Assembly: GCA_002811645.1 (NCBI GenBank)
Contig: PDIP01000122.1
Span: 96,098-160,097, forward strand
DNA from: Corallochytrium limacisporum Hawaii
Lineage: Eukaryota > Protista > Pluriformea
DNA: 64,000 nucleotides
Direction of reading: 5' to 3'
Positions 1 to 64,000 of the stretch are shown here, piece after piece (position 1 is the stretch's first letter; the number at the start of each line of letters is the position of its first letter). Both the position numbers and the translations under genes were made by a program. Below the pieces are notes generated by a model. That model was given only the letters and a program-made list of their open reading frames with translations. It was not told where the DNA came from and did no database searches.

Positions 1-146
1 TCATCGCTCATGTTCCGGTGCCACAGGAAGGGCACCACGGCCAGCCGCGGTGATCCGCCTGAAGGGACGGTAGCACCCGCAGCATACTTCCTAGTGGCGA
101 GACCACGTCGGAACGTAGAGCGCGCTGCTAACCCAAATCGAAGCAT
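1..146 (-). CDS. 5' end of a gene running off the left edge; N-terminus looks like a mitochondrial targeting presequence
   Basis: ATG at 146 opens MLRFGLAARSTFRRGLATRKYAAGATVPSGGSPRLAVVPFLWHRNMSD... with no stop before the edge. It is Arg/Ala/Ser-rich with no acidic residue until the end. Not in the ORF track. Confidence 0.65.
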   Translation of the reverse strand, partial: MLRFGLAARSTFRRGLATRKYAAGATVPSGGSPRLAVVPFLWHRNMSD

Positions 147-1471
147 CGTATGTGTCTATGTGTATGTGAGGTGATTGCCTGCCTCGTTTGCAAAGTACAC
201 TATGAGTAGCCCATTCTCCCACTATCGCTTTTTTATAGAGGCTCTGTAGAATTAGCCTAGCGTATCCCCCGTTGCAATCACAATCGTTCTTCTTAGACTT
301 TGCAGTGATGTGAAGGCGGATGTTTCACAGGTTTCCCGTTTGAAATAGCCCGAAATGGCCAAAAGAAACACAAGCCGACCCGTAGACTTGAGGGCACCGC
401 CGAGACCCTCCCGCGGTTTTTAACCTTGCACAGCCTGCCGGCCGCTCGTCCCGCCCCATACTTTCACTACCGCCAGGAAAATTTCCCGGGTCAGCAACTG
501 CCTTCCTCGCTTCGTTTCGTCATTTGCATTGCACCAGCAAGTGATCTGCCATCGCTCTCCCCCGCCACCCCCCTCCTCCCGGGGGCCCCTTTCTCCCTGC
601 GTCCCCCAACCCCTGCCCCGCGCCGGGCTGTGTGGTGGACGCGGCACCGCACTGCCCATACTGGCCCCTCGGGTGGCAGGCGAGCCGCGCGCGTTTATGC
701 GCAAGAGGAAAACATGTCGTTTGGGAACTGTGGTGATTGCGCTGCATGAGGGTGGCACGCGTGCAGCGTGTGCTGTCTCGTCTCCAATTTTTGGTCAACT
801 TGGGCAAAGAATCAGTGTGTACATGGTCTATTTAAGACCATAACGCGTGGAACTGGACATGCAGACAGGCCTTGGGTCCTTGGGAGATGGAAAAGAAGTT
901 CTGTCTCCCCACGAGGGTGTCGCAGACCTTTCGTTAACTTGGTCTAACCGATCAAAATTTCAAGGCGTAAGTGTTACATGTGTGCGTAGTAATGTGGATG
1001 AATAGACGATTGGGCCGCTCGTGTGCTGGGGAAGCAGACTTCAGAGATGCTCTCTTTGACCAGGAAGATGATATCGCATATAAACCCAGCTCTTCGAGAG
1101 AACCAGTGAGATAAAGAATTGTATGCTCATAATTCTGACAAGCAAAATTGCAGATCAAACGAAAGCAATCTCCTTTCTGCATCCTTCCTTCATCAGCGTG
1201 TGCTATGCCATCTAGTCTACTTGTCTCTTTCTCTGAATTTGTCAACAGAAGCAACTAACATCCTTTAGCGACGTTTAATCTATTTCAACACACAGTCACG
1301 TCACATTGGTGAGCACAAATCGTAAGGGTCAATGAACTAAGTGTAAGTACACAAAATGTCCGAGCCACTGAAGGGATATTGCGGGCCTTGTCTCGCATGT
1401 AAGGGTAGTTAACGAGGACAAGGAAAGGGTCAACACATAGCGCCACAGCTCAGTCAGGGCTTTGTTGTTCT

Positions 1472-1499
1472 CTTATGAACGTTTTCGAACGTTCATAAG
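1472..1499. repeat. Perfect 12-bp inverted repeat with TTCG spacer; also a near-perfect heat-shock element
   Basis: CTTATGAACGTT-TTCG-AACGTTCATAAG; contains GAAcgTTTtcGAAcgTTC (alternating nGAAn/nTTCn, one mismatch). Confidence 0.7.
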
Positions 1500-1915
1500 C
1501 AACCAGTGAATCTCAGCCTGTTACCGCTGTGGCAAAGCAAAATCTGTTACTGTCTTGGCGGTGGCCTTTGGTTTTGGGATATTCTTTCCCGCCGATGGGT
1601 TCCAATTCCGCTGCAGTTCGACAGGTGTCCCGCTTGAGAGTTGGATCTCTGTGCTTTTGACCTGGGTGCGTCCCAGTGCATACAGCGATCCTTAGTTGCG
1701 GGATGAACAAATTTCCAATCCCTTTTTGATGTCAATCGTTTCTTTCTTCACTTCAGTGAAAACGGTGTATTCTCCCTTATGAACCGACAGACCAACTAAC
1801 ATACTTCTCAATCTTCCTCTTCCTCCTCATTGTAACGTACCAGGCAAACATATATGAATGTGTCCCGTACAAGCAGAATGTATAATACATCAAATTCTTT
1901 TAAACCAATTCTCGT

Positions 1916-2836
1916 CTAAACAATTCCTCCGGTGCCAATGGAAAAGTAGGCCATGTTGCCAATAGCCTGGCCCTTTCCACGGTCGAGGTAGTCGCAACGA
2001 ATTACTCGGCAATGTCTGCGATTCGTGTTCCGATCAACGGCCAGTCGCAGCGAAGAGTTGGTCATGTTGGCCCACGCCAGACCCAGAGTGGGTTTGGATC
2101 TGTAGCCGTACTCATCGCATCCGATTGTTGACACTATCGCAGAGACCTGGTTGGAGCAAACCACTACCAGGTTGTGTAGATGGGCATAAGCCTTCAGCTG
2201 GGAGGTGAGATTGTACAAGGCGATCGCTCTCGACCCGGTCTCGGTGCTGTCATAATCGCTGCGGAACAGAGCCGCAATACTGTCAATCACAATCAATCCG
2301 ACGTTATCCCCCTGTTGCGCAAGCAGTGCCGGGAATCTTATCTCCACGAAATGGATTAGCATATCCGAGTGTTGGAAGTTGAATATCATAGTTCTGTCAG
2401 TTATGTCTTCGATTGAGTCGAATGTGCGACCATCCTTGTCCTGTGCAGTGATTGCCTGCGCGCAAATCTGTCGGTACCGTTGACTCGGGAAGTTGCCACC
2501 CTCCGTCCCGACATAGATTACGGCCTTGCCACTTCGTAGGACACTCTGAGCACAGAGTTGGAGCATCAGTTGGGTCTTGCCAGCCCCTGATTCTCCAACG
2601 ACTTCGTGCAGAAGACCAGTAGCGAAACCCGGAAAGAGGGCGTCAATCGCTTCGCTGCCCGTGCGCAGGTAGGCAACGTTGACTGTCTTCGATCTCTCTC
2701 TTTCCCGCTCGAGCACCTGTGTAGCGATCTCCTTATGCCATTCTTTACGACGCTTCACCGCATCTCCATGGCTGCACTTCCATAGACGCATGCACTCCGA
2801 AATGCTCTGCGGCGGGGGTTGTTCAGCAGTCGGCAT
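1916..2836 (-). CDS. XRCC3: RAD51 paralog, XRCC3-like DNA repair protein
   Basis: Walker A GESGAGKTQ, TEGxxFPxQR, Walker B LIVIDSIAALFR, VVVCSNQV, PTLGLAWAN. Confidence 0.85.
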   Translation of the reverse strand: MPTAEQPPPQSISECMRLWKCSHGDAVKRRKEWHKEIATQVLERERERSKTVNVAYLRTGSEAIDALFPGFATGLLHEVVGESGAGKTQLMLQLCAQSVLRSGKAVIYVGTEGGNFPSQRYRQICAQAITAQDKDGRTFDSIEDITDRTMIFNFQHSDMLIHFVEIRFPALLAQQGDNVGLIVIDSIAALFRSDYDSTETGSRAIALYNLTSQLKAYAHLHNLVVVCSNQVSAIVSTIGCDEYGYRSKPTLGLAWANMTNSSLRLAVDRNTNRRHCRVIRCDYLDRGKGQAIGNMAYFSIGTGGIV

Positions 2837-3089
2837 CTTTTTCCCTGCCCTGGATCTTGTCCCTTCCCTCGGTCACGTTACATGCTTAGCCTTGACATTT
2901 CCTAACAATCGGTGTCCCATACTTGCTTATGGTCCCTTCACCGCAATGCATACCTCGTTCTGTTCAAAATAGCCTTGATTCACGACTGCTTGGTTTAGGC
3001 AAGGACCTTGTTCTTGGGGTCATAGATGCCTACCGTTCAAGTGAGACCTGAGCTCGGAGGGGTAAACGCAGCTTGTCCGTGGACGGATT

Positions 3090-3097
3090 TTTCGCGC
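3090..3097. promoter_or_regulatory. E2F-consensus site upstream of XRCC3
   Basis: TTTCGCGC matches TTTSSCGC, about 250 bp upstream of the ATG. Confidence 0.45.
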
Positions 3098-3229
3098 CAG
3101 TCAAATAGTATACTGACTTCCCTTATTTTATGGCTATAGACTATATTTAGTATACATTTTCTTTATTAATATATTCGGACTTCTACAAAATTTCGTAAAC
3201 CTTCAGCCTTGCCAACCCGTGGCATTCGT

Positions 3230-4441
3230 TTACTCGACCTTTGCGTGGCTGCTAAGACCATTGCTGTGAGGAGGATGATGATGATGATGCCCATTGATGG
3301 CAATCCCATTCGTCTTGATTAAAGGCACTTGCAGACCCTGTTGCTGGTACCGCGAACAATCCGGGCTTTCCTCATGCCCAACATCGTGACCACCCTTTGT
3401 GCCTCCTTGTTCGTCTTTCTGCGATGCTTCGAATACCATCTGGTTCATCTTGCTCACCTGCTTGCGCACTAACAGCAAGATCGTTACCACTGCAGCCGTC
3501 TGGATTGCAAACATGACATATGCGCGGGAGTCGATCGGCTTCTCCCCGGCAATCATCTCCGCAATACTTTCCATCTCCGTACCAACGAGAGTGAAGATTA
3601 CCTGGTTTGGGAACAGACCGAGCAACGATCCGAGAGCGTACTGTGGATACGGCACGCCCGACACGGCGTATAGCGTGTTCTGGATACCAAACGGGATTGG
3701 GCACATGCGAGCTACACAGACGACCCTGAAGGCATCGTCATGCAGTGCCGTACGCAGCATCTGGAGGTACGGCCGGTGCTCAATGATTGAATCGACATAG
3801 TTCTTAAAGAACGGACTGAAGACCCAGTATACACATGCCGTTGACAGATGAGCCGCAAAAACATTCAGGAAAAGGCCTTCCCACCACCCATACAGGAACC
3901 CCATGATCAGTTGCATTTGGGTGTATCCGACTGCGAAAGGTTGGCCGATGATGATGTACACAAACATCAGGAGCAGTTTACCCTTGAACCCCATGGCTTG
4001 TACGGCGTGCAATGACCCAACAATATCAATGTCGTCCCAGAACTCGTAGGCCACCGCAGCCAAAGCAAAGGCCGCTGAGTACTTAAGAGCGAGGGTCAAA
4101 CTGAACTTGTCCTTAGCCCCGCCACTTTCACTCCTGAAGCTCCGCGACACAGGACTGCGCGCCCGTGACATTCGTCGGCTGCTACCCCTCCGCGATAGGT
4201 TATTCTGTGATACTGATTCTCCGCCTTCGGCATGGTCTAGATGCGGAAGACTGTCGTGAATCGTAGTCAGACCTGAACTCCGTGACTGGAGGACCCGTTG
4301 CAAAGGGTCTGACTTCCGTGTTGGAGATTCCGGTATTTCACTAGTGTCATGCAACACGCAATCATTAATGCTTGAGATTTCCAAACTCCGCGTCGGCGAT
4401 AATAAATGCGAAGGCACTGACCTCCGTGTTGGTGACGCCAT
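3230..4441 (-). CDS. TVP38/TMEM64-family (VTT/DedA, SNARE-associated) membrane protein
   Basis: GFLYGWWEG, RMCPIPFGIQN, YALGSLLGLFP motifs; several TM helices; Ser/Arg-rich N-terminus and His-rich tail. Confidence 0.85.
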   Translation of the reverse strand: MASPTRRSVPSHLLSPTRSLEISSINDCVLHDTSEIPESPTRKSDPLQRVLQSRSSGLTTIHDSLPHLDHAEGGESVSQNNLSRRGSSRRMSRARSPVSRSFRSESGGAKDKFSLTLALKYSAAFALAAVAYEFWDDIDIVGSLHAVQAMGFKGKLLLMFVYIIIGQPFAVGYTQMQLIMGFLYGWWEGLFLNVFAAHLSTACVYWVFSPFFKNYVDSIIEHRPYLQMLRTALHDDAFRVVCVARMCPIPFGIQNTLYAVSGVPYPQYALGSLLGLFPNQVIFTLVGTEMESIAEMIAGEKPIDSRAYVMFAIQTAAVVTILLLVRKQVSKMNQMVFEASQKDEQGGTKGGHDVGHEESPDCSRYQQQGLQVPLIKTNGIAINGHHHHHPPHSNGLSSHAKVE

Positions 4442-5439
4442 GTTGCCAGGCCTTTCCGCTTCTCCTGGATTCGTCTACGATTTATCCTCACATAACCATA
4501 TATTGCAATCCCAAACCAGCGACATCCTGGTTTTCTATTCCCAAGGTCTTTTAACGAGTTCAATGTCACAAGCTATGATTCCAATCAGCATTATTCCTGT
4601 CGAGGGACAGCGACCTGGCCTATCAAAATACCTGCAACGGACCCAATCGCTGTGCACCGGGGTCCCCCATTCCAGCAAATCGTGGTAGGTCAAAGGTCCG
4701 TTGAATTTTCTTCTATAGTCAAAGGCAGGGGCGAGTTTCTCTAATTTTTCCGGAGCCCATCGGACAAGTAGAGACCGCAAAGCGCACAGAATGGACCCGG
4801 CTTTCCGCGTGATTTGTTCCTTCCCTCCGGACTGCTTAGAATTACCCGGACGATTTTTCTCAGTACTGAACCTACGTAAATGCGGTCGAATGGGACCTGA
4901 AACCAATGAGCTTTGCGTGGCTTGGCGCTCAGAGTCCATCTGCTGCCCTCTTGTTTTGACCAGCACCCGTCAACATGCTGAACTGCATACAACTCCATAA
5001 AAAGACACAAACATAGGAGAAATACGTTCTGGTTCTTCCTCCTGCCCAAAGCGGTGCGAGTTTCACCACAGTGGCCCGAAACCCTTGTAAACCCGCGCGG
5101 GTCATGGCGTACCAAACTCTTCGGAACGATGATGTGATGTAGGCCCCGTACGGTCGTGCCAATGGGATCATCACTAGGGAGAAAAGAGAAGGTGGGGGGA
5201 GGGGCGCCAGACAAAAAAACGTGGTACCGGAGAACCCCACCCCCTGTGCCTTTATGATATACCTTTTATAAGAATCTCTGAATATAAGGTACCGAGCAGG
5301 TATAAATTGAACCAGACCTGTTCCGTTCGGAACTTTATGTACATACACGCCTGGATATCTTCCGTATATCAATTGAGCCGGCACCGTACCTAAGTTCTGA
5401 GTTTCGAGAAATTTTACCATGGGTCAACCGAATATTGGT

Positions 5440-5449
5440 GGGGGGGGGG
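5440..5449. repeat. poly(dG:dC) tract G10 in a divergent promoter
   Basis: Direct sequence. Confidence 0.8.
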
Positions 5450-5896
5450 AGGGAATTTTTTCCAGTTTTCCTGATTCTTTGCTTGGTGGACCCATACGCT
5501 CAGTATCGGATAAGCTCCAGCTAGGCGATCGCGGGGGAGGTCCCATGGTCTTCCTTGCCAAGAGAAAGGGTATGGGCCCACCAGCGACGGCTCCGTACAA
5601 TTTCGGCCAGCATTTTTTTGCGCAGTACCAGCCAGCACCGGTGTCAGAGACCGTACTGTACGAAGAACGGAGGGTCCGAACAAAGGGGAGCCGGGTCCAC
5701 CCGTGCGCATCCGATTCGGTGCGTATTAATCGAGCTGTGATGCCAAAAGAAAATCCTGACGGTTAGCTTACTTCATGCACCCCACATGGATACAACATGA
5801 GGACTTATTTGTACTTCATCTTCAAGTTTACGCCATTTGTGTTTTGCCTGCGATTGCGGAAGAGGTATTTAAGGGAGTCCAGATTGATCCGACGCA

Positions 5897-6493
5897 ATGT
5901 CAGTGATGTCCGGGCTGTGTAACCTTAGCAAACAATTTCTGAGAATTCTTAATACTAATTCTGTACCTTCATTGGTTCGACCAACCGCGACTGCTACTTA
6001 CGCATTCCTTAACAATAATTACAACGTCAACAAACACAACCACCAGCAACAGATCAGAATGATGGGCAACAAAGCAAATACTCCCGGTGAGACGCCGATC
6101 GACACCGCCGAGTGGACCGACTCCGACTGGAAGAATCGCCTCACCAGTGCCGAATATCAAGTCCTCCGTTTGCACGGCACCGAACGCCCTGGCACCGGAA
6201 AGTATAACAAACACTATGAGAAGGGTACCTACTACTGCCGCGGGTGCGACGCACCCCTGTACAAGTCCGACACCAAGTTTGACTCTGGGTGCGGTTGGCC
6301 CGCTTTCTACGATGCCATCCCCGGAGCGCTAACGGTGAAAACCGACACGACAATGGGCATGGTCCGCACTGAAATTCGGTGCAAGAACTGCGACGGTCAT
6401 CTGGGCCATGTGTTCAAGGGAGAGGGATTCCAGACACCAACTGATGAGCGCCACTGTGTGAACTCTGTGTGCCTGAGCTTCAAGGACGAATGA
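5897..6493 (+). CDS. MSRB: Peptide methionine-R-sulfoxide reductase MsrB (Cys, Zn-binding type) with probable mitochondrial presequence
   Basis: GTERP, CRGC and CKNC zinc pairs, KFDSGCGWPAF, HLGHVF, RHCVNS; about 55-aa N-terminal extension lacking acidic residues. Confidence 0.95.
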   Translation: MSVMSGLCNLSKQFLRILNTNSVPSLVRPTATATYAFLNNNYNVNKHNHQQQIRMMGNKANTPGETPIDTAEWTDSDWKNRLTSAEYQVLRLHGTERPGTGKYNKHYEKGTYYCRGCDAPLYKSDTKFDSGCGWPAFYDAIPGALTVKTDTTMGMVRTEIRCKNCDGHLGHVFKGEGFQTPTDERHCVNSVCLSFKDE

Positions 6494-6586
6494 AGGCTTT
6501 AGACGAATAAGCAAATCTTATAGTAAAAGAAACTTCTTTAAAATTTGTAAATGAAACAATTCATGACGATGATGGCAGTGCTTCTA

Positions 6587-7975
6587 CTATTGTAGCAAAG
6601 CCAGGACATCACTGACCGCCTGGAATCCGAGGTCCACTTCTTTGGACTGGTTGTTATTCAGCCGTGGCTTTGCCTCCCCGCGGTGGTGCAGGAGATTAAA
6701 GAGCATTTGAAAAAGTCTCTCTCGCAGGAGCATGTTCAGACGATGCGGATCTACATGGCAGAGATAGTATGTTCGGGACGGTGCGTGATCGGCATACTTG
6801 CTGACTTCCTGCATGTCCAGAAACCCAGACGTGTAGAGGGTGTAGAGCCGTTCTTTGGTCTCCTTGTATGGCAACATGACGGCATCGCTGATCATTTTGG
6901 GCTCTCGAAAGCGATGACTGCAGATGTAATTGAAGATCCGGGCACTGGGCTGCCCGTGAATGTGCGCAATGTGCTTCTCCACAAGGGCCTGGCGCATAGA
7001 ATTCGTAAGCTGCTCAATGTGCAGCTCAAAGTGATCCGCCATGGAGCCTGTGAGCGACTTTATCCGATCGCAGCATGCCCCATTTAGAGCGATAATCGTA
7101 TTGAGGACACCGGTGATCTCTTTCGGTGTGTAGACGGCAGAATCCGGTAGGACACTCTGGAACTTGACACCTCCATCTACACGGACCTGTGGATTGTCCA
7201 CAATCTTTCGCGCGTTGGCGACTATGAGATCCATAATGAACCGACCACCTCGTTCCCCAAGCATGCTGGCCATGTAAGTTCCCACGGCCTTGGCCTGCAC
7301 AATGATGCGCACGACTTCGAAATTCACTGCAAAGTGTCGGCTGCGAGCCTGCTGCTGACGCTCCTCCATCAGTGCCTGCGATCGCTCCATCTCGGCCAGT
7401 TTCCGCTTCGCTGCCGAACTCCGGCCGCGGCCTGGGGTGTTGGGTTCCGATTTCGGTTCGTCCAAGTTCTGTTTTGCCACAACACCTTGCAACACGCCCA
7501 AATCCTTCAAATGTTCGAAACAGTCCAATACCTCGGTGTCAGTCTCCCAATGAATCAGTTTGGTGAGATCCTCGGATCGGAGGACCGCATGAACAGAAAA
7601 GGCCTTGAGAATTTCCACACTCACTTCGTCAACGAGACTAGCTAGCACCTCAATGTATCCCGGAAGCAAAATTTGGTTCATGGCCTGCGGAAGATCTACT
7701 TTGTAGGTAAGGTTTGGTCCCATCATCTTGTACTTGAAAGCCCCCATGTTTAGAAGCCGTAAGATCGCCCGTGAGATCTGCTGAGGGTTGTGTGCTCCAT
7801 GCAACTGCTCGATTCCGCGCTGAGTCAGATAGCTACGGCGGAGCACTGTCTTAAACACTGCCGCAGTTAAGGAACCGACGCGGTCCTTCAGTGCCTCGGT
7901 GACAAAGAACCGCGCATGCGGGCTGTCATTGACTGGCATGGCTGAGCCCAGTTGTTGCAAGATCATGGATGCCAT
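6587..7975 (-). CDS. POLR3C: RNA polymerase III subunit RPC3 (RPC62/Rpc82)
   Basis: C-terminal winged-helix segment ARIF...KETKERLY...LDMQEVSKYADHAPSRTYYL matches the POLR3C signature; N-terminal half is divergent. Confidence 0.85.
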   Translation of the reverse strand: MASMILQQLGSAMPVNDSPHARFFVTEALKDRVGSLTAAVFKTVLRRSYLTQRGIEQLHGAHNPQQISRAILRLLNMGAFKYKMMGPNLTYKVDLPQAMNQILLPGYIEVLASLVDEVSVEILKAFSVHAVLRSEDLTKLIHWETDTEVLDCFEHLKDLGVLQGVVAKQNLDEPKSEPNTPGRGRSSAAKRKLAEMERSQALMEERQQQARSRHFAVNFEVVRIIVQAKAVGTYMASMLGERGGRFIMDLIVANARKIVDNPQVRVDGGVKFQSVLPDSAVYTPKEITGVLNTIIALNGACCDRIKSLTGSMADHFELHIEQLTNSMRQALVEKHIAHIHGQPSARIFNYICSHRFREPKMISDAVMLPYKETKERLYTLYTSGFLDMQEVSKYADHAPSRTYYLCHVDPHRLNMLLRERLFQMLFNLLHHRGEAKPRLNNNQSKEVDLGFQAVSDVLALLQ

Positions 7976-8678
7976 TTTGATCCCCTAGTGATCAGTGGCT
8001 TGTCTATCTAACACCTGTTTCCTTGTTGACCCAACGTGCCTTTCTATTGCGATCTACATCGTCTTGCCCGCGGGGTCTCTGAACTCACTTGTCTGTCTCA
8101 ATTTTGGTTCTCACAGAGCAGTATGTTTAGTTTGTTCCAACTCCTTGAACGTTGAGACCGTCACTTCCTTACATAGCTCGGTGCTTCATATACACTGTGT
8201 CTTCTGGCTGTCTCCTCTTGTTCCTGACGAGCTACCCTGTCTCTCGGCCCAGCGTCGAGACCCACACTTCCCCACTTGTCACCGCGCGGTCGACCACCGA
8301 CCCCTGGCCCCCACAACCCCCCACCGGGGCAAGACTGACCTACCTGTGAGTTTTGGTCGCGCTGCTAAAAACTGATACCCTGTTTAAACATTCGAAACAA
8401 GAATTACTTAAAGAGACAACCAATTCAGTCCTCCCCTCTCGTCCTTCCCCAGCCGCACCCTGCCTGCCCCGCGACAGAAAACCCTTTTTCTCTCCTCCTT
8501 GTCACCGAGATTAGTTTCTTTACTTTTCACCTCTGGCTGGTGTATTTTCGCTGGTTTTCAAGTTTCCGACTTACTGTCTCAGGGGAGTGTTCCGTTGCAC
8601 CGGGCCCAACCACCTACACCTTCGACCCACAAAGAGTTCTTTATTGTCCATCGAACACGCCCAATTTCCTCCCTTGGT

Positions 8679-8696
8679 ACACACACACACACACAC
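8679..8696. repeat. (AC)9 microsatellite
   Basis: Direct sequence. Confidence 0.85.
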
Positions 8697-9231
8697 TGCA
8701 CTCGACAATACGCGTCCAGCGCCCGGCACCACTTTAGCGCAACTGATAACGCGCCCTCAGATTAGTGAAATCGATGGTAGCCAGTCCCACAAAGTCCTTA
8801 CATTGGCTATTAGGTGACTATGTCCCTGACGAGCAGATAGGAGAAAGACCTAAATTCCTAAGCTGCGTGAGCATCTGATACCGTTCTGTACCGCAGAACG
8901 TCTGAAGGCAGGGGGAACGTTGGGTAACGGGGAACAGTGCGCAGCCTCATCCGCTGATCTTACGAGTAGACAGGGCGTTGAGTAAGAGATCTTCCGGTTC
9001 AATTCGGGGTGTCTGCGATGGCACCACTATCGAGACTGTGATACCATGATGATAGAACAATTAGAAAGATGAAACAGCAGCGATGATGGTATATAAGGGA
9101 TCAAAACCAAAGTTAGAGTGTTGGCATGATAAGGTAGATTTTCGAAGCTGAGGGGATAAGGACGCGATCATAAAGAAGTGCAGCACACAACGCAACGTCA
9201 ATATGGACGCTTGCACACACAAAGAATAATT

Positions 9232-10485
9232 ATGAAACTCAGCACCGATAATATTAAGACTCTGCTCTATTTCCTGGCTGCCTTCCTGATCGGGTGCGGG
9301 GCGCCGATTCAGGGAGGACTTAATGCAGAGCTGGGTGATGCTCTGGGATCACCAATTCGGTCCACCCTGGTGAACTTCTTGGTTCCTTGGGTGCTTCTAC
9401 TGTTTATGTCCTTGTATGGGAACGGAAGACCGGATCCTCTGTACCTTTTTACCAGGGCGAATTGGAGTGAAACGGATCTAAATGTTGCCCAACCACGCAC
9501 TCGAAAAGATCCTGTAGGTTTCAGAGGATTCAAGCCCCGCCACGTCGAAGGAAAGCAAGACATTGAACGGACACACCCGTTCTTCGTTTATTCCGGTGGT
9601 CCGATTGGTTGGTGCTATGTCTTTGCTATGGTCCTAGCCACCGGCACCTTAGGCTTCAAGTTTACTTTTGTCTTGCTGGTCACGGGCACCCTAATCGCCA
9701 GCTCGCTGTATGACCACTTTGGAGTGCTGGGCATTCCGCAGCGGAAAATCAACAAAATCAGAGGAACAGGCTTGACTCTGGTCATTGCAGGCGCGACATT
9801 TACGGCGGTTGGTGAGTTTGGCGATGCAGAGTCAACGGACTACGCGATCGCAGTGTTGGCCCTTGCCGGTGGTGCTGTTCTGCCGTACCAAGGTCTCATC
9901 AACCGCCGGTCGACAAAATACTTAGTCAACCCGGTCCGGGGTACATTTCTGGTCTTCACGACCGGTACTATTGTGGCTACGATCGCAGCGGGCTTGACCT
10001 TTGCGGTAATTGATACTGAGCCGGAGTACAATGCTGATGAGTGGTACACATACCTCGCTGGTCTGCTTGGAATTCTCACAGTCTTTGGGGGCGTTTTCTT
10101 CAGCGCAAAGATCGGTGTTGCAGTATACTCAACATTGACCGTCTTGGGCCAACTGTTCATGAGCTTCGTGCTCGATCAGACAGGTTTACTCCGGGACGAA
10201 CCGGCACCGGCTAACACCCTCGAAATCGTTGGCTTGGTGGTGGCTTCAGTCGGCGCGATCGTCATGCAATTCGATGGCAATCACAGTGCCTACACTCGGC
10301 ACAAAGAGTCATTGCGTATGTCCGCGAACAGCCAGAAGGCTGTGCTGGCTTTGACTGCAGGGACTGAAACTGACGGAGAGCAATATTGGACGAGCAGTAT
10401 ATCCACTGGTACTACCCGTACGGAAGGATCTGACGATTTGTGTGATGGGATTGTGGAGGCGGTCGTGATAGTAGACCATTCTTAA
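9232..10485 (+). CDS. DMT-superfamily transporter with two tandem YdcZ (DUF606)-type repeats
   Basis: First in-frame ATG at 9232. Repeat 1: QGGLNAELG..GSP..GGPIG..GTLIASSLYDHFG. Repeat 2: QGLIN..AGLLG..GQLFMSFVLDQTG. About 10 TM helices. Confidence 0.8.
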   Translation: MKLSTDNIKTLLYFLAAFLIGCGAPIQGGLNAELGDALGSPIRSTLVNFLVPWVLLLFMSLYGNGRPDPLYLFTRANWSETDLNVAQPRTRKDPVGFRGFKPRHVEGKQDIERTHPFFVYSGGPIGWCYVFAMVLATGTLGFKFTFVLLVTGTLIASSLYDHFGVLGIPQRKINKIRGTGLTLVIAGATFTAVGEFGDAESTDYAIAVLALAGGAVLPYQGLINRRSTKYLVNPVRGTFLVFTTGTIVATIAAGLTFAVIDTEPEYNADEWYTYLAGLLGILTVFGGVFFSAKIGVAVYSTLTVLGQLFMSFVLDQTGLLRDEPAPANTLEIVGLVVASVGAIVMQFDGNHSAYTRHKESLRMSANSQKAVLALTAGTETDGEQYWTSSISTGTTRTEGSDDLCDGIVEAVVIVDHS

Positions 10486-10610
10486 GTTCAAAGTGGCTCA
10501 ATAGATATATAGGGTTCATGACATAGAATCGATTTCCTAGTTGCTTTCATGCCCACGCGAGCGACGCATAGAATCGGTCATCGCCAAGACGTAGAATCAT
10601 GCGCTTAAAG

Positions 10611-10815
10611 AAAAAGTAGTATGCCACACTGCAGACCCGCCTCGATCAACCCTTCCCCCACGGGAGAGGGTCGACTCCCGGGCCGCCTTGGAGACAATCG
10701 GAGGCGGTCATGATTAGGGGCCTAATTTTGCTTCCAACTGCACGATCGAGAGATCTCTCCCATTTTTCCCTGCAGTTTCTGAGAATCGCCTCACAGCAGA
10801 CGAGGAGTAGTGGTT
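10611..10815 (-). ncRNA. Candidate structured non-coding RNA (unassigned)
   Basis: Nested helices, several hairpins and a T5 run at the minus-strand 3' end, in an unusually long convergent spacer. No family motif recognised and strand is uncertain. Confidence 0.3.
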
Positions 10816-10992
10816 TGGGGGGGGGGTTTGTTGGCGGCAATTTGGGTGTCCTCTGGCGTAGAAGAGTGCAGCCCACTCGTCATTGCAACCATGCTGATGA
10901 GGTACATCGTCACAAATACAATACCTCTTGCAAACAGTATCTTATCTATTCCTTGAATTGAACAACCTAACTATAGGAACATCCTCGGATGT

Positions 10993-11898
10993 CTACATGC
11001 TTTCGAGATGGATGGCAAACGACGACAACTTCCGGACAGTGTCCAGGGTGCTGCTGACAGTAAGAAATAGACTCTCCTGCAGTTGGATCATGCCACTCCA
11101 CATAATGGAGCCTGCGTGGGACAGCCGGACCTTAGTACTCAGCGTTTCGCTCATTTGATAGCTGAAAGCCAATGACAGTACGCCCATCCGCTCCCGGAAT
11201 GCGTAGCGAACGTGATGGCCGATCGAAAGCACATCGCTAATGTGGTGAACCGCACCGACCCGCATCTGACCCGCCGTAACGTCTACCTCACCCCCAACTT
11301 CGAGGTCTGGTCCGGCATGATGGAGTTTGACCTTAAGATCAGTGTACCGACTGCTAAAAGGATGATGGGTGACATCCATACCCACACCGAGATCGCCAGT
11401 GAGCAAGCCCATGAATTGCAGACTGAACGATGGACCTGGGAAGACATACATTGTCGAACGTAGAGCATAAGCATGCCGTTTCCGAATATCCAGAGCCATT
11501 GATGTAGCCGACAAGCCTTGAGGTGGAGTCAGGGTGGTGTTTACATGGACCTCACAGGGCAGTGGTAGCTTCGGCCGGAAGACCATTAGTGATGAAATGT
11601 TGGACTTGGTGTCGTAGATTACATTGACGTCAACGTTCTGTGATTCAACGACATGATCTAATGACAACTTCCCATACAGTGTCCCATTTGGACGGATCAT
11701 AATATTGGACGCCCAAACATCGTGCAGTCCTAGTGCCTGGCCGAGACTAAGTGTGTGGTATCGTGTTTCGAACCCCTTTTCAAAGAACTTGAGAACTTCT
11801 TCCGCACAGTTGCATGTAATGTCTCCATCCTTCGAGGTCCGCTGTGACGGAGCCAGCTGTTCTTTAAGTCTGCGCACTATTTCGTTTATGTTGTCCAT
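10993..11898 (-). CDS. Divergent Tom40/eukaryotic porin-family beta-barrel
   Basis: Alternating amphipathic beta-strands; SLQFMGLLTGDLGVG, HHISDVLSIG, KVRLSHAGSI and terminal FAIHLE resemble Tom40 C-terminal strands. Confidence 0.65.
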   Translation of the reverse strand: MDNINEIVRRLKEQLAPSQRTSKDGDITCNCAEEVLKFFEKGFETRYHTLSLGQALGLHDVWASNIMIRPNGTLYGKLSLDHVVESQNVDVNVIYDTKSNISSLMVFRPKLPLPCEVHVNTTLTPPQGLSATSMALDIRKRHAYALRSTMYVFPGPSFSLQFMGLLTGDLGVGMDVTHHPFSSRYTDLKVKLHHAGPDLEVGGEVDVTAGQMRVGAVHHISDVLSIGHHVRYAFRERMGVLSLAFSYQMSETLSTKVRLSHAGSIMWSGMIQLQESLFLTVSSTLDTVRKLSSFAIHLESM

Positions 11899-12638
11899 TT
11901 TCTATTGATATGGGTTACTAATTTCATGTTCCTTCTTTAAGTGAGCGGTCTCACGTCATGTTGTTCGCAAGGTCTTGTCCTTCCTGCTCGCACCTTTCCA
12001 GATGAACTTCCCCGTTTTCTCCGTATTATATAATCTCACCACTACTGCGTGTACAAGTACCATTGCCGGGAATTCACCATTCTCAAAGAGAATGTGGTTG
12101 GACGTGAACCGGAACACAGTTCCAGCGACTGACCCGCAGTTGTTCATTGGCGTAAACAATTGGCGGGGATTCGCGGTTTTCACAAGCCAAACCCACCCCC
12201 TCCTCGGGTCGGGGCGTTCTCACTTCGGTGTGCTCCGGAGCCGCCCAGAAGAGAAACGGAGACGAAGCCCACCCCGGGACGGACCTGGAGACACAGTTCC
12301 ACTTGAGCGATGGGTGACGACAGCGGAAGGAACGGTGTGCGTGTGAGAGAATTCCGGGGGGAGTGAGTTGGATATGGGAGAGTATGTCATCAGAGATTGT
12401 ATCTACGTTGCTCCCCCTTCTGGCGACTGTAAGCGATATGGTAAATGAAGATCACCAGTTACATATTTGGATGACTACATATCTTTTCACTTGTCAATAT
12501 CCGGAAAAGACTCCCTTCAGTATCCCTGCCACGCGGGTTAGTTGTCACGGACCAGAAAACGGCGATACAGGTGGACAATATGAAGTGACTTGAGGAAATA
12601 GATCTTGTAAAGACTGAGCAAAGTCAAGACAGACGAAG

Positions 12639-15035
12639 ATGTTCGGGCTCTATTGTGGGCACTTGCGGTCGACGAGCCGAAGGCTGACCCTCAGCGTTTT
12701 TGCGCCCCCGATCACTATTAAATTCAAGGGCTACCATGTTTCCAGGACTGCAACTCTGATACATGGAGGCTCGCTGCAACCGATGATTGGTAATGACTAC
12801 TTGATCGGTGGAAGGCCTCTGCTGTTCATGGGTCTATCGAGCAAGATCAGCAACACCTACGCCAACCACACTACGCAGACAGTTGGATTGTCCATGCGGC
12901 TGTTCCACACCAACGGGCGCCGTCAGCTGATGCAGCAGCAGCAGTACATGACCAAGAGTCAACAGATGCGCAAGCGCTCTGTGGTCAATCCTGGGTCCTC
13001 AAAAGTGACAAGAACGATCAACGGTCGAGTGATCACCAGCAGCAACTGGTCGTCGACCCGTAAACCATTGCTCGCTTTTCCGCTGCTAGCCCGTGCCTTT
13101 GGCAGTAGTGCGAAAAAGAAAGCTAAGGACGGCGTTGGCAAGTCTACGGAATTGAAGAAGGACACGGGCTTTTGGCGGCTGCTTGCATTCGCGAAGCCTG
13201 AATATGGACGGCTCGGCATTGCGGTTGGTTTGCTTCTGATCTCTTCAGCAGTGACAATGAGTGTGCCCTTTGGTCTCGGCAAACTGATTGACCTCATCTT
13301 CAACGCTCCGGACGCCAAACAACAGCTAGCCACTATCTCCAAGTACCTGCTTGGCATCTTCGTGGTTGGTGGAGTGGCCAACTTCGGCCGCATCTATATG
13401 ATCCAGACCAGCGGCCAGCGCATCATTGCCCGCCTCCGCAACGGCCTGTTTGGCAGCATGATGAAGCAGGAAGCTGCATATTACGATAAGAATCGAACGG
13501 GAGAACTTATTAATCGCCTGTCCAGCGATACTGTGGTTGTGGGTAAGGCCTTTAGCGACAATATTTCCGACGGAATGCGCAGCATTGCACAGGCAATGGG
13601 TTCCTTTGGCATGATGCTGTACATGAGCCCCAAGCTGACTGCTGTTGTGTTCATGATTGTGCCGCCAGTGGTTGGCTTGAGCATGCTCTACGGTCGGTTC
13701 GTGAAGCAAATCAGTGCCAATGTGCAGTCAGCATTGGCTGATGCGAACACTGTGGCAGAGGAACGGATCTCTAACATTCGGACGGTCCGCGCATTTAGCG
13801 GAGAGAAAATGGAAGAGAAAGAGTACGCGCGGACTGTGGATAAGGCGTACGAACTGTCCAAGAGTGAGGCGGTGGCAAAGGGTATCTTTTATGGCAGTGC
13901 TGGGTTCACGGGTAATGTGATTATGCTCTCTGTGCTCTGGTACGGTGGAACCATGATGATGGACGGTGAGATTACCGTGGGCAATCTTACGAGCTTCTTG
14001 CTATACGCTGCATACGTGGGTATATCAACTGTCGGTTTATCGAGCTTCTACGGTGAGCTTATGAAGGGGGTCGGTGCCTCCACGCGTCTCTGGGAGATTA
14101 TGGACCGCGAACCACATATCTCCCACAGTGGAGGACAGGTAATTCCTGCAGATCAATTTAAGGGTCGCGTGGAATTCCAGGACGTTGGTTTCCACTATCC
14201 CACACGGTCGGACAAGGCTGTCTTTGACGGCCTGAACCTGGACATTGAACCGGGACATATCACTGCCATTGTCGGCAGCAGTGGTAGCGGTAAGAGTACG
14301 CTTGCATGGCTAATTCTGCGCCTCTACGACGTTCCTAAAGGTCGCATTGCCATCGACGGGCGGGACATTAAGGATCTGGATGTGCTCTGGTTGCGCGGTC
14401 AGATCTCCATTGTCAACCAGGAGCCTGTGCTGTTCTCTTCATCCATCCATGATAACATTGCCTATTCGAAACCGGACGCCTCTCAGGATGAGGTGATTCA
14501 GGCTGCTAAGCAGGCAAATGCCCTCGATTTCATCCATTCCTTCCCCCAAGGATTTGACACCAAGGCCGGTGAGCGTGGTGCACAGATTAGTGGAGGTCAG
14601 AAGCAGCGCATTGCCATTGCCCGCGCCATTTTGCGCAATCCCAAGCTCCTGATTCTCGATGAGGCGACCAGTGCACTAGATAGCGAGAGCGAGCACCTGG
14701 TCCAACAGGCACTAGAGAATGTCATGCACCACCGCACCACCATTGTCATTGCACACCGTCTGTCCACCATTAAGAATGCTGACAAGATCGTGTTACTGAA
14801 TGAGGGCAAAGTTGCGGATATGGGAACCTACGACGAATTGATCAAGCGCAGTAAATTCTTTAAGGCCCTCATCGACCGGCAGCGGTTCCAGGGTAGCGCG
14901 GCAGGGCAAGATGCAGCAGCCATTGTCGCATCTCAGGACGCCGAGATCATTCTTGACACGGCTGTCAGTGACAACTCCGTAGATCAGGAAGTTCGTGACA
15001 ATGAACGTACGACCAAGGGTGGGCCATCCTCATGA
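12639..15035 (+). CDS. ABCB10: Mitochondrial ABC half-transporter, ABCB10/Mdl1-like
   Basis: Long basic presequence; TMD with TGELINRLSSD and AEERISNIRTV; NBD with GSSGSGKST, ISGGQKQR, LILDEATSALD, IAHRLST. Confidence 0.92.
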   Translation: MFGLYCGHLRSTSRRLTLSVFAPPITIKFKGYHVSRTATLIHGGSLQPMIGNDYLIGGRPLLFMGLSSKISNTYANHTTQTVGLSMRLFHTNGRRQLMQQQQYMTKSQQMRKRSVVNPGSSKVTRTINGRVITSSNWSSTRKPLLAFPLLARAFGSSAKKKAKDGVGKSTELKKDTGFWRLLAFAKPEYGRLGIAVGLLLISSAVTMSVPFGLGKLIDLIFNAPDAKQQLATISKYLLGIFVVGGVANFGRIYMIQTSGQRIIARLRNGLFGSMMKQEAAYYDKNRTGELINRLSSDTVVVGKAFSDNISDGMRSIAQAMGSFGMMLYMSPKLTAVVFMIVPPVVGLSMLYGRFVKQISANVQSALADANTVAEERISNIRTVRAFSGEKMEEKEYARTVDKAYELSKSEAVAKGIFYGSAGFTGNVIMLSVLWYGGTMMMDGEITVGNLTSFLLYAAYVGISTVGLSSFYGELMKGVGASTRLWEIMDREPHISHSGGQVIPADQFKGRVEFQDVGFHYPTRSDKAVFDGLNLDIEPGHITAIVGSSGSGKSTLAWLILRLYDVPKGRIAIDGRDIKDLDVLWLRGQISIVNQEPVLFSSSIHDNIAYSKPDASQDEVIQAAKQANALDFIHSFPQGFDTKAGERGAQISGGQKQRIAIARAILRNPKLLILDEATSALDSESEHLVQQALENVMHHRTTIVIAHRLSTIKNADKIVLLNEGKVADMGTYDELIKRSKFFKALIDRQRFQGSAAGQDAAAIVASQDAEIILDTAVSDNSVDQEVRDNERTTKGGPSS

Positions 15036-15261
15036 TCGAAGCATTTAGTCTTTTTCGCGATCAATGCCATTTCCAGAGTTGTACCAACACAACACTGAAA
15101 ACTACACTAATAGTGATCAGAGAATCACTTTGGACACTGCGATGAAGACCATTGCATGTGTTGCACGAACATGACACTGCCACCATTACATATATTTCAT
15201 TTTATACAGCAAATTTTGTATTTGTTGATTTACTAGCAGTAACTTCAAACAGTTGCGGGTT

Positions 15262-18200
15262 CTAAGGTTCAGTTTTCTTCGCAGTTGTGTAGAGCGCAGA
15301 GTCAGTGGCAGCCTTTTGACGCGAGCTACCACCTGCGGATGCACGAGCCTCTGCGCTCTGCGGTTCCTGAGCAGGTGATTCTGTGGCAGGCTGGGCCGAC
15401 CCTGCGGTCTGCTGTGTGACATGAACACTACCGTAGCCTGCCTTCTGCGCGGCAGCGGCCTGCTTTGCGGCCCGGCGGCCACCTTTGGCAGCTGACGATT
15501 TGTTGCCCCCGCCGCGGCGGAAAGTACCGCGCAGAGTTCCACGCTTAGTGCCACGGGCGTGCTCCTCACGATCGATCGAGACACCGTAGGCGGTTATTAG
15601 ATCGCTAATTTCGTCGGCGGACCGGGATGTGAACTTGACGCTCACTGCTTCTCCAGTAGCGGCGGCCCGTCCTTTGACAACAATCCGATCGTCCCTGGCG
15701 TACCAATTCGAAATATCGCCGTAATTGACCCGTGTGAGCAGCCCGCGATTCCTGGCTTCGTAGATTTCAATGCGTTCTGGACTGATGCCAATGACAATGG
15801 ACTTGGACGACTTACCAAAGACCTGTTTGCCATCAAAGTAGGCCACGCCAGCTGCGGAATGCTTCTTGAGCAGGTCAAGGAGCGATCGCTTAGCCTTACC
15901 AGCGGGAAGGGAACGATTTTCGCGGTACGCCTTCTGGAAATCAAGCACAAGTTGATCCATATCTTGATTTGGCAAGAGATCAGTGGGCATCAAACGCTGT
16001 ACACGACGCTTGACCTGCGATGTGGTCGGTGGCAGATCATCCCCGTACTTGACGATGTACTGGTACACCGCACACATAATCGCCTCTTGTCGACTCACGT
16101 CGTAGTAGCCCTTATGTAGATTGGGAATGGTCTGCCAGTAGTGGAACAGATTGTCTGCAACAGGGTCTTCACCTATCTCATCCGCACGCCATGCACGTCG
16201 CCGGATCAGGACGTGGAAGGGTGCGTCAATCCGAATGTTATTCACCACGATCACACGGTTCATGAAATCAAAGAGGAAGCAGTCACGGTGCATGCATGCG
16301 GTCAGACCTTCTTCTGGGAACCGCACAAAGAGCGCAAAACCGTCTAAACTGCGGAAGTCCAGGTCATGGGCAACCTGCGTGAGCAGATCTCCGCGTCGCG
16401 TGTAGCTGAAGACTTCATAGCGACGGTAGGACGTATCGGGTAGGTGTACCTCGACATGGATTGGCTTAGCATTGTTGCGCACCGATTCATACTCAAGCGG
16501 GTGTAGCAGAGATTCGCGCTTTGGAAGGCGGCGTATCTTGTGGAGGCGAGTCAAGCAGGCCGCGGCAATGCGACGGCTGCTGTTGCAGTTCAGGATGGAT
16601 TCAATGTAGCTAATCAGAATTGGTGTCGGGTATGTTACACCACATAACGCAAACATGAGCTCCCAACCCTTGGCTTCACTTACCGTGTTGCTATTGTTGG
16701 TGATCTGCTTGGTCACCTGACTAAAGATCTCATCGCGCAAGGCATCCACCTTGATGGCCAGGCCAACGACATTGTTGAGTAATTCAAAGTCAGAGACGTT
16801 GGATTTCCGACTCATGTCCCCCATGAAGCGTAGAATGGAACGATTACCGGCCAACGCGGCCTTCTCCAGCTCCGGATCTTCGGCCACATGCTTTAGGCAC
16901 GCCTTAGGCAACTCATTCTTGTCCCATTCCCAGGGCAGTGTTACGTTCTTCTTGCGATCCGGGCGCTGAGTAAAGTAGTCTGCTGCAAACTCTTCTAGAG
17001 TGTTGTGCTGGAACACTGCCTGCACAAAAACTAGGGAAGAATTAGAGATGACATTCATCATCTCCGGGGTTGGCTTCTCATTCACGGGCAGAACATGGAC
17101 GTAGGAGAGAGGAAAGTAACCCGCAGCACCAGTGCGCTCGCATTCGCCATAGCACAGACCGCGCCCCTTAGTTGGGCGCTTGAGTATGGTGATCAAATCT
17201 CCCGGGCGGAAGCTAAGCAGTGACGGATCGTCGGGCGACTTGAAGTTGACCTTGGCAACCGCATACTTCGAACGCTTGCCATGCTCACGGAGAATATCAG
17301 TGATGAATTCCTTGAAATCATTCGACTCGCAAACCATAATGAAGGTGACACCGCTGAACGTGCGCACAATTATGGGTCGGGTTTTGTGACTGCCGAGGCG
17401 GTAGCCCTCTTCAATTGCGATAATGTCCGCATAGGCAACCTTGGACATAATTTCCAGATTCTCGTTAATCACAAAAATACCCATCCGTCCTACGGCTACC
17501 GCCACTGCATCGTCCGGTGAGTACGGCTTGAGGAACTTAATGTCCTTGTAGATGCGCGTGAATTGCAGGGGGTACTGCTTCACAATATAGTCAATCATTA
17601 ATTGCTGTACCTCCAAGCTGGAGGCCTTCCGTTGGGCAAACGAAGAGTTCTTGATCACTTCCGCCGCGGCACGGATCCACTTCTCTGGCTTAATCTCATC
17701 GCCCTGAGGCAGCCATCCTGGGATGACTTCCTCAATATTCCGAGCATTGCGCTTGGAGATGCCACCGAACTCAATGTATATGCGCATTGCCAAATAGTTG
17801 ACCAAGACTTCGTCACGCGGTGGGTAGGCACCAGAAGCCACACCAAAGGTAATCTGCAAGTACTCCAGTTGTACACTGACAGCATCCAAATCCTCGTTCC
17901 AGGGAGGGAACATCTCCTTCTTGTAGTAAATGACGAAGCGATTATCACGTGCAGGAATGCCCATCTGTTCTCCGCGGCGTTCTGCCCGGGCAACCCAATC
18001 AAGGATCTTGTTGTTGCCACTGCCAATGCAAGTGCCAATGCCGGAGACACTGATAAAGAGAGAAAATCCGTAGCGGTTCTGCTGGCGCAGTTGACTCTTG
18101 ATCATATGCACTACTTCCTTCGCGGTAGTGCTCATGTCAATCACAAAGTTGTGGCTGCGGTCATCCACAAACATAACCTTGATTGCAATCGGTTGGCGTA

Positions 18201-21200
18201 ATTTGACCATGTTTGTCTCGTAGACTGATGGAGAGTGTAGCCGTGGACCGTTCATGATGCATCTTTCCAGTGTGTACTGTGCACGCTCGACAAACTTCCG
18301 TGGCGCAAAGTACAGGACTGCACGAAGTGTGGGCAGGAACCGCTGGGACGGGGGGAAACAACCCATGACCAGGATCAGCAAGATGAAACCACGGATGCGA
18401 CTGGACGCAGAAGGATTGCGGTGTAGCTGCTTGATGATCTGGCAGAGAATCTCATCGCGCATGTTAGGGTCCACAATGCCGGGTTCAATGATGGCTCGCA
18501 GGCGTCCGTTCATGGCTCCCGGTTTGCGATCATCGACCACAATATCATCCTCCTTGCGCAAATCAGATGCCTCGTGAGCATGGAGGCCACTGAGCTGACC
18601 AAGGGAACTGACGCTGTCCCTGTCGTCGTCCTTTTTCTTCTTCATCAGGCCAAACAATGAGCCACGGGAGCTGCTCCGGCTCATTCCGCTGTCGCCATTT
18701 AAGTCCCCGAGACTGATGTTAGAGCCGCGCTTCTTCCTGCCATCCTTGTCTTGGCCCATGCCATTAAGCGAAGTATTACTGCCACGAATGGAGCTAACCA
18801 GGGATGAATTGGACAGGCGGCCCTCCTTGCGTGCATTCTTGCTCTTTCTGCAAGGTCGGTTGTCCACAGGGCTGTCGAGATCGGCATCTTCAGCTGAGAT
18901 TGCGAAGTACTTGGGCTCCACAATATCACCCATGAATTTTTGAATGTGCACAAAGATCTTGAGGGCCCGTCGACGCATCTGCTCCGTACGTAGAGCCAGC
19001 AACGGACGCTTGAGCGGTTGACGCGTGTAGAACGGGTCGAGACCATTAAAGTACTGACGTGCAAAGAGCTTGAAATTATTTGCGGAAATGTCGTCAGCAG
19101 GCTCCGGATCGGTCTCCATTATCGAAGTTGTGTTCTCACCCTCCTCCTCATCGTCCTCAACAATCGGCTCTGGTTCCTGCTCTAAGAAATCGAAAGCACT
19201 AGAAATCATGGCAGTAGCCTGCATGAGCATTATATCATCCATCTGATTGGCATTGTACTGTGCCATGCGCAAAGCCCGAGCCTCATCCTGTGCCTTAATG
19301 TACTTTTGCTGAGCCAGCCACTGGCGCACCAGGTACCCTTTACTCATTGCCGTGAGCTTAGCCATGGTTTCGCGGAACAGTCTAATTCGACTAGCGCCCT
19401 TGTAAACACGCCAAGCATTCTGAAGCTTCCGCACGCATACGCGGAGGTATAAATATTGTTCTCGAGCACGAGCGCAGCGGTACCATTTCTGTATGGCAAT
19501 AGTGGCACTCCGTTTCTCAAGGAAGTGCTTCCGGTCAAGCCATGCGCGTGCAGCCCGCTGGATTTTTACGACGTACTTTCGCAGTGCCATTCCCTTCACG
19601 CGGCTCAGTTCTTCCGCCTGTTTCATCTTCAGGAAGACCTTCGTGTATCCGATCTGCCAGTCCTGGTCCGGTAGCCCCTTGTTCAGAATTTCCTCACACT
19701 TTTCGTGCATCTCTACATTGCGGAAGCGGGCACTCGGAGCTACAATCCAGAACACATTCACAAAGTCGGCAAACTCGTAACGGATAGCGTAGCCGTTCTT
19801 GCGCACATTGATAGTCTCCATCATACCAGAGTATCGCAGCTGCTTCAGGACCAAACCGGATTTGAAATTCAGGGGCTTCTTTTCAGTGTTGGGTTTCACA
19901 CAGCGAATAAAGGAAGGCTCAGCTTCAGCCAGCGTTTTCAGTAGAGACTGCAGAGACTTGGCAAAGCGAGCAGCAACTGACGTGCCTTTTTTCTTTGCAC
20001 TAGCGCCCTGCTCAATCTCGCGAATCTGGTCCCTGAAAAGCTCAGTCAGTAGCGATAGATTAGAGTGAGTAACGACCCTAAGCAGATCCTGACCAAACCG
20101 ATTCTTGTTCTTTTCCAGGAACCCCTCACAGTCGTAATGGACATCGCCAGCGTAATGATGCACACCGAATACCGTGTCCTGACCGGGTAGCTTCTGATAG
20201 TACGGATCCTTGTTGTGGTTATCTTCAAGCTTCAGGTAGAGGGACTCATCGGTACCACGGGGGAAGAAGGTCTCTTCGTCAATCAGGTTGATAATACTAA
20301 CTGGGCTATTAAACAACATCTTGAGACAAGGCTCATTGTCTTGGAAATCCAGCGTTTCCCAGTTGATGCCTTCCTCCCGATAAATGTCCTGCTCAATCTT
20401 GAACACAAACTGCACAAAAACCTGCTGCAGGGCTTCGTTCGCGTAGTTGATACACAACTGCTCAAAAGAATTTTGTTCAAAGACTTCAAACCCGAAAATG
20501 TCCAACACACCAATGCGTTGCCGCGTTGACGCTAATCCCTGACTAATCTTCATATTGATAGCATCTACTACTTCACTGAATAGTGACGCATAGACACCTT
20601 GGATCAGAATCTGTACATTCTTGGCAGCCTCGGCCACAGAGATGGCATTCTTGTATGTTTCGTGGCGTAGCTTGGTGGTGCGGACACAAATTGCGTCCTC
20701 TAAATCAGACTTCTCCAAACCCAGTAGCGAGAGTGCTACCTGTAGATGTGTAGAATCCTTGAGACTGGATCCATCTCCCTTTCCTGTAAATTCCAAGTTA
20801 CCCAAATGCAACAACAGGGCCAAAACTGTAAAGTAATCATCCATGCGATCGTCTGAAATGTTCAGTGCTTTCATACCAGCGATGACCTCTTGAAAATCCA
20901 CTGCATCATCGACACCGTCAATGCTTACACAATCACCACCAGTGAGAATCTTGAAGTCCTTGACGTTCTTTAGGAACAATCGACTCTTCAATGTTTCGCT
21001 CGCGCCCGCCACCAATTGGTAGAAAATATGGTAATTGCGCTCTCCCTTGGACTGAAACGTCAAACGACTACGTTCCAAAAGAAACTGTTGTGCTGACGCA
21101 TGTGTAATATTACCACCCTTGAACTCTACCGATAAGAACTTACCGAAGCGGGAGGAGTTGTCATTACGAAGGGTCTTTGCATTTCCTAGTGCCTCAAAAA

Positions 21201-21765
21201 TTGGATTCGTCGCAGTCAGGAGACTTTCAATATCACTAGCTGCCCGACTGCAAAATATAAAGTAGCGCAGAGCGAGCTTGGTAGTCTCGGTCTTTCCTGC
21301 ACCGGACTCACCGCTAATCAATAGAGCCTGTGGCTTGGAGTACTTGCGCATGCGCTCGTAGGCCTGATCACACACGGCGTAGACGTGTGGGTCACGGTCC
21401 TGCAGTTCGTTTCCCCGGTATTGTATCATGACTTTCTCTCCATAAATATCAAGCTGCTTGTATGGATTCAGTGCCACCAAAATCTGTGCCGTATATGTGT
21501 AAATGATGCCCTCCTGATATCTCTGGCGAAGATTATGCAACAGACCTCCATCATGGAGTTCCGGTAGATCTATCATATCGTTGTAGTGCCGTCTCATAGC
21601 GGGATTCATTGGCCGCAATTCTTCGAATTTTTCCCTTGGAATGAGCAAGATCCTTTCATCTTCATCTCGTACTTTCATGCCACCATTTGTTAGCGACAGA
21701 ATACGGGCCCCCAAACGGACCTCGCCGCCAAGGGGAACCCAAACCCAGTCACCCTTTCGGACCAT
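15262..21765 (-). CDS. MYO7: Unconventional myosin, class VII-like (motor-IQs-MyTH4-FERM-SH3-MyTH4-FERM)
   Basis: GESGAGKTE, NDNSSRFGK, LDIFGFE; IQ motifs; two MyTH4 domains (KFMGD..RDEILCQ; RFMGD..RDEIFSQ); SH3 (LSFRPGDLI..GYFP); two FERM domains. Single 2167-aa ORF. Confidence 0.9.
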   Translation of the reverse strand: MVRKGDWVWVPLGGEVRLGARILSLTNGGMKVRDEDERILLIPREKFEELRPMNPAMRRHYNDMIDLPELHDGGLLHNLRQRYQEGIIYTYTAQILVALNPYKQLDIYGEKVMIQYRGNELQDRDPHVYAVCDQAYERMRKYSKPQALLISGESGAGKTETTKLALRYFIFCSRAASDIESLLTATNPIFEALGNAKTLRNDNSSRFGKFLSVEFKGGNITHASAQQFLLERSRLTFQSKGERNYHIFYQLVAGASETLKSRLFLKNVKDFKILTGGDCVSIDGVDDAVDFQEVIAGMKALNISDDRMDDYFTVLALLLHLGNLEFTGKGDGSSLKDSTHLQVALSLLGLEKSDLEDAICVRTTKLRHETYKNAISVAEAAKNVQILIQGVYASLFSEVVDAINMKISQGLASTRQRIGVLDIFGFEVFEQNSFEQLCINYANEALQQVFVQFVFKIEQDIYREEGINWETLDFQDNEPCLKMLFNSPVSIINLIDEETFFPRGTDESLYLKLEDNHNKDPYYQKLPGQDTVFGVHHYAGDVHYDCEGFLEKNKNRFGQDLLRVVTHSNLSLLTELFRDQIREIEQGASAKKKGTSVAARFAKSLQSLLKTLAEAEPSFIRCVKPNTEKKPLNFKSGLVLKQLRYSGMMETINVRKNGYAIRYEFADFVNVFWIVAPSARFRNVEMHEKCEEILNKGLPDQDWQIGYTKVFLKMKQAEELSRVKGMALRKYVVKIQRAARAWLDRKHFLEKRSATIAIQKWYRCARAREQYLYLRVCVRKLQNAWRVYKGASRIRLFRETMAKLTAMSKGYLVRQWLAQQKYIKAQDEARALRMAQYNANQMDDIMLMQATAMISSAFDFLEQEPEPIVEDDEEEGENTTSIMETDPEPADDISANNFKLFARQYFNGLDPFYTRQPLKRPLLALRTEQMRRRALKIFVHIQKFMGDIVEPKYFAISAEDADLDSPVDNRPCRKSKNARKEGRLSNSSLVSSIRGSNTSLNGMGQDKDGRKKRGSNISLGDLNGDSGMSRSSSRGSLFGLMKKKKDDDRDSVSSLGQLSGLHAHEASDLRKEDDIVVDDRKPGAMNGRLRAIIEPGIVDPNMRDEILCQIIKQLHRNPSASSRIRGFILLILVMGCFPPSQRFLPTLRAVLYFAPRKFVERAQYTLERCIMNGPRLHSPSVYETNMVKLRQPIAIKVMFVDDRSHNFVIDMSTTAKEVVHMIKSQLRQQNRYGFSLFISVSGIGTCIGSGNNKILDWVARAERRGEQMGIPARDNRFVIYYKKEMFPPWNEDLDAVSVQLEYLQITFGVASGAYPPRDEVLVNYLAMRIYIEFGGISKRNARNIEEVIPGWLPQGDEIKPEKWIRAAAEVIKNSSFAQRKASSLEVQQLMIDYIVKQYPLQFTRIYKDIKFLKPYSPDDAVAVAVGRMGIFVINENLEIMSKVAYADIIAIEEGYRLGSHKTRPIIVRTFSGVTFIMVCESNDFKEFITDILREHGKRSKYAVAKVNFKSPDDPSLLSFRPGDLITILKRPTKGRGLCYGECERTGAAGYFPLSYVHVLPVNEKPTPEMMNVISNSSLVFVQAVFQHNTLEEFAADYFTQRPDRKKNVTLPWEWDKNELPKACLKHVAEDPELEKAALAGNRSILRFMGDMSRKSNVSDFELLNNVVGLAIKVDALRDEIFSQVTKQITNNSNTVSEAKGWELMFALCGVTYPTPILISYIESILNCNSSRRIAAACLTRLHKIRRLPKRESLLHPLEYESVRNNAKPIHVEVHLPDTSYRRYEVFSYTRRGDLLTQVAHDLDFRSLDGFALFVRFPEEGLTACMHRDCFLFDFMNRVIVVNNIRIDAPFHVLIRRRAWRADEIGEDPVADNLFHYWQTIPNLHKGYYDVSRQEAIMCAVYQYIVKYGDDLPPTTSQVKRRVQRLMPTDLLPNQDMDQLVLDFQKAYRENRSLPAGKAKRSLLDLLKKHSAAGVAYFDGKQVFGKSSKSIVIGISPERIEIYEARNRGLLTRVNYGDISNWYARDDRIVVKGRAAATGEAVSVKFTSRSADEISDLITAYGVSIDREEHARGTKRGTLRGTFRRGGGNKSSAAKGGRRAAKQAAAAQKAGYGSVHVTQQTAGSAQPATESPAQEPQSAEARASAGGSSRQKAATDSALYTTAKKTEP

Positions 21766-23791
21766 TGTGTTGTTATGGGTGTTGTTTGATCAGTGATCAA
21801 GTCAATGTCTATAACTACCGTATACTATACTTTAAACATCGTTCGCAAAAGAAGAAACTCCAATCGCTCGCGTCGAAACAGAATATTTTATGTTCCTCTC
21901 TGACGAAACTCATACTTGGGGATGAACGACACCAAAAACTGAAACTTACAGTGCACACCAAATACCAGCATACAGCGAGTGTCCTATTTCTTGGTTTCTA
22001 TAAAACAAACACGCAAGACACCAGTGTTCAACTCTCTGCATGGAGACCAGCCGTGGAATGACCGAGACTCCGCTGTCATCCTTGGTATGGATCTCTGGAT
22101 GAATTTGCGATGCCCACGGAGGGCGCCTCGTTTCTTTTCCTTCCCGTCGTTCATTTAATTCTCCTTTCTTGGTGCAACCCCTCCGTTGGTGCTGGAGCAC
22201 TTGAGAACACTTCTTCCTCAGTGCGCCTCCCACACAAACTTTCCTCGCTCTCTCGGGCGCGGTGCTGCACAGACCCCGCGCATATAGACAAGCAGTACAA
22301 AACACACCCGTGTCTCCCATCTTCATCCCCCCAACTCAACGTAACGCACGAACGCGGCACGCACCAGTGCCAGTGCTATGAAACCTTCCCCAACAACGGC
22401 ACCACCAACATCAACCCAGGCTCCCTTTCCTCCCGCCTCCACGCCCCTTGCCCGGAGTACCTATTCCAGGAGTACTACCGTTTTTTTGCTCGCCGTCCAG
22501 AAAAGATTTTTAACGTCGCGGGATTTCAGGCCCGGTTGTGAAGGAGCTGGGTAAACGAGAACTGGGGGGCTACTTTCTGCCTTCAACCGACGAGCAACAA
22601 CAAAAGGGGAGTGTTGATTTCCGCGTAGATTACTCGTAAAGTTGCCTCTTACTGAGACCCGCAGAGTCTGGGCACTCACCTGTTTGTATATTAATGGTTA
22701 TATATCTATTAGTGCGGCGGGATGGAGGCAGGAATAAAAACATGCGAAGCCGAATGAACTGACAGGGTGTCAAGATTTGCGACTGCGGATCGCTCGCACG
22801 CCGATATGAGACTTTGTTTTATCACTAAAGCCTTTTCTTTCGAAAGCATCCCACCCAGAACACAAGATTACAAAGTTAACTTCGTGACGGGGGTATGCAT
22901 GCTTGCATTGCATGTTCAAGTCGGCCGGAAATCATTGCGGCAAGTGAGCTTGTCACAATTGTGGTAGCCCTTTGAATCCCATCAAAAGGACCTCCGTCCA
23001 TTGAGTAGGGGGGGAAATTAATCCTCGAACCTGGAGTGTTGAGGAATTTAAAAACAATGGAACGAAAACAAGCATGGCGGTCCGCAAGTTCTAGAAAATG
23101 CGCGTTTATTTGTGTGACCGACGTGTGCTCAGTACTCTCAGTATTCATTCGTGTCCACTGGCGGACCAACACCAGGCAAGGGTCTACAGGCAGGCCCACG
23201 GCCAACACCACACAGCCACAACGGGACAAGGTCTGGGGCCCTTCTCTATCGAACCACCGCCCGTGTCCATTTCCAAAGAGAAGATGAAGGACTGGTCGCC
23301 TCGGGATACACAAAAAACATATCTTCCGGTTTCCATATAAAGTATGATGTCATTTCCATAGTGTATATATCTCCCTTTGTTAATCCGGGAACCAAAAAGG
23401 ACCTCGCCATGAACAGAAAAGGACCCCACCGTCAGGCAGCGCGATACGGACTCCATGGTTTTCTATTTGACTTGGTACCTTGCGGTGAATGGTAACATCC
23501 GAATGCGCCGGTACGGGAATTTTTTAACAGAAGAGTGGGGCTTTGAAAAGTGAGAAAAATGGAACCCCACACTCCACAGACTTGTAGGAAACCTGGCGAG
23601 TGTTAGGGGGGTCTCAACGACGAGCAGCTCTCAGCTAAGGGCGCGAAAGGTATCAGAGCTTCTTGCTGGTTATTTGTCCCGGATCAGGTTCCCACGATCA
23701 GAACAGCAGTATGTCATGGGTCTAAGAATTGTATTATATGCTCAGTGTCGCGAAATGGTGACAGTAGATACTTTCCCCAAGTGCTGGAGCA

Positions 23792-25027
23792 ATGACTGCA
23801 GAAGTGACGTACGGAGTAGTCTTTCTGCTCTCATATCTTTTTGCTCTCTATCACCGATTTCTGCCGAATCTTGAATCAAAGAGAGTTTATAGGCTTATCC
23901 TCGGCATATGTACAGTCTTATTGACCGCTGAGACAGTCTTGCACTATTTTTTAACATGCACTGTGGTCTATACTATACTTTTGTTTGGCCCGCGTAGCCG
24001 TACCACGGGATGGGCAGTATTCGGTTTCGTTTTCGGATATCTGTTAATCTTTCGAAAATTCTACAACGAGCTTGGTCTCCCGGCACCAGGACCAATTTCT
24101 AATGCCTTCCAACTGGTATTGTCGCTGAGGCTGATCGCATACGGATTCACTTACGTAGAGGGCAGTGGGACTACCAGAAGTCCGTCATTGTCGGTCTTTG
24201 ACTTTATGGCGTACGCTAGCGATCTGTTCGGAATCTGCTCCGGTCCATTTGTGTCATACGAAGCATACATAGATAGCCTGTCTCCAGTTGTAACCCGGAG
24301 GCAAACGCCATTCAGTGAGGCTTTTGCATGTTTTGCGGAAGGTACAATCTGGCTGGGGATCATGGCACTTGTCAACACAATCATGCCCTGGAGGCTTCTG
24401 TGGGATTCCGAGTTTGCACAAGAGTATAAGGGTTTGAGATATTTTGGATATTTAATCATTACGGGTGCCACCTTTCGGTTTAGATTCTACGGTGCGTGGA
24501 AACTTGCAGAGGGTGCATTTGTGCTAGCAGGCTACGACGCCACGAAACGTTCTCGAAATGCGGCCAATAACATTCACCCCTTGAAGATAGAGACATCAAC
24601 CAACATCCGGTCTATCATGCTGCACTGGAATGTGAGCGTGCAACGGTGGCTGACTCGCTTCGTGTACAAGGAAATGAACGCACCCCGCTTGGTTCGTCAG
24701 CTTGCTGTGGTGTCGACATCGGCCTTCTGGCACGGCCTAGAATTTGGACACTACGCCTTTTTCCTGCAACTCCCGCTCTATATCTACGTTGAGGAGAGTT
24801 TGGCAGCGGTAAACTGGCCCTGGCGGAAATGGCGCAATGGTGCTACTGTGGAGCGGATCCTTTCTTGGAGTCTTGTGATGCCATCGTTGGATTTTCTGGG
24901 CGTCTCTTTCATGGCCTTATCATTTAAGAGAACCATGGTTGCATGGCAAGCGGTATACTTCGGTCAGTACTGGGCTGCCTTCGTGCTAGTCTTGGTGTCT
25001 TCAATAATGAAACAGGCGGGATACTAG
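23792..25027 (+). CDS. MBOAT7: MBOAT lysophospholipid acyltransferase, MBOAT7/LPIAT1-like
   Basis: NAFQLVLSLRL, GPF, FRFRFYGAWKLAE, WNVSVQRWL, SAFWHG. Confidence 0.8.
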   Translation: MTAEVTYGVVFLLSYLFALYHRFLPNLESKRVYRLILGICTVLLTAETVLHYFLTCTVVYTILLFGPRSRTTGWAVFGFVFGYLLIFRKFYNELGLPAPGPISNAFQLVLSLRLIAYGFTYVEGSGTTRSPSLSVFDFMAYASDLFGICSGPFVSYEAYIDSLSPVVTRRQTPFSEAFACFAEGTIWLGIMALVNTIMPWRLLWDSEFAQEYKGLRYFGYLIITGATFRFRFYGAWKLAEGAFVLAGYDATKRSRNAANNIHPLKIETSTNIRSIMLHWNVSVQRWLTRFVYKEMNAPRLVRQLAVVSTSAFWHGLEFGHYAFFLQLPLYIYVEESLAAVNWPWRKWRNGATVERILSWSLVMPSLDFLGVSFMALSFKRTMVAWQAVYFGQYWAAFVLVLVSSIMKQAGY

Positions 25028-25114
25028 TACCATTTCCTATTTGTTAAGATAAATCAGACTTTATTTCGAATATGCGGCAGGTCCGCTACCAGAGCAGAGC
25101 AGCGTTAGTATGTT

Positions 25115-26086
25115 CTACATATCGCCCGCACTGATTGCAAGGGCCATTCGCAAGTCGTCGTCCATTTCCTCATCACTGCCGTCTGCGTAACTCTTGGTAG
25201 TGGCAGTTGTGCGACGGGACCGGTTGGACCGTGTGGCCCGTGCAGAAACTTCATCCTCCTTCTTCTGCTTCTTTGTCATCTTCGGCACGAAGTCTGTCAC
25301 AGATGCTTGCTTTCGACCCCTGGGTTTGGAGGCAGGAGTAGTCTTTGGCTGCCTCTTGGTCATGACAGGCTTTTCCTCTTCATCAATGTTCATGGCAGAC
25401 ACGTCATTCTCCTTTTCGGATTCGCCAGTAGCGCTGATGGTGCGCTCTGTCTTTCCCTCGTCGTCTTTTTCTGTCATTTCAGTGTCTTCCTTACCTGTTT
25501 CGACCTCTTCCTCGGCTGCCTCAGCCTCTTCCTCCATTGTAACCTCTCCGTTCAATGTTTTCAGTTTCATCTGCAGATATTCCAGCTCCCGACGCTTTCG
25601 CTCGAGGAAGAACTTAGCATAAGCAGCATCAGAGCCCAAATGTTCAATGTCTTCGCGCATATCTTTGATCACAATGCCCTGAGAGACCCGCTTGGAGATC
25701 TGATACTCCGTTCGGTTTTGTTCGCGCTTTTTCTTCATCAGCTCTGGAGCGAGGTAGCGACCGGTATTGACGATCATGCCGTTCTTACGACGAACATCAG
25801 GTCCATCAACGTCATTGTTCCTTTTACCAATTACTGTAGGATCCATAGAAATGCCCATGAACTCTGCAGTTGACTGCTGTCCAAGCATGCGCTGCATCTG
25901 AAGATTCAATTGGGAATTGCTCTTACCGAACATTGATCCCGATTCAATAATGTCGCTCCATTTTCCAATGCCAAATCGAACAGCGCAGCGACGCAGCATC
26001 TGACTCTCAAATTCGCTCCATCCTGGACTCAGTGTGAAGTTATATAGTGACTTAGAGTCATTGCTCACCACTGACGCCTTCATCAT
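25115..26086 (-). CDS. p1/AMTP1-like accessory subunit of the MTA1c/AMT1 DNA N6-adenine methyltransferase complex
   Basis: First ATG at 26086. SKSLYNFTLSPGW..FGIGKWSDIIESG..GKS..Q..LQMQRMLGQQSTAEFMG..RKNGMIVNTG matches the Myb/homeobox-like domain of ciliate p1 as recalled (SKSLWNYTLSPGW..FGIGKW..QRLLGQQS..RKN..INTG). Acidic/basic disordered tail. Confidence 0.85.
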   Translation of the reverse strand: MMKASVVSNDSKSLYNFTLSPGWSEFESQMLRRCAVRFGIGKWSDIIESGSMFGKSNSQLNLQMQRMLGQQSTAEFMGISMDPTVIGKRNNDVDGPDVRRKNGMIVNTGRYLAPELMKKKREQNRTEYQISKRVSQGIVIKDMREDIEHLGSDAAYAKFFLERKRRELEYLQMKLKTLNGEVTMEEEAEAAEEEVETGKEDTEMTEKDDEGKTERTISATGESEKENDVSAMNIDEEEKPVMTKRQPKTTPASKPRGRKQASVTDFVPKMTKKQKKEDEVSARATRSNRSRRTTATTKSYADGSDEEMDDDLRMALAISAGDM

Positions 26087-26340
26087 GACTTTCTCGAGAC
26101 CGATCCCTTTAGACAAGAAATCTCAGTTGCCATATTTTCCTTGGGAGTCCCTATTATTTTCTTTCTTGTCTTTCGGACCTAAACACCTTGTATTTGTCTT
26201 TACGCGACTAACATCTTGGCTCAAAACAGTTCCTTTTCACTTTGTGGGACTCATGCGCACTCCGGCGGTCACTTGTTTGCCCGCCATTGGCATATGTTCC
26301 AGAATTCCCTCAAGTCGTCGGCCCTGCCTCCCTTCGAAAA

Positions 26341-26348
26341 TTTCGCGC
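26341..26348. promoter_or_regulatory. E2F-consensus site upstream of the p1-like gene
   Basis: TTTCGCGC about 255 bp upstream of the ATG. Confidence 0.45.
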
Positions 26349-26650
26349 TCAAAAAAAAGGAGAGGTACCTTGCCCCCCAATCCCCGCCCTGGGGAGTCTA
26401 GCACTCTGTGGAGAATCCTTGAGGTGAAGGGAGTCCAATTGTTGGAGTGGGCGAAAAGGGAGGGAATGGGGATCAAGTGAGTATAGCGGTCGCCACCCTC
26501 AAAAGATAAATATGGGGAACCAACCGAAAATCCGTAAGATGGATTGGATGCTCCTTTGCGTAATGATGATGGAATGAAAATGATAGTGTCTTGGATTCTT
26601 GAAACTATAGTATGATGTACAATTTACAGGGTGCCCTCTACCAACCGAGA

Positions 26651-27556
26651 TTACTTACTCTGCGGCATCTCCAGTGCTTCAAAGTGGCTCCGCGCATTGG
26701 CAATATTGAACAGAGATGCCGCCGATGAGATGCTGGTGTCAGACATGATGACCATAATGTATGTGTTGCTCGTGAAGGAATCGATGAAGGCAACAAAATT
26801 GCTGTTCTTCACTTCCATGTCTTCTAGTTTTGCCTGTGCCTTACTACAGCTGAGCTTGAATTGTTTGATAATATTTGAAATCTTCTCAAACCTGTGAACA
26901 TCCGGATGCTGCACTCGACTGACGTGTGACACTACCAAAAAAGTGGCCCGTTCGAACAGAACCACCTCGTCTGCTTCCATCAGCTGCGCAAATACCTTGA
27001 GATTGGCCTCCAACTGGTTGACGTTGGGCATCAGCGAGTACACGATAGACGACCACGCCCGGTACAGCGTCTCATCCCAAATCGACGTCCGAAAACATTC
27101 TACCTGCAAAGGTTGGGACCTTCGCTTCAGCTCGTAGTCCTTCTCAGCGAAAGTGGCATTACGTTCATCTTCTGGCACCAGATCCATCTTGTGAATCAAA
27201 CAAAAGATTTTTGCATTCTTACTGTTCTCCTGAATGGCCTTTAGGCATTCGTAATAGTCCGCCATGTCCTTCTCAAACTCCTTGCTCTCAATATCAAACA
27301 CATAAATCAAGACTTCCACGTTCTTGAAGATGTGATCGCGCTGGCTTGCAAAATATTTCTCCATGAACAGTTCCTGACCGCCACAATCCCAGAGGTTCAG
27401 AACTAGATTTCCCAAGAAGCGAACATGAGAGTGTTCAACATCAATGGTAGCACCCAAACGGCGTGTATCCCGAGCTATATAATTGGCAAAGATAATGGAC
27501 CGCATAGAGGTCTTGCCTGAGCCGCTCTTGCCCATCAAAAGCACTTTCTTCTTCAT
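26651..27556 (-). CDS. RRAGA: Rag GTPase RagA/B (Gtr1)
   Basis: [65 protein letters not shown]. Confidence 0.97.
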
Positions 27557-28016
27557 GACTAATCTTGTGACACAGTGAGAGTTGCCGATGTCTGCCGGTA
27601 ATTACGCGTATTTCTTCGCTTGCGTTGCCTTTTTTCTTGAAGTTTTATACATGGAATACGTCGACCGTTGTGGAATTCCTGCGACGCTTTGCAAGGATGT
27701 CAATTGGACATCGACCGACAAGGTAAGAACTGCGGCGCTGGCAATGATCGAAATTGACCAGTGCTACCCAGATGCCTGGGGTCTCCACACTAATTGCTTC
27801 GCACTACTGCCTCCCTACAAACTCTCTGTCCCTGGCTATAGCCAATGAACCAGAACTGGAGGCATAACACATTTTTGGAGATTTTAGTACTCTCGGATAT
27901 TCATTATTCAGGGTGTCGTGCATACTAAATGTACTGATTTGCCCCAGTTTCGGTACGTTAAGTACTACGTGCTTGTGAGACCCGCCACCGTCCCCGAGAC
28001 CGCGCGGGCCGCCCCA

Positions 28017-28031
28017 CCCCCCCCCCCCCCC
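28017..28031. repeat. poly(dC:dG) tract C15 in the RagA/UTP18 divergent promoter
   Basis: Direct sequence. Confidence 0.85.
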
Positions 28032-28282
28032 AAATGGCAACCTCACCACGCAGTCCTTGACCGCATGAACTGGGGGAAGCAAGCCTCTATATTTACGTCA
28101 TGATTCTCTTCACAAGGACTAATACAAGCTATGTCAAGTCCATCATTAGCATAACCACACTTATTACATGGGTGAACGATTTGTTTAATGGAAATCTTAA
28201 ATTTGTTATCAAGATTATGTGATGCACGAAAGAGAACACGGTGCTTCAAGTGAATAGTAGTCTTAGCCACTTATCAGCAACC

Positions 28283-29716
28283 ATGCTTAGGCGTCGTAAG
28301 CGCACAACAACCGATCGTGAACAAAAAGATCAAAGCAGTTACGTAGTAACCAAGAAACAGAAGGCCTCAGTGAGTCTGACGCAACAAGTCTTTGGCAAAT
28401 CGAAAGGAGAAAACGTCGATATCAGAAAGACTTTGCAGGCAGTGATAGTGCCCGAGGAATCCAAGAAAGAAACTTCTGAAATTGTTCCAGCATGGCATGA
28501 CTCAGACGATGATGAAGATATTATTGACATAAATACAGTCGCGGGACGACGGAAATTGCGCAAGAACGAGGGCGAGAAAGTCGTGACGGGCATCCAATAC
28601 GAAGGACGGTTGCGGGTGTTGTACAAACAGCTTCATCCACAGCCTGCCTGGGCTCAACTCCGTGATGGCGTGAACAAGTATAGCGGCACCATGAGTACCA
28701 TCACAGAGGGACTAAAGCGTGTGAGCGAGTTATCCACGGACCGTCTGAACGTCAGCCGTCTGGGCGACCTCGAACTCCAGCTTGACGTTGTGGCTAAGAG
28801 CTTGAGCTTCAATCCTCACTCCCGAATGCTCGCAGTGGGGTCCCTGGACCGTCATGTCCGTGTCTTTGAGATTGATGGTTTACACAATCGCATGCTCTTC
28901 AGCGTCAAAGTTGCAGACCTACCCATCCACAAGATCGCTTTCCACAGAACAGGCAGGGAAATTATCATATCCGGACGCCGTCCTCACTTTTATGTACTGC
29001 AGATGGCTACGGGAGCAGTGAGCAAAGTCTCGCAAGTGCTTGGTGCCCAGGACGAGATCACCACCCTGGAGAATTATAGCACAAGTCGGAATGGCAGGTT
29101 TATCGCGTGGACCGGCAGCGAGGGAGCTATCTATGTGCTCAACGGCCGCAGCAAGCAGCACTTAGACACTCTGCGCATCCAGGGACAGGTCAGGACCATT
29201 TGCTTTAATCAAGATTCTTCTCTGCTCTTTGCAGCAGGTACTGCGGGTAAGGTCTTTGTGTTTGACACGAAGACGCTCAAGTGCGTCCACACGTTCCAAG
29301 ACCAGGGCAGTGCATTTGGCGGTGCCAATGTCAGTGCAATTGCTGTGGATCCGAAGAATGAGACTATTTGCATCGGATCTGACAGTGGTGTGGTGAACAT
29401 CTATGACCTGGACGTGGTACTGGTGGAAAAGAACCCAAGCCCGCGAAAGTCTCTGATGAACCTGACCACTTGCATTGCTGGTATTGTGTACAGCCCGGAT
29501 GGTCGCATTGCTGTGTTCTGGAGTAAAGAAAGAAAGGACAGCCTGCGCTGTTTACACACGGCGTCAGGCACAGTCTTCGGCAACTGGCCCACCGCTAAGA
29601 CACCGCTTGGTTACGTCGCGGACGTGGTATTCAGCTGCAATGGTGGCATTTTATGTATTGGTAATGCCAAGGGGAAGGTGCTCCTCTATCGCCTCAAGGA
29701 TTGGAGTGAGATTTAA
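28283..29716 (+). CDS. UTP18: U3 snoRNP/SSU processome WD40 protein UTP18
   Basis: ATG at 28283; PAWHDSDD, RRKLRK..YEGRLR..PAWA, GSDSGVVNIY, NLTT, TVFGNWP, GNAKGKVLLYRL. Confidence 0.92.
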   Translation: MLRRRKRTTTDREQKDQSSYVVTKKQKASVSLTQQVFGKSKGENVDIRKTLQAVIVPEESKKETSEIVPAWHDSDDDEDIIDINTVAGRRKLRKNEGEKVVTGIQYEGRLRVLYKQLHPQPAWAQLRDGVNKYSGTMSTITEGLKRVSELSTDRLNVSRLGDLELQLDVVAKSLSFNPHSRMLAVGSLDRHVRVFEIDGLHNRMLFSVKVADLPIHKIAFHRTGREIIISGRRPHFYVLQMATGAVSKVSQVLGAQDEITTLENYSTSRNGRFIAWTGSEGAIYVLNGRSKQHLDTLRIQGQVRTICFNQDSSLLFAAGTAGKVFVFDTKTLKCVHTFQDQGSAFGGANVSAIAVDPKNETICIGSDSGVVNIYDLDVVLVEKNPSPRKSLMNLTTCIAGIVYSPDGRIAVFWSKERKDSLRCLHTASGTVFGNWPTAKTPLGYVADVVFSCNGGILCIGNAKGKVLLYRLKDWSEI

Positions 29717-29801
29717 TCGTAAACATTCTGGGAAACTAAAGAAAGTTACAAGTTATGGAATGCTAATATTGACATCTAGGATATGATGATGTATGTAAAA
29801 T

Positions 29802-32114
29802 TCATGCAGGCGGTGCCATGGTCGACAGCAGACGACGGTACTCTCCTGGATAAGCATTGCGGTACATGGCAATCGCCCAAGTACACCAGATCATAGGATA
29901 ATTCGAATAATGAATGGCACAGGTGCGGTTGAAGATGCCTACAATCTCCCGCTGAATCCATTCTCCAGTCACGGGCTGCTGTTTATCCATCAACCATTGA
30001 ATTGCCCGGTTGATGGCGGTGGTGTTCGGATGCCGGGCTTCGACTAGTGCCATGACTGCCCAGGCCGTCTGTACCGGAGAGCCGTCCTCGTCTCCATCCT
30101 GCCACTCTCGAGTGGCGCAGGATGTGACATCCTCACTCCAACAGCCGTCCGTCATCTGGTGTTCGATGAGGAATTCACATGCAAGCTCCAGGCCGTCGCT
30201 GGCAGTGCCACGATCGAAGCGTTCGCCATTTCCGTGGACTAGAGCCTGCACGCCGAAGAGCGTGCCGTACGTGAAGTTCACAGCCCAGAATCCTTCCCAG
30301 CTTCCATCTGGACGCTGGCGGCGGCGCATGAATTCAAGACCACGTTCTATGGCGCGATCCACGGTTGTAGCGCTGATCTTTTCGCTAGCGCTGCCGCTGT
30401 TGGTCCGCAGATGGCCTTCCGACCGGTATTGTTGCAGGCAACGCAGGCAAGTAGAGGACAACTCGACGTGCGAATAGTCCACCATAATGTCACCAAAGAC
30501 CTCCGCAGGGTTGAGGATTTCCCACCAGTCGCCACCGCGTTTTTCTTCATAAGTTGCCCAACCACCGTCATCGTTTTGCATTTCAAGGATGCGGCAGATG
30601 CCTTCGTCTAGGAGTTGATTCGGAGGGAAGGTCAGACCATACCGCTCCCGACGCTCTTCTCCAGTCATAAGGGCCATAATTGCCTCAGCACTGCAGTCTG
30701 TGACAATCCAACCGCACTGACGGTTGGAAAAGGGGAACGATCCGTAGCTACTCACGCGATAGTGGCGCTCGAAGTCGGGGATGGGCTGTGGCTTCTGACA
30801 GCTCAACACAAAGCCAAGGCCGGCATCCAGGGTCTCCCTTAGCTGCTTTGAAACTTGCTCCGGTTTCTCATAGTCCAGAACTTCCAACAAGGCCCGGGCC
30901 ATGAAGCTCGCATCCCACAGTTGAGAACCGTTCGTTCCCATCGACTTCAAGCCCTCCGGGCTCATCCACAAGTAATCGTACATGCGTTCAAAATGCCGCT
31001 TCACCATGGGACATTCCTTACCATTGCGAGCTAGGTGGCAGAGCATGTTCATGGCTTTGCTCACAGGACCAATGTCGACGCAGTCTGAGGTACGGTCCTC
31101 GTGGGAGACCTGTTCGTAGATCTCTTCCAGTGCCCATTGCCGCATGGGGGCCCCACTGAATAAATAATCGTACGCATTGATGACCATGGTGGCAGCCTTG
31201 AAAATTGGGTGCACAGGACGATATACGTCCACTTCACACGAGTCCCACTTGGCAGATGACCAGTCGACGTTTTCGAATCCTTCAACAAAGAGATCTTCCC
31301 GAAGTTCGCGCACCAATGCACTTTCCTCGACGCTAAACCGCTTGCCAGCCACATAGCCCATTGGCAAGTATACCATGCGGCTGTGACACCACATACGCGA
31401 CGGGTGAAGCGGGAATTGTTTGGGCAGTAACCAAAGTTCTTGTAGGACTCCATTAAACCCATCCCAGCTGTATAAATTCATCACTGCGAGCCAGAATTTG
31501 CCCCAATTTGGAATGAGTCTCAGACCACCGTGCTCAAGGATCCATTGCCGTGCCATACGCATTTCCTCTCGCTCTCGGTCCACTCCGAGGATACGTAGAC
31601 AGACATATGTTAGACCGGTGCCGAACATGGTCGGGTGCTGACCCACAAATAAACCCCATCCCCCGTACTTGGTGTGACCATCGGCCGCTGGTTCTTCGGC
31701 ATACTGGAAGGTATTGAGCATGTACCGACGGATTTCTTTGACCTGCGCATCGCTAAAACAGAGACCAGCGGCGTAGACTGCAATAATCTCACCGTGAAGG
31801 GTGAAGAGAGGGCCGCCGTAATCTCCAGCCCAGTGACCACAGGAGCTTTGTTGGGCTTTGATCATGTGCAGTGCCCGTGACAGATATGGGTCACCCTTAA
31901 CCACGGATTCGCTGAAGCTTGCGAAGTCCTCGTCACGATGAAAACCCATATGCCAGCGAGTGAGCTCATCCCTTTGGCGTGAAGGCTTCTGGGGTGCGTC
32001 ATATTCCCACCATTGTTGTCCATCGTCCACGTGCAGCTGCCACTTACTGAGATCTGTCTCAGCAGGCAACTCCCGACCGAAACGGCGCCTGTGTGTTGTC
32101 ACGTTTGTTTGCAT
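29802..32114 (-). CDS. LSS: Oxidosqualene cyclase, lanosterol synthase type
   Basis: YGGPLF, MWCHSRMVYLPM, QW repeats (QNDDGGW, QRPDGSW); GTNGSQ and CGWIVTDCSAE give the Thr/Cys/Val lanosterol signature. Confidence 0.93.
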   Translation of the reverse strand: MQTNVTTHRRRFGRELPAETDLSKWQLHVDDGQQWWEYDAPQKPSRQRDELTRWHMGFHRDEDFASFSESVVKGDPYLSRALHMIKAQQSSCGHWAGDYGGPLFTLHGEIIAVYAAGLCFSDAQVKEIRRYMLNTFQYAEEPAADGHTKYGGWGLFVGQHPTMFGTGLTYVCLRILGVDREREEMRMARQWILEHGGLRLIPNWGKFWLAVMNLYSWDGFNGVLQELWLLPKQFPLHPSRMWCHSRMVYLPMGYVAGKRFSVEESALVRELREDLFVEGFENVDWSSAKWDSCEVDVYRPVHPIFKAATMVINAYDYLFSGAPMRQWALEEIYEQVSHEDRTSDCVDIGPVSKAMNMLCHLARNGKECPMVKRHFERMYDYLWMSPEGLKSMGTNGSQLWDASFMARALLEVLDYEKPEQVSKQLRETLDAGLGFVLSCQKPQPIPDFERHYRVSSYGSFPFSNRQCGWIVTDCSAEAIMALMTGEERRERYGLTFPPNQLLDEGICRILEMQNDDGGWATYEEKRGGDWWEILNPAEVFGDIMVDYSHVELSSTCLRCLQQYRSEGHLRTNSGSASEKISATTVDRAIERGLEFMRRRQRPDGSWEGFWAVNFTYGTLFGVQALVHGNGERFDRGTASDGLELACEFLIEHQMTDGCWSEDVTSCATREWQDGDEDGSPVQTAWAVMALVEARHPNTTAINRAIQWLMDKQQPVTGEWIQREIVGIFNRTCAIHYSNYPMIWCTWAIAMYRNAYPGEYRRLLSTMAPPA

Positions 32115-32320
32115 CCTAAACGCTATTCGGTTCTAATGTGTATGCTAACTCTGTATTGTATTTCGTGCGTTTTATCAGCTTCGTGACTATAACTACCTTC
32201 TGCTCCGTGTATTGAACCCTACAATAGATCAGGGGATGGGATGCACCAGCGTAAGAGAAAGGAGCCACAATGAATTCCTTGGCGAGGCCTAAAGTACTTT
32301 ATTCCCTTGCGAACCATCCG

Positions 32321-32331
32321 CCCCCCCCCCC
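32321..32331. repeat. poly(dC:dG) tract C11 upstream of LSS
   Basis: Direct sequence. Confidence 0.8.
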
Positions 32332-32976
32332 TAACCACTACTAAGGGTCTCACGCACCCTTCCTGCCATTGGCTGCATCAATCCCTTCCGAGTCCCCCGG
32401 CCGGGAGTGCGGAATGAGCTGCCAAAAGGAGGAAGAAGGATTGCCCCTTAAAGCCAAACTGTCCCAGGCAGCTGTACGGAAGAAACTAAATTAGACTCCC
32501 GTTCGAAAATTTATATACGGAGTGGATTACGACTTGCTGTTGGTGGCCATATGTGTTCAACCCTCCCCGTTGTGGCAGCGCCAGTCTGTGCCGAATATTG
32601 ACACTGGACCATTACCACACGGTACAAGCACTCACAGTCTAGCCCGGTGTGCTTCTCTGCCGAGTCAATGCTAGGTATGAGTGGCTGACTGCCTTGTATA
32701 CATGCCACATGTGCACTCAGATCTCCATCTCACGAATTTTATATTCATGCGTACATTAATTCCGGCGCCGATTTCAACGTGAAAGATGCCGGCCAGACAG
32801 TATGCTAGAACATCACATGACCAAAAACCATTGCAAAACCTGACCTCTCCAAAGGTCGATGGTGCGGAATGACCTGGGTTATGTAACATCCTCCTCCGTT
32901 TTATTCCACTTTTAGGGTATTCAGGTCTCATGCTCGCAGCTCTATTCCCTGGGACTTATATCTCATTTCGAATATC

Positions 32977-33315
32977 TCAAGATTTATTTTGATTTGTTAA
33001 TGCTTCAAACATCATACGTTCACCTTCTAGTGCTTCCAATTGTTCTAATGAACCGAGAACTTCCTTGAAGAGCCTGGTGGCGACTTCACCAACATAACTG
33101 GTCTCCTGCAACTGGTTTTGCATTGTCGACAGGTTGATTACATCTTTGGTAAGCGTATTGGTATTAGCCCAGAGTTTAGCTTCCGCGGAGCACACTGCTG
33201 CATAGTTTTCATCCAGTTGTTTCGAACTATTTAGTATTTCTTTCTGTTGTTTTACCTCAGTCACATCCTGTGATACTGCACTTTGACGCCTTCGGCTCTT
33301 CAAAAACTCTAGCAT
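32977..33315 (-). CDS. Small coiled-coil protein, possibly a divergent BLOC1S1/GCN5L1 (BLOC-1/BORC subunit)
   Basis: From ATG 33315 (MLEFLKS..., 112 aa), fully helical. Size and register (KEI..S..L.E..A...N..L..V..L..Q..F...L) resemble BLOC1S1 at low identity. Confidence 0.45.
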   Translation of the reverse strand: MLEFLKSRRRQSAVSQDVTEVKQQKEILNSSKQLDENYAAVCSAEAKLWANTNTLTKDVINLSTMQNQLQETSYVGEVATRLFKEVLGSLEQLEALEGERMMFEALTNQNKS

Positions 33316-33647
33316 TGCTTTCTTTTCCGCGCCTACTTCGCTATAAAATTGGGGAGCATCCCGATAAACAAAGCACATCCAGCGTAGTCGATCAGAATAA
33401 CACATTTCATACCTTTGACCGGCATGTTTGTCTCACAAGTGCTACTTCTTGTATGGCAATGCATCGGTAGAGATGCATTTTCCTACAAAGCGGAGGAACC
33501 GCTGCCTGCGAAAAGAACCTGCTATGCAGAAAAACAATTTCGTGGGCCAGAAATTGGGAGGGATCCTCAGGAATTCGATTGTGATACTTATGGGTACGTA
33601 AATATGATATTATCAATATATTCTCCAGCTCATTGGTGTTTCTTAAC

Positions 33648-36600
33648 TTATTCTTCACCTTCGCCCACAATGTCGGCCTCGGCCCTGTCTGCGTCTCCCT
33701 CAGTGTGGGGCTCTTCGGCAGCGTTAGTTTCCGCCTCCTCAGCACCCCCAGTGGAAGGATCGACAGCGGTTTTTGGTGCGCTTGGAGCAGTGGCTGCAAT
33801 GTTACTCAGATTGCTCTTGAATGCCTTCAAGTGCTCGTCGTCGGCCAGCAGGGACATGTCCACCTTCTCTTCTAGTTGGTCAATCCAAGACAGCAAGACG
33901 CGAGCATCCTGGGGGATAAGCAGTCGGCTCAGCTCCTGCACGCACACCAAATACCTGACGTCTGCGTCTTGACTGCCGATTAGTCCAAAGGCACGCTTGA
34001 TCATACGCTTATGTACCTCGTTGACGGCATCCCGAGTCTTCAGATTGTCAATGCCGAAAGTTGGAGCCAGTTTCTTCACGAATGCAATGGCTGAATCATT
34101 GGACTCTTCAAGATGAATTGCTGTAGCTTCAAGGGCAAGCTGGGCAAAGTCAGCCGGTCCATCTTCACGCAGACGTTTGAAGAATTCTCTGTAGACTTGC
34201 TGGAACTGATCCTGGACCTGAGGATACATGGCTACAATGCCCGCAACCGAAACTGTAGGCATAATATCTGTCATTGCCATCTTGAAGACGCACGCAAGGA
34301 CCTTGGCGCCCGCTACCAAAGCCTCCTCAGTAACTTCCTCTTCCTCCTTGAAGACGATGGCGTCTACAACATGTTGCACAAGTTGCGCTCTCACTGTGTT
34401 GCTGGGCGTGATCACATTGAGCTCCATCTCCAGAGCGTGTGTGTTGTAGGTGATACACAGGTCGCACATCGACAGAGACATCTCTGTCATCAGGCGATCT
34501 GATGTATCCGGATTTGTGACAATAGCTTCTATCTCCTCCATGATCTTGGCTACGTATTCTGCAAGTCCACCATCGCGATCCTTATCAGCAGCTGCCCAGA
34601 AAACATTTTGGACCAATCCCTCTACGGCATATGACACAAGGTCATCGGAATCATTCTTGCGGCTCTTGACAATCTCCAACAAGTGATTCAGGATCTCAGG
34701 CTGATTGAGGATCGAGTGATGGAGGATGAGCGCGTGCGCCATGCTGACCGCCAGTTCAACGTCGTACAGGGCTTCCTTCTCGTTCTCAGCAGCAGTCTGC
34801 AGCTTTGCAGTAACGGTTTGGCTGAGCGAGTGCAGACTTGCTTGCATGCGGCTGGACAGAGGCTCACCTAATTTGAGCAGGGTGATATAAGCTTTGCTGA
34901 TTTGCAGGATCACGTCGCGACTTGGGTGCTTGAGGAAGGTCTGGTTGAACAGATTGACAGCAGTTGTGACGGTCTCAATTGCGTCGGCGTCGCCGAGGAG
35001 ATTGATATCGAAGTCTTCGACGAGGCCAACCAGGTTTGCAAAGGCTTCTGCATCGCTGCTGAATCGATCGAGAAAAGCAGACCATTCAGCGAGCACAACT
35101 TGTGTCACATGACGTCGCTTCTCGTCGTAGTCTTTCTGCTGCTTCTGAGTGAACTTTGTGGTACCACGGCGTCCCGGTAGATCTAACTTTCCGCAGTATT
35201 TCTTCACAGAGTACACGAGCATGTCCACAAGAGTGCGCTCGATGTCGGCAGAGATCTTCGGTAAATCGTGAGACTGCAGCAAGGCAACAAACTCTTCGTA
35301 ATTTTTGATGGCCGAGAAAGCATTCCACAAGGTGTCAATGTAGTAAGCACTTTCCTGAACATCCGGTGCCTTGGAGACCATGAAGCTCGCCAACGCCACA
35401 ATATCCTTCTGATCAGTTGTTAAACGGCTCTCCAATTCCCGTGACGCCTTTGCACCCTTTGCCTTCCTAGACGACTTTTGCTTATCCAAGGCGTCTTCAA
35501 TAAACCGAGATCGGGTGTCCTCAACGAGATATGTGCGAAGGTGACGAGCACCGGCCCGACTGATACCACGATCTTCACAGAAAACAAGCAAGCAAATACC
35601 CTCGATTTGCTCCTCGCTTAAAGCGTCTTCGAAGGAAGCGTTCATCAGCTCTACTGTCTTCATGGCTTCAACTGCAACAGATGCCTCGATATCGTTGACC
35701 ATCTCCACAATCCTGGCCTTGAACTTCTCCACAAATAGCCGAAGACGATCCAAATGGCCCTTTTGCATAACGGTGTTCAGAGACTCAAGCGCAGTGTGGC
35801 GAACTTCCTTGGCCTTGTCACTCAGAAGCCATCCAATGTACTTGAGGAACTGATCGCTGAAGAAGTAGTCAGGCAATGCAAGCATCCAAACGGAGAGGCA
35901 TGAGAGGGACATTTCACGGATCTCAGGGGCTGAGTCACGGTAGCGATGTTGGAAGGTACCAGAGAACCATTGCTTTTGTAGAATATCCCACACAACTTCA
36001 TTCCGCTCTTCCATTGACTCCAGCTGTTTTTCCATGTGAGTCCTCCGATCAGTCTTTGTCTTTTTGCTCGAGGTTTTCTTCTGTTCTGTACTAAGTGTCT
36101 TGCGCAACTGTTCACATTCGCGAGTATTTTCGGCAATGTAAGCAACCATTCCGTTCATAATCATGTACGCCACAAACGTCGAAGTGTGACGAACTGCACG
36201 GACATCACTAAGTGTACCCTGAATAACCCATTGTGCAAGGTCATCGATGACAGTGCGATGTATGTTGGAAGAAAGGCTCAGAAGTCGTTGCACGAGGCTG
36301 GTCCAGAACGCATCGAGATTGTTGCGAAGAACCTTGGTTTCCTTAGCGGACGCATTCTTCAGTTTATATTCAGCTCCTGCGCTCTCAGGAATCGAGTCAA
36401 CTATTTCCGCCATAAGTTCTTGTACTTCTGACGCTTCAAGATGCGCTGCACTGCTTACTCCGCTCTCACATCCGCACAATTCCAAGTGAAAATTTATCAA
36501 CTCCGTCACAGCAGCAGCTGATTTCTTCTCTTTGAACAGATCAATGATGTCAGCGACGGTGTTCTCCACGGCAGCATCCGCTTCGAGAAAGAGACCTAAA

Positions 36601-36887
36601 AAACTGTCTTTACGCTTTGCGGGCTTGCTTGCCTGCTTGCGTGCAGGTCGCTTTGCAGGCTGAGCAGGCCCCGTGGCAGCTCGTTTCCCAGAAGATTTGT
36701 TACTCTTGGTGGACTTGCTCTGTTTCGAAGCATTCTGTGCGCCTTGATCATCCTGATTTCGTGTCTTCGCCCTCTTCGGTGTCGTATCTTCTCCAATGTT
36801 TTCCAAGACGCGCTTCACAGGTTGCCGCGACGAGCGGCGTGGACCTTCCTGTGATTCCATAGGTTCTGATAGAGTTAGTGCAGGCAT
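33648..36887 (-). CDS. STAG: Cohesin subunit SA/STAG (Scc3)
   Basis: ELINF..CGC, RAVRHTST, FQHRYRDSAPEIR, FFSDQFLKYIGWLLSDK, FKARIVEM; HEAT-like helical body. Confidence 0.93.
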   Translation of the reverse strand: MPALTLSEPMESQEGPRRSSRQPVKRVLENIGEDTTPKRAKTRNQDDQGAQNASKQSKSTKSNKSSGKRAATGPAQPAKRPARKQASKPAKRKDSFLGLFLEADAAVENTVADIIDLFKEKKSAAAVTELINFHLELCGCESGVSSAAHLEASEVQELMAEIVDSIPESAGAEYKLKNASAKETKVLRNNLDAFWTSLVQRLLSLSSNIHRTVIDDLAQWVIQGTLSDVRAVRHTSTFVAYMIMNGMVAYIAENTRECEQLRKTLSTEQKKTSSKKTKTDRRTHMEKQLESMEERNEVVWDILQKQWFSGTFQHRYRDSAPEIREMSLSCLSVWMLALPDYFFSDQFLKYIGWLLSDKAKEVRHTALESLNTVMQKGHLDRLRLFVEKFKARIVEMVNDIEASVAVEAMKTVELMNASFEDALSEEQIEGICLLVFCEDRGISRAGARHLRTYLVEDTRSRFIEDALDKQKSSRKAKGAKASRELESRLTTDQKDIVALASFMVSKAPDVQESAYYIDTLWNAFSAIKNYEEFVALLQSHDLPKISADIERTLVDMLVYSVKKYCGKLDLPGRRGTTKFTQKQQKDYDEKRRHVTQVVLAEWSAFLDRFSSDAEAFANLVGLVEDFDINLLGDADAIETVTTAVNLFNQTFLKHPSRDVILQISKAYITLLKLGEPLSSRMQASLHSLSQTVTAKLQTAAENEKEALYDVELAVSMAHALILHHSILNQPEILNHLLEIVKSRKNDSDDLVSYAVEGLVQNVFWAAADKDRDGGLAEYVAKIMEEIEAIVTNPDTSDRLMTEMSLSMCDLCITYNTHALEMELNVITPSNTVRAQLVQHVVDAIVFKEEEEVTEEALVAGAKVLACVFKMAMTDIMPTVSVAGIVAMYPQVQDQFQQVYREFFKRLREDGPADFAQLALEATAIHLEESNDSAIAFVKKLAPTFGIDNLKTRDAVNEVHKRMIKRAFGLIGSQDADVRYLVCVQELSRLLIPQDARVLLSWIDQLEEKVDMSLLADDEHLKAFKSNLSNIAATAPSAPKTAVDPSTGGAEEAETNAAEEPHTEGDADRAEADIVGEGEE

Positions 36888-37191
36888 ATTTTTCGATCCT
36901 CGACAAGCTGCCTACCGCAAACTCTGTAGTGTCTCACTGTCGAAACAATATATTTTGTTTAGTACCTGGTTTGAAAAAGCTTCGTGAGTTTTCACCTTTC
37001 GACATCATGTAAAGTGACGAATTTCAAGTTCCGCCTTCAAGTCACCAAAGTCTCAATGGTCTCGGATATATGGATAACCCTCATCGCCCTGGGGGTCTAG
37101 TAACCCTATGTGGGGCCGGGTGATTGCGTTCGAGTGGGTGATCGTCTGTGTAAAGTCTCACTCAAACTGTGCGCTCCAAAACTTTCAGAAA

Positions 37192-37418
37192 TTTGGCGCG
37201 AGTGTTCCGGGCAGAGAGACCACCCCCCGACCCCGGGGGATCCCTTTTTCTGTGCCCCCCTGAGCTGATTTGGCTTTCCTTGGTGGGACTACCGCGTTGC
37301 GTCCAGAATATGTTTCCGTGCGCTTTACAGCATCCTTTGATACTCAGCCAGTTCTTCTTCAATACCCAAAAAATATGGGTGGTCTTGCGCAGGGGAAGGG
37401 GGTTAGTGACTTTCGCGC
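37192..37418. promoter_or_regulatory. Two E2F-consensus sites upstream of STAG
   Basis: TTTGGCGC at 37192 and TTTCGCGC at 37411. Confidence 0.5.
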
Positions 37419-39027
37419 CAATTATCCAAGGGGCCAAAATCTCAACCAAGTTCCCCAAAAGGGATTTGGGAGTGGAGACTTTAATTGTGCAGATCAAGGA
37501 CGGTTTGAATAAATCCATTAGCATACAAATGTCCATTATAGCCATTGACGCGAGTATAATCAACAGTAGAGCAGTTTGATCCCCAGACCACAGATTTTGT
37601 CGTGCTTCCTGCCGAAAATGTACAAACTGCACAAAGAATTTTCAATATCGTGGACGCAGACTAAATTTACATAAAGTGCTCCCTGTCTTGCCAGTAGATA
37701 CGCAAAGAATGAGTTATTATTCATGGCTGTACTACGCAGGGGGATGCAAATCCTATTTGAAATCTAAGCCGTAAAATCGGACCCAATTCTACTCACAATT
37801 TCATTATGTCACATAATCTTTTGGCAAATTGAATTTCAAAATTGTACATTCTGCGGAATTGAATTAATGTTTCTGCTCGTCGATGCTGTAGGTCTGGATG
37901 ATGTACATTGAGCACAATCGTAATTGTTAAGGAATAGTTGTCGTCTCGCAATTCACTTATAAATTTCATTGTTTGTGTTCTGAAAGCTTTACCTTTAGTG
38001 GCGCTTCATTGATGCATTAGTGACTGCATTTTCCAGCTCATTGACACCGGGTTGATTACGTGAACTTATCTTCTGCGATTCACACCGTGTGTTTTGGACT
38101 ATGAAATATTGTTACATCATATATATTTGCAAGTTTATTTTCTTTTTAGAAAGAATTTAAATCTGTTTCCTGTTCGTCAAGCATCACTCACCGGAAACAT
38201 GACATTCTTGGTTGCTCATGCATTTCCTTTTCCGTGGTTTCGCTTCCCCGCGCCTCTTCGCCATCCCCCGCCCCCGGCCGGCACACACAGACACACGCAC
38301 GCACTTGGACCAACCATCCCAACCCCGTTCGGACAATCTCATTCCAGTTGGGCGGGAAAATTTCCTGCTATAAAATAGACTACCACAATTGAAGATGACC
38401 TCTTGTCCCAAAATGACGAGCGATCCCACTGCTGCTAGGAGGACCACCTGCCAAAACAGCGGGAGAAAAATAAAACTCAGCAGGGAAAACAGTCAACAGC
38501 TCTTGCAAAGCATGTAGGTGAGAGTGGCCAGCGGAGAGCTCTGTAGAGTGGAACCTGAATAGCGTCGTACATATAGGCAGCAAATCAATCAACGCCACTG
38601 GGAGACTCTTCGTCATCTCGTGCTGGAGATACGCGTGCGGCACTCGCGTCCCATATTCTCTTGTCTGGCTTTTTCCCCTCAACCCCCTCCCTCCTCCCTC
38701 AGTTTCCACGAGTTGGTGCATTTTCTATTTGTACCTGTAGTCTGCTAAACGTGTTATGGTAGAGTCCTTGGTCACAGATATACGCGCTTTCCTCCTTTCT
38801 GCTGCTTGGTTGGTGTGATCTGCTTTGAAACGAGCACATCCCTCGCTACCCTCCTAGCGACATCACCCCTACTCGTGGAGCTGATTTTCATACAATGCTT
38901 GTGAGTTACTGCTGGATTTCAAGCTATATCACCATAGCTATGGAAAGACCAACGGTAGCATGTCATATTGATGATCTGAAGGCGGCCATACTGGAATGAA
39001 GATTATCCCGGGAAACGGTTCAGCAAG

Positions 39028-40593
39028 ATGCCTGTATCAGACACTGGCAGTACTAGGGTGAATCTGCCGGTGACTGCGGCAAAGCCCGAAGAGGTTATCG
39101 TGTCCATGGATGGTGAATGGATGGAGCATTTCGCATACAATAGCCATGTGGATAAGAATCTTCTCTGTGGCATCTGTGGAGACCCTTTCCTGGACCCTGT
39201 AGAAACCACAGAGTGCCACCACACTTTCTGCCACAGGTGCATTTCACGATGGGTCGCTCAGAAGAGTGTATGTCCCTATGACCAGAACATGCTTACGCCG
39301 GATACGGTCCAAAGGGTAACGGCCGCGATTGTGCTGAAGCAACTTGATGACTTAGAGGTCCAGTGCAATGAATGTGGAAGCGTTTGTGTTCGGAAGGAAG
39401 GGGAGCAGCATCTGCAACGCTTCCATGGTAGTATTGCCTCCACTCCAGCACCGGTCTCATTGTCCAAAGTTGCGAAGAGGAAGGGCAAAGGTAAGTCAAA
39501 TGTCAATGTGTCGGACGATGATGATGAGCCGGGAAGTTCCGAAGTCTCCGCGCAGATTGCTGTGAACTCGACGCTCAATGACAGTGTGGCATCAGAAGTA
39601 CAGTCGGGCAGTGTACTCTACGAGTATTTCCCTGGCATCTACCACAAGCTTCCTGATTTTACTCGGCTCACGAGTAACCAGTCTGGACTAACACAGGGAA
39701 TTGATCTGCATGGCTTACTGGATAAGAATGTGATCAAAAAGTCAACGAACTCAGTGACCGATGAAATGGAAGATTTTGCTGTGCGCTTCACCGGTGAGAT
39801 TCTGATTGAAAAGCATGGTGTCTACACCTTCTACTCCACTTCCAATGATGGCAGTCAAATTTACATTAATGGTTCCCTCGTCGTGGACAACGATGGCATG
39901 CACTACGCTCAAGAGAAGCAAGGCACCGTTGTTTTGGATCCAGGATATCACTTCCTCGCTGTTCACTACTTCCATCGCAACGGCAAATTGCTAGAGGGCA
40001 TCCGTCAGGGACCCGTTCTCTCAGTCTCATACTACTGCCATAGTGACAGCTACTGGGGCTTCCGCCAGACTTTGATTGAGAAGAAGGAGATTCCCCTCAA
40101 TGTTCTGCGTTCCGGATTCAAGAATGAGAAGGCGAAGGATTTCAAGGGTAAGGTTAACCTCAGCTATGGTTCTGATACGGAGGCTGGAGAGCTTGCCAGT
40201 GCCATGGAACAAAGCGAAATGACAGAGAACCAGCGTCTGCGAGAGAGTATTGCTCGTTTGCAGAGGGAGTTGCAGCGAGTCAAGACTGAACGTGACATGC
40301 TCTCGGAACAGTTGAACGAGATTGCCAACAATGTTGGTACGTCCACGCCGAGTTCTTCTACTCCAACTACGCACCGAGAGTCTATTTCTGTGCGTACCAC
40401 GGGCTTTATGCATGCTGGCCGCGATGAACTGGCAGAGTTGTATTTCTCCACTCTAGGCCTGCTGCTTAAGCGGTCTATGGAGTGCGAGAACAGTGTGATG
40501 ATCAACGATTTATGGGAAAAGTGCCAGGACCACGCTATTCCCATCAATGAATGGCCGCAATTCTTCATGAACGAGTTCAGCCGCATTCGGTAA
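39028..40593 (+). CDS. RING-finger + PA14-domain + coiled-coil protein (uncharacterised, putative E3 ligase)
   Basis: RING CGIC..CHHTFCHRC..CPYD; TRAF-like finger LDDLEVQCNEC..HLQRFH; PA14 FAVRFTG..GVYTF..SNDGSQIYING..VDNDGMH..GYH; coiled coil; no signal peptide. Confidence 0.85.
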   Translation: MPVSDTGSTRVNLPVTAAKPEEVIVSMDGEWMEHFAYNSHVDKNLLCGICGDPFLDPVETTECHHTFCHRCISRWVAQKSVCPYDQNMLTPDTVQRVTAAIVLKQLDDLEVQCNECGSVCVRKEGEQHLQRFHGSIASTPAPVSLSKVAKRKGKGKSNVNVSDDDDEPGSSEVSAQIAVNSTLNDSVASEVQSGSVLYEYFPGIYHKLPDFTRLTSNQSGLTQGIDLHGLLDKNVIKKSTNSVTDEMEDFAVRFTGEILIEKHGVYTFYSTSNDGSQIYINGSLVVDNDGMHYAQEKQGTVVLDPGYHFLAVHYFHRNGKLLEGIRQGPVLSVSYYCHSDSYWGFRQTLIEKKEIPLNVLRSGFKNEKAKDFKGKVNLSYGSDTEAGELASAMEQSEMTENQRLRESIARLQRELQRVKTERDMLSEQLNEIANNVGTSTPSSSTPTTHRESISVRTTGFMHAGRDELAELYFSTLGLLLKRSMECENSVMINDLWEKCQDHAIPINEWPQFFMNEFSRIR

Positions 40594-40718
40594 ACATATC
40601 CAACACCTCTTAGTTCTCATTGGGCATAGAAATGCAGAAATGATCTTCATGCGTATGCCTAATAAACTAACTTTTTCTTTATTATGTATAGAAACACAGG
40701 CTGTCTGTTCGCAGGCAA

Positions 40719-41720
40719 CTATGAGCCAGGGACCCACAGGCCGGAGTCAATGCACCGTTGCATGTGATACTCGGCATCCTTGGGATCCATACTTGTCAGC
40801 ACTTCCTTGAGGACGTCGATGTCTCTGCTCTCGAATGCCTGTCGCAGCTCCTCCGGCAGCGATTCAGCTACTTCGATAGGATCCAGGCCACCTGGTCCCA
40901 TGCGTTCCTCCTTACTAAGCTCCTCCCCTTCCTGCAAAGCCTCGTCAAGGCGCTCCTTAGCACGTTTTTTGACCCGGTCGATCAAGGCCGAAAGCTCATC
41001 ATTAAATGCCTCCTGGTACTCCTTTTCGGCATCCTTGATCTTGCGGAAAAAGGTCGGAAAGATGTTCCGGGCAGGCTGCTTCGCCGTCTTGGCCAATTCA
41101 TTGATGTACTGCATGACCACAGTCTGATGGGCTACGCGCTTCATGAGCTCCGTCTTCCCCTCAACCTGCAGATCCACACACCAAATCACTAGGTAGCTTC
41201 CGGTATGTTCACAGGCCAGATAAGGATGATCGGCGAGGTAGGCCGCTGATTCTTCATTCTTGCTCAGCATTCCGAAATGCTTGATCTCCTCCTCATATTT
41301 CTTGAAAAACTCCTGCATGTCACCAAGTTCATCCATAGGCTTGGTCTCCTTGGACTGGTCAGTCTTATTGATCCGAGCCTTGTCAAAGCCATCTTTGCTG
41401 ATGTTTCGCACGCTCCAACGAGGGTGCTTCTTCTCGTATTCTTCCTTTTCTTGAAGAAGCTTGTTCTGCTTTTCAAATGCTTCCTTGGCCTTCTTGATTT
41501 CAGTCTCTGGGGCACCATAGGTTTGCAGCGAGTCGTACTTCTTTCGCAAGTCTTCAACGTCCATTTGCAACTTTGTGAATGCTGCAGCTTCCTCCTCTTC
41601 CCTCTTCACGTTGGCTTCGTGACGCCATTTAAACAGGGATGCCTTGTCAATGTTGGGGTGAGTGTCATCCTCATCGTCACTCACGTCGATGTGATCCCAC
41701 TTGCTGTAGTCAATGGGCAT
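40719..41720 (-). CDS. CDC37: Hsp90 kinase co-chaperone Cdc37
   Basis: MPIDYSKWDHIDVSDDEDDTHPNIDKASLFKWRH, GPGGLDP, RCIDSGLWVP. Confidence 0.97.
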   Translation of the reverse strand: MPIDYSKWDHIDVSDDEDDTHPNIDKASLFKWRHEANVKREEEEAAAFTKLQMDVEDLRKKYDSLQTYGAPETEIKKAKEAFEKQNKLLQEKEEYEKKHPRWSVRNISKDGFDKARINKTDQSKETKPMDELGDMQEFFKKYEEEIKHFGMLSKNEESAAYLADHPYLACEHTGSYLVIWCVDLQVEGKTELMKRVAHQTVVMQYINELAKTAKQPARNIFPTFFRKIKDAEKEYQEAFNDELSALIDRVKKRAKERLDEALQEGEELSKEERMGPGGLDPIEVAESLPEELRQAFESRDIDVLKEVLTSMDPKDAEYHMQRCIDSGLWVPGS

Positions 41721-42256
41721 GGCGGCAAAATGCAGTAAATTTTCTGCTGGTTATCCTTAGATCCATCTACAAACCCACACGATCAACAACAATTCAGCAA
41801 TGTGCTGGAAATCCCGGCAACCGTTCTCTTCCGAAATAGCCACAACATTCCATGGATTCCCCCCACCAACAAAGCTCCTCACCCTGCCTTCTTGCTTCCA
41901 AAGGCCAGATGAACTTTGGGAAAAACACGAAATGGGGGACGGAAAATATTAAAGTCAATCGCAGTGGACGTTGTCGACCCCTATGCATTCTGTGATCGCG
42001 AACAATTGTGCGATTTGGACAGCTGGAAGGGGACCTGGCCCCGAGCAGTTATCAAGCTGCCAATGGTTCTCCCAAAATATCATGGAAACGGTGGCCAAGT
42101 TGGCCGTTGACTGGGGATATAGCTGTCCATTGCCTACTTCAGGAGCAGTTCCAGGGCTGTACGTAGTGACAACCTCCTGTCATTCTCACATGGCAAGAAA
42201 ATCGGTTGAAATCGACATTTTTCATCAAATTGAAATGACCGAGGGGTGCATACACC

Positions 42257-42574
42257 ATGGCAGATATTCCAGGACCGAAGGTTTCGGTTATCGTTCGGGT
42301 ATTGAACTCCAACCGGGACCATAAGGCAGAAACCATCCCCATAGACGACACTTTCAAAAGTGAAATAGCTAATGCGGACACAGGAGCTGCTGCGAGTGAT
42401 CCTTTCTCAGGAATGTCCACTGAACAATTTATTGAACTATGTGAAGACAATCTGTTAGACTGGACCGCCATTGCCCGCAGGTTGAGAACCACGGAGGAGG
42501 CATGTCGGAAGCACTACCTGTCCAGCAGGAATGCAGCTAGCATGAATGGCAGTGGTACGGGACAGGGGTCTTAG
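42257..42574 (+). CDS. Small Myb/SANT-like protein resembling the Atg29 N-terminal domain
   Basis: VSVIVRV strand followed by an LDWTAIARRLRTTEEACRKHY helix-turn-helix; protein-like composition; fits between CDC37 and the exonuclease gene. Confidence 0.55.
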   Translation: MADIPGPKVSVIVRVLNSNRDHKAETIPIDDTFKSEIANADTGAAASDPFSGMSTEQFIELCEDNLLDWTAIARRLRTTEEACRKHYLSSRNAASMNGSGTGQGS

Positions 42575-42601
42575 GCGATACAGCATGGGGAATGTATTAG
42601 C

Positions 42602-44266
42602 CTACTCCATCTTCCGCTTCTTGTTCTGGTGACCATTGCGATTGGGCTGTGCGTTGTTGCTGCCGCCAGACTCGTATTTCTGCCTGATCATCATGTCCCA
42701 GTCAAAAATACCCCACAATGGTGGACCATTATCGAGAGTGTTGCGGTCGTAGGCGACAGGCAGGGCTCGGAATACGTCGACATAAATTTTTGACCGTTGT
42801 TCTGCCTCTTCCATCTTTGCCTTGCTGAGGTAACCCTTAAACTTGAAATACAACTGTCTGATAAAGAATGCATCATACACACAGTAGCCGATGACGTTTA
42901 CATCAATCGGCCTGGTATCAAAGTTGATGTTGCTGTCCTTACCACGGACTTTGGACTTAAACGGATTGCCTGCCCCATCATTCACGCGTTGTAGAACGGT
43001 ATCCCAACCACACGGGCGCTGCACACCATCCTTGTACACCGCGTAGGCTACCTGCGTGTCAAAGACATTTTGCAGGTGAATTCCATAGCAGTGCTCCAGG
43101 GCATCTGCATCTGCCCTGCAGTCATGCATAACCTTCAATACTGTGTCGTCTTCAAGAACGCTCTTCAGAGGCTTCATGAGCACACCACCGCCAACGGTAC
43201 AATCTACTAGGAACACCTCAGAGTCCCTACTGCAGAGTTGAGCGAGATGGATTTTGGCTTTCCGGCCGTGGTGCGTACCCTGGAAGTCTACACTAATAAT
43301 GGACTCATCTGAGAGCTTCTTTCTTGCTTCCTCTGCCTCGGCCAATGTCTGGATGTACCGCACACTCTTCACAGACGGCAGACTCTTCTGCACGGTGTCA
43401 AGGGCTTTGAACGGAGCCGCGTTGCGGATCAGTTCCTTTTCGTCAACCTTAAACTCCTGATTCTCGTAGTTTTGGCCTGTGGTGTGTCGACGTTGAATCT
43501 CATCGTCCCATTTTTCGAACCCGTACGAAGGCTTGGAGTCCGGACCCCTTGATGGTACAGTGCTTGCTTTGCGCAGCTGGGCCGAATAGCTCTTCGACTT
43601 CTCCAGCACTTTTCTCACCTTGTCATCATCCAACAGTTTCCGAATTTCCTCGTAAACAGGGAGAATAAACTTAGCGTCATGGACAGAATAGCCAATGACA
43701 TCGTCTGACATGGGCCGCTGTGCAAAAATCTCCGAACCCAAAGCGAGTTGGTCCTTGATTGCCTCCCGGTACGGGTTATCTGCTTCGTTGATCCCAATAA
43801 ATTTCTTGAGCAATGTGTTCAGACCCACTGGATACGGATAATTACCTCGACTTGCCTTGTGGTGAATCGCAAAGGCCAACTGTGTGTCAAATACATTCCT
43901 GAGCTTCACACCGTAAATATGGTAAAGTGCGTCCGCATCGCAACGACAGTCGTGCATCACCTTCAGCAGAGTCTTCGAGGTCAGCAACTGACCTAGTCCC
44001 GCAGCGAACATAGCCTTGCCTCCAAGCACAATGTCAAAAAGAAAGACATGTGTTGGTGTACCAATCTGAACGAGGGTTAGGATACCATCCCGTCCCAGTC
44101 TCACACCCTCGCAATCACAGGCAACTACTGATTCTTTCTCAATGACTTCGCATGCCTTCATTGTGTGCACGACGTCTGTGATTAAGTAGTATGGTACCTG
44201 ACCATCCGTATGCTTGAGTAGAGTGCCGAGATCGACCTCGCTCTTCTGTGCGTCGTCCTTTGTCAT
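42602..44266 (-). CDS. Tandem two-domain DEDDy 3'-5' exonuclease, EXD1/Egalitarian-like
   Basis: Domain 1: DCEG, KVMHDCRCD, VFDTQ, YSVHD. Domain 2: DFQG, KVMHDCRAD, VFDTQ, YCVYD. Confidence 0.88.
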   Translation of the reverse strand: MTKDDAQKSEVDLGTLLKHTDGQVPYYLITDVVHTMKACEVIEKESVVACDCEGVRLGRDGILTLVQIGTPTHVFLFDIVLGGKAMFAAGLGQLLTSKTLLKVMHDCRCDADALYHIYGVKLRNVFDTQLAFAIHHKASRGNYPYPVGLNTLLKKFIGINEADNPYREAIKDQLALGSEIFAQRPMSDDVIGYSVHDAKFILPVYEEIRKLLDDDKVRKVLEKSKSYSAQLRKASTVPSRGPDSKPSYGFEKWDDEIQRRHTTGQNYENQEFKVDEKELIRNAAPFKALDTVQKSLPSVKSVRYIQTLAEAEEARKKLSDESIISVDFQGTHHGRKAKIHLAQLCSRDSEVFLVDCTVGGGVLMKPLKSVLEDDTVLKVMHDCRADADALEHCYGIHLQNVFDTQVAYAVYKDGVQRPCGWDTVLQRVNDGAGNPFKSKVRGKDSNINFDTRPIDVNVIGYCVYDAFFIRQLYFKFKGYLSKAKMEEAEQRSKIYVDVFRALPVAYDRNTLDNGPPLWGIFDWDMMIRQKYESGGSNNAQPNRNGHQNKKRKME

Positions 44267-44464
44267 TGTTGGAGTGTCACAAACCTATAGTTGGGCTCCT
44301 CCACCTCTGCTTTGAGTCCAATTTCTCCACGCGGATCATGAGCTGCACTATCCACCACGCCATGCGCGATGTCAAATAGCCGTCTGACAGGAACCAATGC
44401 AATGAATTGAACCTCCCGGTTGGGCCATTCAGGAAAAGCCTTCGCATTCAATATGGAGACCCGC

Positions 44465-44496
44465 ACGGCACACAACTACGGCACGTGTGCCGTAGT
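44465..44496. repeat. 10-bp inverted repeat with three ACGGCAC copies and an E-box
   Basis: ACTACGGCAC-GT-GTGCCGTAGT (44475-44496), preceded by ACGGCACAC (44465); contains CACGTG. Confidence 0.6.
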
Positions 44497-45348
44497 CGTT
44501 CAGCGGCCAACCCCCCTTCCCACCAGTCCCCATGGGGCATTTCGCGCCAGCAAGCTGGATGAATTGGTGAGCGGGTCTCATCCGTGCTGGGTGGGTTAGG
44601 GGGATCGCATTTCCCCTTCCCCCATGGTCCGCTTAGTCTCAGCTCACGATTTCAAGGCTCGGCCGCTGCGTAGCCCTCCATGCCGAGGTCTGGGTGGCGC
44701 ACAACGGGTGCTACTGACCACTTGCTTGTTGAATCCATGGACTGAGGCTGCATTCTGCACCTTCAGCAGTACCAGCGGTTGCGCTGCATCGTCTTTGTTC
44801 TTGTTGGTAATGGACATAATGTCAGGCAGGACTACATAGTGGAGGCAGTACCCATGGCTGATGCTAGTGATGCCGCTGCAAGGCATGAAACAAACTTGTC
44901 GGTATGTCGTTGGTGATTGAGCGAGAGCGCATGCTAGCACCTTGAGGAACCGAAGAAGTGACAAAGGTGACTAGGCTCCACTAAATCTTGGTCCTTCGCA
45001 TAGGGAGTACTGGAGCGGAAATTGTGTCAGGAGGGGCGAAAATGGACTGTTTCGTTTGTTTTCCTCAGGTCCACGAGTTCCTCCCTTTTCGGCTCTAAGC
45101 TCCGATCTTCTCGGGAAGTGGGGAGAGATTACGTGTCCTGCTTTTTTGGCAGTTGTGTATTCTGGTGAAATCGCATTTGGTACTAAAGGTTATGCACCAG
45201 ATAGGCAAGATGATACAAAAAGGGAATGTGTAGTATGTGACACCAAGCGACATATTACAAACCACAACACCTGCCATGTGACAAAGGGTGCTGAGGCTTT
45301 ACAATCAGAGACGAAACCGATACAGAGTACACAGTTGACAAAATCACA

Positions 45349-46371
45349 ATGTCGTCAAGTGTGCTTCCCGTAGTTTATGCCGTCGGGATCCTTGTGGCTT
45401 ACTCCATCTTTGGTTATCTTGAAGAACGGGTAATGCAGCAACCCTTTCCTGGCGCGGACGGTGAGGACGAGTATTTTACCTACCGTCCCGTGGGGGTAGC
45501 AGCACAGTGTGTGGTCAGCACCATTGTCGCTTTCATTGGCTCCAAGGTCAGTAAGGAGCCCATTGACACCACACCGCAGTATTTGCATGCCGGAGTGGCC
45601 GTGACCTACTTGGGTGGTATGGTGGCCAGTGTGTACGCTCTCGGACATGTGAGTTACCCGGCCAAGATTCTGGCCAAGTGCTGCAAACCGATCCCCATCA
45701 TGCTGTTAACTTCCATACTCAATAGCCGCAAGTACACCATCTACAAGTACATTACTGTGGCATTGATGGTACCCGGCCTGGCACTCTTCATGCTGCAGGA
45801 TGAGCACCTGGACTTCTCCAACACAGACTTCACAAACCTGGGCACAACAGACTGGTTGAGCGTTGTTGGCGGGGGTCTTCTTATGCTATCACTTTTCCTG
45901 GATGGATTCACTGGATTGCAGCAAGATCACATGCGTCATCACCACAAGCCCAGTAGCTATCAGTCCATGATGTACCTAAACTTTTACGCGAGCATTCTGG
46001 CGTTGATTGGCACGACAGTCGGCACCGGAGAACTGTGGGCTGCCATAGATTTTGGCACTCGTCACTTTGATGTTGTGGATGACATTGCGATCATGGCCAT
46101 TGGAGCAAGTGTGGGACAGGTCTTTATCTTCTTGCTGCTTGAGGCTGCGGGCCCATTGAACGTGAGCATTGTGACAACTCTGCGTAAGTTCTTCAGCATC
46201 ATCATTAGTGTGATTGCCTTTAGCCATCCATTGAACACTCGGAAGATGATTGGTATGGCACTGGTCTTTGGTGGCATTGCCATTGACATCTACGGAGGTG
46301 CCAAGAAGCGCAAGGAATCCCCCAAAGGGAAGAGGGTTGCAAATGGCAGAAGCAAGGTCAAGGCGTCCTAA
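45349..46371 (+). CDS. SLC35B1: SLC35B1/HUT1 (UAA-family) ER nucleotide(-sugar) transporter
   Basis: SYPAKILAKCCKPIPIM, DGFTGLQQD, GQVFIF, TTLRKFFS; C-terminal KxKxx ER retrieval signal (KVKAS). Confidence 0.9.
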   Translation: MSSSVLPVVYAVGILVAYSIFGYLEERVMQQPFPGADGEDEYFTYRPVGVAAQCVVSTIVAFIGSKVSKEPIDTTPQYLHAGVAVTYLGGMVASVYALGHVSYPAKILAKCCKPIPIMLLTSILNSRKYTIYKYITVALMVPGLALFMLQDEHLDFSNTDFTNLGTTDWLSVVGGGLLMLSLFLDGFTGLQQDHMRHHHKPSSYQSMMYLNFYASILALIGTTVGTGELWAAIDFGTRHFDVVDDIAIMAIGASVGQVFIFLLLEAAGPLNVSIVTTLRKFFSIIISVIAFSHPLNTRKMIGMALVFGGIAIDIYGGAKKRKESPKGKRVANGRSKVKAS

Positions 46372-49300
46372 GACATTGCGAGTATGTTTATCTCCAATGA
46401 AGCACATTCAACGCTCCATACTCTGTGTCATCACAAGATTTGCAATATCGGTGCTACCAAGGCACTGTGGGGCGGGTTACCGTCGATTATTGTGTCCGGC
46501 ACTGCCAAGTGGATTCAGCTGGCCAAGGATCAGTTTCACCCGGATGAACGCGGACGCGCTGTCCACATGGGAGGGTACTAGGATAGAGAACGAACGTCCA
46601 CTTTGCAGTCCGTCATGTTACAGCACACAATGCTTGTACATGATTGTGTTGATTCAATATTAGATATTCTGAGAGGACTATTTTTGGGGGTGCCGGGGAG
46701 ACGGAACGCAGTGCTTTTGCGACGAGGATAATTTCTGCGGTACATAATCTACGGCCTCCCGTTAGGCTAAATAGACTCCCAATGGAACTGCGTGTGAATC
46801 GGCGGATTTGCGCGCTCTTTCCACTCGCCCTCTCCCTCCCGCGGTACTGTTTCTAAGGGTTCTCTGCATAAAGTTCACGTTCGCCTTTTGGCTGGGCGTC
46901 CTCCGCGGGCCGAGTGGTGATGAAATACAACGGTACTGCGGTCCTGGGGGGCCAACTGCGCAGCTGCGCGATGGCTATGTTCCACCCGCTGCCAACCCTT
47001 CCGCATCGGAATTCCTTGCCCGTCAGTCTCTATGGTTTGTGTATGGACACTTTCCCTTCGCCTAATCGAAATTTGATTGCCCAACGAGCGCAGCGGACAG
47101 GAGAGCCACGGTACCGCATTGGATAGGTAAGCGGCATTTTCCATCAGATAATTTTGCCCTTCTATAATAAAAATATTGCATTCCAATGGTGATCGTTGAT
47201 CAGAGTACTACCATCCGATCGAACCCCACGTCGGGGAGGCGCACCGGGTACCCAAGACTGGTGGCTGGCCTTCAACTATCCAAAGTGTTCCGATTGGATA
47301 CTGAATATAGGGAAAATTTGGCCACTCGGAGCGCTTTCGTTCAGCAGACCCAGGAATCACAAAGAAACAACATGGTTCACGGGACAGTACACACCAGCGC
47401 ATGTGCTGGCTACAGGCATAAGTCTTGAATGTGGGACGAGTGTGGAATATGAACAAACTGTGTGATAGTGAGGGTGCCAACTAACTCGAGCATAAGGAAC
47501 AAAGGCGGGGGAGACTGTATCAGTTTTTTTCTCTTGCCCACCTCGTCTTCCTTCCATTTCGGCTGCGGACAGAATGACATTTGCTCGTCACATTCTGGAA
47601 CAAAAAAATTCTATTTGTTCAGTACTGACTAGGTGAGATAGGGTGTTAAATAACAATGGAAAAAATTTGACGACACTGCAGGAAATACTAGAATGAACCT
47701 GTTTAGGCCGGGGAGGATACCACCCTGAACTTGCTGTGATCAATCTATAGTATGAAATATATCTATACATTGCCCGTATTTTTATATATAGTTTGTATTA
47801 GTTCATCGAACTCTTTGGGATTATGTGTATTGGTGAGGTATGATCAGTGTGTGAAGATTCTGCAGCAGTTTGAAACACACTCCATCAGATCAACGGCTGT
47901 CAGGGGTACCAAATTTAGACCCGCGTATCAACGTCTTGTGCATGCGGACCATATACTCACACGAAGTTGGGCCTGCTCTCTGTCGACGCTGCTATAGTGG
48001 ATCTACCAGTCAGAAGGCGGTTAACTGGGAAAAACTTAGACTTTCCGCTTCAGCCATTCTTCCCTTTGCCATTGTCACACCTTCTGAACGACAAACGTTC
48101 TAGAAGGAAATTTTTGACGCCTTTTTCTTCGCCCTGGACACAATACCGGGCGTACCTAAGAAAGTGTAGCAAACTATGCGACGCAAGTAGCCCGCGATTT
48201 TCCTTAGAAGGACAAATGCCGAGACTTGAGTTGCCAGCCTACAGCATAATCCCAAGTACTTATGAATGAGCTGTGCCCTTCGGCCTCTGCCCCATCTTCT
48301 GTTCAACTCTTGTGACCTGTACCGCTGGTTTTCGTAGAACTCCTGGTGTTCGGTATGAATTCAACGGCCTACACTTCCAAAGGGCTCCCTGTTCCCCCCC
48401 AAAAATTTTTTCCGAGAGCTTTCAAGGAAATTAGAAAGATGGTATCTCTTGATGTTATATATAACTGCCAAAACCCTTATCTCTTGGACACAAAGGAAGG
48501 GCTCCACTGAAGTGGCGAACATTGTCGTTAGTGCGAGCCACTGTTCCCCGACTGCTTCCCTTGCGCTGCATCGTGCAAGGGAGAGTGATAGCACCCCAGC
48601 GAGATCGAAAATTCCTCGCTATCAATAGTAAATATACTAAAAAGAGATACGTGGAAGAAGGATGCCAGACCGCCGCAGTCGACAAGGCAGAGACCGCACT
48701 GGATCACAATCACTCAATGGTACACCAAGCCACCGCGCCACAAAATTACTCAGCACATTCAGTACTGGCATGCTCCCGTTGCAAGCTAACCGTTCATCAA
48801 AAGCGAGTCGTCAAAACGGTCCCACTTCCACACGCTCAGAACCGCTGAGTTGAGAAGAAACGTGGATCACACTTAATATGGAGAAAGTACGAGGAAGTGT
48901 CTACACGAGGCTCCCTCCCTTCCTGTGTTTCTTGCTGCTGCTGGATTGTGGTACCAGTGTCCTTTCTCCCGTCACTCCCAGAACACAGTACCCCCGTAGT
49001 AAGGGGAACAAAGGGGGGCCTGTGGGAGGGGGAAGGAGAAAGAGTGGGGGAGATTGAGAACGGCAACAAGACCGAGCCCCCGTTCCCCCCTCCCATTCCC
49101 TCCGCCCAGGGGGGGAGGCTTCCCCTTCTGCGTACTGGCCATGCTTTCGATATTTTTTCGCTATCTCCCCCACATCCCCCCCCCCCTCTTGTCCCCTTCA
49201 TCAAATTGGAAGTGAAAAAAAATTGAGTTGGTACTGTTCACCCTTTTCTCGCCACTTCATACAGTGGCTTCACTACTATATCCGTGTGAGAGAGAAGACG

Positions 49301-49743
49301 GCCGTGGGCTCTTGTGGCTCACGCAACAATGCCATCCCTTACAAAACCATCCGTTTTAGAACAATAACTATCGGTGCAGCGGCCACTCTGAATACCTGCT
49401 GCGGCACTGTGGGATGCGGCCAGAAGCCAAATGTTAAATGTTTTGGGAACCACTTTCCTTCATGGTCGTCGTCGAAATTCGTGTCTGTACAGATGTCGTT
49501 TCCATTTTCTTCGTGAATGCCTCCTTCAGTTCTTGTTTTTAGTGATTCAAAGCATTCAGTCCAGATGGAATACGTGACAAGAACAACGAGTCTCACGTTT
49601 TAAACATAGATGAGATCATTTGCTATTTGAAAGACTCTTCCTTAGGAATTAAACATATTTCAGGTCTGTGTGATTTACAGTACATAGAGCGAATTGTGCT
49701 CTTTATACTTCATAGTTTCGGGTAAAATTACTAAAAGCATGAC

Positions 49744-51342
49744 ATGTTGCTAGACATGACAGTTGGAGAATCTTTAGACACAGGAGAGCATTCTCAGGAA
49801 AATTCCTCTGCTAGGCATCAGGACATGGAAGCGGGATCCAATATGGTTGCAGCGCTCACCGATGACAACGACACTGCCCCGGAGGCTGTAGACGGCAAGG
49901 AGGCCACGACTGAACAGGAACAGAATAAACCTTCGGAAGAAAATACAGAGTGTGAAAACAACATGTGCACTCTCTGCAAGAGCAATGGTCACACCATTGA
50001 GGACTGCGATATGTACAAGACTGTAATCTCCTGGCAGGAGAGCCAGGGCAAGAAGAAGCGCTCCTCCATTGAGAAGGGTTCCGGACAAGGCAGTGAGGGA
50101 AATGGCAGTGAATCGGATGATCGTCAGGGGGATGACGATCTTCCGCAGTGGATGCTTCTTGGTGGAAGTGACCATATGCATCCTGCCAAGAACTACTCTG
50201 GGGACGGTGACCAGGAACTTCCCACAAGTATGAGCGCTGAGTCTCGTGCCGCCATGTTTGCTGCTGCCGCTGCTGCACAACAACCCGATCAGGCAACCGG
50301 TGAGGGCGGAAACGCGCCTTACACTGACGTGGACTTCACAAACATCCCAGTGGGTAAGCCTGGCATTAAACCACCGGGTCCGGGTTACCTGTGCAAAATT
50401 TGTCGCGTCCCGGGCCATTGGTTGGAGGATTGCCCTTTCAAGAAGGGGAGTGTGAGGGCTGGTCCTGGTATGCAGGGTGCTGCCGCTGGTATGCCCGGCA
50501 TGGCTGGCGTCTCCGGCATGAAAGGTCGTCCCATGGGTGCCACTCATCCATCAGCTGCCGGGTCCTGGCCCGCAGCCAGTTCCGCCGCTGGTAGTCGTCC
50601 AGTTGCTGGTGGTGCTGGTGGCAAAGTCAAGATGGATCCTGCCTACCTTCAGGCCATGGCTGCTCAATTTGAGGGCATGGACCTCAGCCCGCAGCAGCAG
50701 GCTGCTTTCACAGCGGCAGCCGCCGCGGCAGCCCAGGGCCAGGGCCCCGCCCCTCGCTCCCGCTCCCGTGAACCACCGGTTGGCTACATTTGCAAGATAT
50801 GCCAAACTCCTGGCCACTGGATCAAGGAGTGTCCCTCCAAGAATATCCCTTTGAACGGTGATGGCACCATGGACATGGCAGCAGCAGCTGCTGCGGGCGT
50901 ACACCCCCACGCACACCGCCACCAGAGCCAGCGCATCATCCGCCCACCAGGCCAGGGTTACCTGTGCAAGATTTGCAAGATTCCTGGCCATTGGCTAGCT
51001 GACTGTCCGCAGAAGACCAATCGCCCTGTTCCGCAGTACTACGAACGTCCCTACGACACCAACGGCGCTGAGGGCGCGGATGGCTATCCAGCTTCCCAGG
51101 GCAATCCTGCTATACTTCCAGCAGGTGCAGGCAACCCGGCGATGCCCGGTAGCCAGCAGGGATCCCAGGGTGCCGGCGGTGCTGGTCGGGGTGAGGGCAA
51201 TGCCTCTCTTTTCATGGATGATATGTTCAAATCGCAGAGCCGTGATCAGCAGAACCAGATCTGGCCGAATATTATGGGCATGAATTTCAAGGAGAAGATG
51301 GGCATGAATCTGGTCAGTGACTGGCATGACTATGAATATTGA
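49744..51342 (+). CDS. CCHC zinc-knuckle protein (ZCCHC24-type knuckles), probable RNA binder
   Basis: Four CX2CX4HX4C knuckles, three in a PPxxGYxCKICxxPGHWxxxCP context; Ala/Gly/Met/Gln low-complexity linkers. Confidence 0.85.
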   Translation: MLLDMTVGESLDTGEHSQENSSARHQDMEAGSNMVAALTDDNDTAPEAVDGKEATTEQEQNKPSEENTECENNMCTLCKSNGHTIEDCDMYKTVISWQESQGKKKRSSIEKGSGQGSEGNGSESDDRQGDDDLPQWMLLGGSDHMHPAKNYSGDGDQELPTSMSAESRAAMFAAAAAAQQPDQATGEGGNAPYTDVDFTNIPVGKPGIKPPGPGYLCKICRVPGHWLEDCPFKKGSVRAGPGMQGAAAGMPGMAGVSGMKGRPMGATHPSAAGSWPAASSAAGSRPVAGGAGGKVKMDPAYLQAMAAQFEGMDLSPQQQAAFTAAAAAAAQGQGPAPRSRSREPPVGYICKICQTPGHWIKECPSKNIPLNGDGTMDMAAAAAAGVHPHAHRHQSQRIIRPPGQGYLCKICKIPGHWLADCPQKTNRPVPQYYERPYDTNGAEGADGYPASQGNPAILPAGAGNPAMPGSQQGSQGAGGAGRGEGNASLFMDDMFKSQSRDQQNQIWPNIMGMNFKEKMGMNLVSDWHDYEY

Positions 51343-52509
51343 GGTGCGTCAACAAACTATCCCCCAAAGCGTAACGACTGCCTTTACTTATCTAACAGCA
51401 GGGAGACAGATGATAGGAGTGTCCGGCGAAGCCCGATACTCAATCCTTCACCTTCACACTTTTTGAATGGCCGACGATGATTGTGAGTTATCGCTCGTCT
51501 TATTCACTGGCATAGTCCATCCATGCAGGCGTATGGGACTTTGTTCCCTCGACTATTCTCAACCAACCACCATTGGGTGAGAATGGTCGGAAACAGAGTT
51601 CGTCACCATCGTCCATCGTATCATTAGCGTTTGGTTTGGCCCGCAATGGCTCCCTGCAGAACGCATTCTTCAACAGGATGTACACTTGCAGGTTCGGTCA
51701 TTTCGATCCAGACCCAATGCACTGTACCTATTGCAAATTTCGTCGTCTGTGTACCTGTCGAAAACGCATCCGTTGCATAAGCATACCATTTCGTCAACAT
51801 TACTTATACTTCGTGCATCTTCCATATTTCTACATAATCATTTGGGAGAGAAAGATTGAGTGGAAGAACATTGAGGAGAGGACAAGAGACACTTTTGGGA
51901 GAATGAGTGGCTGGAAAGCATGGATCAGGGTGCCTGTGTGCTCGTGTGACGCAGAGACACCAGCCGCAACACCTTTCCTGCGGACCACAAATATCTCCTA
52001 TGCTTTGTCTTGTGTTGCTTGTCCAAGCGTCCTTCCATACCCTTTCAAGTTTTTCCTTTATTCATGGTAGCATTCCATATTCCGTCACGTATTCCATCCA
52101 TATCCCAGCATTAAGCATTTTCCCTTAACCACCATAAGCGGAAGAAAGCAAGGGAAAGAGAGACAACATCCAAGGGAAGGAAACACATGGTTGTTGACGA
52201 TGACATCGTCGGTAACCATCCTTAGAACTGTGAGCGCAGTGCTTCCTGTCGCCCTACGGAGGGTTTCTTTGATATCTTTCTGGACATCGCTTTGTATCTA
52301 CCATTCCTTTCTACCTTTTAGATCTAATCCCCCGTTCCAATTTTATCTTATGTTTTCCATTTTAATCATTTTAACATTTTGACAAATATATCTTATTCTT
52401 TGAAATAAAAAGAGTACTCTTCATATATTCATAGCCCCATTGAAGAATGTTCGCCGATGATGACTTGCTGTAATTTAGTCTGTGGTAAACCGGATTGTGG
52501 GAAATTTCA

Positions 52510-54723
52510 CTACTCCTTGTCAAGGTACCGATTAAGCAGAGGGAAGAACACATCAAATTCAGTCATCCCCCTAGCATTAACGTCGTTGACATAGGCTGAC
52601 TTGAAATTTTCCAGGTTCGACCTGAACTCCAGTTCTGCATAGTTTGGGAAGGTCACGGCATACGTCGCGACGTCGATGCCCTTCAGTTCCCAGGGCATCG
52701 CCACAGATGCTGGAGCACGGCAAATAATAGCGTGCGCCGTCACCCTGCTACCGAGGACCTCGCTTTCTTTGGATCCCAAGATGGCCTCAACAGGCAGAGA
52801 GATCAAGGATTTGAACGCTCTAAGCTTCTCTTCACTCTCCCCCAAGTCCATGACCGATGAACAGTTCGAGTATGACAGTAGTGGTCCGAATGCAGCCTCA
52901 ATCTGGGCGGCGTACTGAAGGATTGCTCCGCGCTGCCGGTCCTCGAGTGGGTGGACGACCGACGCATGCCAGACAAAGTGTTCTAGAACTGCGACCATCA
53001 GTGTCCTAACGCGGTCGGTCAGGGCCAATTTGTCGCGAAACCGGGCCAGAAACTCGGTGTGCAAGTTTAGAATCTGCGATTGCAAATCGTCGGTGAAGGA
53101 GCTTTCATCACCATAGTCTTCGCTAAGGACGTGTATGTCAGCAAGAAGACCCGTGAGTTTGCCCTGCACTGCTGTGAAGAAGAGGTCAAAGTAATCTTCA
53201 ATCATGGTCCGGCAGATATCAAGGCCGTGGTTGACATGCTCGTAGTAGCTATCCGGCAAGTGAGAGTCCATAGATTGGTAAGCTCCCAGATCGTCACGCA
53301 CGTAGCCAAGGACGTTGACGATGTTGATGTTCTGTAACTGTTTCGGTGGGCAAGGACCCCGCAATCCGACAGCATCCGGTTCCATATACATGGATTGCTC
53401 ACACTCGACCACCAATCTCTGCAGAATCTTACCAACGTTGCGACCAATTCTAGTGCAGAACCGACCGTCGAACTCAGACGCCACAATGTCCGACTTAATC
53501 GTGTTGAGCAGCTTCTGCACGACCATTTCACGGGAAGACGTACGCGAGATTTCACCCACAATGTCAAACATGTAGTCTAGAGAGCGAGTCAGATACTCCT
53601 CTTCAAAACGAATGCCAGCGCCTCGGAGACTCTCCTCGCTGATCTGAAGGTCTTCCTTACGACTTAGACTTTCAATTCGGTTCCATAGCCGGAGTACAAG
53701 CTTCAAATACGAAGGGTATCGCGCGCTGAGCGCCTGACGCAAGGATTTTGACATTGAAGCTGCACGATTTAGTTCTCCCTGCAAAGCCTTGCATATGTCT
53801 GTCCAAAAGACCTGCAGAGGCATGTCCTCAGGTCGACTGCAGATGCTATCTGCCAGGGGACGGTGCGTTCGTGGGTCATTCTTACGCAACAGAACGCGCT
53901 GGAGGACGGCGCAGCTCTTCACCATTTGGTACATTGTCCCAAAAGCTTCTTCGATGTTATTCAAGAGCGTTTTTTCCGGGCCTTCTACACTGGTCTTGAT
54001 TGTCTCCGGATCCAAGTACTGCTTCAAACGATGCTGCATTTCCATGACCTGACGCTTTAGCAGACGGTTGACTGCAGGGCCCAACTCTCCGAGTTGCTGC
54101 AGAATGAAGCAGACTGTGGCCAATTCGATACTGTCCATCACATCATAGCTCTTCTTCAGTCGTTCCGTGGTTTCTTTGATGAGATTACGGCGCATCGCGC
54201 TGATACCTTCCCGTTCCTTGTCCACAACATCGATACCGTCGAGATCACCGGAATCCAGAATAACTTGAATGTCGGCCAAACTCTGGGCAGTTTTTGTCTT
54301 GTCCCGCAGATCACTACCCCTTGTTGCATCCAAACGCTTCAAAATTTGCAAAAACCGCAGAACATTGCGCATGACTACACAAGTCTCCTGGGTTCGCCGC
54401 AGCTGCTTCACGGTAGTTGCGATTCGCTCATGGTAATCTCCAATCCCAGACTGCAGGCGCAGGATTGAGTTTTGCAGAGATATCACCCTACTGCTCACGT
54501 AGGTGAGAACCGTGTCCAAATTCTTGAGTCCCAGTGCCTGCTCAAGCAGGTCACGATAGTGTTCTGCGATCTCTGAATGCAGTTGTTTTTCGATGGTTGC
54601 TACATTCTTGCCGACCTGTTCCAGTGCCTCGTGTACGGCCTTGAGTGTGATGATCTCATTCGTCGCAGTACGAACTTCGTCTGCGTTGTGGAGATCCTCC
54701 ACGTAATTTGATACTGACGGCAT
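52510..54723 (-). CDS. COG5: Conserved oligomeric Golgi complex subunit 5
   Basis: QLHSEIAEHYRDLLEQA, LRFLQILKRL, LDGIDVV, LQRVLLRKNDPRTH, YPSYLKL; helical CATCHR-like body. Confidence 0.88.
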   Translation of the reverse strand: MPSVSNYVEDLHNADEVRTATNEIITLKAVHEALEQVGKNVATIEKQLHSEIAEHYRDLLEQALGLKNLDTVLTYVSSRVISLQNSILRLQSGIGDYHERIATTVKQLRRTQETCVVMRNVLRFLQILKRLDATRGSDLRDKTKTAQSLADIQVILDSGDLDGIDVVDKEREGISAMRRNLIKETTERLKKSYDVMDSIELATVCFILQQLGELGPAVNRLLKRQVMEMQHRLKQYLDPETIKTSVEGPEKTLLNNIEEAFGTMYQMVKSCAVLQRVLLRKNDPRTHRPLADSICSRPEDMPLQVFWTDICKALQGELNRAASMSKSLRQALSARYPSYLKLVLRLWNRIESLSRKEDLQISEESLRGAGIRFEEEYLTRSLDYMFDIVGEISRTSSREMVVQKLLNTIKSDIVASEFDGRFCTRIGRNVGKILQRLVVECEQSMYMEPDAVGLRGPCPPKQLQNINIVNVLGYVRDDLGAYQSMDSHLPDSYYEHVNHGLDICRTMIEDYFDLFFTAVQGKLTGLLADIHVLSEDYGDESSFTDDLQSQILNLHTEFLARFRDKLALTDRVRTLMVAVLEHFVWHASVVHPLEDRQRGAILQYAAQIEAAFGPLLSYSNCSSVMDLGESEEKLRAFKSLISLPVEAILGSKESEVLGSRVTAHAIICRAPASVAMPWELKGIDVATYAVTFPNYAELEFRSNLENFKSAYVNDVNARGMTEFDVFFPLLNRYLDKE

Positions 54724-54752
54724 AGTGTACCTTGTGGTTTCAAAATGCGTGT

Positions 54753-55172
54753 TTAGACAATGTCAGACTTTAACAGGAAATCGTCCAGCTTTTCTGCAAA
54801 GAGCTCACTCTTGATTGGTTCAGTGAGGTTGCAGAATCCGTTCCGCACAAAGTATACGACAAAAATTTCGCTGTATAGACGCTTTAAGAAGTCGCGAAGA
54901 TCACCAACCCTGGGATCTGTGTTGAGAATAAATTTGAAGCCGCTGGCAGACTCGTAGAAATTGAATTTGTAGGCACTAGTTGTGAAACTATGCAGGCCTT
55001 CCTTTCCTTCCTTTACCTGAATGCGCTCTGCAAATGACTTGAGACTATAGATCATACCATAAATCAGCTTGTGCTCTTCACTTTCATTCATTTGTGCCAC
55101 TTTGGGACGGGAATATTCTTTGTGATACAGACATGTCCCGTGCTTATCAAAGATGTACAGGTTATAAATCAT
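54753..55172 (-). CDS. TRAPPC1: TRAPP complex subunit 1 (Bet5)
   Basis: ATG at 55172; MIYNLYIFDKHGTCLY, EEHKLIYGMIYSLKSF, YESASGFKFILNTD, IKSELF. Confidence 0.95.
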   Translation of the reverse strand: MIYNLYIFDKHGTCLYHKEYSRPKVAQMNESEEHKLIYGMIYSLKSFAERIQVKEGKEGLHSFTTSAYKFNFYESASGFKFILNTDPRVGDLRDFLKRLYSEIFVVYFVRNGFCNLTEPIKSELFAEKLDDFLLKSDIV

Positions 55173-55661
55173 GACTGTAGAGCATGACGAGGAGTGTAAC
55201 ACACACGATGCCCCTGTCTATGATCAAACTTTCAGAGTTCGAACTAGATTCCCTACTTTCCAAAAGGAAACGAACCTATCTATTGTTATCCACGTAATAG
55301 CTTTTGCTGAAACTAGCTTCCCAATGACATCCGTCCCTGTGTTTGTTATGATGCTTAGGTGGCTGTTTTGGCTTTTTCTCGTTTACCTCCCCACTCTTTC
55401 CAGTATTGACCTCCTAAAACCGTATCCACCATACTCCGCTGATCCCCTCCTCCAGATCTAGACTTTGGGTGGGCGCCAAAGGTTTAGACGGAACAAGCTC
55501 TCGTCTGCGTCAGGTACTTCTTCGGTCTGAGCAAGCGAAAGGTTTGAGAACTTTAGTATTCATATGGCAGGCGATCATGAAGACTGCAAGAATCTAATAA
55601 GTAATGTAGACATCTCTGCCAAATGCGATTGTTCCTAGTGGGCACCGTGATTTGAAAGATC

Positions 55662-57248
55662 ATGCCGGTCGAGGATCTTCACATCCGGCAAGCCCTGGAG
55701 TCCTTTATGAAGAATTGTTACAAGCACTCCCTAGTACTGTCAGAATTACGCAAAGCAACGGAAAGGCTTTTACAGGAATGCAGGGACCTTACAGCTGTTG
55801 ATACCAAGGAGAATGCGCAATTGCACACATTAATGGAACGATTTGAAGCCGCGTGCAGCCATGCCAAGATACAGGAGACAGTCTTCACTAACCTGGATCA
55901 GCAGCTCAAGCTGCGGTTGGGCAACAACAAATATTCAAGGATAGACATTATCGGATGTGCACGAAGTGTGATTTCGTACGCGGACTACTTCGCCATGTTG
56001 CCTGCATTGTGCGTTGCATTGGCCTCTGCGTTTCGGGATGCCAGCACGTTGACCACCTGGGCATATGCAACTGTGCAACAGGCATACCTCAAGAAAGTGC
56101 AGTCTATGATTAGCGACGGAAAAGCAGACGGAAAGGAAGACATCTGGGACCTCCTGGATAGCTACTGTACTGTCATGGTCTATGACATCAAGCGGGCCTT
56201 GGTAAGAATACTCTCCCATCATGACATCAGAACTCCGGAGCATGCTGACATCCGACTGCGCTGTGAGGACGTCCTCAAAGGGCTGCCCATCGACTGTGAG
56301 GTCGAACGGCAGGTCTCATCACCGCCACACCGATCACATCGGCTCGAAAACTCAAATCTGAAGCAGGATGAAGCCCGATCACAGCGGTTGTCTCCAGCGC
56401 CCGCGCCTGCAACGCCTGGGTCAAAGGGTGTAAACGTGGTGCAATTGGAGGAAACGCTGTTGAGGCCAATCAAAAGCGTGACTCTAGACGAAATACCAAC
56501 AGGTTATGTATTTGAAGACGGTATCGCGACTGCTGTGCAGACATTACGAACTATGGACTGGAAGAACGTCGAGCAAAGCAAAGAGGAGATGCAGGAGATA
56601 CTGAGAATGCTAAACCTTGCCTATGACCAGGAGCGCAGCACAGCGGAACAGGCAGAAACGCTACTCAAGGACATGCGCAATGCGCTGGACGCTGCAAACA
56701 TAGAGATCATTTCACTGCGTAGAAATACAGAGGCGTTACAGGGTAACGTCCAGGACATGGCCGTTCAAATCGCTGACAAGCAGCAGCGCATTGAGGATCT
56801 TCAGCGCGCCTCTCCACCGCGGACATGGGTAGATATGAATCGCAGTATTGCAGAGGTCGACACAAAGCTGGACTACTTGATGAACAGCATGACGAACACT
56901 CGTAGCAACATTCCACATCGCAATGAAGGAGACAGGGACGCCAAATTGGGGTACTTCAATGCGTACCTGCGTAAGAAGGAACTGCAAGAGGGCTCTCCAA
57001 GACCCAAGGACCCACGAATGACCTGGCAGATGCTGGCTGAAAAGCTAGAGCGTCTACTTTACCTTCAGATGGAAGCCAACGAGGAGCTGCAGGCACGTAT
57101 CGCACAGTGCAAGACTTGTTCAGTCCTACGCCTGCTCCTGGACCAGATCACTCAATACCACGAGCTCTACCTGTCTGAGGATGTACAGAACCACATGCTT
57201 GAGTGGTTAGATCAACAGCAACTAGAACATCAACGAAAACAACAATAA
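55662..57248 (+). CDS. Uncharacterised helical/coiled-coil protein
   Basis: 528-aa ATG ORF with heptad segments at about aa 300-410 and in the C-terminus; no family recognised. Confidence 0.75.
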   Translation: MPVEDLHIRQALESFMKNCYKHSLVLSELRKATERLLQECRDLTAVDTKENAQLHTLMERFEAACSHAKIQETVFTNLDQQLKLRLGNNKYSRIDIIGCARSVISYADYFAMLPALCVALASAFRDASTLTTWAYATVQQAYLKKVQSMISDGKADGKEDIWDLLDSYCTVMVYDIKRALVRILSHHDIRTPEHADIRLRCEDVLKGLPIDCEVERQVSSPPHRSHRLENSNLKQDEARSQRLSPAPAPATPGSKGVNVVQLEETLLRPIKSVTLDEIPTGYVFEDGIATAVQTLRTMDWKNVEQSKEEMQEILRMLNLAYDQERSTAEQAETLLKDMRNALDAANIEIISLRRNTEALQGNVQDMAVQIADKQQRIEDLQRASPPRTWVDMNRSIAEVDTKLDYLMNSMTNTRSNIPHRNEGDRDAKLGYFNAYLRKKELQEGSPRPKDPRMTWQMLAEKLERLLYLQMEANEELQARIAQCKTCSVLRLLLDQITQYHELYLSEDVQNHMLEWLDQQQLEHQRKQQ

Positions 57249-57716
57249 GCATCTCCACTACTGAAGACTGGACGTTTTTATTCGAGTTACGCATTATTCA
57301 CAACATGTAAAATGAACATTCCATTCCACTCATAATCTGCCGGTCTCCCGGTACCCCCTCCTACCCAGGGGGCCCTCCCCGGGGGGTAGGCGATTTGCCC
57401 GACCTCGCCCTCGGCCACGTCCTCACCTCGGGTACGTTGAAATGGAGCGCGGCCAGTTGGAACAATAGGAGTGAGACTTATCACGACCCCTATTTAGACG
57501 ACAGCAGCGCGTTCAGCCTATGATATCTCTTGTGATCAGCTTCAAAGCAACAATTGACAAGGTGACCTGCAGAGAATTAAAAAAAAGGGCGACGGAAAAT
57601 GAGGCAGATCTACGCGTAACATCAGCGACAAGATAAAAATAGAAGCTGAACTGTGGATTGTAAAGATGTTACTGTAATGTTGACATAAGTGGAGTTGGTG
57701 CCGTAGCTCGGCAATT

Positions 57717-60700
57717 ATGCCAGGTACTCCATTAGAAATGGCTTGCTTCGAGAAGCCGACATGGAGCCTATCAGAAACTGATGAATTCCTCGTGGAACTT
57801 GGTTCTGATAACGGCGCGTCGGTAGTGCGCACCGTTAAGGTGTTCAATCCCAATGCGTTTGATGTACGGGTAATTTTGACCTCGACATTTCGGGCACACG
57901 GATTAACCATTCAATTTGATAATGAAAACTTACAAACGGATCTAGACGCCATCGAAGAAGGCTCACAAATCAATGAGTTATTCAATCTGGTGAACAACAC
58001 TGACTCATTCCTACTAACTCCGTTTGAGACTCGGAGGCTGGTTCTCTGTTTTAACCCTCGGGCGATTGCGTCTGCAGATGACAGGGATCGGGCAAAATCG
58101 GATCGAATGACAACGGCTACTGGGCATCCAATATCCCTCGAGTCCGACGAGGTATTCTACCACGTACGAGAAATCAAAGGACAGCTTCGGGTGACGTATG
58201 AGTTGGCAGAAGATGGTAATGGACCTGCCGATAACGGCCAGAAGCCCTCTTCGAAGAAGATGGACACTGCATTTTCAATTCGGTGTACTATGTGTCGCTG
58301 TGTCCTTGCAATCGACAGCTCGAATGTTGACTTGGTGTTCGATCCCGCATTTGCGGGCAAGACCTATGTCAAAGACATTCAGCTCTACAATCGCAGTGAA
58401 ATGGTGGTGCCCTTTTCGATCAATCTGAACGGATTACTTACTGCAGCATTTACAATGCAACTTACCGACTATGACAATGGTATGCCTTTGTCAAGAGGCA
58501 AACTAGCTCCTTTCGGAATGCGACGACTGCGATTCAGCTTCTGTCCTAAGCGATCAGGGCAATTCTTCGGTAAAATCAACATTGAAAACGAGGTGGATGC
58601 GTCAAATATTGAACACATAAATTTCCGTGCTGTGGTACATCAACAAGGGCGCAATGACATGATATCCGTGAAGGAGGCATCGGTATTGAATTTTGGGGAC
58701 TGCTATACAGGCGTGGCTAGTGACCAAAAGATCACTTTACAGAACAACACTCGGCTCCCGGTTGATGTGTCATTTAAAAGTCTTGGTGTAAAAGGTCTGG
58801 ATTTCCTTTTACCCATCGAAGAATCAAACCCGACCACGAGAGACACCCTTGGCGGCGAGGAGCATGCCCATGCAATGGATCCCCGCGTTTCTAACGCCGG
58901 CGCGGGCGCTGGTGGCAGCGAAAAGGTTTACAGTGTAACCATCGCGCCCTTGCAAGAGCGTGAGATCATTGTCAGATTCCGACCCGTGGAGGGCGACACC
59001 CCGGAGAATGCTCGGACAATCAAAAAGCGGCTGATGCGATTCCGTGTCGAGTTGAATTCCACCTCAACCGCTACTGTTGGAATGACGGAACGGAGGACTC
59101 TGCAGTGCCGTGCACAGGTCTGTACCTCAATGGTTGAGCTGAGCCACTCAGAAGTGCACTTGGGAGACCTTAACATTGGTACTATTTACACACATGTTGT
59201 CGATGTGGCAAATCTCTCCGAATTACCAACCAAAGTCGAGGTGCTGCTTCGGTCCAAGGTGGTCAACTGCCCGAAGGAAGTATTATATCTTGGACCCCTT
59301 GAGAAGGTCAGCGTGCGATTGCAGATCTGTCCCAGAAGGGTAAACCCAGATTACCGCAAGGAAGTGATTTTTGCCAATATGTTTAATCGCTCCAACGACC
59401 AAGTACTGGACCTGCGATCCAATAACGTCGACGAAAAGGGTGTCTCTTTGCACTCTCTGTTTTACAATTTGGTCACACCGTCCGCACGAAGCTATCTCTC
59501 GTTTGGCCGTGTGGTGAGTGGTTTTCCGTCCATCAGGTCGTTCACTCTGCGCAATGTCACCAAAAGCACATTAGAATTGCGCCTCACTACGGACGAGGAT
59601 TCATCGATGAAACTGTTCGTTCTTCAAGAACGTAATGCGGAGTTGTTGGAAATACCGAGCGCAGCGTCAGTACTACCCCCGGAGTCTCCCTTACTGACAG
59701 CCGCGAAGCGCAGTGCAAGTCATGCTGAGTACCTCGATTTAGCTCAGGATGGTCCCACTCCGCTGAGTCTAGATACAGTCACTCAACGACTAGATCAGAG
59801 TGCTACGAAGGGATTGCGGCCACCGCGAAAGGATGGCGAAAAGAATGGCGAAGATGACTCATTCGGCAGTCCCGCAAAGGTCATGCCACCAGCACCAATC
59901 GATGAAGCCAAGAAGCTCAAAGACACCTTGAGAGGCTCCTTCGAGATAAGCAATCTGCTGAAGACAAAAGACGACGACACAACCTTGCATTCGGACAAAC
60001 AGCGAGCGATGTTGGAAAAAGTTGAAGGGTTCTCGAGAAATTTCAACACACTGCTGGCCACCAATGCTTTGATGCCTGTGGATCGTGTGTCAATACCATC
60101 GCAATCCAGCTGCGAGATCGTTGCGGTCTACGTGGGCAACTCGCATGCTGTTGCGAGCCAAAGTCGTTCTGTGGCGCGGCACGATGAGGAGCGTATTCAC
60201 ATTGAAGTAACTCAGTACGATGCTGGTTTGTTGAAGAGCGAGAAACTACAAGGAATAACTGGTTTGGCGTCTCTTACGACCATTGGCTCTTTGCCCGTTC
60301 GTGATTTGGTGGTGAAGCTGAACATTTGCAAGTCCGCAATTGATATTCGTCAAAAGAATATTAACTTCGGCAGTATGAGTCGCGAGGACAAGCGAAATAA
60401 GGTACTGCTAATCTATAATCCCACCGATGTACCACTCTTCTACAATATCATGAAGAGTGGCAAGATTTTCAGCGATGACTTGCACATTGGTCACCATCAA
60501 AAGGGCATCGTAGCACCGTACAGCAGCCGCAAGGTAGAGTTCTTGTTCAAGCCTACCCTACCGGGTCGATTCGAGGATGTGCTGCTGGTGCAGAACCTGA
60601 TGAATCCGAACAGTATCGAAACGGTACATTTGAAAGCCGTGATATGGAAACCCCCCAACTTCTTCATTGACCACTTGTTGCTTGACTTCGGTACGCTTTC

Positions 60701-63700
60701 CTTTCCGGAGAGTGTGTTTGGCTCGGATGGACATCCGATCAAGGCAACGCGAGTTCTGCGCATAGCGAATATTAGCCAAAAGCCGAGGACATTTGTCGTC
60801 GAATTCTCCCAGGTTGCAGGTACACCCGGGCTACCGTTTTCGATCACTTTGACACAGAAGGAGACAGAGGTCATGACCCTGACAAAGGAGGGTGAAGAAG
60901 AGATTGAGAAGCTTGAACAGAAGCTCAAGATCGCGAAACGCAAGGGCCAAAAGGAAAAGGCCGAGAAGATCGAGGCAACATTGCAAAAACTGAAAGAAGG
61001 ATACCAACAGGGTCCCATTGACAACGGCACTGCAGAGGAAAGCGTTCAGGATGTGAGCATTTCAATGAAGAATGAACAGGGTGAACGTGAGAAGACTATG
61101 AAACAAACGGAACATCGAGTCGTCTTCACGCTTCAGCCCCGCATTGTACAGGTGGTCGAAGTAGAGATTCAAATTGTTCATGTAAGACGTCCATCGAAGA
61201 CTACGCCTAGTCGCATTACCAGTCTCGGTGAGTACGACGAGATAGCGAGCAGCATCCACGTCTATGAGATGCGCAACTATGATGCTGCTAAGGCGGTGAA
61301 ATGTCGGTTCCACTTACATCATCCTTTCGTTTCGTCGACTCTGTCCGCGGCCACCTTACGTCCATCCTCCGCTAAACGTGGCCATCACAACAAGGCATCA
61401 GCTGACGTGGAAGCACCGAATATGTCACCTCTACAACGGGGATCCTACAGAAGCAGTCGCAGTCGCAAGCGACAATCTGATCAGCAGCAGTCGGTTGCCG
61501 CGCAAGAACTATACGCGATCAGCAACATTAGTTTGAAACCCGTGGCTTTGAGCCTTGGCGTCATCAAGGCCTTCGAACCAGTGGAGCAGGTAGTCGAATT
61601 CCTAAATGCTGGCGACATGTTGCAAAAGTTCCAGTACGATGGAATTGAAGAGCGAGAGGTGGCTGACCTTGTAATCGCTACAATGACGCCGGCTGTAGTA
61701 CAAATCGATGGGAAGTCGAAAGCGAAGGCCACCCTGCGCATAACGGCAAAACGTGAGGGACCCCAAGACGTGAAACTGACGTTCCGACGAGACGATGGCC
61801 AACGGATTATGCTGCCGTTGCAGTTCACAGCGGAGAGCAGTCGATGGGTTGTAATAGGCAAGACAGATACAGCCACAAACCTGGATACGCTTGACTATGG
61901 CGCTGTGCCTTTACTCATGCCAAACTTTGAATCCAAACCGCTCGGCATTGTGATCCGAAATAACTACTCAAGGGATCTCGTAGTCCGCCTTGGCACCAAC
62001 CTAAGCAAGCAAGCAGCTTTCTTTGCTGATGCACGGTGTGAGAAACAGTGCACCATGTATACAATTCCATGTGAGTGCTGCATCAAGGTCTTTCTCAGAC
62101 TATCCGGTGGACGAACTAGCGGCGACGGTCAAATGCTTTTCACGGAGGGTCGAGAGCTGGTTGGGGGTTTGCGCGTTGAGCTCTGGGCCCTTGAGAACTC
62201 GGGAGATGACCCGGTTCAATTGGTGCAGTCCAGAAACGCGATCGGAGAACAGAGTGTCAAGTTCAAGGCGACCATCGGTGTCACCGTTCTCAGTGTCCGG
62301 CAGCACTTCCTTGCCCTCGGCGAGACACAGTCTCTCGACACTGTATTCAATGGACAGATTACACTGGCCAATGGATCACGTCATATGCCGGTGAATTACA
62401 TCATCGAGGGTCCAAGAGAACTGACAACGAGCACCAAAGCTGGGCAGATTGTACCAGGTGGTACTGAACGCGTAGATCTTACTATCGAATCCTACCGCAA
62501 CGGTCTGTGGGAAAAGGACATCGTGGTCCGCAATGCCATCGATTCCGCGAACACGGAGAAGGTCACAGCGCGCTTCTTCGTGGACACGGGTGCTGTACAG
62601 ACTGTGGTATGGGAAGGAGATAGCGTGGCCAATGTGCTATCTTTCCGGGGCATTTACTTAGCTGAACGGCACCCGATACCATTCCCTGCCGCTCATAATG
62701 ATTCGGCAGTAGAGGAAGCAATCGAGCCGGGAATTAAGGATCCCATCACGATGGGGCATCCGGATAGCGTCGGCGGTAACATGTACGTCGCCAACCCAGA
62801 GGCTGCCACTAGCTCAGACGCAAAGATTGAGGTCGTAAATTTGACTGCTGAGAAGATGAGCTACCGGATCTGGGCCAATCTGTCCGTGTCCCTAGCTGGG
62901 TATTTTGGTGCTGAAGAGGAGGCTAAAACCTTCAGTATTCTACATAGTGGTGTCAGTGATACAGAACGGTACAGTCCATGCACTGATACGTTTGCCCTTG
63001 AACCACGCAGCAGTCTCCGACTGGCCGTTCGCAGCGTCTTTCCAAATCTGTCGGAATCTGCTTTGATGGTGATCATGGGGGGGAAGATCCAAATGGACCG
63101 TGGTGCCATTATAATTGAGGCTTTGGAAGGTACTGGCACTTTCTATACGACAGGCGAACCCGATCTACAATATCGCAATGTGGTCGGTATCACAGACCTC
63201 AACTTGAGCTACAGCATATCCTTGGCGCACATGGCCACGGAGTACGTGGATCTGGGCTCCATTGCGACTGCGCAGCACGACGTCACCTGCACATTTGACT
63301 TTGAGATTGCAAACGACGGCGAGCTGCCATTGGTTTACACATTGAGCTCCGGCAGCGATGACACTGTGTCTCTGCGGGCAGATGTTGACCAACAGAGCAC
63401 ATCAATGGCCATGCACTCCTGGCTTGGCGAAAGTCCCGACGCCAGCATAGCAGGTGGGGAACCTTTGACCATGTTCAAGGTGCCTCCGAACCGACTGCAA
63501 GTGGTCTGTGGCCAGGTGGTGATTCCACGCGACCTTTCCATTGGTCACCACTGTGTATTCCTGCGTCTACACGATCTGAACAATCCAGCGAGTCGCTTGG
63601 AATTGCCAATTCACTTCGAGCGCATCAAATTCGGGGCTGACTTCCAGGGTTTGGACAAGGAAGGTTGTATCGCACTGCCAGAGTATTCCTATCCCCCATT

Positions 63701-64000
63701 GGTCGGTCTCCCCCCCTGCGAGAGTCGCTTTGTGATAAAGCCGAATGCGGACCTCGAACGGCACCAGAAGTGCAATATTCGTGTTTCTTTAGTGAGTGAG
63801 CTGGAGCCGTTCCTGAGCTTCACCTTGCATCCACAAGACTCAAACGATCCGGTTTCAGAGGTTTTGCTCGAGAATGGTGAGCAGCTTGGACTGCGGGCTC
63901 TGTTAAGATCGCGAGAGGACAACTTGATTCCTATCGACCTTCTTGCAAGTATGCTCGAAGAAGAAGATCAAGAACGCGGCATTCGAATCGCGGAGATCCA
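57717..64000 (+). CDS. Giant (>2090 aa, 3'-truncated) protein with repeated ASH/MSP-like Ig domains (HYDIN-like architecture)
   Basis: In-frame stop at 57681, ATG at 57717. Spot-checked translation stays in one frame to the edge, with repeated LNFGDCY, VHLGDL, LSFGRV, INFGSM, LDFGTL, LDYGAV starts. Absent from the ORF track, consistent with no stop in the window. Confidence 0.85.
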   Translation, partial: MPGTPLEMACFEKPTWSLSETDEFLVELGSDNGASVVRTVKVFNPNAFDVRVILTSTFRAHGLTIQFDNENLQTDLDAIEEGSQINELFNLVNNTDSFLLTPFETRRLVLCFNPRAIASADDRDRAKSDRMTTATGHPISLESDEVFYHVREIKGQLRVTYELAEDGNGPADNGQKPSSKKMDTAFSIRCTMCRCVLAIDSSNVDLVFDPAFAGKTYVKDIQLYNRSEMVVPFSINLNGLLTAAFTMQLTDYDNGMPLSRGKLAPFGMRRLRFSFCPKRSGQFFGKINIENEVDASNIEHINFRAVVHQQGRNDMISVKEASVLNFGDCYTGVASDQKITLQNNTRLPVDVSFKSLGVKGLDFLLPIEESNPTTRDTLGGEEHAHAMDPRVSNAGAGAGGSEKVYSVTIAPLQEREIIVRFRPVEGDTPENARTIKKRLMRFRVELNSTSTATVGMTERRTLQCRAQVCTSMVELSHSEVHLGDLNIGTIYTHVVDVANLSELPTKVEVLLRSKVVNCPKEVLYLGPLEKVSVRLQICPRRVNPDYRKEVIFANMFNRSNDQVLDLRSNNVDEKGVSLHSLFYNLVTPSARSYLSFGRVVSGFPSIRSFTLRNVTKSTLELRLTTDEDSSMKLFVLQERNAELLEIPSAASVLPPESPLLTAAKRSASHAEYLDLAQDGPTPLSLDTVTQRLDQSATKGLRPPRKDGEKNGEDDSFGSPAKVMPPAPIDEAKKLKDTLRGSFEISNLLKTKDDDTTLHSDKQRAMLEKVEGFSRNFNTLLATNALMPVDRVSIPSQSSCEIVAVYVGNSHAVASQSRSVARHDEERIHIEVTQYDAGLLKSEKLQGITGLASLTTIGSLPVRDLVVKLNICKSAIDIRQKNINFGSMSREDKRNKVLLIYNPTDVPLFYNIMKSGKIFSDDLHIGHHQKGIVAPYSSRKVEFLFKPTLPGRFEDVLLVQNLMNPNSIETVHLKAVIWKPPNFFIDHLLLDFGTLSFPESVFGSDGHPIKATRVLRIANISQKPRTFVVEFSQVAGTPGLPFSITLTQKETEVMTLTKEGEEEIEKLEQKLKIAKRKGQKEKAEKIEATLQKLKEGYQQGPIDNGTAEESVQDVSISMKNEQGEREKTMKQTEHRVVFTLQPRIVQVVEVEIQIVHVRRPSKTTPSRITSLGEYDEIASSIHVYEMRNYDAAKAVKCRFHLHHPFVSSTLSAATLRPSSAKRGHHNKASADVEAPNMSPLQRGSYRSSRSRKRQSDQQQSVAAQELYAISNISLKPVALSLGVIKAFEPVEQVVEFLNAGDMLQKFQYDGIEEREVADLVIATMTPAVVQIDGKSKAKATLRITAKREGPQDVKLTFRRDDGQRIMLPLQFTAESSRWVVIGKTDTATNLDTLDYGAVPLLMPNFESKPLGIVIRNNYSRDLVVRLGTNLSKQAAFFADARCEKQCTMYTIPCECCIKVFLRLSGGRTSGDGQMLFTEGRELVGGLRVELWALENSGDDPVQLVQSRNAIGEQSVKFKATIGVTVLSVRQHFLALGETQSLDTVFNGQITLANGSRHMPVNYIIEGPRELTTSTKAGQIVPGGTERVDLTIESYRNGLWEKDIVVRNAIDSANTEKVTARFFVDTGAVQTVVWEGDSVANVLSFRGIYLAERHPIPFPAAHNDSAVEEAIEPGIKDPITMGHPDSVGGNMYVANPEAATSSDAKIEVVNLTAEKMSYRIWANLSVSLAGYFGAEEEAKTFSILHSGVSDTERYSPCTDTFALEPRSSLRLAVRSVFPNLSESALMVIMGGKIQMDRGAIIIEALEGTGTFYTTGEPDLQYRNVVGITDLNLSYSISLAHMATEYVDLGSIATAQHDVTCTFDFEIANDGELPLVYTLSSGSDDTVSLRADVDQQSTSMAMHSWLGESPDASIAGGEPLTMFKVPPNRLQVVCGQVVIPRDLSIGHHCVFLRLHDLNNPASRLELPIHFERIKFGADFQGLDKEGCIALPEYSYPPLVGLPPCESRFVIKPNADLERHQKCNIRVSLVSELEPFLSFTLHPQDSNDPVSEVLLENGEQLGLRALLRSREDNLIPIDLLASMLEEEDQERGIRIAEI

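What the first reader, a model, noticed from the sequence alone, without database searches (positions are those of the whole stretch)
25115..26086. 6mA methyltransferase subunit p1/AMTP1 with a PIP-box-like motif and a UIM: possible DNMT1-style replication/ubiquitin-coupled adenine methylation
Seen: the N-terminal domain matches p1 of the MTA1c/AMT1 complex. The tail has RKQASVTDFV (25286-25309), which fits the PCNA PIP consensus QxxhxxF and resembles p21 RQTSMTDFY, and ends in DEEMDDDLRMALAISAGDM (25118-25174), a good ubiquitin-interacting motif. An E2F site lies at 26341. Established: AMT1/MTA1c writes symmetric ApT 6mA in ciliates and other unicellular eukaryotes and is absent from animals; DNMT1 uses PCNA and ubiquitin binding for 5mC maintenance. 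Inference: in this lineage p1 may tether the 6mA writer to replication forks and ubiquitinated chromatin. I do not recall either motif in ciliate p1.
Basis: partly seen in the sequence, partly recalled or inferred. Interest (0 to 1): 0.85.

Follow-up and report, generated by a model that had tools for sequence, protein, structure and literature searches.

The report
Ubiquitin-binding tail on adenine methyltransferase subunit
This gene encodes a known DNA-binding subunit of the adenine (6mA) DNA methyltransferase of single-celled eukaryotes, and its tail ends in a probable ubiquitin-binding helix; related subunits in fungi, green algae and other protists carry such modules too, which suggests an undescribed and testable link between ubiquitin and 6mA writing.

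Summary
The ORF is a true, intronless p1/AMTP1 (PDB E=4e-29 to Tetrahymena p1, 0.4 to p2). The genome, almost certainly Corallochytrium limacisporum (6mApT published), also has AMT1, AMT6/7 and p2. All three motifs lie where stated. The UIM is the best-supported part: Pfam does not call it, but p1 tails of distant eukaryotes carry UIM-like (5 vs 0.2 expected), MIU-like (6 vs 0.05) or UBA modules (11 vs 0.06), and a profile of these helices retrieves almost only known ubiquitin-binding helices from the PDB. I found no paper describing this. The PIP-like motif is weak: one aromatic, not a degron, seen in no other p1. PCNA coupling of this complex is already published, through ciliate AMT6, whose PIP loop is missing here. 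The E2F site is half of a real E2F+CHR element (25 copies vs 0.7), also upstream of RAD51, CDC45 and CDC6; all four subunit genes have the E2F core, and Capsaspora p1 peaks at G1/S. 'DNMT1-style' holds only as analogy: no UHRF1-type SRA or DNMT1 was found. No binding is shown. The scan noted p2, AMT6/7 and the E2F/CHR code elsewhere in this genome before.

The parts
25115..26086 (-). p1/AMTP1 coding sequence, 323 aa, no intron seen
25667..26059 (-). Conserved p1 core (aa ~10-140): Myb/homeobox-like DNA-binding domain. K42, Q65, R66, Q71, K101, K118 and N107-T108-G109 match Tetrahymena AMTP1 functional residues; the last two clasp-loop residues and Y63 differ
   Evidence: pLDDT about 90-98 from aa 21 on
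25493..25630 (-). Long helix aa 153-198, probably coiled coil; a similar helix follows the core in most p1
25160..25492 (-). Disordered acidic/basic tail aa 199-309
   Evidence: AF2 pLDDT about 45-53
25286..25309 (-). PIP-box-like motif aa 260-267 (Q1, V4, T5-D6, F7, V8), basic residues upstream; non-canonical, not a degron, not seen in other p1
25172..25216 (-). Basic...Tyr...acidic short motif aa 291-305, recurrent in p1 tails, function unknown
   Evidence: 11 of 91 tails vs 2.9 expected
25118..25174 (-). UIM-like helix aa 305-323 (acidic run, L312, A315, S319, D322) at the C-terminus
   Evidence: not called by Pfam
26333..26348 (-). E2F + CHR-like composite promoter element about 250 bp upstream of the ATG; may also lie in the 3' UTR of the upstream RagA gene

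Best explanation
The protein is the p1/AMTP1 subunit of a complete AMT1 (MTA1c) complex that writes and maintains symmetric 6mA at ApT (shown by homology and gene content; 6mApT in C. limacisporum is published). Its folded N-terminal half clamps DNA as in ciliates. Its disordered tail is a recruitment arm, and the terminal helix binds ubiquitin (inferred). Most likely it reads a ubiquitin on chromatin or on a chromatin-bound machine, for example ubiquitinated H2B/H2A.Z at transcribed 5' nucleosomes or ubiquitinated PCNA behind the fork, and so concentrates or retains the writer on hemimethylated linker DNA. The complex is made ahead of S phase under E2F/DREAM-type control (inferred from promoters; measured for the Capsaspora orthologue). 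The PIP-like motif may add weak PCNA binding, but that is optional and lineage-specific. My odds: p1 identity 0.99; helix binds ubiquitin 0.7; used for chromatin recruitment if it binds 0.65; PIP functional 0.3-0.35.
For: p1 identity. AMT1 with DPPW, AMT6/7 and p2 in the genome. Two MT-A70 genes only, as published for C. limacisporum, with 6mApT and no 5mC (PMC12695648). In 91 representative tails: UIM-like 5 vs 0.22, MIU-like 6 vs 0.05, UBA 11 vs 0.06. UBA confirmed by Pfam in chlorophytes. The helix is kept in 8 of 10 named Mucorales while its flanks diverge, six of them found after the patterns were fixed. The helix profile against the whole PDB gives 8 of 9 hits in ubiquitin-binding proteins: ZFAND2B, Rpn10, Hrs, MINDY-1, Rabex-5, ataxin-3. 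Modules are scattered over the p1 tree, at least 13 changes. Other p1 tails carry PHD or Tudor readers; Capsaspora has both a UIM-like helix and a PHD. E2F+CHR regulon. Capsaspora p1 is periodic at G1/S (PMC7098662).
Against: No binding was tested. Pfam UIM models miss this helix, and the helix alone finds nothing in the PDB. A profile built without it scores it only 8.7 bits, second of 122 local proteins. The PDB profile test is partly circular, since the helices were first picked by UIM/MIU patterns. About three quarters of p1 relatives have no such module, including Chromosphaera p1 and Tetrahymena p1 (not hit), so it is not needed for 6mA writing in general. No ubiquitin ligase for the mark is identified: no SRA domain, BRE1 inconclusive. 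The tree is weak (136 columns) and cannot tell gains from losses.
Confidence: 0.5

Rival explanations
1. One reading: in this lineage p1 is a bipartite PIP + UIM reader of (ubiquitinated) PCNA, as in translesion polymerases, SPRTN or ZRANB3 (own knowledge). It takes over the replication-coupling role that the AMT6 PIP loop has in ciliates.
For: The motif shares I/V-T-D-F with the validated AMT6 PIP (PMC11761967) and has Q1 with basic residues upstream, in a disordered region. The single AMT6/7 here lacks the ciliate loop, and no other subunit has a PIP pattern in a plausible position. Among about nine real ORFs with QxxhTD[FY], only p1 has this basic flank. E2F+CHR promoter and G1/S expression of the orthologue.
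Against: V at position 8. PIP patterns are not enriched in p1 tails (canonical 1 vs 0.3, loose 3 vs 5.1) and are absent from Capsaspora, Chromosphaera and fungal p1. The DNA pattern is not enriched genome-wide (31 vs 26). The loose pattern occurs about once per 1000 residues in this proteome (55 in 53,640).
Confidence: 0.2
2. The ubiquitin-binding module controls the complex's own turnover or activity rather than its targeting: coupled mono-ubiquitination, protection from the proteasome as by the C-terminal UBA of Rad23 (own knowledge), or hand-over to p97/proteasome.
For: The chlorophyte UBA and several of the helices sit at the extreme C-terminus. The best PDB look-alikes are proteasome-linked UIMs, Rpn10 and ZFAND2B. 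Periodic expression implies regulated turnover.
Against: The same tail position holds PHD and Tudor chromatin readers in other lineages, sometimes together with the helix, which fits a recruitment arm better.
Confidence: 0.17
3. An ordinary p1 whose tail motifs are chance patterns of an acidic/basic disordered region, or helices that bind a partner other than ubiquitin.
For: No Pfam call; short motifs; 0.6% and 2% shuffle rates for patterns chosen after the fact; most p1 lack them.
Against: Folded UBA domains above the Pfam cut-off in a whole clade, and a conserved helix in Mucorales, are not chance. Three unrelated ubiquitin-binding types at the same position of one protein family are hard to explain otherwise.
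Confidence: 0.13

Closest known systems
Tetrahymena/Oxytricha p1 (AMTP1) of MTA1c / AMT1 complex (PDB 7F4L, 7YI8, 8XYL, 9O6K)
   Same: Core domain about 45-50% identical, same fold, most DNA-binding residues kept; the same four subunits are in the genome.
   Different: Tail carries a UIM-like helix and a PIP-like motif; the Tetrahymena chain is not hit by the helix profile. Clasp loop ends differently (R110, Y111). One AMT6/7 rather than separate AMT6 and AMT7.
Tetrahymena AMT6 complex recruited by PCNA (PMC11761967)
   Same: Same idea of replication-coupled 6mA maintenance; the PIP shares I/V-T-D-F.
   Different: There the PIP is on AMT6, has two Phe, is conserved and tested. Here it is on p1, has one Phe, is unconserved and untested. 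That paper does not mention ubiquitin.
DNMT1/UHRF1 maintenance of 5mC
   Same: A maintenance methyltransferase that may use PCNA and a ubiquitin mark.
   Different: Unrelated enzyme and modules (RFTS vs a single helix). No SRA domain or DNMT1 found in this genome, so the H3K18/K23ub route cannot be the same.
UIM/MIU helices (Rpn10, Hrs, ZFAND2B, ataxin-3; Rabex-5, MINDY-1) and UBA domains
   Same: Acidic run, hydrophobic residue, central Ala, Ser at +4, predicted helix.
   Different: Below Pfam thresholds; single copy; binding not measured.
Animal DREAM/MuvB E2F(CDE)-CHR promoter elements
   Same: E2F core followed by TTYRAA, upstream of RAD51, CDC45, CDC6, PDS5; E2F/DP and a two-TCR LIN54-like protein are encoded.
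   Different: Five bases separate the GCGCG core from the CHR in the pattern tested; factor binding not tested; here it includes 6mA writer genes that animals lack.

Membership tests
p1/AMTP1 | Best match to ciliate p1 rather than p2 or generic Myb | tested here: met
   E=3.9e-29 vs 0.13-0.37; Foldseek 4e-9
p1/AMTP1 | Conserved DNA-binding and clasp residues | tested here: met
   K42, Q65, R66, Q71, K101, K118, NTG kept; Y63, D110, N111 equivalents differ
p1/AMTP1 | Co-occurrence with AMT1, AMT6/7 and p2 | tested here: met
p1/AMTP1 | Physical complex with AMT1 and requirement for 6mApT | not testable with these tools
   6mApT published for C. limacisporum (PMC12695648); complex not tested
UIM | Acidic run, hydrophobic-x-x-Ala-hydrophobic-x-x-Ser-x-x-acidic, helical | tested here: met
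   aa 309-322; consensus from own knowledge; helix 310-320
UIM | Pfam PF02809/PF23625 cut-off | tested here: not met
UIM | Binds the Ile44 patch of ubiquitin | not testable with these tools
   only the indirect profile match
PIP box | Q at 1, aliphatic at 4, aromatic at 7, in a disordered region | tested here: met
   Q260, V263, F266
PIP box | Aromatic at position 8 | tested here: not met
   V267
PIP box | Conserved in orthologues | tested here: not met
   no close relative available beyond a near-identical strain
PIP box | Binds PCNA | not testable with these tools
   no complex prediction available
PIP degron (CRL4-Cdt2) | TD at 5-6 and a basic residue at +4 | tested here: not met
   TD present; +4 is T271 (definition PMC5131917)
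DNMT1/UHRF1-type maintenance | UHRF1 SRA reader-ligase and DNMT1 | tested here: not met
   no SAD_SRA match; one 418-aa DNMT2-like methylase without accessory domains
E2F/DREAM target promoter | E2F core plus CHR upstream of cell-cycle genes, enriched over chance | tested here: met
   25 copies vs 0 control and 0.7 expected; RAD51, CDC45, CDC6, PDS5 downstream
E2F/DREAM target promoter | Factor binding and periodic expression in this organism | not testable with these tools
   the Capsaspora orthologue is periodic at G1/S

The most novel reading that the evidence does not exclude
Ubiquitin reading is a recurrent, undescribed targeting layer of the eukaryotic 6mA writer, reached several times with different modules on p1 (UBA in green algae, MIU-like in Mucorales and some protists, UIM in this genome, Capsaspora and foraminifera). 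In this relative of animals p1 also took over PCNA binding, which makes it a PIP+UIM reader that couples 6mA maintenance to a ubiquitinated fork or nucleosome, convergent with DNMT1 but without UHRF1.
Probability: 0.25. Interest if true: 0.87.

Novelty: new variant of a known kind. Interest (0 to 1): 0.68.

Why it matters
How the AMT1 complex finds the linkers downstream of active promoters, and how 6mA is restored after replication, is worked out only in Tetrahymena, through AMT6-PCNA and AMT7-IBD2. Outside ciliates there is usually a single AMT6/7, and the two non-ciliate ones examined lack the PIP loop, so targeting must work differently. Ubiquitin-binding, PHD and Tudor modules on p1 tails point to p1 as that targeting arm and name ubiquitin as an input. 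This can be tested now in Rhizopus or Mucor (complex essential in R. microsporus, PMC12019607) and in Chlamydomonas. A positive result would tie 6mA to histone or PCNA ubiquitination and show a second convergence with 5mC maintenance.

Tried and rejected
Generic Myb protein or p2: rejected. Intron or annotation artefact in the tail: no joints in two RNA-type assemblies. PIP degron: rejected, no +4 basic residue. PIP as a family feature: rejected. Literal UHRF1/DNMT1 route: no SRA, DNMT2-like only. Pfam UIM call for the query: none in four tries; PDB search with the query helix alone: nothing. Strain variation: five differences in the ORF, two amino-acid changes in the tail, none in the motifs; too few to test selection. 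BRE1 search: only sub-threshold coiled coils. AMT6/7 survey: only two relatives returned, so PIP distribution on AMT6/7 is barely sampled. Beh et al. 2019 could not be read, so an earlier remark on p1 tail domains there cannot be excluded; databases already label chlorophyte orthologues 'UBA domain-containing protein' without linking them to 6mA. Literature searches for MTA1c/6mA with UBA, ubiquitin-associated, H2B ubiquitination or E2F found nothing relevant. No Syssomonas, Creolimax or Sphaeroforma p1 was identified by name.

Full report
Observation. The ORF at 25115-26086 (-) encodes 323 aa. Contigs of two probable RNA runs cover the whole coding sequence without a joint and end near 26107-26145, close above the ATG (RNA status is the tool's guess). 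Residues 4-135 match Tetrahymena p1 (7F4L chain E) at E=3.9e-29, while p2 and telomere Myb domains score E=0.13-0.37. The AlphaFold model has a confident core, a long helix at 153-198, a disordered tail at 199-309 and a final helix at 310-320; Foldseek returns AMTP1 first.

Organism and complex. The genome is 24.1 Mb in 286 contigs and intron-poor. It has exactly two MT-A70 genes: AMT1 with DPPW (E=2e-69 to ciliate MTA1 vs 8e-38 to METTL3) and one AMT6/7. A p1 profile also found p2. This matches the published content of Corallochytrium limacisporum (AMT1 1, AMT6/7 1, no other MT-A70), a species with ApT-biased 6mA (1.24 at ApT vs 0.13-0.55 in other contexts) and no detectable 5mC (PMC12695648). 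The species name is my inference from these matches and the genome size.

PIP-like motif. PCNA coupling of this complex is already known: Tetrahymena AMT6 binds PCNA through a conserved PIP box, and its mutation raises hemi-6mApT (PMC11761967). The AMT6/7 here lacks the long internal loop that carries it, and so does a fungal AMT6/7. No other subunit here has a plausible PIP. The p1 motif shares I/V-T-D-F with the AMT6 box, has Q1 and basic residues upstream, and is in a disordered region. Against it: position 8 is Val; +4 is Thr, so it is not a degron (PMC5131917); PIP patterns are not enriched in 91 representative tails (canonical 1 vs 0.31, loose 3 vs 5.1); Capsaspora, Chromosphaera and fungal p1 lack it. 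The coding pattern for QxxhTD[FY] occurs 31 times genome-wide vs 26 for the control; about nine are in real ORFs, and most others look structured, such as a kinase DFG. I give it 0.3-0.35.

Ubiquitin-binding helix. The helix fits the UIM consensus (own knowledge) but Pfam does not call it. The comparative result is stronger than the single motif. Among 91 p1 tails from 50%-identity representatives, UIM-like helices occur 5 times (0.22 expected from local shuffles), MIU-like DxxLAxxLQ helices 6 times (0.05) and UBA signatures 11 times (0.06); local background proteins give similarly low rates. The UBA domains are confirmed by Pfam and belong to chlorophytes such as Gonium, Bryopsis, Chloropicon, Ostreobium, Micromonas and Trebouxia. 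Helices occur in Capsaspora, the foraminiferan Bolivina, the labyrinthulid Mucochytrium, MAST-4 and Mucorales. Eight of ten named Mucorales keep the helix while the flanks diverge; the two Lichtheimia have short tails without it. The Mucor helix is 48% identical to the query's over the aligned stretch. A profile of 20 such helices, searched against all 177,635 PDB sequences, gave nine hits: ZFAND2B (E=3e-4), Rpn10, Hrs, MINDY-1, Rabex-5 twice, ataxin-3, a VWFA-domain chain that I take for another Rpn10, and one unrelated peptide; Tetrahymena p1 was not hit. This test is partly circular. Without the query in the profile, the query scores a modest 8.7 bits. On a weak tree of the core the modules fall in at least eight separate places, 13 changes minimum; gains and losses cannot be told apart, but UBA and single helices are unrelated structures, so convergence happened at least once. 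Other p1 tails carry PHD (Capsaspora, Ancoracysta) or Tudor/Agenet domains. About three quarters have none of these.

Promoter. The E2F site is followed by a CHR-like TTCGAA. The 16-base composite occurs 25 times in the genome (control 0, 0.7 expected). In the loci examined it nearly always points towards a gene 50-660 bp away, including RAD51, CDC45, CDC6, PDS5, a SWIM-finger protein and p1. E2F/DP and a LIN54-like TCR protein are encoded. AMT1 has a one-mismatch composite, and AMT6/7 and p2 have the GCGCGAA core 180-280 bp upstream, against a base rate of 3 in 46 genes (P between 3e-4 and 0.01 depending on the rate assumed). Independently, Capsaspora p1 (CAOG_02319) is among the 801 periodic genes, in the G1/S cluster, and one of its two MT-A70 genes (CAOG_04822) is periodic in the G1 cluster; the other is not listed (PMC7098662). 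First readers of this scan had noted the E2F/CHR code, p2 and AMT6/7 elsewhere in this genome; I had found them before that look-up and do not count those notes as support.

DNMT1 analogy. No SRA domain was found and the only C5-methylase is DNMT2-like, so the UHRF1-H3 ubiquitin route is absent. The ubiquitin source is open: H2B/H2A.Z ubiquitin fits the known position of 6mA in transcribed linkers next to H3K4me3; PCNA ubiquitin fits the PIP+UIM pair and the G1/S timing; self-regulation fits the C-terminal position. BRE1 could not be confirmed.

Novelty. The gene, the complex, 6mA in this species and PCNA coupling are known. I found no paper linking p1 or MTA1c to ubiquitin binding or to E2F control, with the limit that one key paper could not be read. 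It is a new variant of a known system, with a cross-lineage pattern that makes a specific, cheap experiment possible. Shown: identity, gene content, motif positions, enrichment and conservation of the modules, the cis-element. Inferred: ubiquitin binding, PCNA binding, the target mark and the effect on 6mA.

Noticed in passing
P0289 (AMT6/7 homologue, Logan contig), aa 557-574: An AMT6/7 relative ends in a UIM-like helix (Pfam UIM E=0.06), so the module may sit on another subunit in some lineages.
   Followed up: partly
P0100, P0108, P0210 (Tudor/Agenet); P0133, P0188, P0326 (PHD); P0187 (Tudor-like by eye plus UIM): p1 orthologues fused to histone-reader domains; candidates for direct H3K4me3 reading by the 6mA writer.
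   Followed up: partly
window 1916-2836 (-), 33648-36887 (-), 42602-44266 (-), 23792-25027 (+): The other window genes with a sense GCGCGAAA upstream are a RAD51 paralogue, cohesin SCC3/STAG, a 3'-5' exonuclease and an MBOAT acyltransferase.
   Followed up: partly
G000: No METTL3, METTL14, METTL4 or AMT2/5 found: the genome keeps the DNA 6mA writer but apparently has neither the mRNA m6A writer nor the ciliate de novo enzymes; agrees with the published table.
   Followed up: partly
L024, L034, L036, L006, L010, L018, L021, L027-L029: Several genes behind the E2F+CHR element have no Pfam match (or no clear ORF) and may be divergent cell-cycle or repair genes.
   Followed up: no
window 25027-25115 and 26129-26651: p1 and the MBOAT gene are tail to tail 88 bp apart, and transcript contigs run through; RagA-side contigs reach over the p1 promoter element.
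   Followed up: no
window 26500-26600 vs 26200-26500: ApT is dense just past the RagA stop (14 per 100 bp) and sparse around the p1 promoter element (3-5 per 100 bp), then denser in the first 200 coding bases; not tested against base composition.
   Followed up: no
window 15262-21765 (-), 29802-32114 (-), 28283-29716 (+), 26651-27556 (-): Neighbours: intronless MyTH4-FERM myosin (VII-like), oxidosqualene cyclase, UTP18-like WD40 protein (my reading) and RagA.
   Followed up: no
window 25172-25216 (-): A basic...Tyr...acidic motif just before the UIM recurs in 11 of 91 p1 tails (2.9 expected).
   Followed up: partly
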